Of a stretch of DNA of 64,000 nucleotides, positions 1 to 64,000 are shown piece after piece. The stretch is from a virus (Duplodnaviria; Heunggongvirae; Uroviricota; Caudoviricetes), in IMG/VR virus record IMGVR_UViG_3300046499_000850, one strand, 5' to 3'. The position numbers were made by a program, and so were the translations under genes. Each line of letters starts with the position of its first letter. Within the stretch, counting starts at the first letter, position 1. The notes beneath the pieces are model-generated. The model was given only the letters and a program-made list of their open reading frames with translations, was not told where the DNA came from and did no database searches.

Positions 1-118
1 GATCCGCGACCACATCGGCACCAGCCGTTTGCGCCGCTTCAAAGACCAGTTGTTCTGGTGGCACGGCGCTTTGCGTAAAACCAATAATCAACAACAGAAG
101 GAAAATCACCATGAGTAA
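1..118 (+). CDS. 3' end of a hypothetical protein (partial, enters from the left edge)
   Basis: Frame 2 is open from the window start (IRDHIGTSRLRRFKDQLFWWHGALRK...) to TAA at 116-118, in the same orientation as the downstream genes. Confidence 0.4.
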   Translation, partial: IRDHIGTSRLRRFKDQLFWWHGALRKTNNQQQKENHHE

Positions 119-374
119 CCAAGTAGTCAAAATCAGCCTAGATGGCGGCGTGACATTCCAGCCCGCCGTGAACGATGTCCGTGTGGTGTATGAAAACATC
201 ACCGTCCCGGTTGACGGGGAAGAAACCGACGGTACGCTCCAAATCACGATCAACGCGGAAGGTGTGAGCCTTGATTTGTGGGGTACTCGCGATGAACATC
301 TGGATACCCATGCCGGCACCGGATCGATTCTGATCGGTGACCTTGTCGACGGGATCTACGGGCAGGGGGTGTGA
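111..374 (+). CDS. hypothetical protein (87 aa)
   Basis: A/C-rich leader AATAATCAACAACAGAAGGA and RBS precede the ATG; overlaps the next gene. Confidence 0.75.
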   Translation: MSNQVVKISLDGGVTFQPAVNDVRVVYENITVPVDGEETDGTLQITINAEGVSLDLWGTRDEHLDTHAGTGSILIGDLVDGIYGQGV

Positions 375-754
375 TGGTGATGCAATCTCTCAACAGACGC
401 ACCATTGTTGTCTACTACTTCACCGATGCTACCAAAACCGCCGTCATCAGCGGCACCACTCGCTGGTACAAGTACGCCCGCAGTGCCAAAGACCGTGCCC
501 ACGACGCCATGGTTGAGGATTTGTACGGTGCTGCGGTTGCGGTGGTGTATGACGATGAAAATGGTAAAGACTTGTTCCACTTTACCCGCAACGGCGAGAA
601 CGAAGTGGTAACCGCTTTCGACGCTAGTCGCATCAAGCAGGGTAAGTATCTGGCCACCAGTACCGACCCCAAGGGCGACTTCACTAAGAAGCTCTCAAAG
701 CGGGCTAAGGCGCGTATCGCTCGTGAGTTCAAGGGGTTACCGCGACGTAGCTAG
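371..754 (+). CDS. hypothetical protein (~125 aa, basic C-terminus)
   Basis: ORF track; GTGA overlap with the upstream stop. Confidence 0.7.
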   Translation: MMVMQSLNRRTIVVYYFTDATKTAVISGTTRWYKYARSAKDRAHDAMVEDLYGAAVAVVYDDENGKDLFHFTRNGENEVVTAFDASRIKQGKYLATSTDPKGDFTKKLSKRAKARIAREFKGLPRRS

Positions 755-778
755 TCGACTTGCAATAAATTTTGAACA

Positions 779-831
779 GGGAAGGTTGTTGCTATGTAGT
801 AGTATGATGCAACTTTCCCTCTTCTTCTTTT
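779..831 (+). terminator. long hairpin followed by a pyrimidine/T run
   Basis: AGGGAAGGTTG...CAACTTTCCCT followed by CTTCTTCTTTT. Confidence 0.45.
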
Positions 832-841
832 AAGGGTCGAC

Positions 842-1000
842 ATGGTTTCGTATACTCCAGTGGTTCTTTCGGTACTCCCATCTAGCAAATGGATCTGCAA
901 ATGCGGCATAGGTCAACTCCAAGAAGACCTGCTGTGTCGCTGGTGCGGTAGAACTTACGCCCCCATCCCCGACGAGGAAGGGGAACAAACCAACAATTAA
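842..1000 (+). CDS. small zinc-ribbon protein (52 aa), below the ORF-track cutoff
   Basis: Manual translation MVSYTPVVLSVLPSSKWICKCGIGQLQEDLLCRWCGRTYAPIPDEEGEQTNN*; WxCxC...CxxC motif; AAGGG RBS upstream. Confidence 0.65.
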   Translation: MVSYTPVVLSVLPSSKWICKCGIGQLQEDLLCRWCGRTYAPIPDEEGEQTNN

Positions 1001-1016
1001 CAACAACGAGGGTGAA

Positions 1017-1409
1017 TTGGCAAAAGCAATCGCAGTCACGGTCCCTAAGTGGGTCACTGACTTTAAAGAGCAGATTAAGGAAGCGTCCGTGTATGGCTTG
1101 ATTCCGAAGCTCATGCAGTGGACAACGGTGGAATTGATGGAACGAGAACTGCTCCAGCAAGCCGCAGGAGCCGGTATCCAGTTTCATTTGGAAACGTTGT
1201 TTGCGGAAGTCAAGAAGTGCGCCGCTGAAAACGCCAATACACATCCTTTGGTGGCACGCCTTTCACTCTCCGCTTTTGTCCAGAAACAAATCTTCTTGAC
1301 GATCGCCACCGACGAAAAGAAACCGGTGATCCTTGACACGTATGTACTACGCACCACGGAAGCGGGGTTGATCGAAGGCGTACGCAGGGCAGCTGAACAT
1401 CAACACTGA
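1017..1409 (+). CDS. hypothetical protein (130 aa, TTG start)
   Basis: A/C-rich leader and GAGG RBS before TTG. Confidence 0.7.
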   Translation: MAKAIAVTVPKWVTDFKEQIKEASVYGLIPKLMQWTTVELMERELLQQAAGAGIQFHLETLFAEVKKCAAENANTHPLVARLSLSAFVQKQIFLTIATDEKKPVILDTYVLRTTEAGLIEGVRRAAEHQH

Positions 1410-1421
1410 TACTTAGAAACC

Positions 1422-1871
1422 ATGAATCTGATCGACGAAACCAGAAACAAGAATAGCCCGCATGACGCATGCCCTAGCGACTTCAAATTCGTCTATGACG
1501 TGATCGAAGCATTGAATCTGGTAGCCACCAAGGACAAGGTCGTGTTCCCGCTGCCGAGCCGTAACTCGGCGTTCGCGGACATCGAATGTCGGCTGCATTA
1601 CAACGAGGACTATAAACCCTGCGGCGAGTTCTTCTTTAACCTGCGCCGGGAAGAACTGGAAATGGCCCACACCGCCCTGGTCACCACCACGGTCGACAAA
1701 GGTGTATTGAAGCTGCAACTCCAGATCAAACCGAACAAAAAATTGCAACGTTCGGGGCACCGCAGCATGTCGCGCATGGTAACCGATGCCCGCGCCATGG
1801 CCACCGCTATTTGTGCCAACTACGCCCCCGGTTCCGTCGGTCGTAAAGTTATCCCCATCATCACCAAATAA
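1422..1871 (+). CDS. hypothetical protein (149 aa)
   Basis: ORF track; co-oriented with tight spacing. Confidence 0.65.
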   Translation: MNLIDETRNKNSPHDACPSDFKFVYDVIEALNLVATKDKVVFPLPSRNSAFADIECRLHYNEDYKPCGEFFFNLRREELEMAHTALVTTTVDKGVLKLQLQIKPNKKLQRSGHRSMSRMVTDARAMATAICANYAPGSVGRKVIPIITK

Positions 1872-1882
1872 ACCGCATAACG

Positions 1883-1924
1883 CCTAGCCTCCCATCACGG
1901 GGGCTAGGTATGCCGTCTCTTTTT
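1883..1924 (+). terminator. hairpin + TATGCCGTC + T-tract
   Basis: CCTAGCCTCCC-ATCAC-GGGGGCTAGG, then TATGCCGTCTCTTTTT. Confidence 0.7.
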
Positions 1925-1950
1925 ACCACCACCTGAAGAAAGGAAGTATC

Positions 1951-2229
1951 ATGTCCGTTACCGTCGTCCATATCGGCATCAACCGTCCCACCGAGATCAA
2001 CACGCTGAGCCAAGCGTGGCGCAAGATCCTCAAGGACAAAAACATCAACGAAGAAGAACTGAAAAAGCGCATCCAGGCGTTCGTCATCAGGCCGGGGCAA
2101 GATTCCCATGACGCCGCTGGCGCCGCTGCCAATGTCGCCAAAGAGCTGGCCAGCGACCACATGTCGTGGAACGCCTACGTCAAGGGCTTGACCCTGATCG
2201 GCATCGACGAGATCACGATGTTGGTGTAA
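1951..2229 (+). CDS. small helical protein, related to the N-terminal domain of 44582..45370
   Basis: AAGGAAG RBS; pattern L...RKIL....I...EL......AN..KEL....MSW..YVKGL aligns by eye with 44582 N-terminus. Confidence 0.7.
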   Translation: MSVTVVHIGINRPTEINTLSQAWRKILKDKNINEEELKKRIQAFVIRPGQDSHDAAGAAANVAKELASDHMSWNAYVKGLTLIGIDEITMLV

Positions 2230-2237
2230 TCCTGGTG

Positions 2238-2270
2238 AGGCCGGTTCTCCGAATCGGCCTCGTTTGTGTT
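2238..2270 (+). terminator. probable intrinsic terminator
   Basis: GAGGCCGGTT-CTCC-GAATCGGCCTC followed by GTTTGTGTT. Confidence 0.55.
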
Positions 2271-2344
2271 GCAAAAGTTGCAGGGGTTAAAGAATATTGG
2301 AGAAACAAATTATCTAGTTAACCACAACACAACAGGAGGATATC

Positions 2345-3094
2345 ATGGCTACGAAGAAAGCAAAAGCGGCTAAGAAAAACACCGGCAAAATGGAAGTGGC
2401 TGAAGAAACACGTAACCAAATTTTCGACGGTAAGATGCCGGATGAAACAAAACCGTTGGTCGGCGAGATGGTGGTGATCATGGGTGTCCCGAAAAAGGAC
2501 AACTACAACGCGCGCACTATTATCCCAGCCATCGGCGAAGCCGTTCGCAACGCATACGACTTCATCGATGTGGTCAAGATCAAGGACGTGAATCTGCATG
2601 CCCCGCTGATGTTTGCGAAGAGCGAAGGGGATGAAGAGATGCTGGATTATATCAACAGCGGCGAAGGTAAGGCGTTGATGGCGTTGTTTATCCACCAAGA
2701 TCGCCAGCAGCGTCTGCGCGCTATAGACGAAGAAGACAAAAATTTCGACGAGATGTCGCCTGAAGAACAACAGCGCATGATCGAACGCGTACGCCATTTG
2801 CGCAAAGAATCCAACGAAGCGGCCGAGAAGCGCCGTTTGGAAGCCGTTGAGCACGCTTTCGAAACCGCCCAGAAATGGTCGACCGGTACCGACCTGACGC
2901 CGCGTGAACGCGTCCACGGTGCTGTACGTGACCTCTACAGCCGCTATGGCGAAACCCGTGGCGCTGATGCAGCCGGACGACCAATGGAAGTCGATCCCGG
3001 TCGGGATTATGACAAGCACTTCGACACGCACTTCGTCGAGGACATCAAGGCACGCTCGATTCGCGCTGCCAAAGACCTGTTTGGTCAGAAGTGA
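2345..3094 (+). CDS. AAKDLFG-family paralog 1 (249 aa)
   Basis: AGGAGG RBS; FETAQKW..DLTPRERVHGAVRDLY ... IKARSIRAAKDLFGQK. Confidence 0.85.
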   Translation: MATKKAKAAKKNTGKMEVAEETRNQIFDGKMPDETKPLVGEMVVIMGVPKKDNYNARTIIPAIGEAVRNAYDFIDVVKIKDVNLHAPLMFAKSEGDEEMLDYINSGEGKALMALFIHQDRQQRLRAIDEEDKNFDEMSPEEQQRMIERVRHLRKESNEAAEKRRLEAVEHAFETAQKWSTGTDLTPRERVHGAVRDLYSRYGETRGADAAGRPMEVDPGRDYDKHFDTHFVEDIKARSIRAAKDLFGQK

Positions 3095-3103
3095 GGAGTC
3101 ACC

Positions 3104-3826
3104 ATGGAATTTGAAAATAACGAACGCGGGCCACGTGCGGTCATTACGGTCTCGGGAATTCCGAAGGATTCCGACCCGGTACGGTTGATGCGGGTTCTCG
3201 ACGATATTTCCGAGAGCGTCTACGAAAAACTCGAAAGCGTCGAGATCGGCATGGTTACCAATGTGCCGGACGAAATTTTGCCGACAGGCTTGATGAGCCC
3301 GGAAGACGCTGAGGCGCTGAAGGAACTGCCGGGCTTTGGTCCCGGCCGTTTGCAACTGCACCTGAAAGCGCAGGTGGCGTCGGGCTTGATTTTCGCTGCC
3401 ACCATGATGGCTGGCGACGAAGCTGCTGGATTGGCATGGGAAAGCAAGTCGGAGGAAGAGAAGGAGGCGATCCATGAACACAATCGCCAGCGTTCGGAAC
3501 ACTACGAGCGAGCAGCTGTCCGGGAAATGCAAGACAAGCGCACCGCAGAACTGCGCCAAGCGTTTGATATCGCCAACCACTGGGCTGCCGAACCGGACCT
3601 CACGCCAATGGAACGCTGTCACGGTGTGGCGCACGATCTGTACAAGATCTACGGAGTGGATGCCAAAGAGTTCGATTTTGGTGGCACGAAATTCATTCCG
3701 GACAGCATGCGCAAAGCTTACGACATCAGTGCAGGTCAAGCTTACGCCCGGCACTACGATACCCATCTGAGCGAACAGATCAAGGAACGCAAGCTGCGCG
3801 CCGCCAAAGACTTATTCGGGGGTTAA
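3104..3826 (+). CDS. AAKDLFG-family paralog 2 (240 aa)
   Basis: GAGGAG RBS; FDIANHW..DLTPMERCHGVAHDLY ... IKERKLRAAKDLFGG. Confidence 0.85.
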   Translation: MEFENNERGPRAVITVSGIPKDSDPVRLMRVLDDISESVYEKLESVEIGMVTNVPDEILPTGLMSPEDAEALKELPGFGPGRLQLHLKAQVASGLIFAATMMAGDEAAGLAWESKSEEEKEAIHEHNRQRSEHYERAAVREMQDKRTAELRQAFDIANHWAAEPDLTPMERCHGVAHDLYKIYGVDAKEFDFGGTKFIPDSMRKAYDISAGQAYARHYDTHLSEQIKERKLRAAKDLFGG

Positions 3827-3828
3827 GT

Positions 3829-4491
3829 ATGAAAACTGGTAAAGGTAAGAAAGAGCAACAAGAGATCCATGTTCGAGGACGTACTTTCATCGTCGACTAT
3901 TTCAATGAACATGGCGGATTTATCAGTTCCGCTGAATTTACCCAAGCACTCGAAGAAGCGATCAAGATGGGTGACCAGATGAACATGGGTCATGTCAACG
4001 GCGTGTCTTTTAACCGCTTAGGTCAGAAGTTCGATTACCGTGAAGTAACGACTGAAGAAGATATGGACAATTACGTGGCCGCGAACTTGTTGACCAGTTT
4101 CATGGGTGATTTGGACTCACTCTCTGGTTTGTCAAACGCCGCCACGCTCACCAAAGATTTTGGTCAAATTTACACCAAGATCCGGGAGAAAGAACTGTCG
4201 CCTGAAGAAGGCGCGCGGCAGATGAACGACCTCATCGCGCTTGCGCGGCAAGAACAGCATCAAACGCAGCAGCAGCGTTTCTTCGATACCGCCAAGAAGT
4301 GGGCTGAGAAACCGAACCTGAGCGTGGTGGAGGTGGCTCATGGTGTCGCGTACGATGCTTACCGCATCGCGCATCCCGAAGAACCAGAAGTCATGGCGCA
4401 GCAAAGCTACGGGCTGCGCTATGATAACGAATACGGTAAAGCTATCAAAGCCAGAACGGTTCGTGCAGCAAAAGATTTGTTCGGTACGTAA
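3829..4491 (+). CDS. AAKDLFG-family paralog 3 (220 aa)
   Basis: FDTAKKW..NLSVVEVAHGVAYDAY ... IKARTVRAAKDLFGT. Confidence 0.85.
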   Translation: MKTGKGKKEQQEIHVRGRTFIVDYFNEHGGFISSAEFTQALEEAIKMGDQMNMGHVNGVSFNRLGQKFDYREVTTEEDMDNYVAANLLTSFMGDLDSLSGLSNAATLTKDFGQIYTKIREKELSPEEGARQMNDLIALARQEQHQTQQQRFFDTAKKWAEKPNLSVVEVAHGVAYDAYRIAHPEEPEVMAQQSYGLRYDNEYGKAIKARTVRAAKDLFGT

Positions 4492-4501
4492 GGGGAAGGC
4501 G

Positions 4502-5620
4502 ATGGCGAATAATTACGAAGAAGTCGTCGGGGTCATCAAGGTCAAACTGGTGACCCCGGTCATCCGAGCACTGTTTGGATGTTACAATCTGAATGAGAAA
4601 TACCCCGGTAATGGTGAAGCCTATATTGCACGCGGCGAGTTCTTGGAACAATACGCTTCGTGGGAAAATATGGTCAAGCCGTTGGAAGATCTCTGCACGT
4701 TCCTCAAAGTTCCATTTGAGTCGAGTATGATGCAAGAACCTTGGATCGCGCAAGACTTGTCGAACCTGCTGACAAATCTCTTCACCCATTTTGGTACCAT
4801 GGGTACTGACAAAGCTGCGGAGTACGTCAATTTTCTTACGGATGTTGATCCCTACGAGACGCCTGAGCTGTTGTGGTTGTATGAAATCGCTAAGCTGATG
4901 GATGACGGTCACGGTTTATCGGCTTACCAAGTCGACGCAGCTTACTATTGCGACAAACCGCGTTTGGGGGAATTCGGCGGCTGGGGCGAATACCATAGCA
5001 ACACGTACTCCGCACATATCTCTTCGCACATGGCGCGGGTTCGTTCAGCGGAGGTTGAGAGAATGTTGGTGGAAAAAGACTACACCGGCATCGGCAGTTA
5101 CATGGGTGCACAGTTCGCCAATGTCATCCACGGCATCACCGACCCGTATGCACGCCAGCAAGTCACTCAGGCGGTGGTCCACAACCTCAGTAACGTTTAT
5201 AAACCAATCCCGCAAGGAGAACCTGCCACCAACGACTCCGCTCCAGCCAACGCGTATGACAATACCCGCGTGTTAACTGCGGGTGAGCAGCGCAAGCTCA
5301 TGGCGGATGCGTTGTACCATACCGCCAACACCTGGGCGCATAACGAAAACTACGATCCGGTCACACGGGTCTTCAACGCGGTGCGGGATGCGGCGCAGTT
5401 GTTCGAGTTCGGTGACGACCATAACGTACCGCCAATGCGATTAATCCCGCAGCCGTTTGTCGAACCTGTAATGGAAACGGAAACCCAACAACAGTGGCTT
5501 CTTCACACGCCGATGCCGTCCGCTACCCAGGCGTCAAGCATCGTGCGTTCGTTCGATACGCTCGTGGAAACGCTGGGTACGCGTCGCGCAGAAGCCGCCA
5601 AGAAAATGTTCGGGACGTAA
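4502..5620 (+). CDS. AAKDLFG-family paralog 4 (372 aa; start moved from 4340)
   Basis: GGGGAAGG RBS before ATG 4502 (MANNYEE); YHTANTW..NYDPVTRVFNAVRDA ... RRAEAAKKMFGT. Confidence 0.8.
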   Translation: MANNYEEVVGVIKVKLVTPVIRALFGCYNLNEKYPGNGEAYIARGEFLEQYASWENMVKPLEDLCTFLKVPFESSMMQEPWIAQDLSNLLTNLFTHFGTMGTDKAAEYVNFLTDVDPYETPELLWLYEIAKLMDDGHGLSAYQVDAAYYCDKPRLGEFGGWGEYHSNTYSAHISSHMARVRSAEVERMLVEKDYTGIGSYMGAQFANVIHGITDPYARQQVTQAVVHNLSNVYKPIPQGEPATNDSAPANAYDNTRVLTAGEQRKLMADALYHTANTWAHNENYDPVTRVFNAVRDAAQLFEFGDDHNVPPMRLIPQPFVEPVMETETQQQWLLHTPMPSATQASSIVRSFDTLVETLGTRRAEAAKKMFGT

Positions 5621-5631
5621 AAGGAAACAAC

Positions 5632-6438
5632 ATGGAAGACAAAAAACAACATCGACAATTTTTCACCGATCCCAAGTATCGGGGAGATATCGAAACCTGT
5701 GCACGCTACGAAATTTCGCATCAGAAGGAACAGGCAGCCAAACCGACGAAACATTTTGATCCCGAGGATAATCAAAAGAAGTGGTACCATCCTGCTATCG
5801 ACCGGGCAGACATCGTCGCTCTGGCTGTCAAAGCAGAGTTGAATGGTCGTAGTGGCGTGGATTTGGATTTCGATGATCCTGAGCTCAGCCATGAGATCAT
5901 CGACACCATGGCTGAGATCGTCCGCCAAGGCATGGGTACCCACTTCTACGAAGGTATCTCGACCATCGAACTACCCGCCAAGGAACGGGAGTGGCCGGAA
6001 TCCCAACCGTTCACCGAAAACCCCGACGGTGGCTTTTACACCATGGGCCAGGTGCGCAAGCAGCTCTTTGATAAACTCATCGACAAGGCGCTCCACCACG
6101 GCCAAGAACCGGGGAACTACACCCCCACTGAACGTTGCCTGCGCACCGTGCGCAGCGTGATCGACGTGATCGATGGTGGTGAAGGAAACCGGCCGGGCGG
6201 TGAAGGGTTGCCGCTGATGCAGTTCATACTCTCGCCCCACCCGTCGTTCGACGAATCGCGGGAAGAAAAGAACCTGCCACGGTACGACAACAGCATACCG
6301 CTGGATGAAGGGTTGTTGCCACCGAGCGATTACCAGACTGGTATGGTCAAAGCGTTCGACCGCCATTTCGACAACCGCTTCGAATCCAACATCAAGGAGC
6401 GCTCGCTGCGCGCCGCCAGAGAGTTATTCGGAGGATAA
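5632..6438 (+). CDS. AAKDLFG-family paralog 5 (268 aa; start moved from 5494)
   Basis: AAGGA RBS before ATG 5632 (MEDKKQ); NYTPTERCLRTVRSVI ... IKERSLRAARELFGG. Confidence 0.8.
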   Translation: MEDKKQHRQFFTDPKYRGDIETCARYEISHQKEQAAKPTKHFDPEDNQKKWYHPAIDRADIVALAVKAELNGRSGVDLDFDDPELSHEIIDTMAEIVRQGMGTHFYEGISTIELPAKEREWPESQPFTENPDGGFYTMGQVRKQLFDKLIDKALHHGQEPGNYTPTERCLRTVRSVIDVIDGGEGNRPGGEGLPLMQFILSPHPSFDESREEKNLPRYDNSIPLDEGLLPPSDYQTGMVKAFDRHFDNRFESNIKERSLRAARELFGG

Positions 6439-7266
6439 ATGCCATTGCCAAAAAGCACACCCCGCCCAAAGCCCGACTTCAATCAACCGCGTTATGTCAA
6501 CGCAGTTGCTGCTATTGATGATGTTAATAACCTAGCGCGACAAGACATCGTGTACGATCAATGGCCAATCGACGATCCATACCGTGACACCGCGCTTTGC
6601 GCAGTGCAAAGTATTTACACGGTGGGCAATGTCGATTTGAATAAGATGTTGGACACGTTGCCGATTGAAGAAAAGCACAATCTTATCGACACCATGGCCG
6701 CCGTGGTGGAACTCAAAGTTGAGCACATCAACTCGGCTTATGACAATGTTTACGTCATTGGCTCCGACTCGCTTGACTTTGAAAGCAAAGGAAAAGAAGT
6801 CCCGTATATCGAAAACCCACTCAAGGAACGGCATTTCATTCCCCGTATGACGCCGTATGAGCAGATCCAAACGATCGCCACCAACGCTCATTTAATCGCC
6901 CATAACTGGGCTAACCGGCAGGATGAGGGGTTAGGGGTTGAGGAACGGGTGATGGGGGCTGTACACGGTGTGCTAGGAATGTTCCAAAACGGGTTTAATG
7001 ACCAAGTGCCGGCATTCCAGCTCATTCCGCTCGATCCTGAAACGGATCGAGGATGTATCAACCAGGTTTATCGGGACGGCGTGCCGACCGATGCAGACTG
7101 GAATTATGGGCAGCCAATGGGACTGACTTACAAGAGTACGTCCTATGCTGATGATCCAAGCAGCCCACCTGGTTCACTAACCTGCCGCTTCGAAGAACAG
7201 TATGAAAATACCCGTGGTCGTTTCCGTACTGCGGCTCAAGACCTCTTTGGTCATGGAGGATATTAA
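6439..7266 (+). CDS. AAKDLFG-family paralog 6 (275 aa)
   Basis: GGAGG RBS; IAHNW...LGVEERVMGAVHGVL ... RGRFRTAAQDLFGHGGY. Confidence 0.8.
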   Translation: MPLPKSTPRPKPDFNQPRYVNAVAAIDDVNNLARQDIVYDQWPIDDPYRDTALCAVQSIYTVGNVDLNKMLDTLPIEEKHNLIDTMAAVVELKVEHINSAYDNVYVIGSDSLDFESKGKEVPYIENPLKERHFIPRMTPYEQIQTIATNAHLIAHNWANRQDEGLGVEERVMGAVHGVLGMFQNGFNDQVPAFQLIPLDPETDRGCINQVYRDGVPTDADWNYGQPMGLTYKSTSYADDPSSPPGSLTCRFEEQYENTRGRFRTAAQDLFGHGGY

Positions 7267-7844
7267 TGTCCCGCAAGGACGGCAAGCTGGACTACCATGC
7301 CCGGCGCGTGTTAGACAGCAATCCCGAGTTCTTTGGTACGCCAGAAACTTGGGACCCGAAACGCAGACGACAACAGGAGGACAAGATGGCGAAAGGTATC
7401 CTGAGCATCGACGATGTCGGTCGTGACAACCCGTACGAGGACATCCCCACGCTGACCAAAGAAGAAGCATTGACGGTCGTCGCTGAGCGCGCTTACAACC
7501 AAGCGTTGTTGCTGTGGGGTGAAGGTGTGCAGCACCACCGCTTAACCATCAACGACCGTATCGCTGGGGCGGTGTACTCCACGTTCGAAATGCTGCAAAA
7601 CGGCGTGGAAGGGTTGATGCCGGCATTCGATTTGCTACCTGTGGCGTTACCGCATTTTGTCCCTTCTGTTTACGTTGAAAGGGGTGAGAACGAAATCCAA
7701 GCCCGCTGGACAGAGGACCCCATTTCGTTGTCCGGTATGGGAGACGATGTAATCACCATGACCAGCGTGTTCTCGGACGTCTACGATCGCTACAAAGATC
7801 GCCTAGCTGCCAGCGCCCGGGATCTGTTCCAACCATACGACTGA
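7266..7844 (+). CDS. AAKDLFG-family paralog 7 (192 aa)
   Basis: TAATG overlap; LTINDRIAGAVYSTFEML ... KDRLAASARDLFQPYD. Confidence 0.8.
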   Translation: MSRKDGKLDYHARRVLDSNPEFFGTPETWDPKRRRQQEDKMAKGILSIDDVGRDNPYEDIPTLTKEEALTVVAERAYNQALLLWGEGVQHHRLTINDRIAGAVYSTFEMLQNGVEGLMPAFDLLPVALPHFVPSVYVERGENEIQARWTEDPISLSGMGDDVITMTSVFSDVYDRYKDRLAASARDLFQPYD

Positions 7845-7932
7845 GGGGGGCGCTGTGAAGAAGCAGGAAGATAACAACAAACCGGGCGACTACCGCAAAG
7901 AGAAAGAAGTATGGTAACCGACAGGAGGCATT

Positions 7933-8802
7933 ATGCCACGCGATGATGGGTATGACCCAAAGAAGAACTTCAATCCACAAATCCAAGAGCAACTCAACAA
8001 AGAACAAATCGAGGAACTGATAGAAACGGCGGCTAAGAAAGCCGTGGCACAAGTATTCAAAGAGCACGGGCTGGGTAACCCGTACGAACAACCTGCGGTC
8101 GACCCCAACGCACCACGGGCGTATACGTCCGAAGAGGTCACCGAGCAGGTGATGGAACAAATCTGCCACGACATTCACTATTGGCAAACTCAGCCGAATT
8201 GCGGGTCTATGGAAAATCGTGTGGAAGGTGTAATCCATTCGACACTGGCGATGCTCGATGGTTGTAAGCTTCGGTTGCCGGCATTCGATCTGGTACCTGA
8301 CGTGCATGAAGACGATAAGGATTATCATATCGAAAACGGTGAAAACTATTACGATTCTAAATCGGTGGTGTCAACATCGTTGCATGAGCTTCTTTATCCG
8401 ACGCTTCGAAAGTTGTATCCGGAAAAAATACCCCCGCTCGGTCGGACAGAGCTAAACCCAAAAGAAATGCGGGAAACGTTCACCCAAGCTGCATATGACA
8501 TCGCGTGGAAGACTGCCTTGCATGTCCCTGATAAAAGAGAAGCGTGTGAAGGTACGGCATACCAAATCATGCAACTTCTCGATGGTGAGCATCCCGATTA
8601 CGCTGACACACCACCATTCATGGTGTTTGCGGCGCCGACGGAAGAATTCAACCGCGCACAACAGCTGTCCGGCAATCCGACGTGGGATAGCAGTATCCCT
8701 CTGAATCGTAAACCGCCGTATGGAGCCACGGACTCGTTGGTCGACACGTACGAAACCATTCGTAACCGCGACAAGCAAGCCAAACGTGATCTATTCAAAT
8801 AA
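7933..8802 (+). CDS. AAKDLFG-family paralog 8 (289 aa, two copies of the core helical motif)
   Basis: AGGAGG RBS; IHYW..GSMENRVEGVIHSTLAMLDG and AYDIAW..KREACEGTAYQIMQLLDG; ends RDKQAKRDLFK. Confidence 0.8.
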   Translation: MPRDDGYDPKKNFNPQIQEQLNKEQIEELIETAAKKAVAQVFKEHGLGNPYEQPAVDPNAPRAYTSEEVTEQVMEQICHDIHYWQTQPNCGSMENRVEGVIHSTLAMLDGCKLRLPAFDLVPDVHEDDKDYHIENGENYYDSKSVVSTSLHELLYPTLRKLYPEKIPPLGRTELNPKEMRETFTQAAYDIAWKTALHVPDKREACEGTAYQIMQLLDGEHPDYADTPPFMVFAAPTEEFNRAQQLSGNPTWDSSIPLNRKPPYGATDSLVDTYETIRNRDKQAKRDLFK

Positions 8803-8811
8803 GGAGAAAAC

Positions 8812-9219
8812 ATGCAAACGATTGATCCGAACAAATTGTTGCTGCCGCTCGAAGTGACTGTCGAGGGTATGAAGCTTAGTCCCTTCCAAGGAACGCGAAT
8901 TGCTTCGACTGCACACGAGGCAATCGAGTACGGTTTTGGTCTGATGGAACTACGCGCGCGGGCACCATACGAAGATGCCGCCCCAGAAGTGCGGACGTCA
9001 TGGGAAAAGCATACCGACGAATTCATTGCGCGGTCCCAGCCATCCACCTACCCCAGCCTGGCGCCAGAGCAAGCGGCTTTGCTCGAACAAATCACCAACA
9101 CACTTCAACTTCAGCGTAATCGCGAACGCGGCTCGTTACATCTCAGCCTCGACACCATGGTGACGGTGTGGGTGGAGGTGAAGAAAGACGTAACCAAGTA
9201 TTTGGAATCGCAAACATAA
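8812..9219 (+). CDS. hypothetical protein (135 aa)
   Basis: AAGGAG RBS; followed by a hairpin. Confidence 0.75.
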   Translation: MQTIDPNKLLLPLEVTVEGMKLSPFQGTRIASTAHEAIEYGFGLMELRARAPYEDAAPEVRTSWEKHTDEFIARSQPSTYPSLAPEQAALLEQITNTLQLQRNRERGSLHLSLDTMVTVWVEVKKDVTKYLESQT

Positions 9220-9224
9220 CAGGC

Positions 9225-9267
9225 CCCGGCCCGTAAGGGCTGGGACTATGCTATATTTTCTTTTTTC
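9225..9267 (+). terminator. hairpin + CTATGC + T-tract
   Basis: CCCGGCCC-GTAA-GGGCTGGG, then ACTATGCTATATTTTCTTTTTT. Confidence 0.65.
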
Positions 9268-9311
9268 ACCCAAGGAGCTTATCAGATAGAGACCACTTTA
9301 CAAAGAAGATC

Positions 9312-9884
9312 ATGTCTATTGCCATCTACCGTCACCTGAAGCTCACTGCGGCCATTCCCTTGGAGATTCGGCCCACAGTGTTGAACCACCATCCACGCCG
9401 TTTTCGCTCGTTATGTATCGACCAAGATGATGCTAAAGAGTGGACCACTACCATTGGTTTTAGCCATCTGAGGCGGCAACGCGAACTACGCTTGGTGCAC
9501 AACGAGTTCTGGATCATCAACAATGGTACTTGTACTGTCATGCATCAATGGCTCCGTAACGGCAGTTTGGTCAAACAGGCGTGCCAAGGAAGTGCGTCGG
9601 CGTCAACTTTGGCGTGGACCGAGAACGGTGTTATTATGCCTTTGTATGAGCAGTTTGAAAACGAAATCTCTAGCCAAGTTGTGGCTGAACGTTATCTGCA
9701 CCAGAACGTTCCCAATCCGTACGACTACAAAATCGTGACCGTTGACTTTGACCCAAAAAAGAAACTCCTTGACCGTCCCCAGTATTCGTCTGCCTTAGTA
9801 CGACCGCCAGAAGCGGTGGAGATGGCAGCGAAGCTGGATCGCAGTGAAAGTGCCGAGAAATGGGCTCAGCTATTCTTCGAATGA
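9312..9884 (+). CDS. hypothetical protein (190 aa)
   Basis: ORF track; first gene of an overlapping four-gene run. Confidence 0.7.
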   Translation: MSIAIYRHLKLTAAIPLEIRPTVLNHHPRRFRSLCIDQDDAKEWTTTIGFSHLRRQRELRLVHNEFWIINNGTCTVMHQWLRNGSLVKQACQGSASASTLAWTENGVIMPLYEQFENEISSQVVAERYLHQNVPNPYDYKIVTVDFDPKKKLLDRPQYSSALVRPPEAVEMAAKLDRSESAEKWAQLFFE

Positions 9885-10321
9885 GGGAAGACCTTGCGCC
9901 GCTGTCAGCGGCAGGGCATCATCCCGTCAATGACCAAGTCTTGATCATCGATATCGACGACATCATGCAAACGCTCGACAGGACGTTGAGGTTGTATGGT
10001 GAGCAGCCAGCGTACGATAACATCAACCAAGGCAATGGCATTGTGGCGTTCTTATTTGATATTTACGACCAACTCGGTTACCTGCCCGACGGGAACCGGT
10101 TTGTGACCAAGAACATCCGTGAGGTGTTGGACGCCTTCACCCAGTATTTTGACCGTACCGAGATGTCGTCGTTAGAACGCCAGTGCTGGTATGTCGCCGC
10201 ACAAAAACTGGTGGATCGGTTTGTGGAGTACAAGCTCTACGCCCAAGACGGGATTCATCGGTATAACTTTTACAACTACCACCACGGCACGCTGTATTTG
10301 GTGCGCGACCTCCATGCCTAA
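9881..10321 (+). CDS. hypothetical protein (146 aa)
   Basis: ATGA overlap with the 9884 stop. Confidence 0.65.
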   Translation: MREDLAPLSAAGHHPVNDQVLIIDIDDIMQTLDRTLRLYGEQPAYDNINQGNGIVAFLFDIYDQLGYLPDGNRFVTKNIREVLDAFTQYFDRTEMSSLERQCWYVAAQKLVDRFVEYKLYAQDGIHRYNFYNYHHGTLYLVRDLHA

Positions 10322-10760
10322 TCAACAACAATACACCATTGACGTGTACGAACCGGTCGAGCGCTTTCGCCAATACCACGTACACTACGCGAACCCGGCT
10401 GTCCCGGCACCGTTGCAAGAAGATTACATCAAGATGATGGTCGAACAAATGATCGCCCACTTCGATGTAGAGAATGTAGCGGTGCAGATGTTTGTGGCAC
10501 ACTACACCCAACTCATCACCGACCCAACAGTCTCCCCGCGTTTCAAGTACCATCCGCTCAACTTCTTGCGGCAGATGAGTAATGAAGAGTACCAGCATTA
10601 TGTCTACTGCTTGTACGGGTTTGCAGAAGACATGTTCAAACTCTTCCAATCGCACCGGCTGTATACCAGCAACGGATTTTTGATCGCAGGGTATGAGAAC
10701 CTGATCCAGGATACGCTCTACCTTGTCATTCGTCCGGAGGTACCCGATGTCTTTCATTGA
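10314..10760 (+). CDS. hypothetical protein (148 aa)
   Basis: ATG 10314 (MPNQQQY) overlaps the upstream stop. Confidence 0.65.
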   Translation: MPNQQQYTIDVYEPVERFRQYHVHYANPAVPAPLQEDYIKMMVEQMIAHFDVENVAVQMFVAHYTQLITDPTVSPRFKYHPLNFLRQMSNEEYQHYVYCLYGFAEDMFKLFQSHRLYTSNGFLIAGYENLIQDTLYLVIRPEVPDVFH

Positions 10761-11247
10761 TGACCGCAGTAACTTCAAACCAGAACCCCTGTACGACGGC
10801 AACTACTATTTAGTCGATTGCTTGGACCCCATCGCTGAATTTCTACAAGTGCCCGAATCTGTCCGCATGCACATGGCCTCGGAAAGCAACGAGTGTAGTG
10901 GGTACGATATGGTGGACGTCGAACTGACGGAAGTCGTGGAGAATCTGACGTTCGGTAATCTTAGTAGCGCATTAGAGCGTCACACGGAAGAACTTCTTGA
11001 CGAAGGGTTGGATTACCTGCGTCACGAAGCCAAAGAACTGGGGATTCCTGAAGAGGATCTACCCGTGCACAATAGTGCCATCCAACGGGCACATGCCGAT
11101 GCGGTAATGCGCCTAGGAGACCAGATGGCTAAGATCCTCAAGCAATTCGGCTTCTACGATGGCCATGGTCACTTGACGGTGGATTACCACGGATTACTTC
11201 CCAACGGTTTGGTGGTGTTTCGTAAGAGCGAACGTGGCTTTAATTGA
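10747..11247 (+). CDS. hypothetical acidic protein (166 aa)
   Basis: GGAGG RBS before ATG 10747 (MSFIDD). Confidence 0.7.
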   Translation: MSFIDDRSNFKPEPLYDGNYYLVDCLDPIAEFLQVPESVRMHMASESNECSGYDMVDVELTEVVENLTFGNLSSALERHTEELLDEGLDYLRHEAKELGIPEEDLPVHNSAIQRAHADAVMRLGDQMAKILKQFGFYDGHGHLTVDYHGLLPNGLVVFRKSERGFN

Positions 11248-11255
11248 TACCATTG

Positions 11256-11259
11256 TATG
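11256..11259 (+). promoter_or_regulatory. candidate phiKZ-type late promoter (TATG) at the 5' end of the putative ncRNA
   Basis: TATG directly after the 11247 stop; phiKZ non-virion RNAP late promoters have a TATG consensus at the start site; a 4-mer alone is weak evidence. Confidence 0.3.
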
Positions 11260-11640
11260 TAACGATATCACCCCAACGTAACTCACCGTGTCGCGTTGAG
11301 GGGAGAAGGTGTGACCAGGGAACTACAACAGAGGTAACTTCGGGAGAACTCACCTGCTGCGGCGGGGTTGGGCGATGGTCACGAACGGTACGGGTAGCGA
11401 GGACTACCAAGCTGTCATGAGGGATTTTCGGTCGAGCGTTACCGCGCGATTATCCGAGTGTGCAACCGCCAGAGGACTTGTTCTAAGAATAGGTTCTGTG
11501 GTGGGTGCATAGGGTTCATGTCTCTGTGTGCTTCTTCTTTCGCGGTGTGGGTTAGCCGGGTTTGTTGAGTTTTGTGCATGAATGCTGATTTCCTTAGTTT
11601 GACTTCCGCTCAGGTGCCTTCGGGCATCTGAGCCTTTTTT
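11259..11640 (+). ncRNA. putative ~380 nt structured non-coding RNA
   Basis: ORF-free, G/U-rich; helices visible by eye: CCCCAACG/CGTTG-A-GGG, GTGACC/GGTCAC, GGTAG/CTACC, CGGTA/TACCG, long imperfect stem ~11460-11510, TTCATG/CATGAA; ends in a UUCG terminator. Confidence 0.55.
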
Positions 11641-11648
11641 ATGCCGTC
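11608..11648 (+). terminator. strong intrinsic terminator + TATGCCGTC
   Basis: GCTCAGGTGCC-TTCG-GGCATCTGAGC-CTTTTTT-ATGCCGTC. Confidence 0.85.
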
Positions 11649-11708
11649 ACTTCTTTTTTTTTTGGTTAATTGTTATGAAGCGTTCGTTTCTATTAACCTG
11701 AAAGAGAC

Positions 11709-13184
11709 ATGATGAGAAAATTTTCCTATAAAGCGCCGGGAGTGCAAGCTTCTGTACCGGTACAGCTCTCCGTCGAAGAGGAAGCCATCGCAATCGATGA
11801 GAGCAACCAAACAGAACACGAGATCGAAGAGGAATCGGCGGACATCGATCAACTCGGCGACATTATCGTGACCATGGGTGACGTCCAAACCGTGGTCAGC
11901 AACACGCCGGAAATCCAACCAATCGACCAAGCCTTGGTGTCGGCGGTGGCTGATATGGCGGTGGCGGGCACAGACGCGAACCCAGAAGAACTGGTAACCG
12001 ATGTGCTGCCGAATAATGGCGTGAGCGCAGAAGGTTTCATCGATACGGTTTCCGCCAAACTCAAAGAGATCTGGAAGAAGATCAAAGAGCTGATTTCCAA
12101 GGCGTGGGAGAACATCAAACAGTTCTTCGGCTTTAACAAAACCAAACTCCAGGAAGCTGAGAAGAAGCTGGAGAAGGCAAAAGAGCAGTACGCTGAAGTC
12201 CAAAAAGCGCTCGAAGAAGACCCGGTCATCCAAGCTTACGTGGAACGCGATGGTATCACGCGAGCAGGTGACCACGTCATCACGAAACAGCAAGTTGAGG
12301 AGGCTAAAGCACGTCAAGAGCCCCAACAGCCGCCCGAAGCCAAGAAACCCAAACAGCCGCGTCCACCCCGTCGTATCGATTTCTGGGGCACGGCCGGCAA
12401 TCTCTCGATTGACGGCAAACTCGTCGAGCCGGAAAAGCTGGCGGGCGAAATCCGTCGTCTGACCGACGCTGTAGAGAAAGGTGTCTCGAAGATGCACGCC
12501 GGGTGGCCACAACTGTACGACAATGTCAAGCACAGTGCTGAATCCATGCACCGCTCGCTGAATGGCCAGCAATCGCAAGAAACCTACGACAGTTTCATGA
12601 AAACCTACAAAGAAGGCGGCGCCAAACAGAGTCAGATCTACGACAAGATCGTCCAATACGGCGGCTTCCAGCGAGAAGGTTCGGAAAAACACATGTTGGC
12701 TGACTTCGCGTTGCTCTACACATCGAAAGATTCGCATAGCAGTAACTGGAACGATTTCGATCTGTGGGTGGATATGGCCGGCAACGGCTACAACAATGTC
12801 CGCGCTGATGGCATTCGCGAAATCCCGCTCGACAATCTGCCGGAAGTGTTCGCTGCAGTCGATGCTGCTTTCGACGTCATTCGGAAGCTGGAGAAGGACA
12901 TGGGCTCCGACATGTCGATGAATAGTCACCGGAAGGCTGTTGAAGATGCGATGAATCGCCTGAGTGAATCCAAGCCCACCGCCCAAGACATCAAGAACGA
13001 ACCTGATGCACTGAAAGGTCTCAGCATGAGCGTGCTCACGGGCGCTGTGCAACAGATGGGTTTCTCGGTGTTCAACATGGCCAAGATCGGTCAAGCCATG
13101 GCCAAGGCCACGCTGGTGCTGACCAAGGTGGCTGATACCGCGTGCATGTACGCTGAACGTTCGCTCCGCCCGGCTTCGGAGTAA
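11709..13184 (+). CDS. phiKZ-like internal head (inner body/ejection-type) protein, 491 aa
   Basis: Acidic propeptide, SAE-G protease-type site, then amphipathic KLKEIWKKIKELISKAWENIKQFF; N-terminus paralogous to 61504..62916. Confidence 0.65.
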   Translation: MMRKFSYKAPGVQASVPVQLSVEEEAIAIDESNQTEHEIEEESADIDQLGDIIVTMGDVQTVVSNTPEIQPIDQALVSAVADMAVAGTDANPEELVTDVLPNNGVSAEGFIDTVSAKLKEIWKKIKELISKAWENIKQFFGFNKTKLQEAEKKLEKAKEQYAEVQKALEEDPVIQAYVERDGITRAGDHVITKQQVEEAKARQEPQQPPEAKKPKQPRPPRRIDFWGTAGNLSIDGKLVEPEKLAGEIRRLTDAVEKGVSKMHAGWPQLYDNVKHSAESMHRSLNGQQSQETYDSFMKTYKEGGAKQSQIYDKIVQYGGFQREGSEKHMLADFALLYTSKDSHSSNWNDFDLWVDMAGNGYNNVRADGIREIPLDNLPEVFAAVDAAFDVIRKLEKDMGSDMSMNSHRKAVEDAMNRLSESKPTAQDIKNEPDALKGLSMSVLTGAVQQMGFSVFNMAKIGQAMAKATLVLTKVADTACMYAERSLRPASE

Positions 13185-13194
13185 GGGCACAGAT

Positions 13195-13232
13195 CTCCCG
13201 CTACCCTTCGGGGTAGCGGGAGCTATGACGTC
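13195..13232. terminator. bidirectional palindromic terminator between convergent genes
   Basis: CTCCCGCTACCC-TTCG-GGGTAGCGGGAG + CTATGACGTC. Confidence 0.75.
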
Positions 13233-13588
13233 TATTTCTTTTTTGGCCATTCCGGTAAGGGAACAGTCTTGCCTGCCAGATGGTGCGGGCTATCCGTGCA
13301 GTACTCGATGTTGCCTTCCCGCAGGAAGTAGTGGCAACTCGTGTAGTTCACTGGATGAACACGTTCTTCTGGGGTGCGTGGGATGTTGGTCATCTTGCGC
13401 ATCGACGGGTTGAACGTGGGTTTTTGGTAATCGTGGTTGAAGACCCACCCCACCGTAGTGCCTGTCACTGCGAATTGGTGAATATCGTCGCAGGCTGGGC
13501 ACAGGTGGTAGTAGTACCAACACCGGTTATGGTCATTGAAAAAGCGCCGCAGGTATGGACCTGCTTGTTCCATGTCTTCAAACAACAT
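13232..13588 (-). CDS. Cys/His-rich putative metal-binding protein (DUF6527-like)
   Basis: CPACDDIH...W.FN.D..KPTFNPS...SCHYF...G.IEY..D..H.LAGKTV.LP pattern, recalled as DUF6527. Confidence 0.55.
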   Translation of the reverse strand: MLFEDMEQAGPYLRRFFNDHNRCWYYYHLCPACDDIHQFAVTGTTVGWVFNHDYQKPTFNPSMRKMTNIPRTPEERVHPVNYTSCHYFLREGNIEYCTDSPHHLAGKTVPLPEWPKKK

Positions 13589-13607
13589 CTCTCTACTCCC
13601 TGAAACA

Positions 13608-14084
13608 TCACCAGCGCAGATAGACCGGCAGACTTTCCTGACTGACGGTCGCTTTCTCCTTTACATACCAATGGCCTGGATACCCTTCGTAATCTTTCCG
13701 TTTGGATTTGACAAACCCCAAACTGGTAAAGAGTGCGATGGACTTGGTATTGCCGTCTTCAATCCAAGACAAGGCATGCGAATAGCGATCGAAGTATTCC
13801 TTCAACACTTTTCCCATGATCCCCTTGCCTTGGTGTTTCGGTACGACGAAACAGGCGCCGCATCGCCAGTACCGTTGGTTACCCCACATTTGCGACTTCG
13901 GACAATAGAAGCCGACAGGCTCTTCACCCAACAGAATCACCACCACCGTGGGCTTTTGCGGTACCGTCTCATGTTCATTTGGACTCAAGTAGCGGTCTTG
14001 CGACGCTTGGCTGAGGACGTCCTGAAAGAGACGGGTTTGGTGACTGGTGAGTTTACTTAACTCCCGGGTCTTGATCTGGTCCAT
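13608..14084 (-). CDS. GNAT-family acetyltransferase
   Basis: Motif A FVVPKHQGKGIMGKVL; motif B NTKSIALFTSLGF. Confidence 0.8.
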   Translation of the reverse strand: MDQIKTRELSKLTSHQTRLFQDVLSQASQDRYLSPNEHETVPQKPTVVVILLGEEPVGFYCPKSQMWGNQRYWRCGACFVVPKHQGKGIMGKVLKEYFDRYSHALSWIEDGNTKSIALFTSLGFVKSKRKDYEGYPGHWYVKEKATVSQESLPVYLRW

Positions 14085-14087
14085 ACA

Positions 14088-16130
14088 TCACCAGCGCATC
14101 GACACAGGTTTGAGGACTTCGGGTTCGATGAGTTCCTTGAACACCTCATCGGTGAACCAAGGCATCGGGATATGGAAACTTTCGCTCGCCAACGTGGCTT
14201 CGTCCGCCATCGGTAGTCCGAGAATTTCCGCCACCTGCTTACGACTCCATTCCAGAATATCGTCGGAGCGGGTCGAGAGGTTTGGTTCGCCGTCAGTCTC
14301 CAGCACTGCGGTCACAAACTGCACCGGACCATCTTGCCCCACACGGTCGATCCGGGCTTCGGCTTGATCGAGTTCACCCGAACGGAACGGACGGTTCATC
14401 ATCATGGCGGTCGAGGCCATGATCAGCGGCACGGCGGTCGAGAGCGACTGGAACGTGGCGATCAGGGGATTGGCGTCTTGGTCTTGCTCGAAGACCTTGA
14501 CGATGTTGGCCAGATCGTGGTTAGTGGCCCCATACACGCGCAGCGGCTTGTAACCCTTCTCACTCAGGTTTGCGTAGATGTTGTCAACCACTTCGATATA
14601 GCTCGTGAAGATCACGGTCTTTTTGCGGGCACTGTCGATGATCGGCTCGAACTCCACGTGGCTGGCCAGTTCCAGATTACACTGCATGCGGCGTTTGCCG
14701 AGGATACGACCGAGGGCTTCGCCTTGCACTTTCAGGTTGTAGTACTTGACCACCGACTTGGCGTTGCGAAACTCGTCTTTGAGCGGCTGGTGCAGATGCG
14801 CGATGATTTCTTTCTCGTAGCGGTTACAGAACTTCGATTCTTCTTTCATCGTTTCCGGGTCGTACTGGGTTCGGATCATGCGCACATAGCGTTGGTAGGT
14901 CTCTAACTGTTGGCGCTTTTGTGGATTGTTGCCGACCACGCGGGTCCATTCACGCATTCCCAAGTCATACTGGGCTTCGTACTTGGAGAAGTTCAAGCGG
15001 TAGTATTCCATCCGCTCCTCCACATACTCCCGCATCTCTTTCGAGACCGCTTCCAGCGTGTACTGACGGCCGTTGGGGGTGGCGACCTTCAGATCGATCC
15101 GCTCGACTTCACTGGTCATCACGTTGGCCTTGGCGACCTTGTGCATCACCATTCCCAGCCGGTTGGCGATGATGTCCAAGCCTTTCGAACTGGCTTTACC
15201 AAAGATCGCGATGAAGCGCTCTTCGGCGTTCTTGTCAAAGAACGGGTCGATGGTGCGCATCAGCGGCACGACTTCCTTGCCGATCGCCTTGACGGGCGTG
15301 CCGGACATCCACAGCACGTGTTGCGCAGCCAGCACTTTACACAGGTCGGTAAAGAGGTTGGTGCGCAGTGAATCGATGTCGTTCATGTTGTGGCATTCGT
15401 CCAGAATCACCATGGGCTTACGCCCGTGGTACTTCTTGAAGAACTCAACGGCGCGCTCCAGTTGTTCATAGTGGAACACGTAAAACTGTTTGCCGCCCAC
15501 CAGCGGTTCTTCACTCGACGACGACCAGTAACTTACCGGTGTTTTGAAGAGGGTTTCCAGCGTGGCGGTCCAGACCCGGTCGAGTGCGTTCTTCGGTGAG
15601 ATGATCACCACGCAATCCGAGTGCAGGCAAGTGGCCAACGCCAAGCTGTTAATGGTCTTGCCAGTCCCTGGATCAGCCGCCAGCAAATACCCGTTCAGAT
15701 TGAGCTGCGGAACTTTCTCATTGTAGATCTCCAGAAAGCCGAGCTGGGTGTCGAACAGCTTTTTGGTGAGCTTGTCGAGCTGACTGAAGTCCAGGATATT
15801 CGGGAAGCGCTCTGTGGTGCGTTTAAACCATGTTTCCCGGCGTAATTCCTCTACCGCCCTACGGATGGCGCGGTAATTGAAGGAATGTCCCTTAGGCGAT
15901 TCTAAGATGCCTTCCAGAGTGTAGATCACTTCGGGCAAAAAGAACTTGTGGAACACGACGTACGAACTCGTGACCTTGCTAAACATGTTCAAACCGATCT
16001 TGGACGTCTTCCAGATGCGGGCCAAGTCGTTCATGTACTGGTAAGTCGGTAGCCCTTCGATCCGGATGAAGTTGCCGTCTTCGACAACGTGGATGTTGCC
16101 AATCATTTTTCGCAAGCTACTTAACAGCAT
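14088..16130 (-). CDS. SF2 (SNF2-like) helicase, 680 aa
   Basis: Walker A ADPGTGKT, DECH box, MSGTP motif III, QAEARIDRVGQ motif VI; start at MLLSSLRK after a GGCGGA RBS. Confidence 0.88.
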   Translation of the reverse strand: MLLSSLRKMIGNIHVVEDGNFIRIEGLPTYQYMNDLARIWKTSKIGLNMFSKVTSSYVVFHKFFLPEVIYTLEGILESPKGHSFNYRAIRRAVEELRRETWFKRTTERFPNILDFSQLDKLTKKLFDTQLGFLEIYNEKVPQLNLNGYLLAADPGTGKTINSLALATCLHSDCVVIISPKNALDRVWTATLETLFKTPVSYWSSSSEEPLVGGKQFYVFHYEQLERAVEFFKKYHGRKPMVILDECHNMNDIDSLRTNLFTDLCKVLAAQHVLWMSGTPVKAIGKEVVPLMRTIDPFFDKNAEERFIAIFGKASSKGLDIIANRLGMVMHKVAKANVMTSEVERIDLKVATPNGRQYTLEAVSKEMREYVEERMEYYRLNFSKYEAQYDLGMREWTRVVGNNPQKRQQLETYQRYVRMIRTQYDPETMKEESKFCNRYEKEIIAHLHQPLKDEFRNAKSVVKYYNLKVQGEALGRILGKRRMQCNLELASHVEFEPIIDSARKKTVIFTSYIEVVDNIYANLSEKGYKPLRVYGATNHDLANIVKVFEQDQDANPLIATFQSLSTAVPLIMASTAMMMNRPFRSGELDQAEARIDRVGQDGPVQFVTAVLETDGEPNLSTRSDDILEWSRKQVAEILGLPMADEATLASESFHIPMPWFTDEVFKELIEPEVLKPVSMRW

Positions 16131-16194
16131 GTCGATTCCGCCTATGGGAGATTTGTTAGAATAATCGGAGTGACATAATCCATCCACTCTCTAG

Positions 16195-16228
16195 CCACAG
16201 GATAGGCTAGAGAGTGGTAGGGTGCTTT
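16195..16228 (-). terminator. hairpin downstream of the DnaB-like gene
   Basis: CCACTCTCTAGCC...GGCTAGAGAGTGG; minus-strand TATGTCAC follows. Confidence 0.6.
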
Positions 16229-16237
16229 TAGCTAGAA

Positions 16238-17803
16238 TTACAAGATGTCGCCGTCAAACGACCAAACAGGGTTTTCACGCGGGGAACCAATCGGGCCAGC
16301 GCCCGGCTTACGCAGACCCGTATCCGGGCCATCCACGTCATCCAGCAGATTGCCCACTTCATGTAGCGGCCAAGCGCAATAGCGGTCAATCATCGGGGTC
16401 TGACGGGTCTTACGGTGTTTACCCCGTTGCAGGGTCAAGTACGGTTTGCCGTTCACATACTCGATGTGTTGGAACAGTTCCAAATCGACTTCTTGGTCCA
16501 GACGTTGCGAGCCGTCGTAATAGCCTTTACCTGGCAAGATCTTGACGAAGTTGTTTTGACCGTCCCGGTACAACTTCTTGGCATCCGACGAGAGCTGGTG
16601 CGGGGTGATGAACAGGATGTGGCGCGGCGCGCAGAAGTTACGGATACGACGGAACATGTCCCGGATATCCGAACCAGCCGTGGTCATGATACAACCCGTG
16701 GTCGGCAGCATCGCCAAGTAATCGACAAACAACGCGATCACTTCGAACCCTTCGGACTCCAACTGCAATACTTTGTTTTGCACATCCAGATAGGTCCACT
16801 CCGACGGATTGACGCGCATCATGCGGATATGGAAACCCGTGGCCGTCATCCGAGGGATGAAATACGCCGCCAGTTCTTCATCGCTCAGGATCGTCAGATC
16901 CGGTAGGGCTTTGATCTTGTCGTGCTTGTGTTCGTTGCAGTAGAACTGCTCGTACAAGAATTGGAAGTTCTCACGCAGGCTATCTTCCAACGAGATCCGC
17001 AGCAGCAACGGTTTCTTGGTCGGGTCGCGCAGCACCGGGGTGTTGTACACCGCGATATGGCGAAAGTCCGTGAGGTTACCGCCAGTCTTGAAGTTGTGTG
17101 GTAACGCCGCTGGGCCGATCACCGCTTCACCGCGACGGTAGCCACCGTCAAGCATGCGGTTCTTGCCTTGCAAGCCGAGTTGCAAAATTGTGTTGCCTTC
17201 CTCGTTTTCTTTCACCGACTGGAACACTTCCCGCACTTCTTCTGGTTTACTAAAGTCGACTTCGTTCACCACGGCCGGGTCCTTCTCCAGCATGTTGGTG
17301 GTGTACGGTTCCAGCTTCTCGCGCAGTTCCATGGCGAAGGTGTTCATCGACTGGATCTTCGACTTGTTGAACTTGACCTTGCTGAACGCATCGACGATGA
17401 TGCGCTCGACTTCTTTGCTGCGGAAATAATTACGAATCTGACTACGTAAGTTGAGGCACGTGCGTTTCAGTGCGTTCTCCGACAACTCTGGCATGATGCC
17501 GCCTTGCAACGCTTCGTAGGTGATGTCGTCGTCACCGCAGTTCATCTTCAGGCGTTGCAGCAGTTCATTCGGTTCGTATTGATGGTCATACGGCAGACAC
17601 GCCATGTAGTAGGCGGTGTCTTTTAAATTCATCAACACTTCGGTCGAGCGATCGCGAATATCCCGGCCAAGACTCATCTCCGGCGCCTTGGTTTCTTCGA
17701 CGACTTTCAGTACATCTTCTGCTGCGTTATTGGTATGACCAACTTGCTGGCTTTCACGGTAAAGAAGTGTGATCGAATTGACCAACAAAAGTTTAGTGTC
17801 CAT
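16238..17803 (-). CDS. dnaB: DnaB-like replicative helicase (phiKZ gp118-like)
   Basis: Degenerate Walker A (ALPHNFKTGG), LLRISLED, FVDYL Walker B, FITPHQLS, LTLQRGKHR; lies upstream of the capsid gene as in phiKZ-like phages. Confidence 0.8.
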   Translation of the reverse strand: MDTKLLLVNSITLLYRESQQVGHTNNAAEDVLKVVEETKAPEMSLGRDIRDRSTEVLMNLKDTAYYMACLPYDHQYEPNELLQRLKMNCGDDDITYEALQGGIMPELSENALKRTCLNLRSQIRNYFRSKEVERIIVDAFSKVKFNKSKIQSMNTFAMELREKLEPYTTNMLEKDPAVVNEVDFSKPEEVREVFQSVKENEEGNTILQLGLQGKNRMLDGGYRRGEAVIGPAALPHNFKTGGNLTDFRHIAVYNTPVLRDPTKKPLLLRISLEDSLRENFQFLYEQFYCNEHKHDKIKALPDLTILSDEELAAYFIPRMTATGFHIRMMRVNPSEWTYLDVQNKVLQLESEGFEVIALFVDYLAMLPTTGCIMTTAGSDIRDMFRRIRNFCAPRHILFITPHQLSSDAKKLYRDGQNNFVKILPGKGYYDGSQRLDQEVDLELFQHIEYVNGKPYLTLQRGKHRKTRQTPMIDRYCAWPLHEVGNLLDDVDGPDTGLRKPGAGPIGSPRENPVWSFDGDIL

Positions 17804-17927
17804 GATGTTTTTTCTGGTTAGTTCGACGCGTGATGCGTTAGTAGTTATTCTTCTATGAGAGTCTTTAGTTCTTCATACTAAAGGACTCGTCCGTTTTTTT
17901 AAATCTGGGTTTCCCAAGGAGTTCTCA

Positions 17928-18554
17928 ATGGTGGAACAAAAGAAAGACGTTGTCTTCGTTCCGTACTGGATCGCCCGTGCGCTGGAGCTGAACAACTTGC
18001 CATTGTCCACGATTCTGGACTACCGCAAGATGGCACAGTACGTGAGCGCCCAAGAGCAAGGCAACATGCTGTTGTTCGAAGACTTCAATCCGTTCAAGAC
18101 CAAGGTGGTGGGCGATCGCCACACGCCGACGTACGGACTTGAAGTGGTAGCGGGTGAAACCAGCATCACTGAACACGCATTTACATCCCCACTGTATGAA
18201 GCGTGGCGTAAATGCGTGTCCGGTTCTTCGGATGCAAATGATAATAAGCTGTTCAAAAATTTGGAAGTCATGAACTCGTTGTCATGGAACCAGATGGCTG
18301 AGCAGGAAGTGGCAATGCGGTTTGACCCGGCCAATGCTGGACGTATCGCGCATAACCACCCCTTTATTACCTATGACGTGGAGCGTGAGTTCTTAATCGT
18401 CGTTGTGTATCCGGCATTCTTTGAGAGTGCCTCGTATGCAGACAATGTTGTCAGCCTTTGCAAAGAGGTGTTGAAAGTATTGTATGTGTACAACACGCCC
18501 GCATCGGGGTGCAAGACACCCTACTTCCGGAAGTACCTTGAATCGTTAGCTTAA
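17928..18554 (+). CDS. conserved phiKZ-like hypothetical protein (gp119 position)
   Basis: AAGGAG RBS; lies between the helicase and the capsid gene. Confidence 0.7.
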   Translation: MVEQKKDVVFVPYWIARALELNNLPLSTILDYRKMAQYVSAQEQGNMLLFEDFNPFKTKVVGDRHTPTYGLEVVAGETSITEHAFTSPLYEAWRKCVSGSSDANDNKLFKNLEVMNSLSWNQMAEQEVAMRFDPANAGRIAHNHPFITYDVEREFLIVVVYPAFFESASYADNVVSLCKEVLKVLYVYNTPASGCKTPYFRKYLESLA

Positions 18555-18656
18555 TTATTCTCTGACTAGTTCGGTAAATAATTACTAATAGTTTGAGCTG
18601 AATAAGCCCCAAAGCAAATTCTTTCCCTTACTCCTGATAAAGGATTGGTTACAACC

Positions 18657-20852
18657 ATGAAAAGCATCATCTTCAACAACAGCGCGAACTCGCGTGGCCT
18701 GCCGGGCTTCCTGGATCGCACCCTCGCGGAAGTCGAAACCTTCGCTCACTCGGCTCAAGGCGCTGACGTCGCCAAGAACATGATCTCGCTGGAATCGATC
18801 TCGGGCAACACGCTCGCCATCGAAAACCTGCAGCACACGGCTTCCAGCCTGCTGAACAAGATCGAAACCATCGCTACCGAAGCCTGGGGCGTCGAAGACA
18901 GCAAGACCGGCCGTCCGACCCACAGCTACAACCAACAGCAACTGCAAGCCGCCACCATCGCCGCGATGCTGGGCCACGACCTGGGCGCCGCCGTCAAGGC
19001 TCCGACCAAGCCGGCCTTCTCGACCGAAGGCATCACCGTCTGCGAATCCGGCGACCGTACCCCGTACGAGCGTCGTGCTGCAAACGAAGCCTACGACGAT
19101 CAATCGACCTCGACCTCGATCGCCTTCTCGGTGGCCTACAACCTGGAATGCGCACGTCAATCGGAACTGGCCGAAACCCTGTTCCCGACCGTCGTGATCC
19201 CGCCGAACGAAGCCGGCCTGTTCATGTCGATCGACCTGGCCCTGCTGCAAGACGACGCGAACCGCCAGATCAGCGGCGCCGTCACGAACTTCCACCGTTA
19301 CAACGTCATCCGCGCACAGACCTACCCGGAACTGCTGCACAACGATGCATCCGACCTGGTGCCAGTGCTGCGTGACGAATCGAAGCAGAACTTCGTCGAC
19401 ACCACCCTGGTGCAGCCGATCGACCGCAAGATGAACAACGGTGAAGTGATCACCACCACCGCGCTGAAAGTCGGCGCCAAGTTCGACCTGCTGTCGCTGT
19501 CGCACACCGACGCCATGGTCGCCAAGGGCCTGCCGAACCAGACCGACTCGATCGACACCGGCGTGTTCCTGGAAAACATCTACATCGCGCTGAAATCGGC
19601 CGATGGCTCCAAGACCGAAGTCATCCGCTTCAACGTCAAGGAACTGCCGTACGCTGGTTACTACCCGGCGACCCAGGGCGACTACCGCGACCAGCAACTG
19701 TCGTTCGAAAACAGTGGCCTGCTGGTTTCGGGCAGCACCACCAAGGAAGACGGCACCGTCGCAACCCTGCTGGACCCGATCAAGACCGGCAGCTACGAAG
19801 TGCGCCTGTCGGTGGCTCTGTCCGGCCGCCTGAACCTGCAATTCGGTAACGGCTCGGTCTACGGCCCGGCACCGGAAGTCGCAACTGTCGCCAAGAACGG
19901 CGTGCAAGTCGCTACCGACTCCGGTGGTGGCAAAACCATCGCTGACATCTTCAAGGGCGCCGAAGTCATCGGTTACACCCTGGCAGCGAAGCGTTCGAAC
20001 CTGAACCGTCGTCTGCGTGGCCAGACCATGGACACCAACACCAAGCGCCAGTTCTACCCGCTGAACCTGCTGGCTCCGGTCACCATCGTTCGTCCGCACA
20101 GCGCCGGCGATGTCAACGACGCACGTGACCTGTCGTTCCTGATCTTCACCACCAAGACCCGTTCGTCGATCGACGCCGTCGAAGTGCTGCAGAACCACGC
20201 TGCAACCATGAAGGCGATGCAAGGCCAGTTCCACATGCCTGGCGAGACGGTCGAGACCTTCGGCCTGGCTCGCTGGCTGCTGGACCCGTACTACGCGTAC
20301 GACAAGTACACCGCGCCGGACGTGGTGGACAGCCTGAAGTCGTCCGAGCGCAACGCGGACATCCGCGCTTCGCTGACCAACATGGTCCAGGACCACGTGT
20401 TCAAGATGTGGCAACTGTCGAGCTACGGCCCGGCATCGGCTTCGCAGAACGGTGGCGTCGGTCAGATCCCGACCGTCATCATCGCTTGCGATCCGCGCAT
20501 CGAACAGTACCTGAACATCCAGGGCGATCTGCGCCTGCTGGGTGACAAGTTCCCGGTCAAGGTCGTGTCCGACACGAACAAGAACCTGCGTGGCAAGATG
20601 TACATCACGTTCGGCAACATGGAAACCGCAGCGCAAGGCATCCCGAATGTCCTGCACTTCGGCACCACCATGTACCGTCCGGAAATGACCATCATCCTGC
20701 CGGTGAGCCGCGATGGCCAGACCTCGAAAGAAGTCACCGTGTCGCCGGCATTCCGCCACTTCGTCAACCTGCCGCTGCTGATCGAGATCGACGTGGAAGG
20801 TATCGAAGATGTGGTCAACGCCAAAGTCCCGGTCGTTCTGAAGAACGTCTAA
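18657..20852 (+). CDS. major capsid protein (phiKZ gp120-like), 731 aa
   Basis: Size; strong C-ending codon bias of a highly expressed gene; SLE-S/STE-G cleavage-type sites; AETLFPTVVI..NEAG and HFVNLPLLIEIDV.GI motifs; synteny. Confidence 0.85.
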   Translation: MKSIIFNNSANSRGLPGFLDRTLAEVETFAHSAQGADVAKNMISLESISGNTLAIENLQHTASSLLNKIETIATEAWGVEDSKTGRPTHSYNQQQLQAATIAAMLGHDLGAAVKAPTKPAFSTEGITVCESGDRTPYERRAANEAYDDQSTSTSIAFSVAYNLECARQSELAETLFPTVVIPPNEAGLFMSIDLALLQDDANRQISGAVTNFHRYNVIRAQTYPELLHNDASDLVPVLRDESKQNFVDTTLVQPIDRKMNNGEVITTTALKVGAKFDLLSLSHTDAMVAKGLPNQTDSIDTGVFLENIYIALKSADGSKTEVIRFNVKELPYAGYYPATQGDYRDQQLSFENSGLLVSGSTTKEDGTVATLLDPIKTGSYEVRLSVALSGRLNLQFGNGSVYGPAPEVATVAKNGVQVATDSGGGKTIADIFKGAEVIGYTLAAKRSNLNRRLRGQTMDTNTKRQFYPLNLLAPVTIVRPHSAGDVNDARDLSFLIFTTKTRSSIDAVEVLQNHAATMKAMQGQFHMPGETVETFGLARWLLDPYYAYDKYTAPDVVDSLKSSERNADIRASLTNMVQDHVFKMWQLSSYGPASASQNGGVGQIPTVIIACDPRIEQYLNIQGDLRLLGDKFPVKVVSDTNKNLRGKMYITFGNMETAAQGIPNVLHFGTTMYRPEMTIILPVSRDGQTSKEVTVSPAFRHFVNLPLLIEIDVEGIEDVVNAKVPVVLKNV

Positions 20853-20961
20853 GACTTCGGCAAATGAGTTGGGAGGAGAAGTCTGAGAGAGGAGATAACC
20901 GCTCAGCTATCCTCCCAGCCCATGGCTGTAAGCTGTCCTTTCAGCACAAGCATTGGGGCTA

Positions 20962-21010
20962 CTTCCCTCTACCTTCGGGTAGGGGGAGGCTGCTTTATGC
21001 CGTCAAAAAT
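20962..21010 (+). terminator. terminator after the capsid gene + TATGCCGTC
   Basis: CTTCCCTCTACC-TTCG-GGTAGGGGGAGG...TTTATGCCGTC. Confidence 0.75.
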
Positions 21011-21100
21011 TACTAAGTAGTTTTATCTTTTGTAACAACGGGCGAATGCCCAGCACTATTTCAAATAGTCCATACCCCATAATGGGAGAAAGGTATCACC

Positions 21101-21574
21101 ATGTTTTGCATTGTCGCCAACGTTAAGACGGACAAAGCCCTGCGCACCGGGGCCAAGGTGTATCTCCTGAGTGCCAACCAAAGCGCCGAAAGCGTGGAAG
21201 TTACGGGCATCAGCAAAGGAGGCCGCCGGATCAACAAACACATCCCCTACAAACGCTTGACCAATTTCCGTGCAGCGTTTGTGCCACCCCACATGCAAGA
21301 AGGTAAAGCGCCGTGGGCTTACACCGTGGGATGTTGGTGGGAGGACAAGACCGCCGCCCAAGAGGTCGCCAACAAATTGAACGAGATCTGGAAAGGGGTG
21401 CGTTACTTCAGCAAAGATGGTGAACGTTTGATGGAAGATGGTATCACCACCGGCATGGCGTATAAGCGTGCTCGGAAAATGGGTGTTGCAGACAAGTACG
21501 CCTGTAACTGCATCCCCATGGATTTCATGGTAACTGGCCATTATACCCACACCCGCGCTCGAACAAAGGCATAA
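21101..21574 (+). CDS. hypothetical protein (157 aa)
   Basis: AAAGG RBS; coherent ORF. Confidence 0.7.
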   Translation: MFCIVANVKTDKALRTGAKVYLLSANQSAESVEVTGISKGGRRINKHIPYKRLTNFRAAFVPPHMQEGKAPWAYTVGCWWEDKTAAQEVANKLNEIWKGVRYFSKDGERLMEDGITTGMAYKRARKMGVADKYACNCIPMDFMVTGHYTHTRARTKA

Positions 21575-21576
21575 CC

Positions 21577-21622
21577 CAGCAGGGGCTGCGCGCCCCTGCT
21601 GTATGCCGTCAAAAAAAAAAAA
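21577..21622 (+). terminator. hairpin + TATGCCGTC + A12
   Basis: CAGCAGGGGC...GCCCCTGCTG-TATGCCGTC-AAAAAAAAAAAA. Confidence 0.65.
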
Positions 21623-21709
21623 GTCTAATTATTTTCACGACTATATCACTCTACTGTCAAGGGTCTAGATAACTCTACCCGCACTAACCATTAGAATGAG
21701 ATAGCCGCC

Positions 21710-22873
21710 ATGAAACAAGAAGACATCGTTACCTTTTACGGTAAAATCCGCATCGCAAGTGTGAAGCAAGGTGAAGCTGAGTCGGGTGGACTTTCTCATT
21801 TCCAGATCAACACCCGTTACATCAACAACACCCGCAAAGTCATCCGCGCTAAAATGCGCTCCAACCTGGAACTCAACATCCCAGCCGTGCCGGTGCGTAC
21901 CCAGTACGCCCATGATGAAACGTTTGTGGTAAGGAAAGAGTTGGTGGTGGGGCAAGCCTGCGCTGAGGCGATGCGAAATTACTTTACTGAGCTGCCTGAT
22001 GTCTATGGCGAACTCGATGCCTTCCGCAAAGCGTACTTGCAAGTCTACGACAACATCTATCGCTTTGGACGTACCCATGAACTGCGCTGTGTGGTGGAGT
22101 ATACCTTCACTGAGACGGACCTCAACAACAACGGTGGTCTCTTCTACCATGACGAGCTGGACACCATGTTCAAGTTTGGTGTAGAACCATTCGATGTCGC
22201 CCACCCGCACAGCGTAGATGGACGCCAAGCGGCAGTGGTGGAGGCGGCAGAAAAGATACAAGACACGCATGGCTTTGTTTTCTGGGTAGAAATTATTGAC
22301 AACCTAGGAAAATATGGTGAACGTTTCGTGTCGATTTGTAATCAAATTTACAAGATTGTACCCAAGCGTGATAAAAATCGACCGGACGGTCTGTATATTG
22401 TATCTAGTAAGCCGTCAAATGGTCGCATCACTTCCACCGACATCCAGGTGCGGGCTTACTCGCTCGACAACATCGAGAAAGAGTTGGGGGTGTACGCGAC
22501 CTATGAACTGGCTCAAACGCATGGCGATATCGCGGGCAATCGCAAACGCGAAGCGCAAGAACGTGAACATGAGTTTGCTAGAGAAAAGCATGAGTGGCAA
22601 CAAGAAAAGCTGGCGATGGAACGCGAAGCAGAAGAACGCAAACGCACCATTGCTGAAATGGAAGCGCAGCGCAGCGCCACCGAAATCCAAATGAAGGAAC
22701 TGAGGAATCAGCAAGAACACCTTTCAGAAATGCAGAAGATGCAAATGAAGGATAAATACGAAGAGCGATCGGCTGAGCGCAAAGATGCTTCGGAATTTAT
22801 CAAGTTCCTACCCACGATCCTGTCGGCGGTAGGGATGATCTTGATGGCCTGGAAGACCTTCAAGAGCAGTTAA
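21710..22873 (+). CDS. conserved phiKZ-like protein (gp122-like) with C-terminal coiled coil and TM anchor
   Basis: E/K/R-rich coiled coil, then FLPTILSAVGMILMAWK; upstream of the nvRNAP subunit. Confidence 0.65.
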   Translation: MKQEDIVTFYGKIRIASVKQGEAESGGLSHFQINTRYINNTRKVIRAKMRSNLELNIPAVPVRTQYAHDETFVVRKELVVGQACAEAMRNYFTELPDVYGELDAFRKAYLQVYDNIYRFGRTHELRCVVEYTFTETDLNNNGGLFYHDELDTMFKFGVEPFDVAHPHSVDGRQAAVVEAAEKIQDTHGFVFWVEIIDNLGKYGERFVSICNQIYKIVPKRDKNRPDGLYIVSSKPSNGRITSTDIQVRAYSLDNIEKELGVYATYELAQTHGDIAGNRKREAQEREHEFAREKHEWQQEKLAMEREAEERKRTIAEMEAQRSATEIQMKELRNQQEHLSEMQKMQMKDKYEERSAERKDASEFIKFLPTILSAVGMILMAWKTFKSS

Positions 22874-22905
22874 GCGGTACGAGTCTACAAAAAGGAGAGC
22901 AGTAC

Positions 22906-24600
22906 ATGGACCCATCACTTCGGGCATTTGTTCGTGACGATATGCCCCCGTTCAACAAGAAAGTTGTCGACGGGTTTGCCGTTACGGAAATCCCCAAATC
23001 CGAGAACTTCATCAGGATGCTGTTCGAGTCGATCAAGGACACGTTCCCGCCTGGTCTGCGCTTTGTGGGTGGCAAGCGTTGTACCCCGATGGAAGAATAC
23101 CGCGAAGCCACCAAGCGGCATAACCAGAAGTCGACCAAGAACAGCCAGCGCTCGCAGTTCGATATCGCCAAGTCGTATGTGTACATGATGCGCTACGAGT
23201 TCGAGTATACGCCACCGGGCAGCCAAGTGACCACCAAACTGAAGCCCCGGTTCCTGTACCTGCCGTGGGTCGATGATGGTGGTTTCATCCGGATCAGCGA
23301 TTCGCTGTACACCATTTCGCCGGTGCTCGCAGACCGTGTGATTTCGGTGATGCGCAAAACCATCTTTGTGCGTCTCATCAAAACCCGTTTCAACATCAAC
23401 CGGATCAGCCAACACTTCCGGGTCGACGATGTGGAAACGTTCGCGCACGTGGTGTGGTCGAAGATCCACCAAAAGAAAGTGGTGCGGGACAAGAACGATC
23501 CCGACAGTGTGATTGCCGAATCCACCCTCGGCCATTACCTGTTCTGCAAGTACGGTATTCTGGAGACGTTCCGCCAGTTCGCCGGGACCGAAGTGGTGAT
23601 CGGTGACGCAGAAAACATCACGACGGAAAAGTACCCGAGCTCGGAGTGGCACATCGCCCGTACCTCACGCAGCGAACACAACGGTCACCCGAGTGGTCGT
23701 CGTAACGAGAGCTACCGGCCGACCAAGATCCGCATCGCCATCCGTAAGGGTGCGGACAACACGATGGTGCACAACCTGATCGGAGCGTTCTACTACATCG
23801 CTGACCGGTTCCCGGACCGTGTTGCCCACCTGCAGAATTACGTGGTGCGGCAAGACCAGGAAAAGTTGGGGCACGAAAGGCGGATGTGGATCTTGATTCT
23901 GGGGCACCTCGTGGCACCGGGCTCGGGTGAAGGCAAAGTCTTGAAAGAGATGGAAAGCCACATGCGTTCGCTCGATGAGTACATCGATCCGATCGTCAAA
24001 GATCAGCTGAACAATATCGGGTACCAGGTCGATAATGTCTACCAGCTGTTCGCCCGCATGATCCAGGACTTCGATCCGCTGCTGCTGGCCAACCGCAGCA
24101 AACTCTCGTCGATGTACGACAAGGAACTGAACATTCTGCAGTTCGTCCTGTTCGACATCAGCAAGTCGATCATGGAACTGGGCTTCCAGATGCTGAAACT
24201 CTGCGAAGAACAGAACCTGACTGCGGACAAGTTCAACCACGTGTTCGGCAACAAGATCCGCACCGGCGCGATCTTCCACATCTACAAATCGTCGGGGGCT
24301 GTGTCAGCCAACAGCTATCCGGGCGACAACAAGGTGTTCAAGATCACGAGTCTCCTCGTCCCGCAGCAACACACCAACAAGGGCGGACGAAAGAAAGGTG
24401 GTTTGCAACTGCGCGATCCCATCAATCAGTTGCACATCTCGGTGGTCGAAGTGGGCGGGTACGCCAACCTGCCGAAGTCACAACCGTCGGGTCACTTCCG
24501 CATCAACCCATTCGTGGGCTTGACGCTGGACAACGTGATTCAACGGCACGCCCAATTCGTCGATATCTACGACGATGCCCAGCGGAAGATCGAACTGTAA
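22906..24600 (+). CDS. non-virion RNA polymerase beta-type subunit (phiKZ gp123-like)
   Basis: N-terminal G...C.P.EEY motif, FLYLPWV..GG.I.IS.S.Y.ISPVLAD, C-terminal E.GGY.NLPKSQPSG..RINPF; recalled similarity and synteny. Confidence 0.75.
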   Translation: MDPSLRAFVRDDMPPFNKKVVDGFAVTEIPKSENFIRMLFESIKDTFPPGLRFVGGKRCTPMEEYREATKRHNQKSTKNSQRSQFDIAKSYVYMMRYEFEYTPPGSQVTTKLKPRFLYLPWVDDGGFIRISDSLYTISPVLADRVISVMRKTIFVRLIKTRFNINRISQHFRVDDVETFAHVVWSKIHQKKVVRDKNDPDSVIAESTLGHYLFCKYGILETFRQFAGTEVVIGDAENITTEKYPSSEWHIARTSRSEHNGHPSGRRNESYRPTKIRIAIRKGADNTMVHNLIGAFYYIADRFPDRVAHLQNYVVRQDQEKLGHERRMWILILGHLVAPGSGEGKVLKEMESHMRSLDEYIDPIVKDQLNNIGYQVDNVYQLFARMIQDFDPLLLANRSKLSSMYDKELNILQFVLFDISKSIMELGFQMLKLCEEQNLTADKFNHVFGNKIRTGAIFHIYKSSGAVSANSYPGDNKVFKITSLLVPQQHTNKGGRKKGGLQLRDPINQLHISVVEVGGYANLPKSQPSGHFRINPFVGLTLDNVIQRHAQFVDIYDDAQRKIEL

Positions 24601-24697
24601 TACCTGCACTATCCAAAACTAAAACGAAACCCAGATTCGCCAAGAAAAAGTTTGGTATTCCGTATTTAGGTAACAATCAACAAAAAGGAGATTTACC

Positions 24698-25312
24698 ATG
24701 AGTGACAAAGAAACCAGTCCAGGGGGTCTGGATCTGAACGCGATTGCATTGGTTTTGGGTGTTCGCTGTACCACTACCGATGAGCTACGTGAGCTGTTGC
24801 AAAAACGCAACACCATTCTCCTCACCGGCGAGAACGGCTATTACGAAGTCAACCGGCTGACGTCCTTACAGATGTCGGTGATTGACTCGTACGCCAAGAC
24901 CCTCTCGATGATTGGTGGTGAAGAGGCGTACATCTTCCCGCTATCGATCGAGCGCTATTATCATCTCGAAGATCATGCTGAAAGTCATAACCAGATCCGC
25001 GCGATCGAAATGTTCAACCGCCTGACGCGCGGCGAGGAAGATCAACCGCCGGTTCGCATTCAGCCTTGGCCTAAACCGCCTATCGACATGGAGGTTCGTC
25101 CGTTCGTTGCGCCGCTGAAGTCGTGCGGGGTGTTGAGTGATCTGAACAACGCAGATCGTTACGCGCAGGAACCGCGTAACGTGCCTGACAAGTCGGTGGG
25201 TGAACGTGAATCCATCGAAAAGACCGACGGTCTGCCGTATGTGCCCGGTCAAGCGCTCGCGGAAGTCAAAGCCATGTTCGACCACGCGGACAAGACGGAC
25301 GAAAAGAAGTAA
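24698..25312 (+). CDS. hypothetical protein (204 aa)
   Basis: AAGGAG RBS. Confidence 0.75.
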   Translation: MSDKETSPGGLDLNAIALVLGVRCTTTDELRELLQKRNTILLTGENGYYEVNRLTSLQMSVIDSYAKTLSMIGGEEAYIFPLSIERYYHLEDHAESHNQIRAIEMFNRLTRGEEDQPPVRIQPWPKPPIDMEVRPFVAPLKSCGVLSDLNNADRYAQEPRNVPDKSVGERESIEKTDGLPYVPGQALAEVKAMFDHADKTDEKK

Positions 25313-25358
25313 CAACAAGCATAATTCATCACCACTACTAAGAAGAAGGAAAAGCAGC

Positions 25359-27284
25359 ATGTACGCACAAACTCAATATCGCACCGACGCGCCGCAAACG
25401 CCGATGGTGCAGATCGACGTGAACCGGCCACCGGTCGCATTCGACATCCGCTGCGCGCCGTGGATTCATCAGTACTTGCCGTGGTTGACCGGGATCATGA
25501 TCGACATCATCACCCGCAACGCCCAAGGCCCGGTGTCGATGCACTTCTACAACAACATGTCGAAGAACAGCTGGGCCAACAACGAGTTCGGGCAGGAAGT
25601 GGCGAACTGCGCGGACTTCGTCTTCCTGAAGGCACAAGGTCAGCAGAATCCGGACCTGATCGCCCGCTTGGCGCCGACCTACGTCAAACTGCGCACCGAT
25701 TTCGAAGTCGCGCTGTTCCCGGCACTGCGCAGCTACATCGCACCGCAAGACATCTACACCTTCGACCAAGCCGCCCAGATGTTCGACGGCGAAATCAAGG
25801 CCATCGTCAACCTGCGTAACGGTGTGTCGCAAAACATGGCACCAGCGCCGGCACCGATGGCTGGTGGTTATCCGCCGCCGGTCCAGTACGCCCCTCCGGG
25901 CGCACCGATGCCAGCCCAGCAGGGTTACCAGACGCCGGGTTACGGTGCACCGGTGGGTCAACCGCGTAACAGCGGTACGGGTCGCGATTACGGTACCGGT
26001 GGTCAGCCGCCCGCGCCGATCCAACCACCTGCGCCGGTCGCTCCGCCGCAGCAGATGCGTCCGATGCCCCCGTCGGCACCGGTACCGCCTGCCGCCCCGC
26101 AGGCTGCCCAGCAGCCGCAAGGTTCGGTGTCCCTGGTCGATCCGGAAGATACTAAGTGGAATCCGGATTCGGGCACCCCACACCCGATGCTGTACAACCC
26201 GGTTCGCGTGAAGATGATGTACGCGATTGTCGACGGTAAAACCAAACCACAGCCTGCAAAGACCAACATGGACCCCATCAACTACGATCGCCACAACATC
26301 GCCACGCTCTTCAACAAGCCGCTCGAAGGCCAGAAGGTCGTGACGGACAACGCCGAGATCATCCACCAGATCAAGGACGGTGCCCGCGATGCTGCGGAAG
26401 AGGCCCGCAACGTCGATGAGGAAGGCCAGCGTCAGGAAGAGGCGATGGGTCTGCGGAACGTGTTGTCAGCCTACAACCTGGACTCGGCCATCACCGACCT
26501 GCGGACCGAAATGCTGGCCAAGATCGACCGCAAGAACCCGCCGATGGTGTTCCAGACCTATGCGCAAATCTTCACCCCGATCATCGGTGAAAAGAGCGAG
26601 TACGATCTGATCCACAAACTCGGCGACAGCAGCAGCTACATCGAACTGCGTGAAAAGATCCGCGCAGCAGCGGCGACGGCCTCGCCGGCGCTCCTGACCG
26701 ACATCACGCTGAAGCTGACCAAGCTGATGAACGACATCCTGACGGATCGCCTGTCGATCCTGCCGGTGTCGCAAGATCCGGTCAACGGTATCGAAGTTGA
26801 TGATTTCGTGGCCGACCTCGACGCCCTGCTGGACGTGCTGAAGAAACGTGGTGCCGACGATCGTCTGTACCGTGCCTTTATCAACGGCCAAGGCGCCCGC
26901 ATCAAGGCCATGTTCTCGGCCCCAGTCATCACGGACGAAGCCGGTCGTGAACTGCATGATTCGCTCACCAGCGGCATGCTGACGGAAAGCTGGGAAGGCC
27001 GCGAGGATCTGCCGCAGTTCACGTTCTACGGTCCGACTGTGGGCATCACGTTCCTGAATGTGGTGTCGCACGACCTGCTGATCGACGGCATGCTGGGGGT
27101 GAGCAACGTCGTCACCAAGCAGCACAGCGCAGTGTTGTACGATCTGGTCGCGTCGCTGTTCGATCCGGACATCAACGACCAAGGCGCTGACCGTAAGCTG
27201 ATCGTGACCGTCGATGGCCGCATCCTGGAAGTGTTCGAGGGCACGCTGATCCCGGAAACCTACCTGCTGAAGCTGGTCAAGTAA
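25359..27284 (+). CDS. conserved phiKZ-like protein (641 aa) with Pro/Ala/Gln-rich central linker
   Basis: AAGGA RBS before ATG 25359 (MYAQTQY); strong codon bias. Confidence 0.75.
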   Translation: MYAQTQYRTDAPQTPMVQIDVNRPPVAFDIRCAPWIHQYLPWLTGIMIDIITRNAQGPVSMHFYNNMSKNSWANNEFGQEVANCADFVFLKAQGQQNPDLIARLAPTYVKLRTDFEVALFPALRSYIAPQDIYTFDQAAQMFDGEIKAIVNLRNGVSQNMAPAPAPMAGGYPPPVQYAPPGAPMPAQQGYQTPGYGAPVGQPRNSGTGRDYGTGGQPPAPIQPPAPVAPPQQMRPMPPSAPVPPAAPQAAQQPQGSVSLVDPEDTKWNPDSGTPHPMLYNPVRVKMMYAIVDGKTKPQPAKTNMDPINYDRHNIATLFNKPLEGQKVVTDNAEIIHQIKDGARDAAEEARNVDEEGQRQEEAMGLRNVLSAYNLDSAITDLRTEMLAKIDRKNPPMVFQTYAQIFTPIIGEKSEYDLIHKLGDSSSYIELREKIRAAAATASPALLTDITLKLTKLMNDILTDRLSILPVSQDPVNGIEVDDFVADLDALLDVLKKRGADDRLYRAFINGQGARIKAMFSAPVITDEAGRELHDSLTSGMLTESWEGREDLPQFTFYGPTVGITFLNVVSHDLLIDGMLGVSNVVTKQHSAVLYDLVASLFDPDINDQGADRKLIVTVDGRILEVFEGTLIPETYLLKLVK

Positions 27285-27320
27285 GGCCCAAGGCTAGAGA
27301 AGATTAAGTGGTGATTTTTG

Positions 27321-27367
27321 TCAGGGGGTGGGATGGACTTCGGTCTGTCCCCTCCCTGATCTTTTTT
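27321..27367 (+). terminator. intrinsic terminator
   Basis: TCAGGGGGTGGGATGGAC-TTCG-GTCTGTCCCCTCCCTGA-TCTTTTTT. Confidence 0.85.
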
Positions 27368-27391
27368 GCCCTTACATCGAAAGGACTATGT

Positions 27392-27730
27392 ATGAAAGAT
27401 TTGCAGATCAAGATCCAAGTGCGTTCGGTCGATGGCAAGGACTATCCAGAACACATGCAACAACTGAGTGACTTCGTGATGGCAAATGTCGAGCAAGGGA
27501 TCGCTGAACTCGGGGTTGAAGTCATGGCCTTCAGTCCGCATACCGGGGAGCCCCTCATGTGCGCACCTCAGCTTAACCTCGACGTGGCGAAACTCATCGC
27601 AGCTATCTCGGTGATTTCTCCCACAGCCGTCACGACGATCTTGCAAAATGAAGACGCGTTGTCGGAACCGGAACAAATTACGATGGAACCCATCTTGATG
27701 TCACCGTACTTCGGAGACGATAATGGCTAG
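27392..27730 (+). CDS. hypothetical protein (112 aa)
   Basis: AAGGA RBS before ATG 27392. Confidence 0.65.
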   Translation: MKDLQIKIQVRSVDGKDYPEHMQQLSDFVMANVEQGIAELGVEVMAFSPHTGEPLMCAPQLNLDVAKLIAAISVISPTAVTTILQNEDALSEPEQITMEPILMSPYFGDDNG

Positions 27731-27980
27731 CGGCTTGTTTGAAATCCGGGTCGTCGTAACGTCTAGTGACGCAGCGTATGAGTCGGAAGCAGTCCGGGTC
27801 ATTGCCTCGGAGTTCTTGCGTAATGGCGTACAGCGCGTGACAGTTATCGCGGGTGACCAACATGTCAACTACGTCGATGGCGAGGTCTTTAACGTCACTG
27901 CTGGCGACCTGTTCCGCACTAATCCCCAAGCGCCGGCCGACAGCTTTGTCTGCGGCCATATTCCCACTTCACTGAACTGA
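27723..27980 (+). CDS. hypothetical protein (85 aa)
   Basis: GGAG RBS; overlaps the upstream stop. Confidence 0.6.
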   Translation: MASGLFEIRVVVTSSDAAYESEAVRVIASEFLRNGVQRVTVIAGDQHVNYVDGEVFNVTAGDLFRTNPQAPADSFVCGHIPTSLN

Positions 27981-28072
27981 ATCATGAAAGATCCAACTGG
28001 TAAACTAGCCAAGCTTCCCGTTGAAGTTTGGGCCAAACTGTTCCGTAAGAATCAATAACAGAGAAGTAATCT

Positions 28073-28120
28073 GACGACATACCTCCCCTCTACCCCAACG
28101 GGTAGAGGGGAGACTATGAC
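28073..28120. terminator. bidirectional palindromic terminator
   Basis: GACGACATA-C-CTCCCCTCTACCC-CAAC-GGGTAGAGGGGAG-ACTATGAC between convergent genes. Confidence 0.75.
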
Positions 28121-28137
28121 CTGACTTCTTTTTTTGG

Positions 28138-31100
28138 TTACGTCTGCTCGTCGTCCGGCTTGGAGGCGTACTTTGCTTTCTGCTCCTCTTCCGCTTTCTT
28201 CTTCGCTTCAGCTTCCTCTGCTTTCTGTTTTTCCTTCTCGGCTGCTTCATCGGCCTTGGCTTTCTCTTCTGCCGCCTTGGCTTCTTCTGCTGCCTTTTCT
28301 TCATCGGCTTTGCCAGCGTCGTCGTCGGTCTGGGCCGTGTCGTCGGTGTTGGTTTCGGTTTCCGTGTTGGTATCGTCACCGTCACCTTCACTACCCTCGT
28401 CACTACCTTCGCCGCTACCGTCGTCGTTCAGGCTGACCATGTCATCGGTACCCATGTTGGTATCGTCCGAGCCCGTGTCACCACCAGCTTCACCACCGGT
28501 GTCGCCTCCACCAGCGTCGCCGCCAGTATCACCGCCACCCATGTCAAAGTCGAAGCTACCGCCCATATCGAAACCACCATCACCACCGGTGTCGCCGCCG
28601 GTGTCGCCACCCGAATCACCAAAGCCACCGCTACCGCCACTGTCACCGCTGCCGGTGTCGCTACCGTAGCTATCGCTACCACCACCCACCCCGGCTTTCT
28701 CCAGGGTTTTTGCCGCTTTCTCTTTGGCTTTCTTGTTGGCACTGATCAAGGTGGTCAACACATCCATCATGGCGTCGTTGTGCACCGCCGAGATTTCCGC
28801 GATGTCAACTTCGAGCTCACCATCTTCACCTTTGGCCGTGAGTGACGCCAGTTCTGGCAACATGCCATTCTTGATCTGCCAGTCGCGCAGCATGTACGCT
28901 TTGAACTGAGCAGCCGCGATACGCACGTGCGAAGCGAGTTCCGGGCCAACGATCGAATCGTCCATCATGTCGTCCGACACCCATGCCTTCAAGCCTTCTT
29001 CCACAAGCTGCGTCTGTTGCTGGTACAGCTCGCCCAGGTTCTTGACTTTGGTGGTATCCGGTTCCGGCAGAGTCAGCGAGAAGCCACCGATGAAGTCTTC
29101 GATCAGTTCACGGATGAACTGGCCTTTGATCATGGCGTTTTCTTGCAGCTCTTTCTTGGTGACGAATTCGCCACTGAACATCTCGATCTTTTCCTCGTCG
29201 GAAAAATCTTTGATGATCTCGGCGAATGCTGCGTGGACGATTTCCACCAGCTCATCGATGAGATCCGCACTGTTGATGGCGTGCTTACGCAGGTGCGCCG
29301 ATACTTGCGGGGTGAATTCCTGTTGGATCATCATGGCGCGTTTCGATAGCAGTGTCGAATTGTTTGCCACCGAGGCCGCGAAGTCAGCGCCGACTGCCGC
29401 ATCCACCATCTCTGGCGTTAACCAGAATGACATCAGGCGACGCTTACGGAGGTCTTCCATCAGCTTGCCATCTGGTGGTTGGTAGTTACTGTTCTTCTCC
29501 GAATAATCCACCTTCATGTTCGGCAGACGCGGGTGACCAGAGAACGAGAACTCGAACTGACTGCGCTGCAAACCGTCCTTAATATCGAGCGGATCGATGG
29601 TGCCTAGCGGGAAACCATTGCTGTTCACCCGTTGCATTTCACCGATGGTTTGTTCGATTGCTTTCCACGGGTCCGGCGTATGTTCATCGAGTTCGATATC
29701 GACGTGGGTGCGACCAACAGCATTGCGCAGTGCCCCCATCACGGTGCCGACCAACATGTTGGCTTGCATCGAGTCGATGATCTTGGTGTTTTCCAAAAGA
29801 CTGCGTCCGGTGCCGTTCTGGTTGTATTCAAACGCCATGTAGGTCATGTACTCCACCGGCACATACAGGATCTGCGTATGCTGGTTGGCCATCGAACGCG
29901 CGAGCATCAGGTTGTAGACTTCTTCGTGACCTGCGATCGAGATGTTGTTGCCGACCAAGCCATTACGCAGACGTTGGGCCAGATTGCGTTCCAACATGTT
30001 ACCGTAGAGCTGTGCAGCCGTGGCGTACGCGTTGGCCGAACCGTAGATCTGCGAGTTGTCACTCATCGCCAAACCAGCACGCTGGATCATCGACGACGAG
30101 AAACTGTTGGCTTGCAGACTTGCGCCCAGCTGACGGTAGTGGTTCACACCCATACCGCGGTTGATCGGGTTGCCTTCTGCATCGAGCAGAATGAAGAAAC
30201 CGATCTGTTTGGCGGGTTGGTTCGGCACGTGTACCGGGATCACTGCTTCGGAAGGGAAGTGGATCTCCAGTGGCATACCAACCGAACGGCGCTTTAGTTG
30301 ATCTTGGGGTTTGACTTCTTTGACCACCAATTGCGAAGTGTTCGGTTTGTGGAAGGTCCGACCGATCAGCGCGTTGCTGTGCAAGCTCGCCACCATGTCG
30401 GCGGGATTCCCCACACGCTTTGCGATCGACTCCACGGACAGAGACGATGAACGCCCCACCAGCTTATGAATCTTTTGCTGACGGATCTTTTCACTAACCA
30501 TCGGCATCTTGAGGATACCGATATTGTCTGTTACTGTGACGCCTGGCTTCAGTGTCTTATGAGCTGGATCACCGGCATCTGGGAACTGGAACATGACTTC
30601 ATTGCTCCAGTCCTTGTTCTCGTTGTAGGTGAGAAGATGCTCCAAGGCCAAACCGATACCGCTGTCGAAACCACGCCGCGCCGCTTGGTTATTCTTTTCA
30701 GCGTCGGTCGGACCGAGGATGCCGAGCGACTGGATCTGACCGTCTTTCTTCAAGACGTTCTTGATCGACTCCAGCGACACGCTACCGTTACCGTGGATCA
30801 GGTCATCGACCGCGTTCTCGGGCATCACCACCACCGGGTAGCAGCCACGCTTGAACAGGATGTCTTCCAGCATCGTCGGCAGGCGCGGCTTTATTTTATA
30901 GACTTCGTCAAAGTACTTACGAACAGCATTAGTCATTGTGCTGTTTACTTCGTGCGGAAGATTCCAGTGGGTTAGTTCTGCTTTGTAACCAACTTCGATC
31001 CCCACCATGTCTTTCGGGGACAGGATCACCGACACCAGAATCGCCGCCGCCAAGTCCGTATCGGACAGCAGCTGCCGAATGGTTTCGGAGTCATTGACGT

Positions 31101-31323
31101 TTTGCATGCCCTCATGAGCGATGCCGCGTAAGTTCGCTAGGTTGATCCCGGCGCCTTGTGCGTTCATGGGGTCGGTGGCACGTTGTACGCGCTGGTCCAT
31201 CACCAGCTTACTGACCAGTGCGGCCGCCTTCGGATTGTCCTTCGTGAGTCGAATCGCAGGGACACGAGCACCCGAGTTTTGCATATCCAGAGGACTTAAT
31301 TGATCCCCGTTTTGCATAGCCAT
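28138..31323 (-). CDS. portal protein (phiKZ gp129-like), 1061 aa, with G/D-rich and E/K/A-rich C-terminal tail
   Basis: Size; ILVSVILSPKDM, FPSEAVIPVH.P....IGFFILLD..GNP motifs recalled from phiKZ-like portals; divergent from a gp128-like gene. Confidence 0.7.
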   Translation of the reverse strand: MAMQNGDQLSPLDMQNSGARVPAIRLTKDNPKAAALVSKLVMDQRVQRATDPMNAQGAGINLANLRGIAHEGMQNVNDSETIRQLLSDTDLAAAILVSVILSPKDMVGIEVGYKAELTHWNLPHEVNSTMTNAVRKYFDEVYKIKPRLPTMLEDILFKRGCYPVVVMPENAVDDLIHGNGSVSLESIKNVLKKDGQIQSLGILGPTDAEKNNQAARRGFDSGIGLALEHLLTYNENKDWSNEVMFQFPDAGDPAHKTLKPGVTVTDNIGILKMPMVSEKIRQQKIHKLVGRSSSLSVESIAKRVGNPADMVASLHSNALIGRTFHKPNTSQLVVKEVKPQDQLKRRSVGMPLEIHFPSEAVIPVHVPNQPAKQIGFFILLDAEGNPINRGMGVNHYRQLGASLQANSFSSSMIQRAGLAMSDNSQIYGSANAYATAAQLYGNMLERNLAQRLRNGLVGNNISIAGHEEVYNLMLARSMANQHTQILYVPVEYMTYMAFEYNQNGTGRSLLENTKIIDSMQANMLVGTVMGALRNAVGRTHVDIELDEHTPDPWKAIEQTIGEMQRVNSNGFPLGTIDPLDIKDGLQRSQFEFSFSGHPRLPNMKVDYSEKNSNYQPPDGKLMEDLRKRRLMSFWLTPEMVDAAVGADFAASVANNSTLLSKRAMMIQQEFTPQVSAHLRKHAINSADLIDELVEIVHAAFAEIIKDFSDEEKIEMFSGEFVTKKELQENAMIKGQFIRELIEDFIGGFSLTLPEPDTTKVKNLGELYQQQTQLVEEGLKAWVSDDMMDDSIVGPELASHVRIAAAQFKAYMLRDWQIKNGMLPELASLTAKGEDGELEVDIAEISAVHNDAMMDVLTTLISANKKAKEKAAKTLEKAGVGGGSDSYGSDTGSGDSGGSGGFGDSGGDTGGDTGGDGGFDMGGSFDFDMGGGDTGGDAGGGDTGGEAGGDTGSDDTNMGTDDMVSLNDDGSGEGSDEGSEGDGDDTNTETETNTDDTAQTDDDAGKADEEKAAEEAKAAEEKAKADEAAEKEKQKAEEAEAKKKAEEEQKAKYASKPDDEQT

Positions 31324-31358
31324 AACTAGCACCTCTTTCAGTTCTAATAGGGATAGTC

Positions 31359-33716
31359 GTGAGTTCAAATAACTATCAGATTTATATCAATCAGACCCTG
31401 CAGCTGGTGGAGACGATCGTCATCAAATCGTCTTACACCGCGCGTGCTCTTAACGAGTGGGTCGCAGGCGCCATGGCGGCCGGAGGTTATTTAGCCCCTG
31501 TCGATCCTGACCCCACCACCTGGAAATATTATCTCAATCTTGCTGGAGAGTACCATAGCATCGACGAAGTGATGACCGTCGTGTCCATGGATACCTTGGA
31601 AGAGATCGTATTCAACAAAGTCAACCTCGCGATCCACACGGCGACTGCTCGGGCTTATCAGTACGGTAGCAAACAGTACACCGATTTGGTGGCCCGCTTT
31701 CCAACCCAAGAACAACTGATCCTGGGTATTTTGTACCCGACCGATATCGAGCGCGCGATTGCGGCACAAGACGGGGACATCTTGGCATTCCCGCCGGGTC
31801 TGGTCGAGGAAAACGAATACCACCTCATCAGCAACCTGCAAAAGTGGATCTACCATTTCAAACAGCGCTGGCATGTGCCTGGGTTTGATTACACCGACGA
31901 GCTGTACAATGCCACGATGTTGGGGCTCATGTACCTGCTGTTGGTCCAAGCCTTGTTGACCTTGCGGTTAGCTGCATGTAACACCAACGAAGCGCACAGC
32001 TTTCACATCAGAGAATATCTGGCCAGCCACGGCTACTTGGACAAGTTCTTTGATGCAATGACCAAAAAGCAAGCGCTGCATTTCTACCGCAATATCGCGT
32101 ATATTCAGCGGCATGCGGGTAGAAATGCGACGCTGGAATCATTAACCGAGCATATCATGACCGACCGGTTCATTCCCCTCGCGGAATACACCATGAAGCA
32201 TGATGTTTCGGCGCAGACAGAGAACCTTTACCCCGAGGTGATCTTCCGCAAACGTCAACTCAATCTGGACATTATCCTGCCAGATGACAACCGCACCACT
32301 ATCAAAGAACTGCTCGACAAAGAAAAGCCGCTCGCGGTGGGTAACACCCTGGACTTGGATGAAGTTGAAACCCAAGTCAAAGAGTTGATGCAGAATTCGC
32401 CGTCCAATGTGGTGGCGACCAAGGTGCTCGAATCGTCGATGATCGATGAGACGAATAGCTCGCCGTGGATTTTGAGTGAGATCTTGTTTAACCACTGGCT
32501 CTATTTTAGTAGCCAAGACTTGTACACCGCGTATGTGAATGTGACTAACCCGAAAACCGGTGAAAAGATTCCGGTGACAGCGAAGGAAGCGTTCATTTTG
32601 GCGCTTTATGCTTTTGCGAAAACGGTCGGGGGGCACCTCGATACGATTCCGCTAGCGTATGCAAGTCGGGTACAACGGATTCCACGCGCCACGGTGGACG
32701 ACATCTATTCGATCGTTGACCATCAGTTACTGCCGCGTAGTGTGGCCGAGAAAGCCTTGTCGCAACAACCGGCCATCAAGCCGATGCTGTCGATCGATGC
32801 GTTCTGGAATACGGGGGTGGCAATCAATGCTGCGGTGCAGATGCAGCGTAACATGATCGCGGCGCGGGAACACCACGAAGGGCGGGCCATGGTGCAATCC
32901 ATGGTGACGCGGATTTATAGTGATTACATTCTGGCGCTCGAACCCGAAGGTACGCTCTACGATACGTGGCTGTCGGCGCGCAACATCGACTTGTCGCAAC
33001 TAAACCGGGCCGAGTTCGTCTTGCTGTTTGAAGACATCGTGGCCCAAGCCACGGGTGCGAGTCTGCATCCCGTGCAAACCATGAAGTCGCTGCAACAAGC
33101 GATGGTGGGGATGTTCGCCCAACTCTCGTCGTACGGTATCCAAGTTATCGCCGAGATCAATGATTCGACGATCCGCAAAACCGACTGGCCAGCCGTGCGG
33201 TTGGGAACGGTGACAGGGTCGATCCAGACTAACCCACAGAACCCCGATGGGGTGGTGGCAGTGGACCGCATCAGTGAATCGTGTTCGATGCGAGTCGAGG
33301 TGGACTTAAACCATCCGGGCGTTGACCCCGACGTGCACCAGTTTGGAACGCACCGCGTCGAAGTACAGTTGTCGATGAATGGGGATTTGCAAGCCCACCC
33401 GACCACGTACTTGTTCGATTCCCCAATCGGCAACCTCGGTATCACGAGCCCCGATCCGGAAGGCGTGACGATCCCGCGGGGTTGGGTGCCGTTTATCGGT
33501 ATCGAGTACTTCTTGAATTTGACGGCTGACCAAATCGGCTTGATCCAAGATCCGTACAACCCACCGGGCACGTTCACTCCACCGACCAAGATCCCGCTGT
33601 CGCAAATCGTGTTGATCACGGAACTGCCGGGCATTAACCTGACGGACGATGAACGTTCAGAACCGCTATCGCGTAGTGTGACGGAATTGGTACTCGGGAA
33701 AACTTACCCACAGTAA
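31359..33716 (+). CDS. virion structural protein (phiKZ gp128-like), 785 aa
   Basis: WKYYLNLAGEYH..D..M.V.S.DT.EEI.F motif; F.IREYLASH; synteny with the portal. Confidence 0.65.
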   Translation: MSSNNYQIYINQTLQLVETIVIKSSYTARALNEWVAGAMAAGGYLAPVDPDPTTWKYYLNLAGEYHSIDEVMTVVSMDTLEEIVFNKVNLAIHTATARAYQYGSKQYTDLVARFPTQEQLILGILYPTDIERAIAAQDGDILAFPPGLVEENEYHLISNLQKWIYHFKQRWHVPGFDYTDELYNATMLGLMYLLLVQALLTLRLAACNTNEAHSFHIREYLASHGYLDKFFDAMTKKQALHFYRNIAYIQRHAGRNATLESLTEHIMTDRFIPLAEYTMKHDVSAQTENLYPEVIFRKRQLNLDIILPDDNRTTIKELLDKEKPLAVGNTLDLDEVETQVKELMQNSPSNVVATKVLESSMIDETNSSPWILSEILFNHWLYFSSQDLYTAYVNVTNPKTGEKIPVTAKEAFILALYAFAKTVGGHLDTIPLAYASRVQRIPRATVDDIYSIVDHQLLPRSVAEKALSQQPAIKPMLSIDAFWNTGVAINAAVQMQRNMIAAREHHEGRAMVQSMVTRIYSDYILALEPEGTLYDTWLSARNIDLSQLNRAEFVLLFEDIVAQATGASLHPVQTMKSLQQAMVGMFAQLSSYGIQVIAEINDSTIRKTDWPAVRLGTVTGSIQTNPQNPDGVVAVDRISESCSMRVEVDLNHPGVDPDVHQFGTHRVEVQLSMNGDLQAHPTTYLFDSPIGNLGITSPDPEGVTIPRGWVPFIGIEYFLNLTADQIGLIQDPYNPPGTFTPPTKIPLSQIVLITELPGINLTDDERSEPLSRSVTELVLGKTYPQ

Positions 33717-33778
33717 ACATCATTATCTGGCGAGAGATGCTCGCGCATCTATTCTTTTAATTTTGGAGTAAATAAAAA

Positions 33779-34642
33779 ATGGCTGAGAAAACAACCAGGA
33801 CAGTTTACGGCATGTATTTACAGACGTGTGCCCATCTGGGCATTCCGTTCGTGCTGCAAAAGAACACCACGCTCAACGAACTGCTGAGCATCCAAGCTGA
33901 CCGTGTGCCGGACGCCAACGTGTACCCAACCCTGGGTTACCTGAGCCTGGGTAATGGCGGTTTGTCAGCCAGCTTGCTGGCGGATGGCAATCCGGTGATG
34001 ATTCCGAAGATCTTCCAAGCCACCAACGCTGCACCGTACAGCCCGATTCCGCTGATCCTGCGGGCGCTCGGCAACGACCTGACCCCGGACGAACGGAAGA
34101 AGTACGCGCTGCGTCGTCTGGAAACCCGTGGCGACACCACGTACATCGCGTACTACCTCAAGCGCGTCGACAAGACCAACCTCACCGCCGGTATGTTTTT
34201 AACCACCGTGGTAGATGGTGTGAAAAATACTGTTCCGTTCGTGCCCGATTCGTCGGTGTTGCACCCCGCACCGCCGGTCATCAGTAACCCAGGTGTGATC
34301 ACGGCCGACGGTTCCTACGTCAGCGCCTCGGCGCCACTCAATGTGGTGCTGGATGCCGTCGACACCGAAGAGCTGATGAATGTGTTTAACATCATCTACC
34401 AAAACCCGAACGCGGCAATCATCTCGGAACTGGCGTTGTGCTCGGGCTTGGACCTGACCGTGCAAGTCAACGACGCGGGTGGCAACACCTTCAACATGGC
34501 CGAAGCGATCGCGGTGCAAGTCAACGACTTGGTGAACATCGGCGCTCCGCTGCAATTTAACGCCGACGGCGTGAAGTTCAGCATGGACATCGGCGCCACG
34601 GAACCGCTCTACTCGAAAGACATGGTTCCCGTCGCCAACTAA
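33779..34642 (+). CDS. virion structural protein (probable tail/baseplate), 287 aa
   Basis: TTLNE...I...Y...G.GG and YIAYYLKR motifs typical of this phiKZ-like gene; GGAG RBS. Confidence 0.55.
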   Translation: MAEKTTRTVYGMYLQTCAHLGIPFVLQKNTTLNELLSIQADRVPDANVYPTLGYLSLGNGGLSASLLADGNPVMIPKIFQATNAAPYSPIPLILRALGNDLTPDERKKYALRRLETRGDTTYIAYYLKRVDKTNLTAGMFLTTVVDGVKNTVPFVPDSSVLHPAPPVISNPGVITADGSYVSASAPLNVVLDAVDTEELMNVFNIIYQNPNAAIISELALCSGLDLTVQVNDAGGNTFNMAEAIAVQVNDLVNIGAPLQFNADGVKFSMDIGATEPLYSKDMVPVAN

Positions 34643-34655
34643 ATAAGGTAACATC

Positions 34656-35243
34656 ATGCTCCATGTCCCTACAAACAGTAGGGATACATTCACCGTGTGC
34701 GGCACCGACCCAGGAACCCATAACCTGGGCTTGGGGGCACTACACGTGGATATGTATACCCTGAAAATTCGTTCATTCGAAGCCTACACGTTGGTTGCTA
34801 CAAAGCTGATGGATGATGAGGATCTGCTTGTAGCCAACCATGGGCATACCTACGCCCGGACCGATGCACACAAAGATGCGTTGGTGCGGGCGTTTCGTTA
34901 CTTCCAACCCTCGGCGATTGCCAGCGAAGACGCGTTCTTCAATCGTCGTACACCGGGCGCATACGCGCCGCTGTTGAAATCCATCCAAAGCATTCGGGAA
35001 GCGGTGATCGAGTACGACCCGTTCATGCCGTTCGTGTTGCTGGAACCCTCGGTCATCAAGGTCGGCGTGGGTGCGGTGAATTGGTCCAAGAAGAATGGTA
35101 CCAACAAATCGTCTGTGCTCGATGCTTTGCTGAGCAATGCGGAATTCAAAGTCCCTAGTCCTACGCCATTGTCGACACTCAGCGAGCACGCTATCGATAG
35201 CTTGGCGATCGCATACACGCGCTTAAAACAGTTGAGGTCATAA
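34656..35243 (+). CDS. ruvC: RuvC-like Holliday junction resolvase
   Basis: GTDPGT (D), ASEDAF (E), SEHAIDSLAIA (D) catalytic motifs. Confidence 0.85.
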   Translation: MLHVPTNSRDTFTVCGTDPGTHNLGLGALHVDMYTLKIRSFEAYTLVATKLMDDEDLLVANHGHTYARTDAHKDALVRAFRYFQPSAIASEDAFFNRRTPGAYAPLLKSIQSIREAVIEYDPFMPFVLLEPSVIKVGVGAVNWSKKNGTNKSSVLDALLSNAEFKVPSPTPLSTLSEHAIDSLAIAYTRLKQLRS

Positions 35244-35692
35244 TGTTCGAACTAGAAGCTATTGCAGCGATGAAAATGAAGTTGGGGATCTTCGTGCTGG
35301 CGTTGCTGGCGGCGTTGGTCCTGTATTTCAATTACCAACACATGCAGAAGTTGGTCGCGAAAGCCAACACCACCATCACTGAGCAACATACTGAGATCGT
35401 CTCGCAAGCCGATACAATCAAGACTGACGGCATCGTCAAGAAGATTGACGAGGACACCCAAGTCGCGTTGCAGAAGGATGAGAAGGCAGTCGCTGTCAAA
35501 CACGAAAGTATCCAACAAAAGGTCGTCGAGAAAGAACATGTTATTCAGCAACACTTCGAAGCGTTACCCGTGTCTCCTGAAAACCTCGCCGCCGAACAAG
35601 AGCAACTCTCCGAATCCCGCATCGATGCTTTGTGGGAAGCCTATTGCGCTGCTACTCCAGCGGCCGCTCAATGCCAACCCACAAAAGGATAA
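35243..35692 (+). CDS. i-spanin (Rz-like)
   Basis: Single N-terminal TM followed by a coiled-coil periplasmic region; next to a lipoprotein gene. Confidence 0.65.
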   Translation: MFELEAIAAMKMKLGIFVLALLAALVLYFNYQHMQKLVAKANTTITEQHTEIVSQADTIKTDGIVKKIDEDTQVALQKDEKAVAVKHESIQQKVVEKEHVIQQHFEALPVSPENLAAEQEQLSESRIDALWEAYCAATPAAAQCQPTKG

Positions 35693-35695
35693 ACC

Positions 35696-36133
35696 ATGAA
35701 GCACACCCTCGAAGCATTTCTCGACTACGTCCACCGGCTATTTCTGTTGTTCGGTTTAGTGTTGGTCGGCGCAGCAGCGGCTGGCTGCACCACCCCCGTC
35801 CCGACCGTCGTCGTCAAACACGTTGTGGTGGCACCGGCCGACAACCTGCTGGTTGATTGCGACGTGGCGGCGCCACCGGTGAAGCTCGACTACTTACGTA
35901 AAGTCGAGGTCGATCCGACCCCGCCGGATTTGAGCATCGGTAAGGAGCCGTATCCGTACACGGCGCGTTTCGTGCAAAGCGTGATGAAGGTCGCCCAAGA
36001 ACGGGAACGCCAGCTGACGGAACTCAACTTGAAACATTACAAGAACCTGGACGCGTGCAACAAACGTTTCCACCAGATTCGGGAATGGAAAGCGAAGAGC
36101 TTACTCGAACTGAATGCCAATAAAAAGGAATAA
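35696..36133 (+). CDS. o-spanin (Rz1-like lipoprotein)
   Basis: Hydrophobic signal, lipobox AAG-C, Pro-rich segment, additional Cys residues. Confidence 0.7.
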   Translation: MKHTLEAFLDYVHRLFLLFGLVLVGAAAAGCTTPVPTVVVKHVVVAPADNLLVDCDVAAPPVKLDYLRKVEVDPTPPDLSIGKEPYPYTARFVQSVMKVAQERERQLTELNLKHYKNLDACNKRFHQIREWKAKSLLELNANKKE

Positions 36134-36138
36134 AAATC

Positions 36139-36687
36139 ATGCGCGTCATTACCCATGTGCTCCGGAAGATCGACGACGAAAAACCGATCTCGCTGCAGGC
36201 GGCTACTTCGCCAGCTATCGCTGAGTTATTAAATAACTACAACGAGATGGCGTTGGTGGCCCGGGCAGGTGAAGACTACCGTTTGGTCGTTGCCACGGCC
36301 GAGATGTATGGTCAGGATTTCAAACGGCACCTGTGCAATCTGCCGTCGGTGGACCTGCACCGTATGTTGGATCGTTACCTGTCCCACTTCGCCCACTGCG
36401 AGAAAGGCAACGCGACGCGCGAACGTACGCAAGTGGACACTGAGGATGACGAGCCGGAAGACACCGAAGACAGTTCACACCTCGAAACCCCAGCCCAAAA
36501 GTCCAAGCGGGAATTCAACCACTGGCTGATCAAATGCGCCATCGTGTTTGCCATCATCGTGGTGTTCATCGCGGGTGGGGTGATGGTGGCCATCATGGGT
36601 CACAACCACAGCGCCGACGCTGGAATTTTCAAGACGATCCTAGACAATACTGTCGAGGTCCTCAAAATCCTCTTTACCATCAAGTAG
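36139..36687 (+). CDS. membrane protein with two C-terminal TM helices (holin/antiholin-like)
   Basis: WLIKCAIVFAIIVVFIAGGVMVAIMG and a second hydrophobic helix; adjacent to the spanins. Confidence 0.5.
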   Translation: MRVITHVLRKIDDEKPISLQAATSPAIAELLNNYNEMALVARAGEDYRLVVATAEMYGQDFKRHLCNLPSVDLHRMLDRYLSHFAHCEKGNATRERTQVDTEDDEPEDTEDSSHLETPAQKSKREFNHWLIKCAIVFAIIVVFIAGGVMVAIMGHNHSADAGIFKTILDNTVEVLKILFTIK

Positions 36688-36691
36688 ACTT

Positions 36692-37384
36692 ATGCGCCGC
36701 TTACGCTCCAACGCCTTCACTGGCAAGCTCGCGACCGAAGCCGATGATACCAGCGGAAAACTCACCGCTGAGATCGAGTACATGTTCTACGCCCGCGTAA
36801 CTTCCCCACAGACGCTCTTAAACGCTCTGAGCGTCGAGATCCAAGAGCAGTGGGGGGTGTGGCAGGACAAGACCGATAAAAACGCCGGTAGCGGCTCTAA
36901 TCGCGTCCGCAAGATTATTCACTACCCGATCATCAACGGCCAGTTCGACAACATCAACAAAACCGAACAAATCGTGCACACCACCAAGCTGAAACGCTCG
37001 GATGGATCGTCACTTGAAGTATCGGTTGAATCTACCGAAGACGCCCTGCGGGCCTTCCAAGTCCTGGCCGAATCCGGCATGATCAAACACCGCTACCGGT
37101 TCCCGATCGAGGGCACGGAACTGGTGTGGGAAGTCGACATGTTTGTTGAACCTGGTCAATCGATGCATTCGACCAAGTATATTGACTGGGCCAAGGTCGA
37201 TTTGGAGGTACCTTCCAAAGACTTCCCGGTACCGGTGCTGCCAGAAGGCTTCATGGATGCGTTCAACAGCAAGATCGCTGAACCGAACGATATCCAACGC
37301 CAAGTCATCGAACAGATGCAAGGGTTCATTAGCTTACCGAATCCGTACGTCAAAGAAGTGTACCCGGACGTGTTGAAGAAATAA
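36692..37384 (+). CDS. CYTH / triphosphate-tunnel metalloenzyme-like protein
   Basis: EIEY (ExExK-like), RVRK, TTKL..LEVSVE, IKHRY, WEVDMF, VDLEV. Confidence 0.55.
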   Translation: MRRLRSNAFTGKLATEADDTSGKLTAEIEYMFYARVTSPQTLLNALSVEIQEQWGVWQDKTDKNAGSGSNRVRKIIHYPIINGQFDNINKTEQIVHTTKLKRSDGSSLEVSVESTEDALRAFQVLAESGMIKHRYRFPIEGTELVWEVDMFVEPGQSMHSTKYIDWAKVDLEVPSKDFPVPVLPEGFMDAFNSKIAEPNDIQRQVIEQMQGFISLPNPYVKEVYPDVLKK

Positions 37385-37392
37385 ACCCTGTT

Positions 37393-37421
37393 TCCCTGCC
37401 CCCATTCGGGGGTGGGGAAAT
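37393..37421 (+). terminator. hairpin ending the structural/lysis operon
   Basis: TTCCCTGCCCC-ATTCG-GGGGTGGGGAA. Confidence 0.5.
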
Positions 37422-37510
37422 ATGGCGCTAAAAAATTTCAAGTACATATAACAGTGGTGAATAGGAAAGCGAATGCATCCCTAACCCCTACTAACTTTAA
37501 GGAGAGCACT

Positions 37511-37864
37511 ATGTTTGATCCGGCAAAATTCACCATGCCAAAAACCCACCCACACAAAGAAGCCATCATGCCCATGATGCGCTTCTCGGGCGAGTTCGTA
37601 GGAATCACCTTGCGACCCCATGAAAATGGGCGCCTCAAGGTGATGCGTGAGGGCGCATGGATCGGCACTATCGTCCCCCGCGAGTTGGAGGATGGTAGTG
37701 AAGGCCATTCGTACGAGGAAGAGTACATGCTACTCTCCCACCCGGATAGTGACCACGAGTACCGTGGTACTGCCGGTGACATGGCCCGGATAGTCTCCAT
37801 GTTGCAACAGCGTGGTGGCGATTGGGACAAAGTCGCCGACGGCTACTATCCTTTCGCGGGTTGA
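37511..37864 (+). CDS. hypothetical protein (117 aa)
   Basis: AAGGAG RBS before ATG 37511. Confidence 0.7.
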   Translation: MFDPAKFTMPKTHPHKEAIMPMMRFSGEFVGITLRPHENGRLKVMREGAWIGTIVPRELEDGSEGHSYEEEYMLLSHPDSDHEYRGTAGDMARIVSMLQQRGGDWDKVADGYYPFAG

Positions 37865-37928
37865 TGGGCAAGGGCCTTGAATGGCCCTCATCCATACATC
37901 CACCAACAATTAACAATAAGGAGTGATC

Positions 37929-38201
37929 ATGAATAACGCTAATGCACGGTTTTCGGAAGCAGAAGTGCAAGCTGCAATCAAACAGCAGCTGACTTCTAGC
38001 TACATGATTTTGGACGAGCGTCAGTTCAAGAGTGATGAGCAAAAGCTCGGTAAGGTTACGGCGGTATTGTGCGATCGTCATCGTGAGTGGATCGACTATG
38101 TTGACCACAAGCTCGATGAAATCGTGGGTCGTATTCCTGCTAATACGCCGAAGAGCAAGCATTTCATTGGCCGCAGTATGTATTACACTGTTAGTTATTA
38201 A
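37929..38201 (+). CDS. hypothetical protein (90 aa)
   Basis: A/C-rich leader + AAGGAG. Confidence 0.7.
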   Translation: MNNANARFSEAEVQAAIKQQLTSSYMILDERQFKSDEQKLGKVTAVLCDRHREWIDYVDHKLDEIVGRIPANTPKSKHFIGRSMYYTVSY

Positions 38202-38213
38202 AAGGAGGGCAAC

Positions 38214-38537
38214 ATGCAAGAACTGATTGATGCATTGAAGTCGCTGGACGCAGATAATGAAGTCATCGCCTTCAACCAAGGTGGGCGTGAATTCATGACC
38301 GACACGGATTACTTCACGGCATTGGGAGAAGAAGCCCAAGCGAAGGTCAACCGCGTTTTGGAACTGTGCGATAATCTCTTGGTTAACGCTGGCGGGTATC
38401 CGAACTACACAGCATGGTTGGAGGCAGTCACCTTCGGTCAGGCACAAGGATACAAGTTCGATGTTCAAACTGGCGAAGAGGATTCTTGCGTCCTCATCAC
38501 ACCTGTGACGCAGATCGCTTTTGACTGCTACTGCTAA
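38214..38537 (+). CDS. hypothetical acidic protein (107 aa)
   Basis: AAGGAGG RBS. Confidence 0.75.
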   Translation: MQELIDALKSLDADNEVIAFNQGGREFMTDTDYFTALGEEAQAKVNRVLELCDNLLVNAGGYPNYTAWLEAVTFGQAQGYKFDVQTGEEDSCVLITPVTQIAFDCYC

Positions 38538-38540
38538 AGT

Positions 38541-38580
38541 AATCTCCTAGCCTGCGTCAATGCAGGCTAGTGGATGCGCT
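38541..38580 (+). repeat. CTAGC-hairpin intergenic element, copy 1
   Basis: AATCTC-CTAGCCTGC-GTCAAT-GCAGGCTAG-TGGATGCGCT. Confidence 0.85.
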
Positions 38581-38617
38581 TTATTTCTCCCACAATCAAC
38601 AACAGAAAGGATGTACC

Positions 38618-38911
38618 ATGGCTACTCCCCTCATCGACCTGATCGTCGGTAAACTGCAACTGATCGGTGGTGCCGCCATCGACGACCATGCAGCACACAA
38701 AGAAATGCTGTTCGATCGTCTCAGCAAAATCAGTGCGGTTGGCGTGATACGTGGCAAGATCGTCGGTTTCATTCCCGACGCCACGCAAGACCAATGCGTC
38801 AACGAACTGTACATCGGCGAAGAAGGCATGGTCCACATCGGTCGCAGCGCCGTCGGCATCATCGCTCCGGGCCAGTGCAGCACCCACATTAGCAACATCA
38901 CCCGTATCTAA
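38618..38911 (+). CDS. early-region paralog A (97 aa; LYIGEEG family)
   Basis: AAAGGA RBS; IDDH...LYIGEEGMVHIGR shared with 39262 and 42871. Confidence 0.75.
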   Translation: MATPLIDLIVGKLQLIGGAAIDDHAAHKEMLFDRLSKISAVGVIRGKIVGFIPDATQDQCVNELYIGEEGMVHIGRSAVGIIAPGQCSTHISNITRI

Positions 38912-38932
38912 TCTTTTTATAAGGAGAGCATC

Positions 38933-39178
38933 ATGAAAGTCTTTTCCAAAGTCATCTACGTCGCCTGGATTATCGCCGCTTTCGCCGCTCTGTTCTTCTC
39001 GGACGAGCTGAAGCTGCAACTGGAGCACACGGCCTGGGTGATCGTGCAAGCCATCGCTTGCCTGCAGATCCTGTTCGGCTGCATCATCAACCCGATCATC
39101 AAGCACTACCTGCAACACCAACGTGATGTCGCGTTCCGCAAGGTCGCCGATGTGATGCTGAAAAGCATCGTGAAATAA
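38933..39178 (+). CDS. small two-TM membrane protein (81 aa)
   Basis: AAGGAG RBS; two hydrophobic helices. Confidence 0.75.
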   Translation: MKVFSKVIYVAWIIAAFAALFFSDELKLQLEHTAWVIVQAIACLQILFGCIINPIIKHYLQHQRDVAFRKVADVMLKSIVK

Positions 39179-39185
39179 ATAGAGC

Positions 39186-39224
39186 AATCTCCTAGCTCGC
39201 TGGATGCGGGCTAGTGGATGTACT
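39186..39224 (+). repeat. CTAGC-hairpin intergenic element, copy 2
   Basis: AATCTC-CTAGCTCGC-TGGAT-GCGGGCTAG-TGGATGTACT. Confidence 0.85.
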
Positions 39225-39261
39225 TTATTCTTCCCTAATAATCAACAACAAGGAGTTTATC

Positions 39262-39618
39262 ATGATCAAGACCTTCGAAGCCATCCAAGCCGCCATCATC
39301 GCCAACAACGGCATGGTGATCGACGACCATCGTAGCGGCCGCGAGCCAGCTGAACAACTGCGCAAGGTGCACGGCATCGCCAAGTACGCCAAGGACACCG
39401 TGTACCTGTGCAGCGCTGACGAAACCCCGTACTTCTGCCTGAACGGCATGTATGTGGATGAAGAGGGCAAACCACACCTGTCGCGTTGGTCGGTCGGCGG
39501 CGTGATCGAGACACGCAATCACGGCGGCCTGATGGAAGGCATCCGCGCGTACAACGATCCGAAGAATTGGATACCTGGCTTCACCATCACCGAAGTCCGC
39601 GCCGTCGTTCTGTTTTAA
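39262..39618 (+). CDS. early-region paralog B (118 aa)
   Basis: AAGGAG RBS; TFEAI.AAI.ANNG.VIDDH...MYVDEEGKPHLSR...NHGGL. Confidence 0.8.
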   Translation: MIKTFEAIQAAIIANNGMVIDDHRSGREPAEQLRKVHGIAKYAKDTVYLCSADETPYFCLNGMYVDEEGKPHLSRWSVGGVIETRNHGGLMEGIRAYNDPKNWIPGFTITEVRAVVLF

Positions 39619-39629
39619 ACATTCAAAGT

Positions 39630-39671
39630 AATCTCCTAGCTACCCTAGAATGGGTGGCTAGTGGATGCGCT
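39630..39671 (+). repeat. CTAGC-hairpin intergenic element, copy 3
   Basis: AATCTC-CTAGCTACCC-TAGAAT-GGGTGGCTAG-TGGATGCGCT. Confidence 0.85.
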
Positions 39672-39703
39672 TTGCATCAACTAACCCTAAAAGGAGTTTT
39701 GTC

Positions 39704-40372
39704 ATGAAAAAGTTTGTTTTCCTGATGCTGCTGGCTTTCGCTTCGTTCTTCAACTCGGCCCAGGCCACCGTGATCGGCGATACCTCCGACCACAACGCTG
39801 TGCAGAATAGCTGCTACCCGTTCGCCTGCGCTATCGGTGCCGGCAGCTATCAGCAGCTGTACTCGTACAAGGATTTCGATGGCAAGATGAACATCGGTTC
39901 CTTGATGTTCGACGCGAACTACAGCGGCGACTCGATCTACAGCCCGAACGTGAGCGATGGCGTGTTCACCGTCACGCTGTCGACGGTGGATAAGCTGGCC
40001 TTCCCGACCAGCCTGAACCACTTCAGCGGTCAGTCGAACGTCCAAGTGGTGTACCAAGGCAAACTGCCGGCCATGAAAGACTGGTACAGCCTGCAGATCA
40101 ACCTGCAAGACACCTACTTCTACGATCCGGCGCTGGAGCAGAATCTGGTGATGCAGGTGGACTGGACGGATGCCAACGTGGCCTACAATACGCCGACCTT
40201 CGTCAACGGTACCGGCACCTGGGGCCGTCTGGATTCGATCAACGTGCCGTCGTTCAACCATGACTACGGCCTGGTGACGCACTTCTCGGATGTGCCGGAA
40301 CCGGGTTCGCTGGCGCTGATCGGTCTGGGGATGTTCGGTCTGTTCGGTCTGCGTCGTCGTTCGGCGAAGTAA
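39704..40372 (+). CDS. PEP-CTERM sorting-domain surface protein (222 aa)
   Basis: Signal peptide MKKFVFLMLLAFASFFNSAQA; C-terminal VPEPGSLALIGLGMFGLFGLRRRSAK is a canonical PEP-CTERM (PEP + TM + basic tail). Confidence 0.92.
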   Translation: MKKFVFLMLLAFASFFNSAQATVIGDTSDHNAVQNSCYPFACAIGAGSYQQLYSYKDFDGKMNIGSLMFDANYSGDSIYSPNVSDGVFTVTLSTVDKLAFPTSLNHFSGQSNVQVVYQGKLPAMKDWYSLQINLQDTYFYDPALEQNLVMQVDWTDANVAYNTPTFVNGTGTWGRLDSINVPSFNHDYGLVTHFSDVPEPGSLALIGLGMFGLFGLRRRSAK

Positions 40373-40384
40373 TCTCAGCAGAGT

Positions 40385-40425
40385 AATCGTCCTAGCTCGT
40401 TTCATCGCGGGCTAGGGGATGCGCT
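40385..40425 (+). repeat. CTAGC-hairpin intergenic element, copy 4
   Basis: AATCGTC-CTAGCTCG...CGGGCTAG-GGGATGCGCT. Confidence 0.8.
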
Positions 40426-40509
40426 TCTGCACCTTTTCCGGTGAGAAAATACTTGGCATCATCATTAAGTGAGTTTCGCAAAAACTCATTCATAAACCCA
40501 GGAGAACCC

Positions 40510-42159
40510 ATGAAACAACAGCAACCACAGGCAGCAGCCCCGTTCACGTTGAACTCGGACTTCTCGAAAATCAAACTGACAGGGCAAGCTGCCATGGAGA
40601 ACATCCACGCTGACCTCGCCATCTTCGACCTGATGGAGGATGGAGTGCGTCGCACAGTGACGCAAGTGGAACAAGCGTTGGTTCCGCTTGGCTACAACCG
40701 CCGTCATGTCAACAACCGCATGGTCAATCTGCTGTACAAGAAAAAGACCTTCGTGGCGGACGGCAACGTGCAGGGTGCGGCGGCGTACGTGATTAAGAAA
40801 GGCGCCAAGCGCCCGATCGAACGCACGGCTGCCGTAGAGACGGCACCCATCGACAGCCAGATCAAGATCCCGCCAGCAGCAGAGCAACGGTTCAAACCGG
40901 TGGCTGCTGTCAAACCCTCTCCTCTGGTACCGACGGTAGCTGCACCGACGGTAGAGGAACTTTCGGTTACGCCGACGACTTACGTGGTCGAGCAGACGGA
41001 CCCGGTGCAAGTGGCAATCTGGAAAACCATGCACGACCACGAGTCGTACACGGTTCAGGATCTAGCGACGCTGCTGGACCATATCTCGCTGCGCGCCATC
41101 GAATCGACGATGAAGATCATGAACGACAAAGGCATGTTCGAGGTGACTCCTGCACAGGGCAGAAACCCGGCGATCTACACGCTGATCGAAGGTGTGCCTA
41201 TGCCGGAAGGTCTGCCGGCGTACCACCCGCGTCTGGGCATGCGCAAGTCGACGGAGAACAACGTCGAACCTGTGGCCGAGAAACCGGTGGAGCAAGCTTC
41301 GGGTGCGATCCTGCCCGCTTACCAAGAAATCTTGGATGCTACCAGCCACCTGAAGACCTTCACGATTCCGGATGCGGCTCGCCTCGTGCCGCATGCACCG
41401 CCGCGCTCGGTTGAAGGTCGGGTTCGCCGTATGGCCGAAGAAGGTCTGCTGCTGGTGTCCCGTCCAGAGGGCAGCAAGTCCAATGTGTACGAAGCAGCAT
41501 CGCGCAAAGCCAAGGACGACCAAAAGGTCAAAGACACGATGGCCCAGCTCGACGCCAGGCTCGCGCAGTATCAAACCAACGCTACTTCCTCGACGACGCT
41601 CAAGCAAGTCGAGACCCAGAAGGACGCCCCTCAAGCCCAGCTCCCGCTGACCGACGCTGCCTCCCCGGCGGATCAGTCGCAACCCTACACCCCGGGCTGG
41701 GAAAACAAGCTCGACGAATTGGCACAAGTGGGTACCAACCGCGAAGCCGAACTCGCCGAGCAAGCGCGCCAGGAGGAACTGGCCGCCCGTGAAGCCGCTG
41801 CGGAAGAAGAATGCCGCCGCGCTGAAGCTGCCGCCCAAGCCGCTCAGGCTGCTAAGCCGGACGTCAAGCATTTCAAAGATCCGGCCCCGGTGAAAGAAAT
41901 CAAACCGGGTGTGTTTGTTCTGGATGAAACCCCGCTGGTGCAAGTTGGTGGAATCTTCGTCAAGGGCAAGCGCTTTAGCTTCAAAGAAGCCGTCGAGTTG
42001 CTGAAAGAACTCGAAGAGGCTGGCTTCGGTGAAGAGATCGAGGACTTCCAGAACGATAATCGTAAGTATCTGAAGCTGCAACTCATGATTGCCGATCTGC
42101 CGTTTACCCCGATCGAGGCACAAAACCTCACCCTGCAACTCAAGAAAGAACTGAGCTAA
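40510..42159 (+). CDS. multi winged-helix DNA-binding protein (549 aa)
   Basis: Up to three wHTH-like segments (IWKTM..ESYTVQDLATLL..SLRAIESTMKIM.DKGMFEV..GRNPAIYTL; ILDAT..TFTIPDAARLV..RSVEGRVRRMAEEGLLLV..SNVYEA) joined by P/A/E-rich linkers. Confidence 0.6.
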   Translation: MKQQQPQAAAPFTLNSDFSKIKLTGQAAMENIHADLAIFDLMEDGVRRTVTQVEQALVPLGYNRRHVNNRMVNLLYKKKTFVADGNVQGAAAYVIKKGAKRPIERTAAVETAPIDSQIKIPPAAEQRFKPVAAVKPSPLVPTVAAPTVEELSVTPTTYVVEQTDPVQVAIWKTMHDHESYTVQDLATLLDHISLRAIESTMKIMNDKGMFEVTPAQGRNPAIYTLIEGVPMPEGLPAYHPRLGMRKSTENNVEPVAEKPVEQASGAILPAYQEILDATSHLKTFTIPDAARLVPHAPPRSVEGRVRRMAEEGLLLVSRPEGSKSNVYEAASRKAKDDQKVKDTMAQLDARLAQYQTNATSSTTLKQVETQKDAPQAQLPLTDAASPADQSQPYTPGWENKLDELAQVGTNREAELAEQARQEELAAREAAAEEECRRAEAAAQAAQAAKPDVKHFKDPAPVKEIKPGVFVLDETPLVQVGGIFVKGKRFSFKEAVELLKELEEAGFGEEIEDFQNDNRKYLKLQLMIADLPFTPIEAQNLTLQLKKELS

Positions 42160-42275
42160 TACTCGCACGACGGAGTTGCCTTCGGGTGGCTCCGTTGTAT
42201 GAGGTTATATCAGAGAGACTTCGGTTTCTCTCATGTATCCTTCTACCCAATAATCAACAACAAGGAGTTATTATC

Positions 42276-42602
42276 ATGCAAACCACCAATCCTTCGCAAG
42301 CTGACATCGATGACATTTTGGCTGCCATCCGCATGGGCGCTGTTGAAGCGCTGACGCTCGAACCCTTGATCTGGGTGGAGATCCTGATCTGTCAAGCGGA
42401 AGCAAAGATGGAACAAGCAACCGGCGCGGTCAAACATATCTGGGCCATGGCCAAGCAATACGGCGACGACCACCCGGTCACTGTTCAAGCGCGCCAATTC
42501 GCCACGCAACTGAATAACGAAGCCGTGCAGATTAACACGGTGGCACGTAAGTTGCATGAAGCCAACAAAGCATTTCTGCAACAAAACGTGACTTTTTATT
42601 AA
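42276..42602 (+). CDS. hypothetical helical protein (108 aa)
   Basis: AATCAACAACAAGGAG leader. Confidence 0.75.
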   Translation: MQTTNPSQADIDDILAAIRMGAVEALTLEPLIWVEILICQAEAKMEQATGAVKHIWAMAKQYGDDHPVTVQARQFATQLNNEAVQINTVARKLHEANKAFLQQNVTFY

Positions 42603-42626
42603 TAATCAACAACAAGGAGATTTACC

Positions 42627-42785
42627 ATGCGTCACTATGTCACCAACGAATTCAACAACTCGGCCATCGCTAAAGGTATCGCTGCTGAAAAACGCGAAGC
42701 CACCGACGGCAAGATTAACTCCGCTGTCGCCACTGTTCTGTTCATCGCGGTGGTCTGCATTTTCAAACACGCTATCGGCGGTTAA
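42627..42785 (+). CDS. small single-TM protein (52 aa), missed by the ORF track
   Basis: Manual translation MRHYVTNEFNNSAIAKGIAAEKREATDGKINSAVATVLFIAVVCIFKHAIGG*; AATCAACAACAAGGAG leader. Confidence 0.75.
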   Translation: MRHYVTNEFNNSAIAKGIAAEKREATDGKINSAVATVLFIAVVCIFKHAIGG

Positions 42786-42870
42786 ACCGCTGAATCGGGA
42801 TAGAGCTAAAACTCTATCCCATCGATCTTTTTTTAGTAGCTTTTTATCAACTACTCAAGGAGGTGTTGCC

Positions 42871-43242
42871 ATGCCCGCTACATTTGAACAAATCGTCGAT
42901 GCTATTAACGCTAACGAAGGTCAAGTGATGGACGACTGTCTTCAGGCGTTGCCTGCGGAACGTCGGAAAAGCAAAGCTGGTGCGATCGCCCGTTATGGTG
43001 CGGCCGTGGTGCACCTGACCGTCAACGACCGTAGTCCATGCACGACGATGGGGGTGATGTACCTAGGTGAGGATGGTATCGCCCACATCAGCAGGAACAT
43101 GGTCGGTCCAGTACTCTGTCCAGCTAACCATGGCGGTCTGCAAAAAGCCGTGGCACACCACAACCTAGAAAACGCCAGAGGGGCAGTCGGCCAAGGGCGT
43201 TCTTGGGATACGTTAGCGATTGAACAGCTCACTTACCCTTAA
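42871..43242 (+). CDS. early-region paralog C (123 aa; start moved from 42637)
   Basis: AAGGAGG RBS; TFEQIVDAINANEGQVMDD...MYLGEDGIAHISR...NHGGL. Confidence 0.8.
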   Translation: MPATFEQIVDAINANEGQVMDDCLQALPAERRKSKAGAIARYGAAVVHLTVNDRSPCTTMGVMYLGEDGIAHISRNMVGPVLCPANHGGLQKAVAHHNLENARGAVGQGRSWDTLAIEQLTYP

Positions 43243-43253
43243 AGGTAAAAGCC

Positions 43254-43610
43254 ATGCAAGTTTCCTTGAAGGTAATGGCTAGGGCTGTGGTAGGCGGTCT
43301 GCTTGTGAGTGGGTCACTTACCATGCTGGTATTTGGTCCGAGTTTTTTCGTGATCGTCAGTTACCATTGGTTCTTGACAGAAGCAAAACGGAACGAGATG
43401 TTCACTTGGTATCCACCAGGGTTGTTGAACTACGGAATTTTCTCGTCACGTTCACTCGACGCGCTAGCCATGCTGCTCATCGGCTTGTTTCTGGCAATCC
43501 CAGTGTGGCGCACTTACCGTTACGCCAAACGGACAGTCACCGCCGTTGCCGGACTGGTCGGGCTTTGGACGCTTTACGTGTTTAACGCTGTGTTTTCCCA
43601 TTTATTCTAG
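43254..43610 (+). CDS. multi-TM membrane protein (118 aa)
   Basis: Three hydrophobic segments; AAGG RBS. Confidence 0.7.
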   Translation: MQVSLKVMARAVVGGLLVSGSLTMLVFGPSFFVIVSYHWFLTEAKRNEMFTWYPPGLLNYGIFSSRSLDALAMLLIGLFLAIPVWRTYRYAKRTVTAVAGLVGLWTLYVFNAVFSHLF

Positions 43611-43624
43611 TCAAGAAGACTTAG

Positions 43625-43662
43625 GGGATAGGGCGCTTGCCCTATCCCGTATGCCTTTTTTA
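43625..43662 (+). terminator. hairpin + TATGCC + T-tract
   Basis: GGGATAGGGC-GCTT-GCCCTATCCC-G-TATGCCTTTTTT. Confidence 0.75.
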
Positions 43663-43695
43663 TTCCGTTACCATATCAAAAGAAAGGAGCCTAAC

Positions 43696-44115
43696 ATGGC
43701 CACCAAAGCAGGCAAGGTCCACTTCAAGGATATCAAGCGCGGTAAGACGTTTTACCTCGTGCGCGCTGATTTCCCGATCATCAGCAGCATGCTGGTCGGT
43801 GAAGGTGAAGTTGAACAGATCCGACGTATCCGCGTCACGAGTCGTCCGTTCTGGCGCAAGCTGTCAGCGACACCAGCCTTCAATTACGTTGACGATCACT
43901 GTAACGAAGGTTGGGTGAACCTCGCTGAGATGGAACTCAACCATAGCAGCTTCGAAGTACAGCACAACTGTCCGTACATGGTGGTGCTCGCCAACAAGGC
44001 GGCTATGCAACGTTTCGTCAAGACGTTCGAGCAACGCAAACCCACCAAGGCAGAAGCGGCCCGTACGATGACACGTGAAGCCATGCTCAACGCTAAGCAA
44101 CGTGGTTTGTCATAA
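43696..44115 (+). CDS. hypothetical basic protein (139 aa)
   Basis: AAGGAG RBS before ATG 43696. Confidence 0.75.
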   Translation: MATKAGKVHFKDIKRGKTFYLVRADFPIISSMLVGEGEVEQIRRIRVTSRPFWRKLSATPAFNYVDDHCNEGWVNLAEMELNHSSFEVQHNCPYMVVLANKAAMQRFVKTFEQRKPTKAEAARTMTREAMLNAKQRGLS

Positions 44116-44138
44116 TCAACAACAACTAGGAGAACATC

Positions 44139-44561
44139 ATGAGTAACAAAACCATTCCTTTCGTTCCGAGCGTTATGCTGATCAACGGTCACGCGCTGAA
44201 TGCGGATGAGCTGCATGCGGTTTCGATTGCGCTGCGCCGTGCGTTTGTCGAACAGTCGGTCAATATCGAAAACGTGCAAAGCGTTCCGGAAAATGTCAGC
44301 GACAAGATCAACCGGTTCAACGAGCGGCGCGCCCTCTTCAACCTGATTGAACGAGTCGATGGTGTAATACCTACTATCCCGTTGGTCAATGCCGGCGGCT
44401 ACGAGTGCGGCATCGAACTCAACTCATACTTCCTCAATTCCGAGGACGTGAGTCGTATTCGGAATGCCTTGATCTGGATGCGGGATAATTGGCTTCTGGA
44501 CCATGAAGCGATCCGCAAGGTCACCATCGGCGTTATCGAGCGCATCGAAGGCAAATCTTAA
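44139..44561 (+). CDS. hypothetical protein with internal duplication (140 aa)
   Basis: LINGHALNADELHAVSIAL and IELNSYFLNSEDVSRIRNAL repeats; AGGAG RBS. Confidence 0.7.
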   Translation: MSNKTIPFVPSVMLINGHALNADELHAVSIALRRAFVEQSVNIENVQSVPENVSDKINRFNERRALFNLIERVDGVIPTIPLVNAGGYECGIELNSYFLNSEDVSRIRNALIWMRDNWLLDHEAIRKVTIGVIERIEGKS

Positions 44562-44581
44562 TTAACAAGAAAGGAAGTAAC

Positions 44582-45370
44582 GTGAACAATCAACAACAAA
44601 TAACACCTCTCGGTCATCAAAACAGCTATACCGATCTTTTTGGTGTGCTAGTGATGGAATTGCTGGGAAGTCAACAAATCTCACCTGAACTTCTGAAGAT
44701 GAAGCTGCTGGATTACTTCCAAAAGAAGTTTCCTCAACAACACCATGTTTCCTGGGTCGCCAACATCACCTTCGACTCGTTCATGGAAGGTCGTATGAAT
44801 CTTCGCCAGTTCAACGACATCTTTGACGCGTTGGGCGCCACATTAACCTTCATGGTGGCGGTGAAAGACGTCGAAGAACCGTCGAAGAATGAAGGTGCAG
44901 ATTCCCCGACAGCGTTCGCTTATCCGGCGATCTGGGATCAGCCGGTCGATGATCTCGACATCACGGCGCGCGCAGTCAACTGCCTAAAGCATGCAGCTGA
45001 ACCGGCCGTCGAGTACATCGGTCAACTCGTAGCGATGCACCCGAATGCGCTCCTGAAAATCGTGAATGTCGGCCACTCGACGGCGCGTAACATCGAGATC
45101 GCCTTGGCCAACCACGGTCTGAAACTCGGTACAGACATCGGTAAATGGGTGTCGCCGAAACAGCGCGAGATGGTTGAATGGGATATCTATAAGCTGGGTT
45201 TGGACCCCCGGACCACTGTGGTGCTGCGGCAGGCAGGTATCGTGAAAGTCGGCGATCTCCTCTCGAAGACTGAGGAAGAGATCGCCGGGATCGAATTTCT
45301 CGGACGTGAAAGGTTTTACGAGATCCGCGAGCTGCTCAGCAATAAAGGCTTGAAACTGCGTAAACCGTAA
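44582..45370 (+). CDS. protein with two tandem RNA polymerase alpha C-terminal domain (alpha-CTD)-like domains
   Basis: PVDDLDITARAVNCLK..VEYIGQLV..LLKIVNVGHSTARNIEIALANHGLKLG..W and LGLDPRTTVVLRQAGIVKVGDLL..EEIAGIEFLGRERFYEIRELL..GLKL match RpoA CTD (PVDDLELTVRSANCLK...). Confidence 0.85.
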   Translation: MNNQQQITPLGHQNSYTDLFGVLVMELLGSQQISPELLKMKLLDYFQKKFPQQHHVSWVANITFDSFMEGRMNLRQFNDIFDALGATLTFMVAVKDVEEPSKNEGADSPTAFAYPAIWDQPVDDLDITARAVNCLKHAAEPAVEYIGQLVAMHPNALLKIVNVGHSTARNIEIALANHGLKLGTDIGKWVSPKQREMVEWDIYKLGLDPRTTVVLRQAGIVKVGDLLSKTEEEIAGIEFLGRERFYEIRELLSNKGLKLRKP

Positions 45371-45454
45371 GTCATCTCTATCGACGTCTTTCGCAATCAG
45401 GAGGGCGTCGATGGGGAATGTCTCCCTACAATCAAGAACAGAAGGAGTGTCATC

Positions 45455-45541
45455 ATGAGCACTACCGCACAGGAATTTGCCGCTTGGGCGAAAAGCGCAG
45501 CTGCCGATTTGAAAGACCCGTATCCCGTCAGCAAGAAATAA
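45455..45541 (+). CDS. 28 aa microprotein
   Basis: Manual translation MSTTAQEFAAWAKSAAADLKDPYPVSKK*; A/C leader + GAAGGAG RBS like neighbouring genes. Confidence 0.55.
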   Translation: MSTTAQEFAAWAKSAAADLKDPYPVSKK

Positions 45542-45551
45542 CTACTAAAAG

Positions 45552-45953
45552 ATGAACACTACCCAAGACTTAACCATCTATTCTACCGACAACGCTATAA
45601 CGTGTATCTTCAAAGTCATGTACAGTAAGGGATGGATGACCCGTTTAGAAATCCTTGAAGCGCTCAAATCGTGCCACTACAAGGACACGACGCTGCGCTG
45701 TGCTTTGGCTGGTTCATCCACGACATTGATTGAACGCCATGAACCTCCGCAGCCGAAGAAGGTGGGAAGGAATATCCTCAACTACCGATGGGTGGAAGGG
45801 GCGGTACCGCCCGCGCCAGCGAACCGTGGCCGTAAAAAACAAGTACTGGAAAAGCCAGTCGCTTCACCGACACATACCGAACTATGCGCAGACAGTATTG
45901 ATCGTTTGCTCCACGGCCGGCGCATGAAATCTTGGCCTAGTAAGTATGGTTAA
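45552..45953 (+). CDS. putative winged-helix DNA-binding protein (133 aa)
   Basis: IFKVMYSKGWMTRLEILEAL..YKDTTLRCAL..IER..YRW pattern. Confidence 0.5.
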   Translation: MNTTQDLTIYSTDNAITCIFKVMYSKGWMTRLEILEALKSCHYKDTTLRCALAGSSTTLIERHEPPQPKKVGRNILNYRWVEGAVPPAPANRGRKKQVLEKPVASPTHTELCADSIDRLLHGRRMKSWPSKYG

Positions 45954-45992
45954 ATAGCTGTTTTTTTATAATCAACAACAAGGAGATTTACC

Positions 45993-46391
45993 ATGGCTGG
46001 ATCGAACTACCATACTGTCAAAGACGGTAATCTGTTCTTTGACTTCAAAGGCAATCGCATCATCATGTCAGCAGAAGCAAGTAACTGGCGTGATTCCAAA
46101 TCGGAAAAGACGCCCGTCTACCGTTTCGTGGCGGCGGTCATGAAAAATTTGCTCGCAGGCGACACGCACGGCATGCGGGAAGAATTCCTCAGTATCGACT
46201 TCGACATCGCGAAACTCCTCAAGGACGATCTCGAACGGTCGAGCATGGACGGCAACTACAAAGGCAAGATCCAGATGAGCGAGGAGTACAAACTCAAGTT
46301 CACCCGAATCGCTGACGAGTTCCGTAAGATGGTTGCCACGCTCGACGCGATCGAGTATCACGATGTTCCCACCCCACCCCGTGAAGATTGA
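45993..46391 (+). CDS. hypothetical protein (132 aa)
   Basis: AATCAACAACAAGGAG leader. Confidence 0.75.
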   Translation: MAGSNYHTVKDGNLFFDFKGNRIIMSAEASNWRDSKSEKTPVYRFVAAVMKNLLAGDTHGMREEFLSIDFDIAKLLKDDLERSSMDGNYKGKIQMSEEYKLKFTRIADEFRKMVATLDAIEYHDVPTPPRED

Positions 46392-46402
46392 AAGGAATCA
46401 TC

Positions 46403-46621
46403 ATGAGCGTTACCACGACTGCGGAGCTTACTGTCGACCAGATGCGCAAAGACATTGACACGGCATTCAAATCCACACATCGCGCATTCACTGAAATTCT
46501 GGTAGATCGCGTGTGGGGAGCGGATGAATTCACTGATGAGTTTAAACAGAAGCTCGAAAATGCTCATCGCACGTTGATGGAACTGCGACGTGATATGGGT
46601 GAACCTCGTTTCCTCGATTAA
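46403..46621 (+). CDS. hypothetical protein (72 aa)
   Basis: AAAGGA RBS before ATG 46403. Confidence 0.7.
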   Translation: MSVTTTAELTVDQMRKDIDTAFKSTHRAFTEILVDRVWGADEFTDEFKQKLENAHRTLMELRRDMGEPRFLD

Positions 46622-46670
46622 GCGGCATAGCTCCCTCTACCCTTCAGGGGTAGAGGGAGTCTATTACGTG
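46622..46670. terminator. bidirectional palindromic terminator
   Basis: GCGGCATAG-CTCCCTCTACCC-TTCAG-GGGTAGAGGGAG between convergent genes. Confidence 0.75.
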
Positions 46671-46672
46671 CT

Positions 46673-47392
46673 TTATTTTTTTGTTGCTTCGGACAAAATG
46701 GGGGCATTGGGCCACATCCCTTTGAACTTGTATTGCCGGGCTTCGACACGTCCCGGGTACTTGGCATTGATCATGCAGAAGGATTCACCGTAACCGGCGA
46801 CTTTGACATTCGATTGCGCGCACTGGTTTTCCAGATGGCCGAACCATTCACCAGGTTCACAACCAAGTGTCATGCGGCACAGCCGAATCCGCTTGGTCAC
46901 GCTACCAAACCCACCATTGTAACTCGCCGCGTTACACGCTTTGATGTTGCGTTGGTCGTCCATCACAGACGAGCAGTTCCGGTTGTTGCTTTTCATCTTC
47001 AGGACCAAACCACGCAGTTGGTACTGGGCATTGTAGCAATCGGCCCACGTCCACCCTTTGAGGCTGGGACTCAAACGCTTGGTTTCTTCCAACGCATCGA
47101 ACCGTACGTTACCTTTGGCATCGTACGCTTTGGTGAACTGTCCCAACCCACACCCGAACTCACGCGAAGTTTGGAGTTTCGCTTTGAGTTTCCAATTCGC
47201 TTCTTGGTCAGGGATTGCTGCCATCCATGGACGGTAAAGTAGATCTGACCAATACGTATTGATCTCGGTATCGAGCACGGGCAGTAACTGCGCGGCGTCG
47301 CCAGGTAGCTTTTGCGCGAAGACTTTCGTGTAGCCCGTCATGCCCAACACAAAAACTACCCATGTCAGCAAAATGAATCGAGTGATCCGCAT
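46673..47392 (-). CDS. endolysin, lytic transglycosylase (SLT-like) with N-terminal signal/SAR (239 aa)
   Basis: MRITRFILLTWVVFVLG signal; catalytic QEANW, GLGQF, AASYNGG motifs. Confidence 0.8.
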   Translation of the reverse strand: MRITRFILLTWVVFVLGMTGYTKVFAQKLPGDAAQLLPVLDTEINTYWSDLLYRPWMAAIPDQEANWKLKAKLQTSREFGCGLGQFTKAYDAKGNVRFDALEETKRLSPSLKGWTWADCYNAQYQLRGLVLKMKSNNRNCSSVMDDQRNIKACNAASYNGGFGSVTKRIRLCRMTLGCEPGEWFGHLENQCAQSNVKVAGYGESFCMINAKYPGRVEARQYKFKGMWPNAPILSEATKK

Positions 47393-47394
47393 GG

Positions 47395-47793
47395 TTATTG
47401 CGCCAAGTAGATCAACACGACCACACGGAACATCCAGACCAGCGAATTGATGCCATGGGTGAGCGCCAGCGCGATGGTGTTGTCCCATGCTTGCTTTTGT
47501 ACTTCACGAACCGGTTGCTGCACGTCGATGCTCGGTTGCGTCGCGAAACGTACCCAAAACACACTCATCTCGATGAAAGTGAGTTTGACTGCGGCCAGCA
47601 TCAGCGGAATGAATTCCGGGAAGCGATGGATGATCGCGTAGCGGTTGGTCATGCCGGAGTCCACCAGCAAGTCGACGACCGCCAGACCGATACCGGTCAG
47701 CAACGCCAGCGCGAGGCTACGTGCAAACATGCGTTCGAACAGTTCCCAGCTTTTCTGGGTAATGGACAGTAGTTTACTGTGGAGTTTGGACAT
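47395..47793 (-). CDS. putative holin (3 TM)
   Basis: Three hydrophobic helices; directly upstream of the endolysin. Confidence 0.6.
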   Translation of the reverse strand: MSKLHSKLLSITQKSWELFERMFARSLALALLTGIGLAVVDLLVDSGMTNRYAIIHRFPEFIPLMLAAVKLTFIEMSVFWVRFATQPSIDVQQPVREVQKQAWDNTIALALTHGINSLVWMFRVVVLIYLAQ

Positions 47794-48001
47794 GGGGTAT
47801 TGCCTTTGCTTTTTTCGCAGCGTGTTGCTCAGGCGTGAGCCAGCTGCCGTTCAGTTGTTGAAAATGGCCGACCCCGACATCATCGGGAATTTCGACGTAA
47901 TTTTCGGCTTGGTCTTCGCCGACACATTGCTCAAGGGTGCGGCCATCCGGCGGCTCGGTAACCGACACAACCACACCCTTATACATCAGCCCGTAGCGCA
48001 T
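47774..48001 (-). CDS. small tail-fibre-associated protein (75 aa)
   Basis: AGAGG RBS; follows the tail fibre gene. Confidence 0.55.
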   Translation of the reverse strand: MRYGLMYKGVVVSVTEPPDGRTLEQCVGEDQAENYVEIPDDVGVGHFQQLNGSWLTPEQHAAKKAKAIPHVQTPQ

Positions 48002-48085
48002 GATGAAACCTCTCTTGAGTTAAGTTAGTACTGGAGAGAAACACATCCTCCATAACAATGGTAAATATTTCTCTCCAGACACTAC

Positions 48086-49159
48086 TTAGCCAGGCACGCC
48101 GATGTTCGCACCCAGCAATGTACCCACCCAACTCACGCCGCCGTCGTAGGTGCGGAACTCGTATTCGTTCACCGCGTTGGCCAGTGTCGAGCGACCCGGT
48201 TCGATCTTGTTCGACCACATCACCGAGGCAGGGAACAGGAGTTTCCGGCCAGCGACGGCGTCGTTACGTACCAGCATGCTGAACTTGATAGCATCCCCCG
48301 CAGCCAACCCGGTGATTTTCGAGACATCGAATTTCAGCGTGGTGTCGCTATTCAAGTTCAGCGTAAACATGTTGCTCAGCGACAGATCCAGTGTCGTGGA
48401 CGACGAGGTAGCTGCGGTCGGTTTGATGCGATCACGGGTATTGGCTTGACGGTACAGGAAGCTTTGGAGAACGAGCGGCCCCGTCACCGTACCGCCCGCA
48501 ACATTCAGCGGCGTATAACCAAGCGCGTCCGTGATCGACTTGGTGTTACTGCGTAGCGCCATGATCAGGTTGAGCGTGATCTGGAGTTCAGCCATCTTGG
48601 CGTTGACGTAATCGTACAACCCTTTGGCGCCCGAGGTGCTACCCAGCAGAATAGCATCTCGCACCCGGTCGAGCGAAGCGGTTAAGAATTCAAAGCCGTA
48701 CACGTCGCCTGCATCGTGCAAGTGCGGGGCCGGATTGTAACCGTCGGGTTTACCGATGAGGTTGTCGAATTCGATCGGACGACCGTCGAGGCCGAGACGC
48801 TGCACGAGTTGCACGATCGCGTCGTAACTGTAGCTGTATTCACCGCCCAGCATCTGCGCATCAAACAACACATTCGGGCCGCAGCTCGCATCGGTGATGA
48901 CGATGATCTGGTGGATTTCCCGACCGGTCTGTTCGGTCGGTAGGGTGTACAGCACACCTGGGTAGTAATCCACACCCCGAACGAGTGTCCGATTGGTAGC
49001 GGCATCGCGCACCACAACCGAATCGCTGAAGAAAGCCCCGTAGCGCGGCACAAACAAACGGATGTTCGTGCTAGCGAGTTGATGGGTTTCGTCAGTTACG
49101 CGGTTGCTGGCTGCCGCACCAGTCAGGTCGAGGGGAAATTTGACTGGAACTAAAGACAT
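48086..49159 (-). CDS. tail fibre / virion structural protein (357 aa)
   Basis: N-terminal FPLDLTG..NR phiKZ-type structural motif; C-terminal beta domain (LDLS..F.L..W....P.RST) shared with 54584..55819. Confidence 0.7.
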   Translation of the reverse strand: MSLVPVKFPLDLTGAAASNRVTDETHQLASTNIRLFVPRYGAFFSDSVVVRDAATNRTLVRGVDYYPGVLYTLPTEQTGREIHQIIVITDASCGPNVLFDAQMLGGEYSYSYDAIVQLVQRLGLDGRPIEFDNLIGKPDGYNPAPHLHDAGDVYGFEFLTASLDRVRDAILLGSTSGAKGLYDYVNAKMAELQITLNLIMALRSNTKSITDALGYTPLNVAGGTVTGPLVLQSFLYRQANTRDRIKPTAATSSSTTLDLSLSNMFTLNLNSDTTLKFDVSKITGLAAGDAIKFSMLVRNDAVAGRKLLFPASVMWSNKIEPGRSTLANAVNEYEFRTYDGGVSWVGTLLGANIGVPG

Positions 49160-49206
49160 GAAAGTTCTCCGATACTGATAAAAAAATATTCATCAGAAGA
49201 TGACAT

Positions 49207-49237
49207 AAAGGCCAGGGCATGGCTAGCCCTGGCCTTT
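49207..49237 (-). terminator. hairpin after the chaperone gene
   Basis: AAAGGCCAGGGC-ATGGCTA-GCCCTGGCCTTT; minus-strand TATGTCATC follows. Confidence 0.65.
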
Positions 49238-49253
49238 ACTGGAAGTAGTTAAC

Positions 49254-49736
49254 TTACGCGCCGGGTAACGGCGGAATGGTTGGCCATACGATGTTGTACG
49301 GGTCCGGGCAGTTCACGGGCAGATCACGGATTTCCTGGATGTACAGTAGCACCGGGGTGATGTCTTCGGTGGGGGTACGGTTCAGGGCGATCTCGTCGTT
49401 GTAACGGTCGATACGCCAACGCTGGGCCTCGATCAAGTCTTGGCGATCTTGGTCGAGCGAGGTCCATTTGACTTCCCATGCTGCCGCGCGCATTTTCGCC
49501 AACACCTGGTCGGTCACGCCAGCGGCACGGGCATCCGCTTCGGTCAAGAAACCGAGGTGCTCGTACCGCTTGTCGCTGTCGTTTTCACGAAAGGTGGCGT
49601 GAAGGTCTTTCAGGGTGGTGTAATCGATATCACGCAAGCCAGTGATGGTGGCGTACGCTTCCGGCACATCGCCTGCATACACCACCACTTTCGTGGCTTT
49701 ATTGACGAGATACACGAGTCCTTGGATGCTACTCAT
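49254..49736 (-). CDS. tail fibre assembly chaperone
   Basis: C-terminal YIQEIRDLP...P..IVWP motif of phage tail assembly chaperones. Confidence 0.7.
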   Translation of the reverse strand: MSSIQGLVYLVNKATKVVVYAGDVPEAYATITGLRDIDYTTLKDLHATFRENDSDKRYEHLGFLTEADARAAGVTDQVLAKMRAAAWEVKWTSLDQDRQDLIEAQRWRIDRYNDEIALNRTPTEDITPVLLYIQEIRDLPVNCPDPYNIVWPTIPPLPGA

Positions 49737-50512
49737 TCTTGCACCTCACTGGTGTAGATTTTCTTGAAGTGGAACATCCGGCGATAAAAGCCGGTGATCC
49801 GCGAAGGGAAGCCGTACTTATACTTGGCCTTTTCCCACGGCGTCGCCGCCCCAGCCACGCCATGGTAGTTCACCCGTTTGAAGGGCAAGGCTTGCAATAA
49901 CGGCGTGCCGGCTTTGATCACAAATTCACATGGCTTGATCACGACGAGAATCCAGTTGGCGGTATGGAACTCTTCGTAATCGACGGTGCCTGGGAAAACA
50001 AACACCTTGTCCATCAGTTCCGGCGAATGGAGGAACGCGGGCAGCAAATGCATCGAGTGTCCGGGTTCCATAAAGATGCCGTAGGGTAGCGGCACCTTCC
50101 ATATCTTGGGTTTCACCCCTTGTACTGGCGCGACGCCAGCCACCACTTCCAAATCCATCTCGCTCGGTGTGAGGATTGGATCGAAATTGTGCGGGGTGGT
50201 AATTACCGTACCGGCGCCGTTGGCTTTGATGTGAATGTCGGTGTGGGCGCGAATGATGAAACCTTCTTGGATATAGTCGTGCATGCCCGGGCAGCGCACA
50301 AACTTCACCGGTTTCTTCTCATCCTTGGCTTTTTGAATCATCGCCACCAACCACGCCGGTTTGATCTCTTTGGCGGTCAGCACTGGAAAGATCAAGTGCG
50401 TGGCGCCGCAGATGGTTCTGAAACGGACGACCGATTCGCTAAAGCTACGCCGCAGCCATCCGTTCAGGGCCATCAAGCCATTGATGATTAAATCGATGAA
50501 GCGCGAGATCAT
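49733..50512 (-). CDS. DUF6065-like / dUTPase-fold-like protein, paralog 1 (259 aa)
   Basis: FVRCPGMHDYIQEGFII..KVPLPY.I..EPG.S....P..VFPGTVDY..IKAGTPLLQALPFKR. Confidence 0.55.
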   Translation of the reverse strand: MISRFIDLIINGLMALNGWLRRSFSESVVRFRTICGATHLIFPVLTAKEIKPAWLVAMIQKAKDEKKPVKFVRCPGMHDYIQEGFIIRAHTDIHIKANGAGTVITTPHNFDPILTPSEMDLEVVAGVAPVQGVKPKIWKVPLPYGIFMEPGHSMHLLPAFLHSPELMDKVFVFPGTVDYEEFHTANWILVVIKPCEFVIKAGTPLLQALPFKRVNYHGVAGAATPWEKAKYKYGFPSRITGFYRRMFHFKKIYTSEVQE

Positions 50513-51375
50513 GGTTTAATCTCACGGTTCTTGATTTGATCCACCACATCGGCGAACGAATTCGACTTCGACGCCAAGCGATCTTCACGCAGTTCACGGG
50601 TATAGAAATGCGAACGGGCGTTTTGCGTTTTCGCCATTTGGTCGATACGAAATTGCTCCGCGGCCGTCAGCGTTCGGATCAACAGTTCCCGCGAGATGTC
50701 CGCCCGCTTGAACGGAATCGCGGTCACGAGCGGCGTGCCGGCTTTCACCACGCCATCGTAGTTCTTAGCGAACCACAAGCCCGGGAAGTTGACCTGTTTC
50801 GGATACGTGTCGGTGTCCACCACCGCACCCATGCAGAGGAAACGTTCTTCTTCCACATGGTTCAGTGGCGGAATAAACAGCGTCGAGTAACCAGGCCGGG
50901 TGCGGATCACCCATGGGTTATGGAACTTGATGGCGGGCGCCGGATAGGCCGGGTAGTCTTTCCCCAACTGGTCACTGGAATGATACGACGCGCCGTTGAA
51001 GGTCGGTCCACTCCGTGTTTCCATGTTCTTGCCACCGTCGGTACGGACGTGCACGTCCACGGCCAAACGCATGGTGTAACCGAGCCCCATGCCATCGAGC
51101 AGTGGCAGGCAGTCTTTGGCGGTCATGGCAATGTCACCAAACTGGTCACGCGGCGAACCTTGGTTGCGTGGCAGCTTGGCGGGCACCTTTTTCCACCATT
51201 CGGCAATGTGCTTGAAGGCCGGGACCGGCTCCATCACAACACCTTTGAATTGCGGTTCACACATGAACTCGATGATCGGGATTAACGCATCCCGATCTTC
51301 TTGGGTCTCCTCACGAAGACCCATCCGAGTCATGCGATCCTTGGTTAATAAAAATTGAACCAAACGATCAAGCAT
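50509..51375 (-). CDS. DUF6065-like / dUTPase-fold-like protein, paralog 2 (288 aa)
   Basis: TAKDCLPLLDGMGLGY..KFHNPWVIRTRPGYSTLFIPP..AVVDTDTY..VKAGTPLVTAIPFKR. Confidence 0.55.
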   Translation of the reverse strand: MLDRLVQFLLTKDRMTRMGLREETQEDRDALIPIIEFMCEPQFKGVVMEPVPAFKHIAEWWKKVPAKLPRNQGSPRDQFGDIAMTAKDCLPLLDGMGLGYTMRLAVDVHVRTDGGKNMETRSGPTFNGASYHSSDQLGKDYPAYPAPAIKFHNPWVIRTRPGYSTLFIPPLNHVEEERFLCMGAVVDTDTYPKQVNFPGLWFAKNYDGVVKAGTPLVTAIPFKRADISRELLIRTLTAAEQFRIDQMAKTQNARSHFYTRELREDRLASKSNSFADVVDQIKNREIKP

Positions 51376-51387
51376 AATGAATTCCCC

Positions 51388-52056
51388 TTAGCGAACCTTC
51401 GGACCCAGCGCCCAGATCACGAGCGACGCGCGATCACCTTTGGTCACCGGCAACACCCGGTGCGGGATATGGGAATAGAAGAACACCACGGTGCCGGCTG
51501 GCGGTTTCAAGCGCAGGCAGTTATCGGGGTTGCCACCGATGTTCAGCTCCAGTTCGCCACCCTCGTACTCCGACGGATCGGTCAGCATGAGCACCGCGGA
51601 CAACTTGCGATGTTCGTTCGATTCAGCACCTTCGTGAACATCCACGTGCCAGTCGTAATGCTGGTTCAGACCGTACTTGGTGAACTGCATCGGGAAGAAG
51701 TGGTCCAGGTCCAGCTGGAACTTGTCGCGGTTGACCATGCCGATGGTGTCGGCAATGCGTTGCAACAGCCAGCGGCGATCGTCCAGGTTCTGCAGGTTCG
51801 GGTCGTCGTTGATCCATGCCACTTGCGAATCGCGGACATCCTTGTTCTGCTCGTTGTTACCCACCGAACCGGCTTGGAACACCATCAGCTCGCCGAGTTC
51901 CTTGATCTTCAGGCACTCGTCAGCTTCGGGTTTGTACACTGCCGGTTCACCTTCCTTTTCCACGACCTGGCCATTGCCAAAGGCGTTGTACAGTTCGCAG
52001 TGCGAGAGATACGGGAACGTGCGTTGATTGATCCCGTAACGAGGGGTGTTATTCAT
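51388..52056 (-). CDS. 2OG-Fe(II) oxygenase, prolyl-4-hydroxylase/PKHD type (222 aa)
   Basis: VRDS..W, QFTKY...HYDWHVD (HxD), RKLSAVLML..EYEGGEL, HRV, RASLVIW; AAGGA RBS before ATG 52056. Confidence 0.9.
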   Translation of the reverse strand: MNNTPRYGINQRTFPYLSHCELYNAFGNGQVVEKEGEPAVYKPEADECLKIKELGELMVFQAGSVGNNEQNKDVRDSQVAWINDDPNLQNLDDRRWLLQRIADTIGMVNRDKFQLDLDHFFPMQFTKYGLNQHYDWHVDVHEGAESNEHRKLSAVLMLTDPSEYEGGELELNIGGNPDNCLRLKPPAGTVVFFYSHIPHRVLPVTKGDRASLVIWALGPKVR

Positions 52057-52081
52057 AATGCTTTTCCTTAGTGGACGAATA

Positions 52082-54568
52082 TTAGAATTGTTGCTTGACG
52101 ATGACTTGGGCGCCCGGGCCAACCGCGACCGGATACTTGTCATCTGGACTGATGGCCACCGTGGTTAAGGTATCAGCCACATAGCTACCCGCCGCCCCGC
52201 CTAGGGCGCCTGGGAACAGCACCCCCAAGGCCGTGAACGGTTGAGAAGGACCACCGGTCACTGGCGGGTTGTACACAACGTTACCCGGCGTTGGCGAGTT
52301 GTAATTCGCACTGCCTGGCACACTCGGGTTATACGTTGCCGTGCCCGGAGTGGGTGGGTTATACGTCGTGGTACCTGCCGTGGGCGGGTTGTAATACGCC
52401 GTCCCCGGAGTAGGGGGGTTGTAGTTCGCTGTCCCTGCCGTTGGTGGATTATACGTGGTCGGATTCGTATAACCAGGATTGCTGTACGCCGGCACCGGCG
52501 TCGGTGCGTTGTAGTATGGCGAATTGGTGTTACCTTGGGTATACACCGACGAGTTCATGGTGCCCGGATTCGTGGTGCCCGGATTGCTATAGTGATAGTA
52601 ATTCACCATGTAATACGCACCACGGATCTGGTAGCCATTCTCATCTGGCCAAAAGGCGTTACTGTACGTGGCGTACGGCGTAGCTGCTGGATTATCAGGA
52701 CCTGTGTTAAACGACGAGTTTTGATCTTCCGCCCGCGCGCCCACCGTGGTGAACTCCGTGTAGGTATCCATCACCGCGTACGGTGGATTGGTGTTACCCG
52801 GCACGATGTTACCCGGGGTATATGTGGGCGGATTCGTGTAACCCGGCACCAGATTCCCGGGATTGCTATAGGCTGCCACGTAGTTACCAGCCACGTAGTT
52901 GCCCGGCACCGCGTTGCCCGGTGAAGAAGGGTTGGTGTTGGCGTACGTGCCTGCTACTGGCGGATTGTAACCAGCCACATTCCCCGGCACTGGCGGATTG
53001 TAGGAGGCGACGTTGCCCGGCGTCGGTGGATTATAGCCACTCAGGTTCCCGGTGATCGGTGGATTATATCCCGAAATATTTCCAGGAGTCACTGGGTTAT
53101 ACACAACATTTCCCGGGGTAGGTAAATTATAATTAGCATTCCCAGGTATTACCGGATTATAGTTGGCATTGCCGCCTGTCGACGGATTATAAACCGGGGT
53201 CCCTGCGACTGGTGGATTATAGTTCGCCGTCCCTTGCACCGGTGGGTTGTAATTCGCTGTTCCAGGGTTGGTGCCCACTTGGGTGTACGACGTGTTGATG
53301 TACTGCGGCGGTGACGCGGTCGTGTTTGTAGACGGTGTCGGTTGGGTTGACGACGGTCCCCAGCTCCCGTTGCTAACGGTCTGCACCGAAGTCGAGTTGT
53401 TGATCGTAATCGTACGCGATGTACCATACACCAGCGGCGGGTTATGACCAGCGATGTTGCCCGCTGTTGGTGGGTTGTAGTTGGCGATGTTGCCCGGCTG
53501 CGGCGGATTGGTGATCGCCGTGCCACCCGTCGGTGGGTTATAACCTGCCAATGTGCCACCGGTGGGTGGATTATAGTTAGCAGTGCCGGGTACCGTGGGA
53601 TTGTAATACGCGGTGCCACCGGTGGGTGGATTGTAACTAACCGTGCCTGCCACATATGTCGGCGGGTTGGTGTATGGCGCCACCCAGGTTGGCGGGTTCT
53701 GGTAACTGGTACCGGCGATGTACGTCGGCGGGTTGTAATACGCCGCAGTATACGTCCCCGCGTTGACCCCCGTGTTGCCGGCCGTGTAGGTGCCGTCGTT
53801 AGTCCCCGTGTTACCCGGTGTGTAAGTTCCCGGATTGGTATTTCCCGGCACGTCACGAACACACTCCCTCATCATGGTGGAATAATTGTTACCTTCAACC
53901 GTGCCGTCGAAGTAGTATCCAATCGGACATGTTTTGCTAAACGGCACATACGTGTAATCTGTATAAGCCCTGTTAGTGTTACCCGGGGTGTATGTGGGCG
54001 GATTCGTGTACGGATTACCTGGCGTATAAGTTGGCGGATTACTGTACGGATTACCCGGTGTGAACGACGCCGGTACCAAGTTACCCGGCGCGTAGTAACT
54101 CGAATTCATCCCACCATTGCCGGGCACCGTGTAACCGGGTTCGTAATTACCGGTCGTGTAGGTGGGTGGGTTGGTATACCTGTTGCCTGGGCTGATTGGG
54201 TTGTAGCCAGCCACCGACCCGCCGGTGGGCGGATTATAGTTGGCAATCGTACCCGCGACAGGCGGATTGTAGTTCGCGGTGCCAGGCACCGTCGGGTTGT
54301 AAGTGGCGTTACCGGGCGCCACCGGATTGTAACCCGTGATGTTACCCGGGGTGATCGGGTTGTAGCCCGAAATGTTCCCAGGGGTCGGCGGGTTATAAGC
54401 GATGTTGCCCGGTACGGTGGCGTTACCCGGCGAACCGCTGCCGGAGACGAGGACGTGCGATTTACCGTATTGCAACGTCACCGTACCGGGTGCGTTGAAC
54501 ACCGAAGTGTTGGGAACAATACGGGCATTCGTCCGTTCACGCCGTAATTTTTGCGTTAAACGACTCAT
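52082..54568 (-). CDS. (Y)NPP-repeat Pro/Asn/Gly/Thr/Tyr-rich virion protein, 828 aa
   Basis: About 28 NPP triplets counted by eye in 10-11 aa repeats (e.g. TPGTANYNPP); termini resemble a glycine-rich tail domain (FNAPGT.T..G...V.V.G.G.PG / VAVGPGAQVIVK); AAGGTAGGG RBS. Confidence 0.75.
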   Translation of the reverse strand: MSRLTQKLRRERTNARIVPNTSVFNAPGTVTLQYGKSHVLVSGSGSPGNATVPGNIAYNPPTPGNISGYNPITPGNITGYNPVAPGNATYNPTVPGTANYNPPVAGTIANYNPPTGGSVAGYNPISPGNRYTNPPTYTTGNYEPGYTVPGNGGMNSSYYAPGNLVPASFTPGNPYSNPPTYTPGNPYTNPPTYTPGNTNRAYTDYTYVPFSKTCPIGYYFDGTVEGNNYSTMMRECVRDVPGNTNPGTYTPGNTGTNDGTYTAGNTGVNAGTYTAAYYNPPTYIAGTSYQNPPTWVAPYTNPPTYVAGTVSYNPPTGGTAYYNPTVPGTANYNPPTGGTLAGYNPPTGGTAITNPPQPGNIANYNPPTAGNIAGHNPPLVYGTSRTITINNSTSVQTVSNGSWGPSSTQPTPSTNTTASPPQYINTSYTQVGTNPGTANYNPPVQGTANYNPPVAGTPVYNPSTGGNANYNPVIPGNANYNLPTPGNVVYNPVTPGNISGYNPPITGNLSGYNPPTPGNVASYNPPVPGNVAGYNPPVAGTYANTNPSSPGNAVPGNYVAGNYVAAYSNPGNLVPGYTNPPTYTPGNIVPGNTNPPYAVMDTYTEFTTVGARAEDQNSSFNTGPDNPAATPYATYSNAFWPDENGYQIRGAYYMVNYYHYSNPGTTNPGTMNSSVYTQGNTNSPYYNAPTPVPAYSNPGYTNPTTYNPPTAGTANYNPPTPGTAYYNPPTAGTTTYNPPTPGTATYNPSVPGSANYNSPTPGNVVYNPPVTGGPSQPFTALGVLFPGALGGAAGSYVADTLTTVAISPDDKYPVAVGPGAQVIVKQQF

Positions 54569-54583
54569 TCTACCCTACCTTTA

Positions 54584-55819
54584 TTAGCGAGGATCTTTGT
54601 TCGAGAGCGAACCCTGCCACGTCAACATGTTGTCTTCCGAGACAAAGTACCAGAGGTCCTTGGCGGCGGCGCCAGTCGAGCGCGGTGGCGGTACACCGTC
54701 CACCCACTTCACGTTGGATGGCCATGCCACTGCATACGCGTTGCCGGTATTGTCGTTGATGGTGGTGATCGAGAACTCCACCACACGGTTGGTCATGTCA
54801 CCCACTTGGCGGGTATCGAAACCGATCGCACCACTTGCAGAGACCAACAGCTGGAAGGCTTCCGACTGACTAAGGTCGACTGAGATGGTGCCGTTCATCG
54901 GGATCTTGACCAAGCCTTGCGAACCCAGGCCCGTAAATTGTGGGCGGTTCATGTTGGCTTTCTTGCTGAGCAGGTCCGTGAGCTGAAGCGACAGTGCTTG
55001 CAGCTTCATGAACGCCACCAGCACCGTGTCCGTCTCAGCGATGTTCTCAGGCGCGATGGGGGTAAAGCCCAACAGCTTGGTGGCCAGCACCCGTGCTTCG
55101 GTGAAGTACTTGTTGATTTCCCCTTCCGGGAAATCATCGGTACTGCGGTCAATCGATTCGATGGCCGCCTGAACAGCGAGGTTAACTTGGTCGATCGTGG
55201 CTGCGCCGATATCAGCCGCAGTCAGATGGTGCACGTTACCCTGTGCGTTGATGTGCTGCGTCATCGCCGAACTGGCTTGGGTCAGGATGGCGTCAACCAC
55301 CCGATTGATGGCTTCCAGAACACTGCTCATGCCGACCATGTCCTTCAGATCCCACTCGTGTGGAATCGGCGGGAACACGTTCGGGTAACCGGCGACTTGG
55401 TCCCACGTGGTGGTACGCGGGTTATGCGCTTGGTCAGCCAGAATCGTGGCGATAGTGTTGCTATCGACCGACCACTCCCCACCCAGGCACTGGTACGGAT
55501 TGAAGATGACCGTGCCGCGCAGTTCGGTGTTCAGGAGCGTGACCGAACCGTAGACCGGCTTACCGCACGCCCGGCTCGCACCGAGGAAGTAATGTGATAA
55601 ATAAAAATCTATTCCAAGCACGAGTGGACGAATGTCGCCCTGCAGAGACTTGAAGTTGAGCGACATGCTGTCGCCGAAGAACGGTGTTGCGGCTGGAATC
55701 AAAAACAGAAAGTTGCTATCGTTCCCGCCGGTCAAAGGTTGCAGTTCGCCGGTGATCCGGTTGGTCACAGCTTGGCCGGTCGGATCGAAGGGGTATTGCG
55801 GGCTCGTGATAATAGACAT
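54584..55819 (-). CDS. tail fibre / virion structural protein (411 aa)
   Basis: QYPFDPTG..TNRITGE N-terminal motif; PTTTWDQV...P..FPP..H; C-terminal domain paralogous to 48086..49159. Confidence 0.7.
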   Translation of the reverse strand: MSIITSPQYPFDPTGQAVTNRITGELQPLTGGNDSNFLFLIPAATPFFGDSMSLNFKSLQGDIRPLVLGIDFYLSHYFLGASRACGKPVYGSVTLLNTELRGTVIFNPYQCLGGEWSVDSNTIATILADQAHNPRTTTWDQVAGYPNVFPPIPHEWDLKDMVGMSSVLEAINRVVDAILTQASSAMTQHINAQGNVHHLTAADIGAATIDQVNLAVQAAIESIDRSTDDFPEGEINKYFTEARVLATKLLGFTPIAPENIAETDTVLVAFMKLQALSLQLTDLLSKKANMNRPQFTGLGSQGLVKIPMNGTISVDLSQSEAFQLLVSASGAIGFDTRQVGDMTNRVVEFSITTINDNTGNAYAVAWPSNVKWVDGVPPPRSTGAAAKDLWYFVSEDNMLTWQGSLSNKDPR

Positions 55820-55930
55820 GAAAACGCACCTTTAAGAAGGTCTGGGGAATGATGCTGGGATAATCTTATGTTAGGTCCAAGCGACTATATTATCTCGGCT
55901 TCCCCCTTCTACAAGCAAAGGATTTTTCCT

Positions 55931-57181
55931 ATGTATCAACTGGTTTCTGCCATTGTAAAACCGCTCGATAGCGGTGGCCGGTGGCGTAGCATGGGCATTG
56001 GAGAGGTCCCTTTGAACCTCTTGTTCAATGATTTCAAACGGGTGATTGTCACCCTGTCCAATTCGGTGTTGGATCACAACGTGAGCTTGGAGTTGGAGCA
56101 ACTACGTGCCGACCTCGGTGGTCTCACGATCACGTTCGATGAATGGTTGGCCCAAAACGGCAACGAGACCTTACCGACGTCGGATAGTCTGCCCACCATC
56201 AAGACCCGCTACGCCAATTTTTCCGATGCAGTGCGGTCGGGGTACAAGGTCACGCCCACTCATCCCACCATTTCGCCATCGAGTCCGATGCCGATTTCGT
56301 CCAAAACGCATTTGCTGCTTACCAAAGATGATGAAGACTATGGGTTGGTGTACAAACACGCGCTGGCTTGTGTCAACGGGTTTTACCACCAAACCGACTA
56401 TAGCAGCGAAGGGTTCTTCATCACGGACGGTATGAAGAGCTGCCTGAAAGGTCGGCGCAACGAAGTGGGGTTACTGTCATTCTTGGCCCTCGGGGAACTG
56501 TCGTTCATCCCCATCCAAGACGCAATGATCTATACCCAGCGTCCCGAGCAGCAACTGCGGTACAACTGCTACATCGATACCGGGGTGGATCTGTCGACCA
56601 AGACGGTGATGTTGGTGTTGGGTGGGTATTTGCACTTCCTCGACAAGCGAACCTTCTTCCGCATCAGCCCCAGCGCCTTCGGCATTGACTTCAGCAAGAT
56701 CCCGATGGTTGGCCGGTACTACGAGTCGTACAAGGTCCTCAACTTCGATTCGCTCGGGTTAGAACAGTCACCCATCAACGCTAGCCAGATCAGCGTCAGT
56801 AATCTGCTGAGCGACGATGTGTTGCGCCAGTACCTGCAACTCTCGCAGACGTTCTTTGTGGTGTTGGACAATGAAGAGATCTTCATGGATACAATCGAAG
56901 TCAAGCCTTCTAAGCTGCCAGGAACGTACACTGCGTCGCTGCCGCCCGTGTACCCCTTCAGTGTGGGGCATGGTCGACATGAAGTGTTCTGGCCACGCAA
57001 AGAGTACGACCGGTATTCGGTGAACATCCACACCCAAGCTGCGTGGACCGCACCGCACAATTACGATACCGTACGTACGCGAGCTCAAAAATCCGTGAGC
57101 GATGCGAAGTTGGCATCCTTCGGGTTCCGCAATGCCCAAGCCCAGTTCCAACTCATCGGTTCAGACGTCTACGTGCCATAA
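55931..57181 (+). CDS. phiKZ-like virion structural protein (416 aa)
   Basis: AAAGG RBS; L..VNG.YH.TD motif; between tail fibre and spike genes. Confidence 0.55.
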   Translation: MYQLVSAIVKPLDSGGRWRSMGIGEVPLNLLFNDFKRVIVTLSNSVLDHNVSLELEQLRADLGGLTITFDEWLAQNGNETLPTSDSLPTIKTRYANFSDAVRSGYKVTPTHPTISPSSPMPISSKTHLLLTKDDEDYGLVYKHALACVNGFYHQTDYSSEGFFITDGMKSCLKGRRNEVGLLSFLALGELSFIPIQDAMIYTQRPEQQLRYNCYIDTGVDLSTKTVMLVLGGYLHFLDKRTFFRISPSAFGIDFSKIPMVGRYYESYKVLNFDSLGLEQSPINASQISVSNLLSDDVLRQYLQLSQTFFVVLDNEEIFMDTIEVKPSKLPGTYTASLPPVYPFSVGHGRHEVFWPRKEYDRYSVNIHTQAAWTAPHNYDTVRTRAQKSVSDAKLASFGFRNAQAQFQLIGSDVYVP

Positions 57182-57226
57182 GCGTCATAGCTCCCCCTCC
57201 CGCGTTGGGAGGGGGAGTATGCCGTC
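57182..57226. terminator. bidirectional palindromic terminator
   Basis: GCGTCATAG-CTCCCCCTCCC-GCGTT-GGGAGGGGGAG-TATGCCGTC. Confidence 0.75.
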
Positions 57227-57482
57227 AATCAGCGGTGGCTGAGCCGGTACCGATAATCGCACCACCACAACTGGCTTTATCACCAGAACGCACGATCGCT
57301 TTACCATCACTCGTGGCAGTCGAACTGGAGTTGATCGGTGTCGTCCCATGGCCTTTGATTGGGCATTGGTGCAGGTCACCCGACACGACGCCAGTTATTC
57401 CATCCACAGTAAAGTTACCAGACGCCGAAATGATCACGCCGCCATGGTCGCTGACGTCACCCAATTTCGCAATGCTTCCCAT
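57225..57482 (-). CDS. PAAR-domain spike tip protein (85 aa)
   Basis: IAKLGDVSDHGG, GDLHQCPIKGH, GDKASCG: three PAAR-like repeats with His/Cys/His/Cys metal ligands. Confidence 0.85.
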   Translation of the reverse strand: MGSIAKLGDVSDHGGVIISASGNFTVDGITGVVSGDLHQCPIKGHGTTPINSSSTATSDGKAIVRSGDKASCGGAIIGTGSATAD

Positions 57483-57491
57483 GAAACCCTC

Positions 57492-58418
57492 TTATTTAAG
57501 TTGGACCGCTTTCGAGATAATCGTCGGATTACCGTCGATCTTCATCAACCCGCCCGCTTTCAGGTTGGCGACGCCGCTGGAATTCAGATCGTAGCTTCCC
57601 GCTTTCTCCGTCAAGCTGCTGCTGGCTTCAAGACTATAGCTACCGGTCTTTTCAGTGATGCTGGTGCCTGCCTTGATGTTGATCGTTTCGCCAATTTCTT
57701 CGATCTTCTTTTTGGCCACCAACTTGTAAGTCTCAGGCACCGTGATGATGAAGTTCTTTTTGTTGATTTCAAACGACGTGCCATCCGGGTTTTGCATCGC
57801 CATCTGTTTTTCTTTGAAGTCGATGATGAAGACATGACCGGTATCGTCTTTGAATTGGAAGAACCCGTCTTTAGTGTTAAGTTGCACGTCCACCGCCGCG
57901 AACTCACCGTTGGCTTTGCTGGTATGCAGATGGATCAAGCCTTTGTGGGTCGAGACTTCCATGAAGTAGTAATTGTCACCATTAACATCGGCGGCTTCCT
58001 TCTTGGTACCACTGAATGCCCAAATCACGGTTTCTAACTTCCGCAGTTTCAGGTCATCAAACAACGTCGTCCAAAAGAACTTGTCTTCATCTGCAAACTT
58101 GTACAGCATGACCATTTCACCGCGCCGCACATTGGGGGCAGTAAAACGGTTACCGCCACAGAGCGGCAGCCAAGTCGCCGGGATGCTGTTGGCGGTATCA
58201 GTCTTGACTTGGAATTCGCCACCGTTGCGGTCGGTCGAGGTGACTGTGTCACTCACGATGCCAGATTTGATTTCACCATCCAACATCGGTACATCTTCGA
58301 TCGGCGTGACTTCCACCACCCGGTTCGGTTTGCCGTCTTTATCGGCGAGCTTTTGGTTTTCTGCCACGATGCCGAGCGAATATGGCTTCAGTTCCGAGAA
58401 CATTTCCGGGGTCAGCAT
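57492..58418 (-). CDS. baseplate central spike (gp5/gpV/VgrG-like), 308 aa
   Basis: OB-fold-like N-terminus (ATWLP..NR.TAPNVRRGE.V.LY); C-terminal beta-helix repeats (I.IKAGTSITEKTGSYSLEA); AGGAG RBS; upstream of PAAR. Confidence 0.75.
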   Translation of the reverse strand: MLTPEMFSELKPYSLGIVAENQKLADKDGKPNRVVEVTPIEDVPMLDGEIKSGIVSDTVTSTDRNGGEFQVKTDTANSIPATWLPLCGGNRFTAPNVRRGEMVMLYKFADEDKFFWTTLFDDLKLRKLETVIWAFSGTKKEAADVNGDNYYFMEVSTHKGLIHLHTSKANGEFAAVDVQLNTKDGFFQFKDDTGHVFIIDFKEKQMAMQNPDGTSFEINKKNFIITVPETYKLVAKKKIEEIGETINIKAGTSITEKTGSYSLEASSSLTEKAGSYDLNSSGVANLKAGGLMKIDGNPTIISKAVQLK

Positions 58419-58495
58419 GCGTAACTCCTGATCAGTAAAATGAAAAATATAGCCACTCCGTATGTTCTGTAAGAGGCCCATAATAGAAAGCACCC

Positions 58496-61051
58496 ATGTA
58501 CCGAATAATCTCTCTAACACTCGTGGGTTGTCGACGGTTGTTCTTGGCGGAGATCCGCAAGATCACCCTCACCCCGCAATCAGCAGTACAGCTTGTGCTG
58601 GGTACCAACGGGTCTGGTAAGAGTTCGCTGCTGCGGCAACTTACCCCGCTCCCAGCCGATAAAGACGACTTTGTCAAAGGAGGTAGCAAGACCATCATCC
58701 TTGAAAGCCATGGCCACCAATTCATCTGTTCTAGCCATATTGACCGCGGTGCTGAACACAGCTTTGTGATGGATGGCGAAGAACTCAACCCGGGCGGTAC
58801 CGCCCAAGTGCAGAAAGATCTGTGCAGGAAGTACTTCAAGGTCACCGAAGAATCGCATGACCTCATGTGTGGTCTGGAGAAGTTTACCCTGATGGCGCCA
58901 GCCAAACGGCGTGAGTGGATTATGTCGCTCTGTGAGGGTGGCAATGAATTCGCCATGTCGGCGTACGAGACGCTCAAGCAACGGGCGACTTGGTTGACGG
59001 GGGCTGTGCGGATGAACCATAAGAATCTCGGCACAGAAATCGCCAAGGTCATCTCAGACGCTGAAGAACAAAAACTCGAAGAGGAAGTCAATGCGTTACG
59101 CGCTGAACTCAATCTCTTGCAGGCCGAGCGGATGCCGCTCGAACAAAGCGCGAATCACTACCTCGATCAACGCGGGCGGGCTTTGCGTAGTTTGCAGGAT
59201 GTCTCGATGCGACTGCTTCGCAATAAGGTTGTCGTCCCGTATGAATACAACGACGGGCGTGTAGAACGTGACGAATGGGGACAGCAAAAGAAAGCGTACT
59301 TCGGTTCCCTAGAGGAAATCGATCGCGAAATCGATCGCTTGAAACACATCGCGACTGGTAAAGAGGCTGTGTTGGTCACGGTGAACGAACAGTACACCAA
59401 ACTTGAACGCCAACACGACATCTTGATCAAGACAGGCGCTGAAGGGGTTGAGAGTATTGACCGTCACTTACACCAACTCCGCGAAGAACGTTCGGGAAAA
59501 GTCAACCGTTTACGTTTGGGGCTGGTGTTCAAGGATAGCCGCGGTGCCCAGCAAGCGTTGCTGCCGATCGTGGACGCGTTGGTGGCAGTGTTGCGAGAGC
59601 TGCCCGAGAACGCTAACCGCCGTTATGGTCGGGGTAAGTACGACGAACTGCAGCAAGAACAGATGAAGTTGGTGGAAACGACCAACCGTCACATCGAACA
59701 CTTGCATCGCTTGCGTGCCCAGAAAGATCATGCTGACTTACACCGTGGTGAAAACAAACATAGCTGTCCTGCGTGTAACCATAGCTGGGTGGTTGGTGTG
59801 GATGAGAAGCAGTATGAACTCATCATCAACGGGATCAAAGAAGGTGAGAAGAAGCTGGTGGAGTTAAAAGAAGCCCACAGCGAACGCCAGAAAACACTGG
59901 AAGCACTGGAAGTGTACTTCGTGCAGTACCGTGAGATCATGGGTTACACCAAGAGCATCACGATTCTACAGCCGTTCTGGGATTACCTGATCGATTCCAA
60001 ACTCATCTTGGAGTCACCCATCGAAGCGATCAACGCTATTCAGTATCTGCAACGTGATCTGCTCGTGGCCGTCGAGATCCAAGAAATCGAAGAGAAGATC
60101 GATGAACTCACCAAACTGCGTGCGCAAGCAGCCGAAGTGGGGGACGCGAATCTCAACGAAGTACGTAGTCAAATGGAAACGCTCGCTACTCAACTGGGGA
60201 AACTCACCGGTGAATTAGCGCACGTGCAGCGTTCGGTGTCGGAGTACAGCGAATACCGTCGTCAGCTCAACACGGGTTTGCAACTCGGGGAAGAGCTCAA
60301 ACGCCTGTATGCGCTCGCTGAACAACAGCAATACGGCCATATTGAAGCATTCCGCCGTGAAAGCATCCACCACTGCCTGCGGGAAGTGGAGAACGCCATG
60401 TCGCTCAAAGAGGAATCTCTGCGGTCGATGAAACGGCAAAAGGATTTGGTCGAAGCGTTGAAACGGCAGATTGCGGCGCTGGAGATCCAGGAAGCGGCAG
60501 CGAAAGCGATGGTCAATGCTTTATCACCGAAGAATGGCTTGATCGCGGAAGGGTTGTTAGGTTTCATCCGGGCCTTTGTGGGACAGATGAACACGTTTAT
60601 CAATCGCATCTGGCGCTATCCGCTGCAAATCATCCCAACGGGTTACGATCCCGCTAATCGGGAACAGACGGCGGACTTGGACTACAAGTTCAAAGTCATC
60701 GTGGAACGGGAAGACAACATCATCAAGGACATCTCATTGGGCAGTGAAGGAATCAAGGAGATCATCAACCTTGCGTTCCAGATGGTGGCGATCTTCTATC
60801 TAGGGTTGTCTGATACGCCGCTTTTTCTCGATGAGTTTGGGCGCACCTTTGACGATGAACACCGCGTCAAAGCCACGGAAGAAATCAAGTGGTTGATGGA
60901 AAATGGCAATCACCCGCAACTGTTCATGATCAGCCACTACGCGGCAAGTTATTCGGCGTTTACGAATGCGCAGATGTGTGTGATCGATGACCGTAACGTC
61001 GTGTTGCCTTCGGGTCGCGCGTATAACGAACACGTACAAATCGTACATTAA
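58496..61051 (+). CDS. sbcC: SbcC/Rad50-like SMC ATPase (851 aa)
   Basis: Walker A GTNGSGKSS, long coiled coils, CPAC zinc hook, SLGSEG signature, LFLDE Walker B, ISH. Confidence 0.9.
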   Translation: MYRIISLTLVGCRRLFLAEIRKITLTPQSAVQLVLGTNGSGKSSLLRQLTPLPADKDDFVKGGSKTIILESHGHQFICSSHIDRGAEHSFVMDGEELNPGGTAQVQKDLCRKYFKVTEESHDLMCGLEKFTLMAPAKRREWIMSLCEGGNEFAMSAYETLKQRATWLTGAVRMNHKNLGTEIAKVISDAEEQKLEEEVNALRAELNLLQAERMPLEQSANHYLDQRGRALRSLQDVSMRLLRNKVVVPYEYNDGRVERDEWGQQKKAYFGSLEEIDREIDRLKHIATGKEAVLVTVNEQYTKLERQHDILIKTGAEGVESIDRHLHQLREERSGKVNRLRLGLVFKDSRGAQQALLPIVDALVAVLRELPENANRRYGRGKYDELQQEQMKLVETTNRHIEHLHRLRAQKDHADLHRGENKHSCPACNHSWVVGVDEKQYELIINGIKEGEKKLVELKEAHSERQKTLEALEVYFVQYREIMGYTKSITILQPFWDYLIDSKLILESPIEAINAIQYLQRDLLVAVEIQEIEEKIDELTKLRAQAAEVGDANLNEVRSQMETLATQLGKLTGELAHVQRSVSEYSEYRRQLNTGLQLGEELKRLYALAEQQQYGHIEAFRRESIHHCLREVENAMSLKEESLRSMKRQKDLVEALKRQIAALEIQEAAAKAMVNALSPKNGLIAEGLLGFIRAFVGQMNTFINRIWRYPLQIIPTGYDPANREQTADLDYKFKVIVEREDNIIKDISLGSEGIKEIINLAFQMVAIFYLGLSDTPLFLDEFGRTFDDEHRVKATEEIKWLMENGNHPQLFMISHYAASYSAFTNAQMCVIDDRNVVLPSGRAYNEHVQIVH

Positions 61052-61061
61052 GGATAGCAAC

Positions 61062-61445
61062 ATGAGTTTAGGATCTATGATGGATGATGTTTTTGCACTA
61101 AACGGCCCGCTGGAACACGGCAAACGTCAGACCGGTCGCACCACCCGCATGATGGAATACGCCAAATCGGTCTGCGCTGCTGGCAATCCGGTAGTGGTGA
61201 TCTTCAAAGATGAAAATGACGCCAGCGTCTGGCGCAAGAAGTACGAAGACGTTCCTGGCCTGTCAGTGATTCCGATGAAACGCAACATGCCGGAACTGGA
61301 TTGGGAGCAGTTGAAGATCGTCAAAGGCCCGTACGCGTACCACAAGACGTTGCTTGACCACGACGCCATCTTCGGCCGTTTCAAAGCCGTACTGGCCGCA
61401 TGGTCGCAATATGACCAAAAACCCGAAGTGAAACAAGCAGCGTAA
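61062..61445 (+). CDS. small P-loop-like protein (127 aa)
   Basis: GKRQTGRTT Walker A-like, LLDHD Walker B-like; AAGGA RBS. Confidence 0.55.
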   Translation: MSLGSMMDDVFALNGPLEHGKRQTGRTTRMMEYAKSVCAAGNPVVVIFKDENDASVWRKKYEDVPGLSVIPMKRNMPELDWEQLKIVKGPYAYHKTLLDHDAIFGRFKAVLAAWSQYDQKPEVKQAA

Positions 61446-61452
61446 ACCGTTG

Positions 61453-61498
61453 TACGGCATACTCCCCCTACCCCACGGGGTAGGGGGAGCTATGTTAC
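61453..61498. terminator. bidirectional palindromic terminator
   Basis: TACGGCATA-CTCCCCCTACCCC-AC-GGGGTAGGGGGAG-CTATGTTAC. Confidence 0.75.
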
Positions 61499-61503
61499 TG
61501 CGA

Positions 61504-62916
61504 TTACGCCATCGTTGCGGTAGCCAGATTCCTGTGGAACCTGGTCGATTCTAACGCGTAGCTGTCCACAGTGTCATACACGTTGGTGCCTTGGCGGATG
61601 AACTGGCTCAAACGCAGCGTCACGAAGCTGCTAGTGCTTTGTATGCACATGATGAGTTGGTGGATGTTGCTGTTGATGTCGAATTTGCTAAAAGCTTTTT
61701 CACCATGCCCATTGACAATCTGCGCATTCACTTCGTCAGCAGTAAGTTTCATTTGCTTGACCTGCCCCATCAGACCATCAATCCGTTTGGCGGTGGTTTG
61801 TACGTGATCGAGCTTGCGTTTGAGGTCGTCCGATTCCACCATCTCCAGCCACTGCTCGGTCAGCTTAGCGATTTTCTCACAATCGTGAGGATCGAGTGGC
61901 TCGATATCGTGTTCTTTGAGCGCATAATGGTTGTTCTCCATGAGGAGCTTGTACATATCAAACCGGTTGGGGCTGTCGTGTCCGCCAGTCATGGTGTACG
62001 CAACAAATCGAATACCTCCCAACAGGACCGGCGGGCCGGCGTATTCGGCCTTGGCGCTCGGCGCGGTCGGTTTGATCTTGAGCACGTTAAACAGATGTTC
62101 CATCTCGGCGTTGTACTTGGGTGCCAAACGGTTGACCACTTCCACCGTTTTCATGACATCCTGCGCAATGTCGCCAATGGCGTCGACGATCACTGTCAGC
62201 ATCTTTTCCGACGATTGGATCAGCTCGTTTAGAACCTTGTGCGTGACTTCGTTCAGACGCGTCAGCTCGCTCACGATCTGCTTCGGCGGACACATCTTAC
62301 CCGGAGCCAAGCACAGCGAACCTACGTCGCCAAAGAATTCAAACTTGGCGTGGGGTTTGGTGGCGGTTGGTGAAGGCACGACGACTTGCTCGTTGGTTCC
62401 GACCGGGGTCGGTTTGGCTTCCGGTGCTGGCATCGTTTTGCTGTCGAGCGCTGCTTCGAGTTTGTCGAGCTTATTCTTCACCGGCTTGGTGGTGCTGAAG
62501 ATGTTCTTGAAGAAGTTCTTCACCGCTTCCCATGCGCGATCCAAGAATGCTTTGATCTGCTCCCACAGCTTCTTGATCTTTTCCATGGCGGAATCGACAA
62601 AGCTTTCGTTGGAGTTGTGGATCGAGTTGGGATCGTGATATTGCCAAGGATTTTCTTCCTCGGCCATATCGCCACCCGCGATCGCCATATCGGCCACAGC
62701 GCCCAGCAGTTCTTGTTCAACCGGGCCAGCTTGCGCCACTTGTTGCATAACGTGCTCTGCGTCGAGAATGATCTCGTTGGCGTCGACCACTCGGTCGATC
62801 GTGACCTCATCCGCCACCAAGCCGTTGACGGTTTGGTTCTGTTCGTCGAGCAAAATCGCTTCTTCTTCAACGGACAGGGACACAACTGGTACTACAGGTT
62901 TCAAATGACGTTGCAT
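61504..62916 (-). CDS. phiKZ-like internal head protein (470 aa)
   Basis: LSVEEEAI..DE.NQT, AVADMA.AG.D, SNE-S site, KIKKLWEQIKAFLDRAWEAVKNFF; paralog of 11709..13184. Confidence 0.65.
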   Translation of the reverse strand: MQRHLKPVVPVVSLSVEEEAILLDEQNQTVNGLVADEVTIDRVVDANEIILDAEHVMQQVAQAGPVEQELLGAVADMAIAGGDMAEEENPWQYHDPNSIHNSNESFVDSAMEKIKKLWEQIKAFLDRAWEAVKNFFKNIFSTTKPVKNKLDKLEAALDSKTMPAPEAKPTPVGTNEQVVVPSPTATKPHAKFEFFGDVGSLCLAPGKMCPPKQIVSELTRLNEVTHKVLNELIQSSEKMLTVIVDAIGDIAQDVMKTVEVVNRLAPKYNAEMEHLFNVLKIKPTAPSAKAEYAGPPVLLGGIRFVAYTMTGGHDSPNRFDMYKLLMENNHYALKEHDIEPLDPHDCEKIAKLTEQWLEMVESDDLKRKLDHVQTTAKRIDGLMGQVKQMKLTADEVNAQIVNGHGEKAFSKFDINSNIHQLIMCIQSTSSFVTLRLSQFIRQGTNVYDTVDSYALESTRFHRNLATATMA

Positions 62917-62922
62917 GGTAAA

Positions 62923-63555
62923 TTAAGGTGGTGGTGGGTTATTGGCCAGAACAAACGCTTCCAAATCACTGTACTTGGTTTGAAGCGCGCTCAGGTTCTC
63001 TTCAGCAATCATCAGACGCGCAGCATCGGTGATAACGGTTTCCATCACGGCTTTACGGGCCGCTTCGATGGTGGATGCGTCCTCGATCGAGAGGTAGGTC
63101 AAGGTTGATGCGCGCATGGCGCGCACTTGGGCATCTTGTACACCCATCAAGTCCCGGGCCATGTCTGCCACTTTGGCCATGAAATAAGCTAAGCTCAGGT
63201 CTTGTGGCAAGGCGCCGAGGTTGACGGTCACGAACATCGTCGCGTACGGCACCCCTGTGGCTATCGGCAGTGACTCCAGATAACTGTTAGGAACCCGCAC
63301 CATCTCGCCATCCGACGACTGCAGTTCGACGATACAAACTTTGTCAGCGACATCGGCGACGAACTTCTCGCGGGAGATTCCGTACGGCTCGTAATACAGC
63401 GCATACGGGTCTTGGTTGGTGGCTGCGATGGCTTGCAGTGTTTGCAAGCCCAGCACTTCATAGGGGATGTTGTCGGCACAAAGACCTGTGAATGGGTCCT
63501 TGAGTTTGACCACCCCCGACGAACCAATACTCGGTTTGAGGTAGAGGTTACTCAT
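62923..63555 (-). CDS. virion structural protein (210 aa)
   Basis: Co-oriented with head-protein genes; P.IG..G...LKDPF N-terminus typical of a phiKZ-like structural gene. Confidence 0.5.
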   Translation of the reverse strand: MSNLYLKPSIGSSGVVKLKDPFTGLCADNIPYEVLGLQTLQAIAATNQDPYALYYEPYGISREKFVADVADKVCIVELQSSDGEMVRVPNSYLESLPIATGVPYATMFVTVNLGALPQDLSLAYFMAKVADMARDLMGVQDAQVRAMRASTLTYLSIEDASTIEAARKAVMETVITDAARLMIAEENLSALQTKYSDLEAFVLANNPPPP

Positions 63556-63558
63556 CGA

Positions 63559-64000
63559 TTAACCCATGTTCGATTTGGCTACGACCAGGTAGTTGACGTT
63601 ATTATAGCTCTTGGTGAGGTACAAGATGCCGTCGCGGTGCACCTTCATCATCCCAACCGGGATCGTAGTGAAGTCACTCATTGATTCGGCCGCATACAGC
63701 ATCTGTTCGATCATGAAGGCCCAGTCTTGGGTGTTCTTCGACATGCGGTTAAAGTCCACCGAGGTCGAGGTCACCGCGATCAGGTCAGCGAACAGTTCGT
63801 TTAGCTTGTACTTGCCGTCGCGGTTGTCGGGTGAGCCGATCGCCAAGATCGCCAGCGAACGATAGGGGTGACCCATCATCGTCATGTTCGAATCAATATG
63901 AGCCGACGGATATTGCGTCGCATATTGTTTCATTTTTGCAGCGATCTCGGAGTACTGGATCTGGGGCGAGTAAATCCCGGTGGTCAGTTCGCGGTTAGGA
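63559..64000 (-). CDS. virion structural protein, C-terminal part (5' end outside window)
   Basis: Frame stays open to the window edge (PNRELTTGIYSPQIQYSEIAAKMKQY...). Confidence 0.55.
   Translation of the reverse strand, partial: PNRELTTGIYSPQIQYSEIAAKMKQYATQYPSAHIDSNMTMMGHPYRSLAILAIGSPDNRDGKYKLNELFADLIAVTSTSVDFNRMSKNTQDWAFMIEQMLYAAESMSDFTTIPVGMMKVHRDGILYLTKSYNNVNYLVVAKSNMG

Follow-up and report, generated by a model that had tools for sequence, protein, structure and literature searches.

An array of eight tandem paralogs sharing an uncharacterised C-terminal domain in a phiKZ-like jumbo phage

The analysed stretch of 64,000 nucleotides (the window) belongs to a ~273-kb uncultured phiKZ-like phage. 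Eight consecutive genes occupy positions 2345-8802 on its plus strand. An earlier note on this DNA had described eight tandem genes, each with its own ribosome-binding site and a recurring terminal motif. All eight open reading frames are indeed present, a Shine-Dalgarno-like sequence lies 6-12 nt upstream of every one of them (8/8), and the terminal motifs quoted for them are all correct. Two over-long open reading frames were shortened to the ATG following a Shine-Dalgarno sequence before the lengths listed here were given.

2238..2344, plus strand: 5' boundary of the operon, with a hairpin (2238-2262), a degenerate TATG-type element and the leader CAAAAGTTGC..GGTTAAAGAATAT..ATCTAGTTAACC, kept in related phages
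2345..3094, plus strand: gene 1 (249 aa), short three-helix C-domain at 2819-3091, ending IRAAKDLFGQK; N-terminal module homologous to that of gene 2
3104..3826, plus strand: gene 2 (240 aa), C-domain at 3524-3823, ending LRAAKDLFGG; the GG codons are the Shine-Dalgarno sequence of gene 3
3829..4491, plus strand: gene 3 (220 aa), short C-domain at 4243-4488; N-terminal region without detectable similarity to other genes
4502..5620, plus strand: gene 4 (372 aa), N-terminal 258-aa globular domain and C-domain at 5276-5617, ending EAAKKMFGT
5632..6438, plus strand: gene 5 (268 aa), C-domain at 6040-6435; the GG codons are the Shine-Dalgarno sequence of gene 6; N-terminal module probably common with gene 6
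6439..7266, plus strand: gene 6 (275 aa), C-domain at 6850-7263; partner chain in the complex prediction
7266..7844, plus strand: gene 7 (192 aa), near-bare domain at 7455-7841 behind a 63-aa leader; modelled at pLDDT 92
7933..8802, plus strand: gene 8 (289 aa), two tandem domain copies at 8125-8451 and 8455-8799
8812..9219, plus strand: ninth gene (135 aa), outside the family; same position in loci L001-L003
9220..9265, plus strand: 3' boundary of the operon, a GC-rich hairpin followed by ACTATGCTATATTTTCTTTTTT

Intergenic gaps within the array range from -1 to 11 nt, the exception being 88 nt before gene 8, and the eight paralogs together with the ninth, unrelated gene form a single tightly packed operon. 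The array order is identical in the related metagenomic phages L001 and L002, where the same leader also precedes the array. The element ahead of the leader is an exact hairpin plus TATGCCGTC in L002, TATGTTGTC in L001 and a degenerate TTTGTGTTGC in the window. As for the ninth gene, its copy in L003 has a precomputed DUF8308 match; a Pfam scan of the window copy gave no match.

The earlier note had also claimed a shared C-terminal domain, present twice in the last gene. In the 64-kb window, a family HMM built from the C-terminal parts matched each of the eight genes, at E 1e-21 to 4e-40, and no other gene, and it places the two copies at residues 65-173 and 175-289 of gene 8. The domain comprises 85-140 aa. 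In the alignments, genes 4-8 show its core motifs (T-x-E-E helix, L-D-G and P-x-F-x-L-x-P); the P-x-F-x-L-x-P strand is missing from genes 1 and 3, and gene 2 retains only K-F-I-P. The supposed increase of divergence along the array was not borne out, as identity to gene 1 is flat (19-27%). What varies along the array is the architecture, with genes 1-3 lacking the strand and hairpin insert and genes 4-8 containing it. The first copy in gene 8 is of a 'short' type and ends in LHELLY, not in AAKDLF.

Scans of the eight proteins against Pfam, NCBIfam and PADLOC gave no credible match. A profile search of 1.84 billion representatives yielded 210 clusters, many of them stand-alone proteins of 105-180 aa in which the domain is the whole protein; relatives also occur as stand-alone 100-130 aa proteins of small phages. 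For every paralog, several clusters contain orthologues over the full length, conserved in both halves, and those of gene 2 show 44-61% identity. Among 50,697 cultured-phage records, nucleotide and tblastn searches found nothing for the whole region, gene 2 or gene 6, and relatives were found only with gene 8 copy 1. This copy shares 46% identity with a siphophage protein of 100 aa and matches PHROGs 27353, 11061 and 29367 (E 5.9e-10, 1.5e-9 and 1.1e-3), all annotated as 'unknown function'; phiKZ gp257 and gp258 were confirmed as members of PHROGs 27353 and 11061. Genes 1-7 had no direct match among the PHROG models and are connected to them via the family HMM and hhalign, in which the family profile matched phiKZ gp257 (84%, E 7e-6). 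A degenerate DNA pattern for RAAKDLFG hit 54 loci in IMG/VR, with family members only on two jumbo-phage contigs and chance matches elsewhere. Judged by their orthologues and gene order, the eight genes are old, individually conserved paralogs of an uncharacterised domain family widespread in phages.

The phiKZ proteins gp257 and gp258 (and PHROG 29367) share with the array the T-x-E-E of helix 1, the L-D-G that ends helix 2 and the P-x-F-x-L-x-P strand, and their genes adjoin each other, as those of the array do, in a phiKZ-like genome. Unlike the array, they are of the 'short' type, with a GENYW hairpin and an L-H-E-x-F-like ending, and without the Y-D..R-x-R..A-A-K-D-L-F helix. Furthermore, phiKZ has two genes instead of eight, they are devoid of large N-terminal modules, and they lie far from head genes. 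A literature search for gp257/gp258 returned only their detection in infected-cell SEC-MS tables. The 'gp257' of PMC10245766 is a PhiPA3 DNA ligase and lies outside the family.

The N-terminal halves had been described as dissimilar, and profile-profile comparison upheld this in part. According to hhalign, the N-termini of genes 1 and 2 are homologous (98.5%, E 3e-15), and homology is probable for those of genes 5 and 6 (67%, E 5e-5); the remaining pairs showed no similarity. A resemblance of the gene 3 N-terminus to genes 1 and 2, suspected by eye, was not supported by hhalign. Genes 7 and 8 carry merely ~63 aa ahead of the domain. Residues 1-258 of gene 4 share 31-36% identity over ~90% with stand-alone proteins of Xanthomonas ICEs, whose ESM Atlas models superpose with this module at TM 0.8-0.9. 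(The ESM Atlas model of gene 6 is of poor quality.) The Xanthomonas proteins (218-233 aa, e.g. WP_148829120 of X. sontii) differ from gene 4 in having no C-terminal domain; they are encoded between DUF3085, DUF3577 and DUF3275 genes, adjoining type IV secretion genes. These data support the view that the jumbo phage carries a modular family of eight paralogs, which have one C-terminal module in common and several differing, individually conserved N-terminal modules.

The gene 7 domain was modelled by AlphaFold2 from a 67-sequence alignment with pLDDT 92.1 and pTM 0.81. The model consists of helices 8-27 and 38-55, a hairpin at 77-90 and a helix at 108-131 ending in ..ARDLF, i.e. a predicted three-helix bundle with the P-x-F-x-L-x-P strand and hairpin, in which the tail ends helix 3. 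In the AlphaFold2 model of gene 2, the C-domain reached pLDDT 88-96, tail included, and long helices (80-113 and 117-162) run into it. A profile search of PDB sequences with the family gave no match. Similarly, when both models were used for fold searches (BFVD, PDB by Foldseek, PDB by VIA-align wide, AFDB clusters and ESM Atlas), no characterised fold was retrieved; generic helical membrane subunits gave the top PDB Z (5.7), and the sole likely relatives were uncharacterised proteins of 105-130 aa. As neither structure nor sequence matched a characterised protein, function is read here from context only.

According to the earlier note, the RAAKDLF ending is a shared address or docking tag, and such endings resemble the MinD membrane-targeting sequence. 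The models argue otherwise. In the gene 7 domain, the motif makes up the final two turns of the 24-residue helix 3 (pLDDT 81-94); it is predicted to be continuous with this helix and to lie on its hydrophobic i/i+4 stripe (L108-F112-Y116-L123), which conserved A127, L130 and F131 extend. As far as the models can show, the ending belongs to the domain core. It appears to represent the last turns of a folded domain and not a free address tag, and both helix periodicity and pLDDT suggest that it is buried. Conservation is domain-wide and not limited to the tail (P62 100%, W91 81%, R122 78%, Y116 76%); P62 and F131 are invariant, and A127 (91%) and P95 are conserved as well. Outside the array, the residue after F is G in 37%, D in 19% and S in 12% of sequences. 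The motif lies 0-25 residues from the C-terminus in nearly all long-type members; in homologues, the equivalent element can also sit inside the protein (gene 8 copy 1; phiKZ gp257) or have 10-25 extra residues behind it.

It is very improbable that the C-terminal helix, as a basic amphipathic element with LFG(G) at its end, inserts into the inner membrane or into the vesicle of early infection. The likeness to MinD is that of a short C-terminal helix with basic residues, one of them preceding the hydrophobic pair, and an L-F-G(-G) end. However, the helix face is rich in alanine (A126, A127) and acidic at 129, and the ending is predicted as integral to the bundle (pLDDT >80), continuous with helix 108-131, not as a separate amphipathic helix at the extreme C-terminus. 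The MinD tail is disordered until membrane binding, whereas that of the array would be the end of a folded bundle. Moreover, the glycines are not conserved outside the array, in genes 2, 5 and 6 their codons after LF serve as the Shine-Dalgarno sequence of the next gene, and up to 25 residues follow the motif in homologues.

The motif might also act in docking, either by itself or as the bundle's distal tip, and so carry eight different N-terminal cargoes to a single partner, for example the prohead core, the inside of the capsid, the shell of the phage nucleus or a hub protein of the host. The polar tail residues R120, R122, K/R128 and D129 are strongly conserved in paralogs otherwise 15-30% identical and, together with A127 and the invariant F131, also in distant homologues. 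Such conservation of the polar residues and the Phe goes beyond the strict needs of a bundle end and would be in keeping with a common binding site. The near-terminal position of the motif in long-type members and the differing, individually conserved N-terminal modules also fit docking. On the other hand, many family members are bare domains with no cargo, the LHE-L-F element of the short subfamily is internal or precedes long extensions (gene 8 copy 1; phiKZ gp257), and one orthologue (L001 10732-11364) has lost the tail and is still kept in the array. The capsid-targeting sequences (CTS) of T4 internal proteins and the cargo-loading peptides of encapsulins are short, sit on flexible linkers and are transplantable. 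They resemble the array in combining diverse cargo domains with one short conserved terminal motif; in the array proteins, however, the motif is embedded in a conserved 85-140 aa domain that also exists without cargo, rather than being a short transplantable peptide on a flexible linker. With the motif modelled confidently as part of helix 3, we consider docking by the motif, alone or as the bundle tip, unlikely.

Dimerisation of the domain is supported by a controlled complex prediction. The pairing of the gene 7 and gene 6 domains scored 0.83 (best control 0.00), a mark attained by 58/80 solved complexes and 2/110 mismatched pairs, custom alignments such as these lying outside that calibration. 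Contacts agreed between runs by at least 94%, with partner pLDDT of at least 78. The contacts of lowest error join residues 62-68 with 58-64 in antiparallel orientation, and helix 2 with helix 2. The listed interface is formed by the strand and helices 1-2, and tail residues 120-131 are absent from it, so that the motif could be free for binding, as docking would have it. As both chains are paralogs with near-identical alignments, the result bears on the family's ability to pair and not on the choice of partners. Genes 1 and 3 may pair differently or never, since they have no interface-dominating strand, of which gene 2 has only K-F-I-P. Most likely, the domain functions as a dimerisation scaffold, as far as can be judged from these models.

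The genomic neighbourhood raises the question of head proteins. The only phiKZ_IP gene lies ~3 kb downstream of the array (PF12699 match in 11709-13181, 4.5e-8), and the major capsid gene ~10 kb away; the same synteny is found in L001. phiKZ-like phages carry large head paralog families of variable size, namely PF12699 in phiKZ (gp93-97, 162, 163) and family B in SPN3US (gp138-154 and others) (PMC5694885). Like the array, these are tandem, diverged paralogs near head genes, with numbers varying among relatives. The eight proteins could by analogy be internal head or ejection proteins whose shared domain mediates prohead incorporation. The hairpin and TATG-type element ahead of the array resemble those ahead of the IP gene, TATG being the phiKZ late-promoter consensus (PMC4666361), and the other recurrent promoter-like motif of the window, TATAATCAACAA, has no copy upstream of the array. 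Late transcription is not proved by the hairpin plus TATGCCGTC, as the TATG element, which is degenerate before the array and absent before the capsid gene, may belong to terminators. No sequence relationship to either head family was detected. None of the eight proteins matched PF12699 (E<=1), and the family profile matched nothing in the whole SPN3US genome at HMMER sensitivity. The genes of phiKZ gp257 and gp258 sit in a block of small genes without assigned function, and those of the siphophage stand-alone homologues among small non-structural genes. By eye, no consistent S/A/G-x-E protease motif at a fixed position was seen. Taken together, the reading as head proteins seems rather doubtful, and less so than docking by the tail.

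Our preferred explanation, which we regard as probable, is that old paralogs share a folded C-terminal domain whose tail is the end of helix 3 and which serves as a dimerisation scaffold. In this domain, helix 1, helix 2, the P-x-F-x-L-x-P strand, the beta-hairpin and the long helix 3 would follow one another, genes 1-3 having a helices-only version. The RAAKDLF tail would be the buried end of helix 3, shutting the bundle at the end distant from the dimer interface. Two copies of the domain would associate by antiparallel pairing of their P-x-F-x-L-x-P strands and packing of helices 1-2. On this view, the products of the array would be a set of homo- or heterodimers presenting different N-terminal modules, with gene 8 as a covalently fused pseudo-dimer; the tandem-domain anatomy is kept in gene 8 orthologues too, which fits the dimer reading, as do the long helices that run into the gene 2 domain. 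As for function, context makes an intracellular role in host takeover or counter-defence the leading candidate, at not quite even chances; packaging in the head or ejection is less likely, and something else less likely still. A more elaborate scheme, which we regard as improbable, is that the dimerisation domain, in eight conserved versions, pairs N-terminal effector modules (one of them common with conjugative elements) in combinatorial heterodimers, and that a conserved bundle tip (W27, E40, R120, R122, A127, D129, L130 and F131) docks every dimer on one phage or host structure. Under this scheme, nucleus-forming phages would use such arrays as a modular system for delivery or assembly, of which phiKZ gp257/gp258 would be the minimal form.

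Giant phages contain many paralog arrays of unknown function. The one described here defines a domain family that has no Pfam model or solved structure, with members in phiKZ (gp257/gp258), small siphophages and many metagenomic phages. It also urges caution: a terminal motif with the look of a sorting tag may simply be where a fold ends, and the ribosome-binding site of the gene that follows can have shaped it in part. Predicted dimerisation via the conserved P-x-F-x-L-x-P strand gives the family a concrete testable property. The link between the gene 4 module and conjugative elements points to functions common to different mobile elements at cell entry. If the paralogs do pair, the array would show a phage making many two-part proteins from one scaffold.

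The eight genes that lie on the plus strand between positions 2345 and 8802 of the window form a real and clearly non-random array, in which a phage domain, widespread and uncharacterised, has undergone lineage-specific expansion. An HMM built on the C-terminal regions recovered all eight (E 1e-21 to 4e-40), detected two domain copies in gene 8, as the earlier note had read from the sequence, and matched no window ORF beyond these genes. The terminal motifs quoted for the eight genes were all confirmed as well. Two listed ORFs were too long, and their starts were reset to the ATGs at 4502 and 5632 because these follow Shine-Dalgarno sequences just past the preceding stop codon. Every array gene has a Shine-Dalgarno-like sequence, and spacing between genes is -1 to 11 nt, with the exception of 88 nt ahead of gene 8. 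The array is bounded by two hairpins, between which there is also a ninth gene (135 aa) unrelated to the family:

2238-2262, 5' hairpin bounding the array
~9220-9245, 3' hairpin bounding the array

At 3812-3826, 6424-6438 and 7249-7266, the Shine-Dalgarno of the downstream gene sits in the final codons of the upstream paralog, which encode G-G or G-H-G-G-Y; equivalents occur in L001 and L002, two related metagenomic phage contigs. The array genes are probably translationally coupled, and the residues past the conserved L-F are partly dictated by translation signals, since the next gene's Shine-Dalgarno overlaps their codons. Directly upstream of the array, a 92-aa protein (1951-2229) matches PF00786, the P21-Rho-binding/CRIB domain (24.2 bits, Pfam cut-off 21.3, E 4e-5), as well as PHROGs 4910 and 7801. 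The match of a phage protein to this eukaryote-type domain is odd, though probably spurious.

When a profile of 27 C-terminal domains was searched against 1.84 billion representatives, 210 clusters matched at E<=1e-3, of which 63 remained at E<=1e-10. Two domain types were present among the matches: i) a long type with Y-D..R-x-R..A-A-K-D-L-F, placed 0-25 residues from the C-terminus, and ii) a short type of 105-125 aa with a G-E-N-W/Y-Y hairpin and an end near L-H-E-x-F. Many long-type members are stand-alone proteins of 125-180 aa, in which the domain is therefore the entire protein. The first copy in gene 8 is of the short type; it shares 46% identity with a 100-aa hypothetical protein of the Citrobacter siphophage vB_CfrS_K1M and is also related to proteins of Salmonella phage seszw. 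In phiKZ, the family is represented by two neighbouring genes, gp257 and gp258 (PHROG 27353 and 11061; annotated as of unknown function), gp257 aligning with the family profile in hhalign (84%, E 7e-6). Pfam, NCBIfam and PADLOC scans of the array proteins gave no credible match, and the family profile found nothing in the SPN3US and FLC9 genomes and a single match, at an unrelated position, in RP12. Exact occurrences of the long-type motif are scarce in IMG/VR, where only two jumbo-phage contigs carry true members.

The array occurs in the same order on three related contigs, L001-L003, with 8, 10 and at least 6 members, respectively. Downstream of it, L001 again carries small genes and a phiKZ_IP gene, and L003 an SNF2 helicase gene. 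At the gene 3 position of L001 (10732-11364), the helical core is kept, the AAKDLF tail is lost and the protein ends in acidic ..EEEDDGE. All eight paralogs have full-length orthologues of their own, each across several 50%-identity clusters (44-61% identity for gene 2 orthologues in metagenomes), and their N- and C-terminal halves are comparably conserved; for gene 4, conservation is higher in the N-terminal part, where orthologues are 60% and 48% identical, than in the C-terminal domain (39% and 37%). Because each paralog has its own orthologues with both halves conserved, the paralogs are old and each is maintained by selection, rather than being recent redundant copies. Tandem expansion of the family extends beyond the clade of the window's phage, since stand-alone long-type genes (135-190 aa) lie next to each other, two to four in a row, on two short metagenomic contigs (L015, 518-1417; L016, 258-3393).

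The regions ahead of the domain were compared profile against profile, using orthologue alignments. Homology links the N-termini of genes 1 and 2 (98.5%, E 3e-15, 113 columns) and probably those of genes 5 and 6 (67%, E 5e-5, 109 columns); those of genes 3 and 4 are unique within the array, and genes 7 and 8 have just ~63 residues ahead of the domain. The idea of a modular array with dissimilar N-termini thus survives in altered form: different modules are indeed carried on one common domain, but not all of them are unrelated. One of these modules is globular:

4502-5275, plus strand, N-terminal module of gene 4 (residues 1-258)

It has stand-alone homologues of 218-233 aa (31-36% identity, ~90% coverage, E down to 2e-32), whose ESM Atlas models match it with TM 0.8-0.9. 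One cluster contains Xanthomonas sontii WP_148829120, whose gene (8001-8687 on the contigs L013 and L014) lies in a conjugative-element region amid DUF3085, DUF3577, DUF3275 and DUF6094 genes, with type IV secretion genes alongside on one of the two contigs. A phage and integrative conjugative elements thus have this module in common.

The gene 7 domain (residues 58-192) was modelled with AlphaFold2 from 67 aligned homologues (mean pLDDT 92.1, pTM 0.81). In domain numbering, the model comprises helices 8-27 and 38-55, short strands at 57-66, a hairpin at 77-90 and a single long helix, 108-131, that terminates in A-R-D-L-F. Two long helices, 80-113 and 117-162, lead into the C-terminal domain when gene 2 is modelled at full length; most of this domain, including the tail, has pLDDT 88-96 (73-80 in the inter-helix linker). 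Structure library searches returned no characterised structural relative. According to column statistics, conservation is distributed across the whole domain: P62 and F131 are invariant, position 130 is L or M in all, and A127 (91%), W91 (81%), R122 and A23 (78% each), Y116 and P95 (76% each) and P68 (74%) follow. The apolar conserved positions of helix 3 (108, 112, 116, 123, 127 and 130/131) form an i/i+3-4 stripe, as is typical of a face packing on helices 1 and 2. While the tail is modelled as continuous with this core helix, its burial is what we infer from the helix 3 periodicity and the high model confidence. Judged by helix directions, it should adjoin A23, W27, L36, E40 and C42, also conserved, at the tip of the bundle.

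The conserved C-terminal motif, as modelled, is thus the end of the fold, and its readings as a free address tag or a MinD-like sequence are not supported. Besides the continuity with the core helix, the domain frequently occurs without any 'cargo', in gene 8 copy 1 and gp257 the motif's counterpart lies internally, up to 25 residues may follow it, and the residues past F vary among members (G in 37%, D in 19%, S in 12%). The MinD-like 'LFGG' appearance is in part a by-product of gene packing, because the G-G, G-E or K-E codons after L-F often double as the next gene's Shine-Dalgarno (window genes 2, 5 and 6; several L001 and L002 genes). The strongly conserved polar residues R120, R122, K/R128 and D129 may be engaged in salt bridges to E10, E40 or D54, or else make up a binding surface. 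As their conservation is stronger than explained, we retain docking at the conserved tip as a rival, albeit an unlikely one.

When the gene 7 and gene 6 domains were predicted as a complex in three runs with own alignments, the score was 0.83 (best control 0.00). In the calibration, 58 of the 80 solved complexes attained this mark, as did 2 of the 110 mismatched pairs; the counts apply only approximately, own alignments having been used, and for paralogous chains the prediction does not separate homodimers from heterodimers. Contact agreement between runs was at least 94%, and partner pLDDT at least 78. The lowest-error contacts are antiparallel, between residues 62-68 and 58-64 of the other chain, that is, the invariant P-x-F-x-L-x-P segment of both chains; helix 2 packing on helix 2 adds to the predicted interface, to which helix 1 and the N-terminal half of helix 3 also contribute, whereas tail residues 120-131 lie outside its listed contacts. 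The two paralogous domains are thus predicted to dimerise, and such an interface would account for the strongest conserved motif besides the tail. The tandem domains of gene 8 fit a fused pseudo-dimer. Genes 1-3 may pair in another way or fail to pair, because genes 1 and 3 are without the strand and gene 2 has only a K-F-I-P remnant.

The window derives from an uncultured phage of ~273 kb (the gene 2 cluster was located on a 273,341-bp contig). Its phage is phiKZ-like, as indicated by the following genes together with a divergent DnaB-like helicase, an SNF2 helicase and a PHROG 2943 ('polymerase') match:

11709-13181, phiKZ_IP internal head protein (PF12699)
18645-20849, PhiKZ-type major capsid protein (PF25620, E 7e-160)

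It is far from every cultured phage; the best capsid match is Burkholderia phage FLC9 (39% identity), followed by Ralstonia RP12/RP31.

A hairpin with a TATG-type element precedes both the array and the phiKZ_IP gene. Ahead of the array the element matches TATGCCGTC exactly in L002 and closely in L001, and the window has a degenerate form of it. Hairpins followed by exact TATGCCGTC repeat at gene boundaries of this phage and its relatives (five in the window, plus strand):

1886-1917, plus strand
11608-11648, plus strand
20970-21004, plus strand
21575-21610, plus strand
57190-57226, plus strand
L001, 16404
L001, 18865
L002, 2537
L002, 9330

With one mismatch allowed, TATGCCGTC has 20 sites against 13 +/- 3 by chance, i.e. 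no excess. The unit may serve as terminator and promoter at once, since TATGCCGTC contains TATG, the phiKZ late-promoter consensus (PMC4666361), and the hairpins often have a T-run too. Ahead of the array it is followed by a leader of ~65 nt, upstream of the first array gene and conserved in the window, L001 and L002, CAAAAGTTGC-N4-GGTTAAAGAATAT...AAATTATCTAGTTAACC:

2263-2344, window
9250-9326, L001
9338-9375, L002

The leader is near-identical across phages whose proteins are only ~55-60% identical, which is suggestive of a conserved regulatory element at the RNA or DNA level.

These signals bear on where the array proteins act. The late-promoter likeness, proximity to the phiKZ_IP and capsid genes, and the absence of the window's other recurrent promoter-like motif upstream of the array speak for a role in the virion. 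However, the TATG element is missing before the capsid gene and, often directly following T-run hairpins, may belong to terminators; the proteins show no kinship with the two known head paralog families, and the phiKZ and siphophage homologues stand among small genes of unknown function. We therefore regard a virion role as a serious possibility short of probable, and an intracellular one as close to an even prospect. The phiKZ proteins gp257 and gp258 are produced during infection, as they are listed in SEC-MS tables. The domain itself is most likely, on the modelled complex, a dimerisation scaffold, two copies of which would pair through antiparallel P-x-F-x-L-x-P segments and helix 2 packing. 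The array defines a new, testable domain family with members in phiKZ.

Follow-up and report, generated by a model that had tools for sequence, protein, structure and literature searches.

A predicted structured RNA family in uncultured phiKZ-like jumbo phages carries a hairpin resembling helix 62 of 23S rRNA

Comparison of the window, which is the whole 64,000-nt stretch of phage DNA analysed here (IMG/VR record IMGVR_UViG_3300046499_000850), with sequences of related phages identifies a conserved, single-copy, multi-helix RNA gene on the + strand with a promoter-like motif and a terminator. The RNA appears to represent a new family of stand-alone structured noncoding RNAs, approximately 380-410 nt long and present in one copy per genome, that is without a cultured member. 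We consider it probable that positions 11259-11640 (+) are the gene of this family, transcribed late from a TATG promoter, and that the RNA acts in trans as a scaffold in which a hairpin resembling helix 62 (H62) of 23S rRNA is a reused docking module.

Genomic setting, boundaries and relatives

The gene directly downstream of the RNA gene (11709-13184, +) belongs to the phiKZ internal-head-protein family (PF12699, phiKZ_IP). Other neighbouring genes encode a divergent DnaB helicase (PF20307) and an SNF2 helicase. The window helicase is no more than 50% identical to any cultured phage protein, and its best matches are in Burkholderia phage FLC9, Ralstonia phages RP12 and RP31, and Xanthomonas jumbo phages. 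In the relatives, the major capsid protein belongs to PF25620. The window DNA is found among rhizosphere metagenome assemblies only. From the neighbouring domains, the helicase matches and this rhizosphere-only occurrence, the window is read as a portion of an uncultured phiKZ-like (nucleus-forming type) jumbo phage of approximately 240-270 kb. Judging from the cultured relatives, the host class is likely Betaproteobacteria. A tRNA and tmRNA search found none.

A conserved gene for a 166-aa protein (10747-11247, +; TGA stop at 11245-11247) always precedes the RNA gene. Homologues of this protein share 37-60% identity and are encoded directly upstream of the RNA in every lineage. The protein has no match in Pfam or PHROGs, and the matches to its AlphaFold model (pLDDT 77) are uncharacterised jumbo-phage proteins only, with none in the PDB. 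As modelled, its fold appears to be restricted to jumbo phages and is not a recognisable RNA-binding fold, and the protein is treated here as genomic context. The gap between this gene and the internal-head-protein gene is 461 nt long and holds no credible ORF.

An earlier note on this DNA had proposed a structured noncoding RNA of approximately 380 nt in this gap, and the proposal is borne out on the + strand, where a phiKZ-type TATG motif and a terminator delimit the RNA. The region 11256-11646 (+) is ORF-free and G/U-rich, as the earlier note had described it, with a G+T content of 59.5% versus 49.1% for the whole window. The longest ORFs within the gap are 58, 56, 46 and 45 aa. No ORF is conserved; strand, frame and location of the longest ones change from lineage to lineage. 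Both of the boundary elements that had been noticed, a TATG at the 5' edge (11256-11259) and a UUCG-capped intrinsic terminator at the 3' edge, are present.

The TATG forms part of a putative phiKZ-type late promoter, ATTGTATGTA (11252-11261, +), with a predicted start at G11259. TATGTA (TATGGA in locus L047) is invariant at the 5' edge in 10/10 family sequences and in the partial locus L038, and its surroundings vary. Motifs resembling this TATG precede other genes in the window. [quoted passage not shown] The promoter motif suggests that the RNA is transcribed late. The intrinsic terminator (11608-11640, +) consists of an 11-bp stem capped by UUCG (11608-11633) and six U residues at 11635-11640. 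Nine of its 11 pairs vary yet stay paired across the family, with up to five pair types. The promoter motif and the terminator bound a predicted noncoding transcript of approximately 382 nt (11259-11640, +). Beyond it lies a putative separate TATG-type promoter for the internal-head-protein gene (ATTGTTATGAA, 11669-11679, +; TATG at 11674-11677), and all lineages keep a TTATGA behind the terminator. RNA runs from leaf-litter metatranscriptomes share only approximately 2 of 37 window words, and the full-length matches are all DNA assemblies.

The two flanking proteins served as queries for exact-protein look-ups and homology searches in JGI, ENA, Logan and IMG/VR, which recovered syntenic relatives, and two DNA-pattern scans added further loci. 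Syntenic homologues occur in approximately nine lineages of uncultured phiKZ-like phages from soil and rhizosphere. The order is the same in every relative: first a homologue of the 166-aa gene, then a gap of 460-500 nt free of ORFs, then an internal-head-protein-like gene, whose identity varies among the relatives. The family comprises 10 distinct RNA sequences with 52-74% pairwise identity, plus two close pairs. It is small, and all 10 sequences are from syntenic relatives, with limited statistical power and with adjacency being little informative. Conservation is edged by TATGTA at the 5' end and by the covarying terminator at the 3' end, followed by the second motif, TTATGA. The core sequence of the RNA is more conserved than the neighbouring proteins.

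With R1, the covariance model of the family, a single copy is detected in each of the window and a complete 272-kb genome, and none in the four cultured relatives FLC9, RP12, RTH11 and SURPRISE13. The whole window has 0 matches to Rfam 15 at the gathering threshold, and at E<=10 the region 11000-11900 has only two chance-level matches (15 bits). The Infernal/Rfam comparison, which the earlier note had named as a check, leaves the RNA with no credible match at either level. A blastn search ('distant') with the gap and tblastn searches with both flanking proteins against 50,697 phage records give no match, and protein-pattern scans of IMG/VR with both flanking proteins give no relatives. A degenerate core-pattern scan of the genome collection gives more than 120 chance matches, and only the IMG/VR loci L046, L047 and L048 are real by the covariance model. 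Two further candidates were rejected. L052, from a Lachnospiraceae MAG, scores 19.7 bits, which is probably an artefact of its selection by the pattern, and L022 is an unrelated chance or coding match.

Secondary structure and covariation

The fold, comprising P1-P9 and the terminator, was derived with RNAalifold and manual curation. The whole RNA has 81 base pairs in 11 helices. Across the family, 93.4% of the cells are canonical, compared with 36-46% in slid controls, and 32/81 pairs show compensatory (double) changes, compared with 3-11 in the slid controls. The 5' core has a similar pattern, with 93.6% canonical cells versus 33-42% with slid partners and double changes in 11/38 pairs versus 0-4 in the controls; 0/500 shuffles reach the observed covariation score. 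The earlier note had named a lack of covariation among relatives as grounds for discarding the RNA, and the covariation found is strong. Among the placed pairs, G·U combinations are far more frequent than A·C (106 versus 12), and the + strand is therefore the RNA. The z-score for single-sequence folding is only -1.8, and one sequence alone would not reveal the structure.

All helices are described on the + strand. The P1 hairpin (11271-11302) has 11 pairs and a conserved loop, ACUYACCGUGU, and shows C-G/U-A, A-U/G-C/G-U and C-G/U-A exchanges. UACCGU in this loop is complementary to ACGGUA (11385-11390) at the start of P5, which suggests a possible pseudoknot. Both segments are invariant, and covariation is therefore uninformative on this pairing. 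P1 is followed by a multibranch domain (11310-11383) in which P2 encloses P3, the H62-like hairpin and P4. Changes on both sides are seen in 4/7 pairs of P2 (11310-11316/11377-11383), 2/4 pairs of P3 (11326-11329/11367-11370) and 3/5 pairs of P4 (11353-11366). RNAalifold mis-folds the invariant H62-like segment into two mini-hairpins without covariation. The H62 fold was used in their place and adds one compensatory pair, in L046.

The P5 hairpin (11385-11415) is made up of ACGGU/GCUGU and GGU/ACC with a variable tip. All 8 pairs are formed in 10/10 sequences, with one U-A/C-G exchange and conserved G·U pairs. A CsrA-type sponge acting through GGA loops was considered and rejected; GGA is present in the P5 tip loop of the window and L004 and is not conserved. 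P6 is a long-range helix between GAGGGA (11419-11424) and UUCCUU (11590-11595), with moderate support from G-C/G-U and G-U/G-C/A-U exchanges. The P7 hairpin (11427-11458) pairs UUCGG... with ...CCGAG and has an inner GCG/CGC. It has 10 pairs, with 99/100 cells paired, and exchanges are found at 11437-11444 (C-G/U-A) and 11427-11458 (U-G/U-A).

The remaining helices are more variable. P8 (11462-11508) is a long, hypervariable hairpin with a conserved base and an upper stem that is always paired. The P9 hairpin (11509-11527) shows G-C/U-A/U-G and G-C/A-U exchanges. P9 may extend further, in competition with the P8 base, and where P8 ends and P9 starts is uncertain. The 3' domain (11528-11589) includes a lineage-variable hairpin, P10 (11543-11546/11555-11558), and its fold is less certain. 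Each lineage has a hairpin in this domain, with a different sequence each time. The peripheral hairpins P4, the P5 tip, P8 and P10 are constrained only to remain paired.

The sequence and length of P8 differ in every lineage, and a long hairpin is present in all of them. The same helix is rewritten between near-identical strains. Locus L001 (237 kb), from another rhizosphere sample, is 98.5% identical to the window over 7.5 kb, and the differences are patchy and mostly in third positions. The RNA gene has 24 differences, of which 20 are clustered in a 37-nt segment (11467-11503) that has a net length change of +2 nt. The upper stem of P8 is wholly rewritten in L001 and pairs as well as that of the window. 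The fold energies of P8 in the window and L001 are -32.5 and -35.4 kcal/mol on the + strand, compared with -12 and -16.8 kcal/mol on the - strand. P8 is rewritten with its pairing kept and with a shift of +2 nt; coding is therefore excluded, and selection for RNA pairing is indicated. The swap may mark P8 as a specificity surface or determinant. Three further differences between the window and L001 (11549, 11551 and 11555) are located in the P10 loop and its closing pair. Duplex folding of the swapped P8 allele against this second variable site (11549-11555) is uninformative.

The hairpin resembling helix 62

The H62-like hairpin (11331-11351, +) consists of a GAG/CUC stem, a GUAA/GAGAA internal loop and a C(UUCG)G cap. 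GTAACTTCGGGAGAA is located at 11334-11348 and is closed by GAG (11331-11333) and CTC (11349-11351), as had been noticed earlier. The match to E. coli 23S rRNA given in the earlier note is exact. K-12 rrlH has the same 15-mer at 23S 1687-1701, and its flanks are also as stated there, with GGAACTAGGCAAAATGGTGCC before and GGCAC after. The accompanying chance estimate of 0.002 is right for a 400-nt region and ignores the look-elsewhere effect. Between the 64-kb window and one rrn operon, 0.63 exact 15-mers are expected, and coding sequence at 48538-48553 contains another, longer match to 23S rRNA, a 16-mer that is due to chance.

The likeness had also been taken to include GGAACTA, which lies 8 nt upstream in the window. 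This part does not hold. GGAACTA is confined to the window lineage and is not conserved, and its presence is attributed to chance; a shared 7-mer of this kind has a probability of approximately 0.05 per 40-nt flank. A scan of IMG/VR for the spaced pattern of GGAACTA and the 15-mer gives 0 matches. A blastn search against E. coli genomes gives no reportable match, since a 15-mer cannot reach significance in 28 Gb of sequence. By itself, the identity to rRNA carries no significance, and the case for the hairpin being real rests on its conservation across relatives.

In most lineages, the H62-like loop is exact or nearly exact. The earlier note had also named lack of conservation of this loop as refuting, and most homologues retain it. 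The 21-mer GAGGUAACUUCGGGA-N-AACUC is kept in the window, L001, L004, L005, L006, L016, L029 and the partial L038. N is the sole free position (G, A or U), and no other column covaries with it. In betaproteobacterial 23S rRNAs, the same position is also G, A or U, and the stem differs. Departures from the 21-mer are found in three places. In L046, an A-U pair of the stem is replaced by G-C and UAA is replaced by UAG. The L030 group has a variant loop, CCAAC...GGAUAAAC, in which GUAAC is replaced by CCAAC and an A is added. L047 is without the hairpin; its three-way junction of P3, the hairpin and P4 is replaced by one hairpin with a CUGCAA loop. This distribution, the covarying stem pair of L046 and the rRNA-like variation at N indicate that the H62-like hairpin is under selection in most lineages.

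The full 21-mer is identical in some archaeal LSU rRNAs, and it is therefore a universal module and not a host-specific sequence. Matches in a 21-mer scan of metagenomes are mostly archaeal LSU rRNAs. The likeness to rRNA is confined to the apical 15-21 nt, and the covariance model matches the E. coli rrn operon only at model positions 24-44 (13.5 bits).

The hairpin reads as a UAA/GAN-type, GNRA-like internal loop with a cUUCGg tetraloop stacked on it. The signature is UAA (U11335-A11337) opposite GAN (G11344-N11346), with exceptions in the L030 group and L046. [quoted passage not shown] It is GNRA-like, has a cross-strand A stack, makes A-minor contacts and recurs in rRNA, RNase P and introns (PMC2615604, PMC12550061). 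The phage loop, which is assigned by sequence signature, is like this motif in having UAA opposite GAN, with N free, beside a Watson-Crick pair. Unlike the motif, with its 3x3 consensus ccUAAg/uGAagg, the phage loop is separated from the GAG/CUC stem by an additional G facing AA, and the CAA of the L030 group and the UAG of L046 depart from UAA. An A-minor docking role of UAA/GAN would explain the strong conservation of a peripheral hairpin. From its sequence, H62 of 23S rRNA would itself be a UAA/GAN site.

The phage hairpin and 23S/LSU H62 (E. coli 1682-1706) share a Watson-Crick stem, a GUAA/GANAA internal loop, a C(UUCG)G cap and the same free position, and the apical 15/15 nt are identical to 1687-1701. 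Unlike H62, the phage hairpin sits in a three-way junction of a 380-nt RNA, is altered in two lineages and is missing in one. Nothing around it resembles domain IV, and it has CUC where the rRNA has GGC (G1702-C1704, bridge B6; PMC3082907). H62 takes part in intersubunit bridges B5 and B6 with h44, and bridge B6 is made by G1702-C1704 (PMC3082907).

The order in which the internal loop and the tetraloop are stacked is identical to that in H62. This exceeds what the two modules alone require and is an observation that runs against module reuse.

Possible roles of the RNA

Several known RNAs are comparable to this one. GOLLD, ROOL, OLE and raiA are also long, multi-helix, covariation-supported RNAs that are orphans in function, and many GOLLD and ROOL copies are likewise phage-borne. 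In contrast to these, the present RNA is smaller (approximately 380 nt), matches no Rfam model and is restricted to one clade of uncultured chimallivirus-like phages. It is not located beside tRNAs, but in a head-gene module behind a phiKZ-type late promoter motif. Transcriptome reports on phiKZ and 201phi2-1 describe small RNAs with phage RNA polymerase promoters and intrinsic terminators (PMC8244752, PMC11512511). Like the RNA predicted here, these are noncoding transcription units of nucleus-forming jumbo phages. Unlike it, they are mostly short or UTR-derived, and in the text searched they are not described as having multi-domain folds. They have no sequence relation to the present RNA, as judged by blastn against the 50,697 phage records and by the covariance model in the four cultured relatives.

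The position of the RNA bears on whether it acts in cis. It follows directly after the stop of the 166-aa gene (TGA at 11245-11247, TATG at 11256), immediately precedes an internal-head-protein-type gene in every lineage and could be reached by read-through from upstream. This arrangement would suit a structured 3' UTR that stabilises the mRNA of the upstream operon, or a leader or attenuator for the head-protein genes. Such a role is unlikely, because the conservation begins exactly at an invariant TATG, the RNA ends in a strong terminator that covaries and has a U-tract, and the downstream gene has its own conserved TATG promoter past that terminator. In addition, approximately 380 nt with 11 helices and conserved junctions far exceed a stabilising 3' hairpin, and no alternative anti-terminator pairing with the terminator was found in the folds. 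It is highly improbable that the locus is not an RNA gene at all, but encodes a small protein or acts at the level of DNA, for instance as an origin, a packaging site or a recombination hotspot. The window copy does have ORFs of 45-58 aa, and the P8 region is a local hotspot of strain difference. However, no ORF is shared in frame or position among the lineages, the P8 allele swap shifts the length by 2 nt, and substitutions compensate pairing and are not synonymous. The G·U pairs (106 versus 12 A·C) would read as A·C mismatches on the opposite strand and have no bearing on duplex DNA, and P8 folds at -32/-35 kcal/mol on the + strand versus -12/-17 on the - strand.

The H62-like hairpin raises the question of a link to the ribosome. 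The earlier note had offered two functional ideas, an rRNA mimic or decoy and the reuse of a tertiary module. As a mimic, a copy of the H62 apex would dock on the free 30S subunit or another H62-binding factor and would modulate subunit joining or serve as a decoy. The 15-nt apical identity to E. coli 23S rRNA, which extends to 21 nt in some archaeal LSU rRNAs, favours this idea, as do the selection on the hairpin in most lineages, a free position that coincides with that of real rRNAs and the location of H62 opposite 16S helix 44 at bridges B5/B6 (PMC3082907). However, the likeness ends at the hairpin (model positions 24-44, 13.5 bits), GGAACTA is not conserved and the B6 nucleotides G1702-C1704 correspond to CUC in the phage RNA. 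The 23S rRNAs of Betaproteobacteria, the likely host class, have a different stem, the loop is changed in the L030 group and L046, and L047 is without the hairpin. Functional mimicry is quite unlikely on this evidence. A more specific version, in which the H62-apex copy acts on helix 44 of the 30S subunit as an effector that tunes joining or shields the 30S, with P8 as a second specificity or self-assembly surface, seems very unlikely. Reuse of a tertiary module appears to be the better fit of the two ideas, given the UUCG and UAA/GAN signature, the rRNA-like free position and the junction swap in L047.

The explanation that we favour is an RNA gene whose product acts in trans and reuses a docking module. 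The phage non-virion RNA polymerase would transcribe the gene from the TATG late promoter, and the RNA would be released at its own intrinsic terminator. The sequence-conserved core (P1, P5, P6, P7 and the junctions) would carry the function and, from its pattern of conservation, is probably a protein- or RNA-binding scaffold that acts in trans late in infection. The H62 look-alike would most likely be an A-minor docking element that makes a tertiary or intermolecular contact. Such a module would have been arrived at independently in rRNA and would not be a copy of rRNA that deceives a ribosomal partner.

Nucleus-forming jumbo phages are intensively studied, nearly all via their proteins. A clade-wide, single-copy, covariation-backed RNA in the head-gene module suggests that these phages depend on an overlooked RNA machine or scaffold. 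The hairpin offers a clean natural case in which a universal rRNA hairpin module, a UUCG cap with a UAA/GAN-type loop, would be reused outside the ribosome with the same free position. The strain-level swap of a 37-nt hairpin segment with pairing kept is a striking example of structure-only constraint. As the family is without a cultured member, its value at present is that it defines an RNA to synthesise, probe and study by cryo-EM.

Distribution of the RNA in related phages and other genomes

The closest full-length homologue of the internal head protein (38% identity) is encoded on L002, a 10-kb Logan contig. Upstream of this homologue, the contig contains neither a gap nor an RNA gene, and its gene order is not congruent with that of the window. 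Therefore, the RNA either is missing from some fairly close relatives or is located elsewhere in the genome from which L002 derives. In the cultured relative Ralstonia phage RP12, a stretch of 939 nt (L041 17829-18767; record 116136-117074) has no annotated gene and contains no match to the covariance model of the RNA family (R1). A weak match to the model (19.7 bits) is present at 913-1055 on the minus strand of L052, a Lachnospiraceae MAG, which shares the core AACGGUGCGGG...CCAAGCUGU. This match is probably an artefact of the selection of L052 by the same pattern.

Resemblance to ribosomal RNA

In four archaeal LSU rRNAs from JGI metagenome or metatranscriptome contigs (L010, L012, L013 and L024), helix 62 is identical to the phage 21-mer, including the GAG/CUC stem. 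Separately, a coding sequence in the window contains a 16-nt exact identity to E. coli 23S rRNA, ACTTGGTGTTACTGCG (48538-48553). This match is due to chance and serves as a calibration for rRNA look-alikes in the window.

Neighboring genes, candidate promoters and strain divergence

The region that separates the head-protein gene from the SNF2 helicase gene encodes, on the minus strand, a BubE (PF20137) protein (13232-13588) and a GNAT acetyltransferase (13608-14084), a pair that is retained in several relatives. ATT-N-TATG-N-A motifs are present at 13672, 17882 and 48059 on the minus strand and at 11669 on the plus strand, 30-80 nt 5' of gene starts. These motifs are candidate phiKZ-type TATG promoters of the genes for the BubE-domain protein, the internal head protein and a DnaB-like helicase.

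The differences between the window and L001, a 98.5% identical strain from another rhizosphere sample, are patchy (13442-13731 and 15450-15981). Some tracts differ by approximately 10%, mostly at third positions, while adjoining kilobases contain no differences. This patchiness suggests that phage strains occurring together in the rhizosphere have undergone mosaic recombination.

Follow-up and report, generated by a model that had tools for sequence, protein, structure and literature searches.

In Gram-negative bacteria, the sorting of PEP-CTERM proteins by exosortase is viewed as a chromosomally encoded system tied to biofilms and flocs; both its substrates and its mechanism remain poorly characterized. 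Haft and colleagues reportedly found in 2006 that PEP-CTERM proteins occur in exosortase-encoding genomes. On the phage side, classical morons have been described in temperate phages, in which they are expressed from the prophage. PepA, the PEP-CTERM protein represented by the model NF033554, is associated with flocculation in Zoogloea resiniphila according to Gao et al. 2018, as cited in PMC12642866. A full-text literature search returned no paper describing phage-encoded PEP-CTERM proteins; the one related item touches briefly on a PEP-CTERM domain in a Dehalococcoides virus-like element.

Here we analyse a PEP-CTERM gene carried by an uncultured virus (IMG/VR record IMGVR_UViG_3300046499_000850), from which a stretch of 64,000 nucleotides, hereafter the window, was available. 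The gene had been noticed by a model that read the letters and the translated open reading frames of this stretch, and we refer to its account as the original prediction.

A phage gene encodes a genuine PEP-CTERM protein

The predicted open reading frame is real and its boundaries are correct: 222 codons and a stop codon at 39704–40372 (+ strand) encode a 222-aa protein, P0001. A Shine–Dalgarno sequence, AAGGAG (39691–39696, +), lies 7 nt 5′ of the ATG, and the leader that contains it recurs 5′ of neighbouring phage genes (family D1). A longer reading frame begins at 39665, a start that is less likely than the ATG at 39704.

P0001 has three parts, each of which had been foreseen from the translation. 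Residues 1–21 (MKKFVFLMLLAFASFFNSAQA; 39704–39766, +) form a predicted signal peptide composed of MKK, a 13-residue hydrophobic core (FVFLMLLAFASFF) and AQA followed by T, with predicted cleavage after AQA by hydropathy scan and inspection. Kyte–Doolittle hydropathy is about 2.0 across residues 4–18, the AlphaFold2 model has its N-terminal helix at residues 2–13, and homologues in a seven-sequence alignment keep the N-terminal pattern of MK+, hydrophobic stretch and A-x-A; P0001 therefore appears to possess the Sec-type signal peptide of PEP-CTERM domain proteins. The mature domain (residues 22–196, 175 residues; 39767–40291, +) is a β-jelly-roll domain by its AlphaFold2 model, fold matches and conserved columns. 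It is strongly acidic, consists of S, T, N, D or Y at 41% of positions and is modelled as all-β, in keeping with the S/T/N/D/Y-rich β-type domain originally described. Its conserved cysteine pair, C37 and C42 in a C-x-P-F-x-C motif, would be compatible with an extracytoplasmic protein.

The remaining residues, 197–222 (40292–40369, +), constitute a PEP-CTERM sorting tail, VPEPGSLALIGLGMFGLFGLRRRSAK, laid out as VPEP-GSLALIGLGMFGLFGL-RRR, in which a hydrophobic helix (Kyte–Doolittle 2.03 at residues 202–216) separates the motif from the arginines. We ran the TIGR02595 comparison that had been proposed as a check on this tail, and P0001 scores 25.6 bits at residues 197–219 of 222 (cut-off 16); PF07589 gives 34.6 bits at residues 196–219 (gathering score 20.7). 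P0001 exceeds both curated thresholds at its extreme C terminus and is a genuine PEP-CTERM protein.

The codon bias remarked on in the original prediction (C-ending codons, here measured as G/C-ending codons) is real. GC3 of the gene is 0.82, compared with 0.83 in the major capsid gene of the same phage, and lies at the upper end of a continuous spread of values over the phage's genes. Because the value equals that of the capsid gene, it does not mark the PEP-CTERM gene as foreign; we read the bias as the phage's high-expression codon usage, which suggests that the PEP-CTERM protein is probably made in quantity.

The gene resides in a phiKZ-like jumbo phage

On its gene content the window is assigned to a phiKZ-like jumbo phage from rhizosphere metagenomes and not to host DNA. 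PHROG scans identify a phiKZ-type major head protein at 18645–20852 (phrog_3231, E 9e-164) and a 1,076-aa virion protein (phrog_3004, E 3e-194), and also name DnaB-like and other helicases, an SbcC-like nuclease and tail-fibre-like proteins, the genes for the last at 48086–49159 and 54584–55819. A spanin pair at 35243–36133 lies about 4 kb upstream of the PEP-CTERM gene. The capsid protein matches 245 deposited jumbo-phage records; it is 39% identical to that of Burkholderia phage FLC9 and 35% identical to those of Ralstonia phages RP12/RP31, with PhiPA3-type phages next. Capsid, virion proteins and a genome larger than 200 kb, the last taken from near-identical contigs of 237 and 272 kb, together place the phage among the phiKZ-like group.

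These near-identical contigs, a 237-kb Logan contig and a 272-kb JGI contig (L001/L002), encode P0002, an allele 98% identical to P0001, and agree with the window in gene order and at 99.5% identity across 15.8 kb. Contigs from three rhizosphere-metagenome runs, two of which may be the source of the window, cover 36500–42500 without a joint. Given that the assemblies concur and no joint is seen, host contamination or chimerism, raised as a possible flaw when the gene was first noticed, is very unlikely; three assemblies share the same synteny, and the phage's hairpin elements stand on both sides of the gene.

As far as is known, phiKZ-like phages are strictly lytic. The scanned open reading frames of the window gave no match to an integrase family, and the phage is probably virulent. 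With a phiKZ-like phage and no integrase match, the PEP-CTERM protein would be expected to act in lytic infection and not as a lysogenic-conversion factor.

A hairpin-bracketed gene in a hypervariable island

The PEP-CTERM gene is the last of seven small genes in a hypervariable accessory island (37385–40509, +), delimited by synteny with 11 related loci and with contigs L012, L013 and L016; nine related IMG/VR loci in this comparison were obtained through a conserved 785-aa protein. Conserved genes for a 230-aa protein (36692–37384) and a 549-aa protein (40510–42159) flank the island, and the ~3 kb between them varies from phage to phage. The small genes at 38618–38911, 39262–39618 and 42637–43242, which lie within the island or a short way past it, are paralogues of one another. 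Farther along, at 44582–45370, the window also holds a gene of the RNA-polymerase-α-CTD type, a type found beside one of the P0001 homologues described below.

The gene is bracketed by copies of a three-tier hairpin, directly upstream at 39624–39674 (+; −30.6 kcal/mol, z −4.1) and directly downstream at 40378–40430 (+; −30.2 kcal/mol, z −3.8). Two further copies, at 38535–38583 and 39178–39229, were found in the island by pattern search and RNA folding. The pattern CCTAGC...GCTAG-GGATG occurs four times, at 38546, 39191, 39635 and 40391, where none is expected by chance, which bears out the identical flanking phage elements of the original prediction. Each element spans ~50 nt, AAAGTAATCT-CCTAGC-(variable stem-loop)-GCTAG-TGGATGCGCTTT; all four copies fold in three tiers (−24 to −31 kcal/mol, z −3.8 to −5.5), and their inner stems vary from copy to copy by compensatory changes. 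The four hairpins bracket three cassettes, the last of which is the PEP-CTERM gene.

In the much more diverged phage contigs L012/L014 the same hairpin precedes the homologous gene by ~300 bp, and L004, L006 and L007 carry simpler CCTAGC hairpins after the 230-aa gene. Sharing of the element across the lineage indicates that the PEP-CTERM gene is embedded in the phage's native regulatory grammar. Terminator of the preceding cassette and RNA-processing site are candidate roles for the upstream hairpin. A scan for σ70-like promoters gave no convincing dedicated promoter for the gene; it found one weak site (39622–39651), and the region overall has fewer σ70-like sites than shuffled sequence.

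P0001 belongs to an uncatalogued family with a phage-specific clade

An exhaustive HMMER search recovered 358 cluster representatives at E ≤ 1e-3, nearly all of 210–250 aa and aligned end to end (approximately residues 5–220). Ahead of the tail the family shares the motifs C-x-P-F-G-C, Y-Q-Q-x-Y, F-x-Y-D-P and G-L-x-T-x-F, and in an 80-sequence alignment the conserved columns are P39, F40, Y49, Q50, Q51, Y53, F138, Y140, P142, G189, L190, T192 and F194. The PEP motif is at least 90% conserved in that alignment and invariant in the seven-sequence alignment. None of the Pfam or NCBIfam models covers the mature domain. The best, NF033554 (floc_PepA), aligns with P0001 at residues 156–220 only and with 34.1 bits, below its equivalog cut-off of 80, a score that rules out a PepA orthologue. 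The same model is the best full-length NCBIfam hit of ten relatives (28–48 bits, cut-off 80), and in several its alignment extends far beyond the tail, to residues 62–248 in P0007 and 51–219 in P0003. P0001 therefore belongs to an uncatalogued family of ~215–250-aa PEP-CTERM proteins that is a distant cousin of PepA. Of the link originally drawn to the chromosomal floc proteins of Zoogloea, the PEP-CTERM kinship holds and the tie to PepA is only distant (34 bits against 80).

The 98% identical allele was the only protein found by a word-index search with P0001; megablast of window positions 30000–50000 against phage records gave no match, and neither did tblastn of P0001 against 50,697 phage records, even at E 1. 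The family is absent from three complete genomes of related phages (271, 272 and 310 kb). IMG/VR yielded only an L016-type copy of the family, along with nine viral contigs carrying unrelated PEP-CTERM-tailed open reading frames. The phage survey suggested alongside the original prediction was positive in metagenomic contigs, where homologues occupy the same slot in L012/L013 and in L016/L017/L018, and negative across the 50,697 deposited records.

In L016/L017/L018 the slot is filled by P0005 (36% identity), between core proteins that are 74–87% identical to those of the window. In L012/L013, a more diverged relative with 44–47% GC, it is filled by P0004 (43% identity), which has the counterpart of the 230-aa gene (45% identical) before it and a homologue of the 549-aa gene after it. 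P0003 (42% identity) comes from a 2-kb contig, beside a small RNA-polymerase-α-CTD gene, and is probably phage-borne. Bacterial relatives include P0006/P0153 (~33–35% identity) on a 63% GC contig, L020, with GT2, GT4, HAD and MFS-acyltransferase genes, and P0155, whose bacterial contig carries an asparagine-synthase gene nearby.

A maximum-likelihood tree of 148 family members (quick search, midpoint rooting), with genomic context established chiefly for the proteins described above, groups those from phages in a single clade (SH-aLRT 97), and P0006/P0153/P0154 are sister to it (SH-aLRT 95). A search for the nearest host homologues had been proposed; a bacterial sister does exist on the glycosyltransferase contig (P0006/P0153), at lower identity to P0001 than the phage-borne P0004 and P0005. 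A phage-specific clade in one hypervariable slot, spread over at least three diverged jumbo-phage lineages, argues that the gene is not a fresh host pick-up.

The mature domain is modelled as a generic jelly roll

AlphaFold2, supplied with the 80-sequence alignment, models an N-terminal helix, an all-β sandwich and a C-terminal helix (pLDDT 86.7, pTM 0.83). Fold matches at Z 7–9.3 comprise PHR domains, CBM-like domains of carbohydrate esterases, the Cwp84 lectin-like domain, CBM32-type modules and phage tail-tip or baseplate domains, and the best matches of a wide fold search include the Bxb1 tail tip (Z 9.3) and the phi812 baseplate (Z 9.0); Z of 7–9 is the usual best score for models without a clear relative, here a common β-sandwich or jelly roll. 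Matches in AFDB are proteins with PEP-CTERM, T9SS or IPTL-CTERM sorting tags (TM 0.5–0.62), and a sequence-profile search of the PDB gave no significant match. Because the matches describe a generic jelly roll, function cannot be read from the fold, and glycan binding by this domain is plausible but a guess.

Selection maintains the gene and its tag

Compared with its allele in L001, the PEP-CTERM gene of the window has 16 substitutions, 12 of them synonymous (dS 0.083, dN 0.008, dN/dS 0.09), as befits a coding sequence under constraint. The density of differences in the gene, 2.4%, is above that of its flanks; the whole region differs by 0.47%, and the 2.3 kb upstream of the gene has no substitution. 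The allele has probably been exchanged by recombination. A diversity-generating mechanism was considered for this cluster, and the 12 synonymous changes among 16 favour recombination of a diverged allele over targeted mutagenesis.

Over longer distances the protein changes quickly, with 35–43% identity across phage lineages compared with 74–87% for neighbouring core proteins. V197-P198-E199-P200, C37/C42 and the Arg pair are invariant in the phage and sister sequences at an overall identity of 31–42%. Invariance of V-P-E-P across the clade, together with the dN/dS of 0.09, indicates that selection preserves both the gene and its tag.

Any exosortase would be supplied by the host

PHROG scans of the larger open reading frames of the window, and of those around the gene, named no exosortase, and PF09721 (exosortase) had no match in three related phage records, two of which are complete genomes of 271–272 kb. 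As no exosortase turned up in the related phage records, any processing enzyme would very probably be the host's, and the host would presumably encode one. The samples are rhizosphere metagenomes, and no RNA data set was among those listed for the gene or the region. Burkholderia and Ralstonia, the hosts of the nearest isolated phages, are not known to be rich in PEP-CTERM proteins.

Full-length family members occur in at least one of 401 Burkholderiales genomes, with seven candidates scored per genome (G348; 93 and 71 bits). The G348 proteins are ordinary family members and not the sister of the phage clade. In a tail-pattern search of genome contigs, nearly all of the matches listed align in the tail only; the proteins, from Massilia, Rhodoferax, Accumulibacter and others, are unrelated PEP-CTERM proteins and uninformative on the donor. 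Five tail-matched genomes, Massilia, Accumulibacter and Rubrivivax among them, have 3–22 tail matches each, and none of these five has a full-length family relative. L020, the contig with the bacterial sister, was found alongside phage L016 in two data sets, which is a lead for the host of L016.

A model for P0001 and its alternatives

We consider it reasonably probable that P0001 is a phage-adapted, host-derived exosortase substrate that acts on the infected cell, at its envelope or its exopolysaccharide matrix. Its ancestry would lie in the bacterial family of ~215–250-aa PEP-CTERM proteins, from which a gene would have been captured once by an ancestor of this phiKZ-like jumbo-phage group and then kept by some lineages in one hypervariable accessory slot. 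During infection, hairpins would delimit the gene as a transcriptional cassette of its own, and translation would start from its strong ribosome-binding site. The product would be exported by Sec and held by its C-terminal helix until a host exosortase recognizes V-P-E-P, removes the tail and hands the protein on to the outer envelope or into the exopolysaccharide matrix, where the acidic lectin/CBM-like jelly-roll domain would bind or coat a surface glycan. The likely benefit would be a changed infected-cell surface, through blocked adsorption of further phages, a loosened or altered matrix, or an exosortase saturated as by a decoy; exclusion, matrix remodelling and exosortase decoy are guesses as to role.

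The tail could instead be an anchor and nothing else, tethering the uncleaved protein to the inner membrane with its jelly roll in the periplasm, in an exosortase-independent role akin to that of the exclusion and lysis-timing proteins that other phages place in the periplasm or inner membrane. A signal peptide, a C-terminal hydrophobic helix and basic stop-transfer residues would suffice for tethering, the nearby spanin pair (35243–36133) acts at the envelope, and the related phage genomes have no detected exosortase (PF09721). We nevertheless regard this reading as unlikely. A plain membrane anchor would not need V-P-E-P, yet the motif is invariant in lineages at 31–42% identity, the strongest computational argument that an exosortase reads the tag; homology to bacterial PEP-CTERM proteins covers the whole protein, beyond the tail; and two other genes and the variable island separate the gene from the spanins.

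The resemblance of the fold to the Bxb1 tail tip and phi812 baseplate, and the presence of tail-fibre-like genes elsewhere in the window, would suit a virion component whose jelly roll decorates the tail or baseplate and binds a host glycan. That is highly improbable: a cleavable signal peptide and a C-terminal anchor would be out of place in a protein assembled into virions in the cytoplasm, the gene sits among small accessory genes outside any structural module, the fold scores are in the range of a common β-sandwich, and the sequence relatives are all PEP-CTERM proteins. Hardly credible at all is an artefact or passenger, either mis-joined host DNA or a recent host gene with no role in the phage. 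PEP-CTERM genes are typically chromosomal, this one is absent from several related phages, and its SNP density exceeds that of its flanks; against these points stand the concurring independent assemblies without a joint, the phage's own hairpins on both sides, phage-like codon usage, the occupation of the same slot in three diverged lineages by a phage-specific clade and strong purifying selection.

Returning to the reading of P0001 as a host-derived exosortase substrate, a bolder form of it, which we put forward tentatively as somewhat less likely than not, is that a virulent phiKZ-like lineage has domesticated a bacterial PEP-CTERM protein and, in the course of lytic infection, feeds it to the host exosortase, either re-coating the cell or matrix or flooding the enzyme and so blocking the sorting of host floc or matrix proteins. 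Several close relatives do well without the gene, which must therefore be dispensable. If the reading is true, exosortase sorting would be a pathway that phages actively exploit to alter the surface or matrix of the infected cell, and the PEP-CTERM tag, being so specific, would mark the host range of uncultured phages from sequence alone. It would also narrow the host of this uncultured rhizosphere jumbo phage to exosortase-bearing bacteria and provide studies of exosortase recognition with a natural substrate that is compact and highly expressed.

Comparison with known systems

With the bacterial substrates of exosortase (XrtA/EpsH), P0001 shares the signal peptide, the P-E-P motif, the hydrophobic helix and the Arg cluster, and it is homologous over its full length to hundreds of bacterial proteins of ~215–250 aa; two such homologues checked for context lie beside asparagine-synthase or glycosyltransferase genes. 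Unlike them, P0001 is encoded by a jumbo phage, in an accessory island with phage hairpins, and falls in a phage-specific clade. PepA is similar in size and in its design of signal peptide, β-domain and tail, but is a distant relative that P0001 matches only over residues 156–220 and at 34.1 bits versus 80.

Among phiKZ-like phages, the isolates FLC9 and RP12/RP31 have capsid proteins 35–39% identical to that of this phage over 95–98% of their length, and related complete metagenomic genomes are ~271–272 kb with terminal repeats. The isolated relatives differ in lacking this PEP-CTERM gene, as judged by the tblastn search of 50,697 deposited phage records with P0001. The locus resembles the morons of Hendrix's concept in being a single gene, present or absent among relatives, that lies between conserved genes with stem-loops around it. 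It departs from classical morons in that the phage is phiKZ-like and probably strictly lytic and in that the flanking hairpins are the phage's own repeated element, and the promoter scan gave no convincing promoter for the gene alone. Like the lipoproteins and membrane proteins by which phages exclude superinfection, P0001 is predicted to be targeted to the envelope and is not needed for virion production. As a class, PEP-CTERM substrates are already known; what is new is the setting, a phage-specific clade that phiKZ-like jumbo phages keep in one fixed accessory slot.

Organization of the variable island

The variable island that ends with the PEP-CTERM gene contains single-gene cassettes bounded by a three-tier hairpin of about 50 nt, with copies at positions 38535-38583, 39178-39229, 39624-39674 and 40378-40430 of the window. 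The hairpin follows the layout AAAGTAATCT-CCTAGC...GCTAG-TGGATGCGCTTT, and its inner stem differs among copies through compensatory changes. Copies also occur in diverged relatives encoding a homologue of the PEP-CTERM protein (L012, 3065-3100; L014, 169-204), where the element is kept even though one such phage has just about 45% identity in the 230-aa protein that flanks the island. The hairpin may terminate transcription, mark a site of RNA processing or serve in recombination of the cassettes. Dispersed inside the island and just past its edge are three paralogous small genes sharing 33-38% identity (38618-38911, 39262-39618 and 42637-43242), the middle of which matches phrog_35911. Homologues of these genes are present in L005, L012 and the related jumbo phage L016, and the island seems to have been assembled from duplicating small genes.

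Comparison with L001 and L002, the two large contigs carrying a 98% identical allele, revealed 16 SNPs (2.4%) in the PEP-CTERM gene, all within 39734-40138, versus none across the 2.3 kb 5′ of the gene and few 3′ of it. Another SNP cluster spans 36462-37147. Because the SNPs are clustered in this mosaic pattern, the alignment suggests allele exchange through recombination between co-circulating phages.

Neighbouring genes

About 4 kb upstream of the PEP-CTERM gene, two genes matching Rz-like phrog_89 and phrog_456 (35243-35692 and 35696-36133) are likely to constitute a spanin pair; the L001 homologue of a gene in this pair has a faint Pfam match to LysC. Phage proteins with an RNA polymerase alpha C-terminal domain (PF03118) were found repeatedly close to the variable island, at 44582-45370 in the window and 14553-15629 in L016, and such a gene lies directly 5′ of the gene for P0003, a 42% identical PEP-CTERM homologue, on its 2-kb contig. 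In L016-type phages, a GIY-YIG/NUMOD3 homing-endonuclease-like gene (4483-5193 in L016; also in L018) interrupts the junction of the 288-aa and 195-aa core genes, and this gene is not at the corresponding junction of the window.

Further PEP-CTERM tails and possible viral relatives

ORFs with PEP-CTERM-like tails occur on nine more IMG/VR contigs classed as viral (L080-L088, 8-67 kb), and their N-terminal parts are unrelated. Short stretches of other contigs (X2 and X3) in the same rhizosphere data sets align solely to the 32 nt that encode the tail (window 40292-40324), at 2-3 mismatches, which indicates that these communities hold other PEP-CTERM genes with closely similar tail codons. An ESM Atlas feature search with the window's PEP-CTERM protein, P0001, returned at rank 27 a mostly viral (Uroviricota) cluster of 106 proteins (223 aa; score 0.89) without a common Pfam family, which, as a lead only, could represent a tail-less viral branch of the P0001 jelly-roll family.
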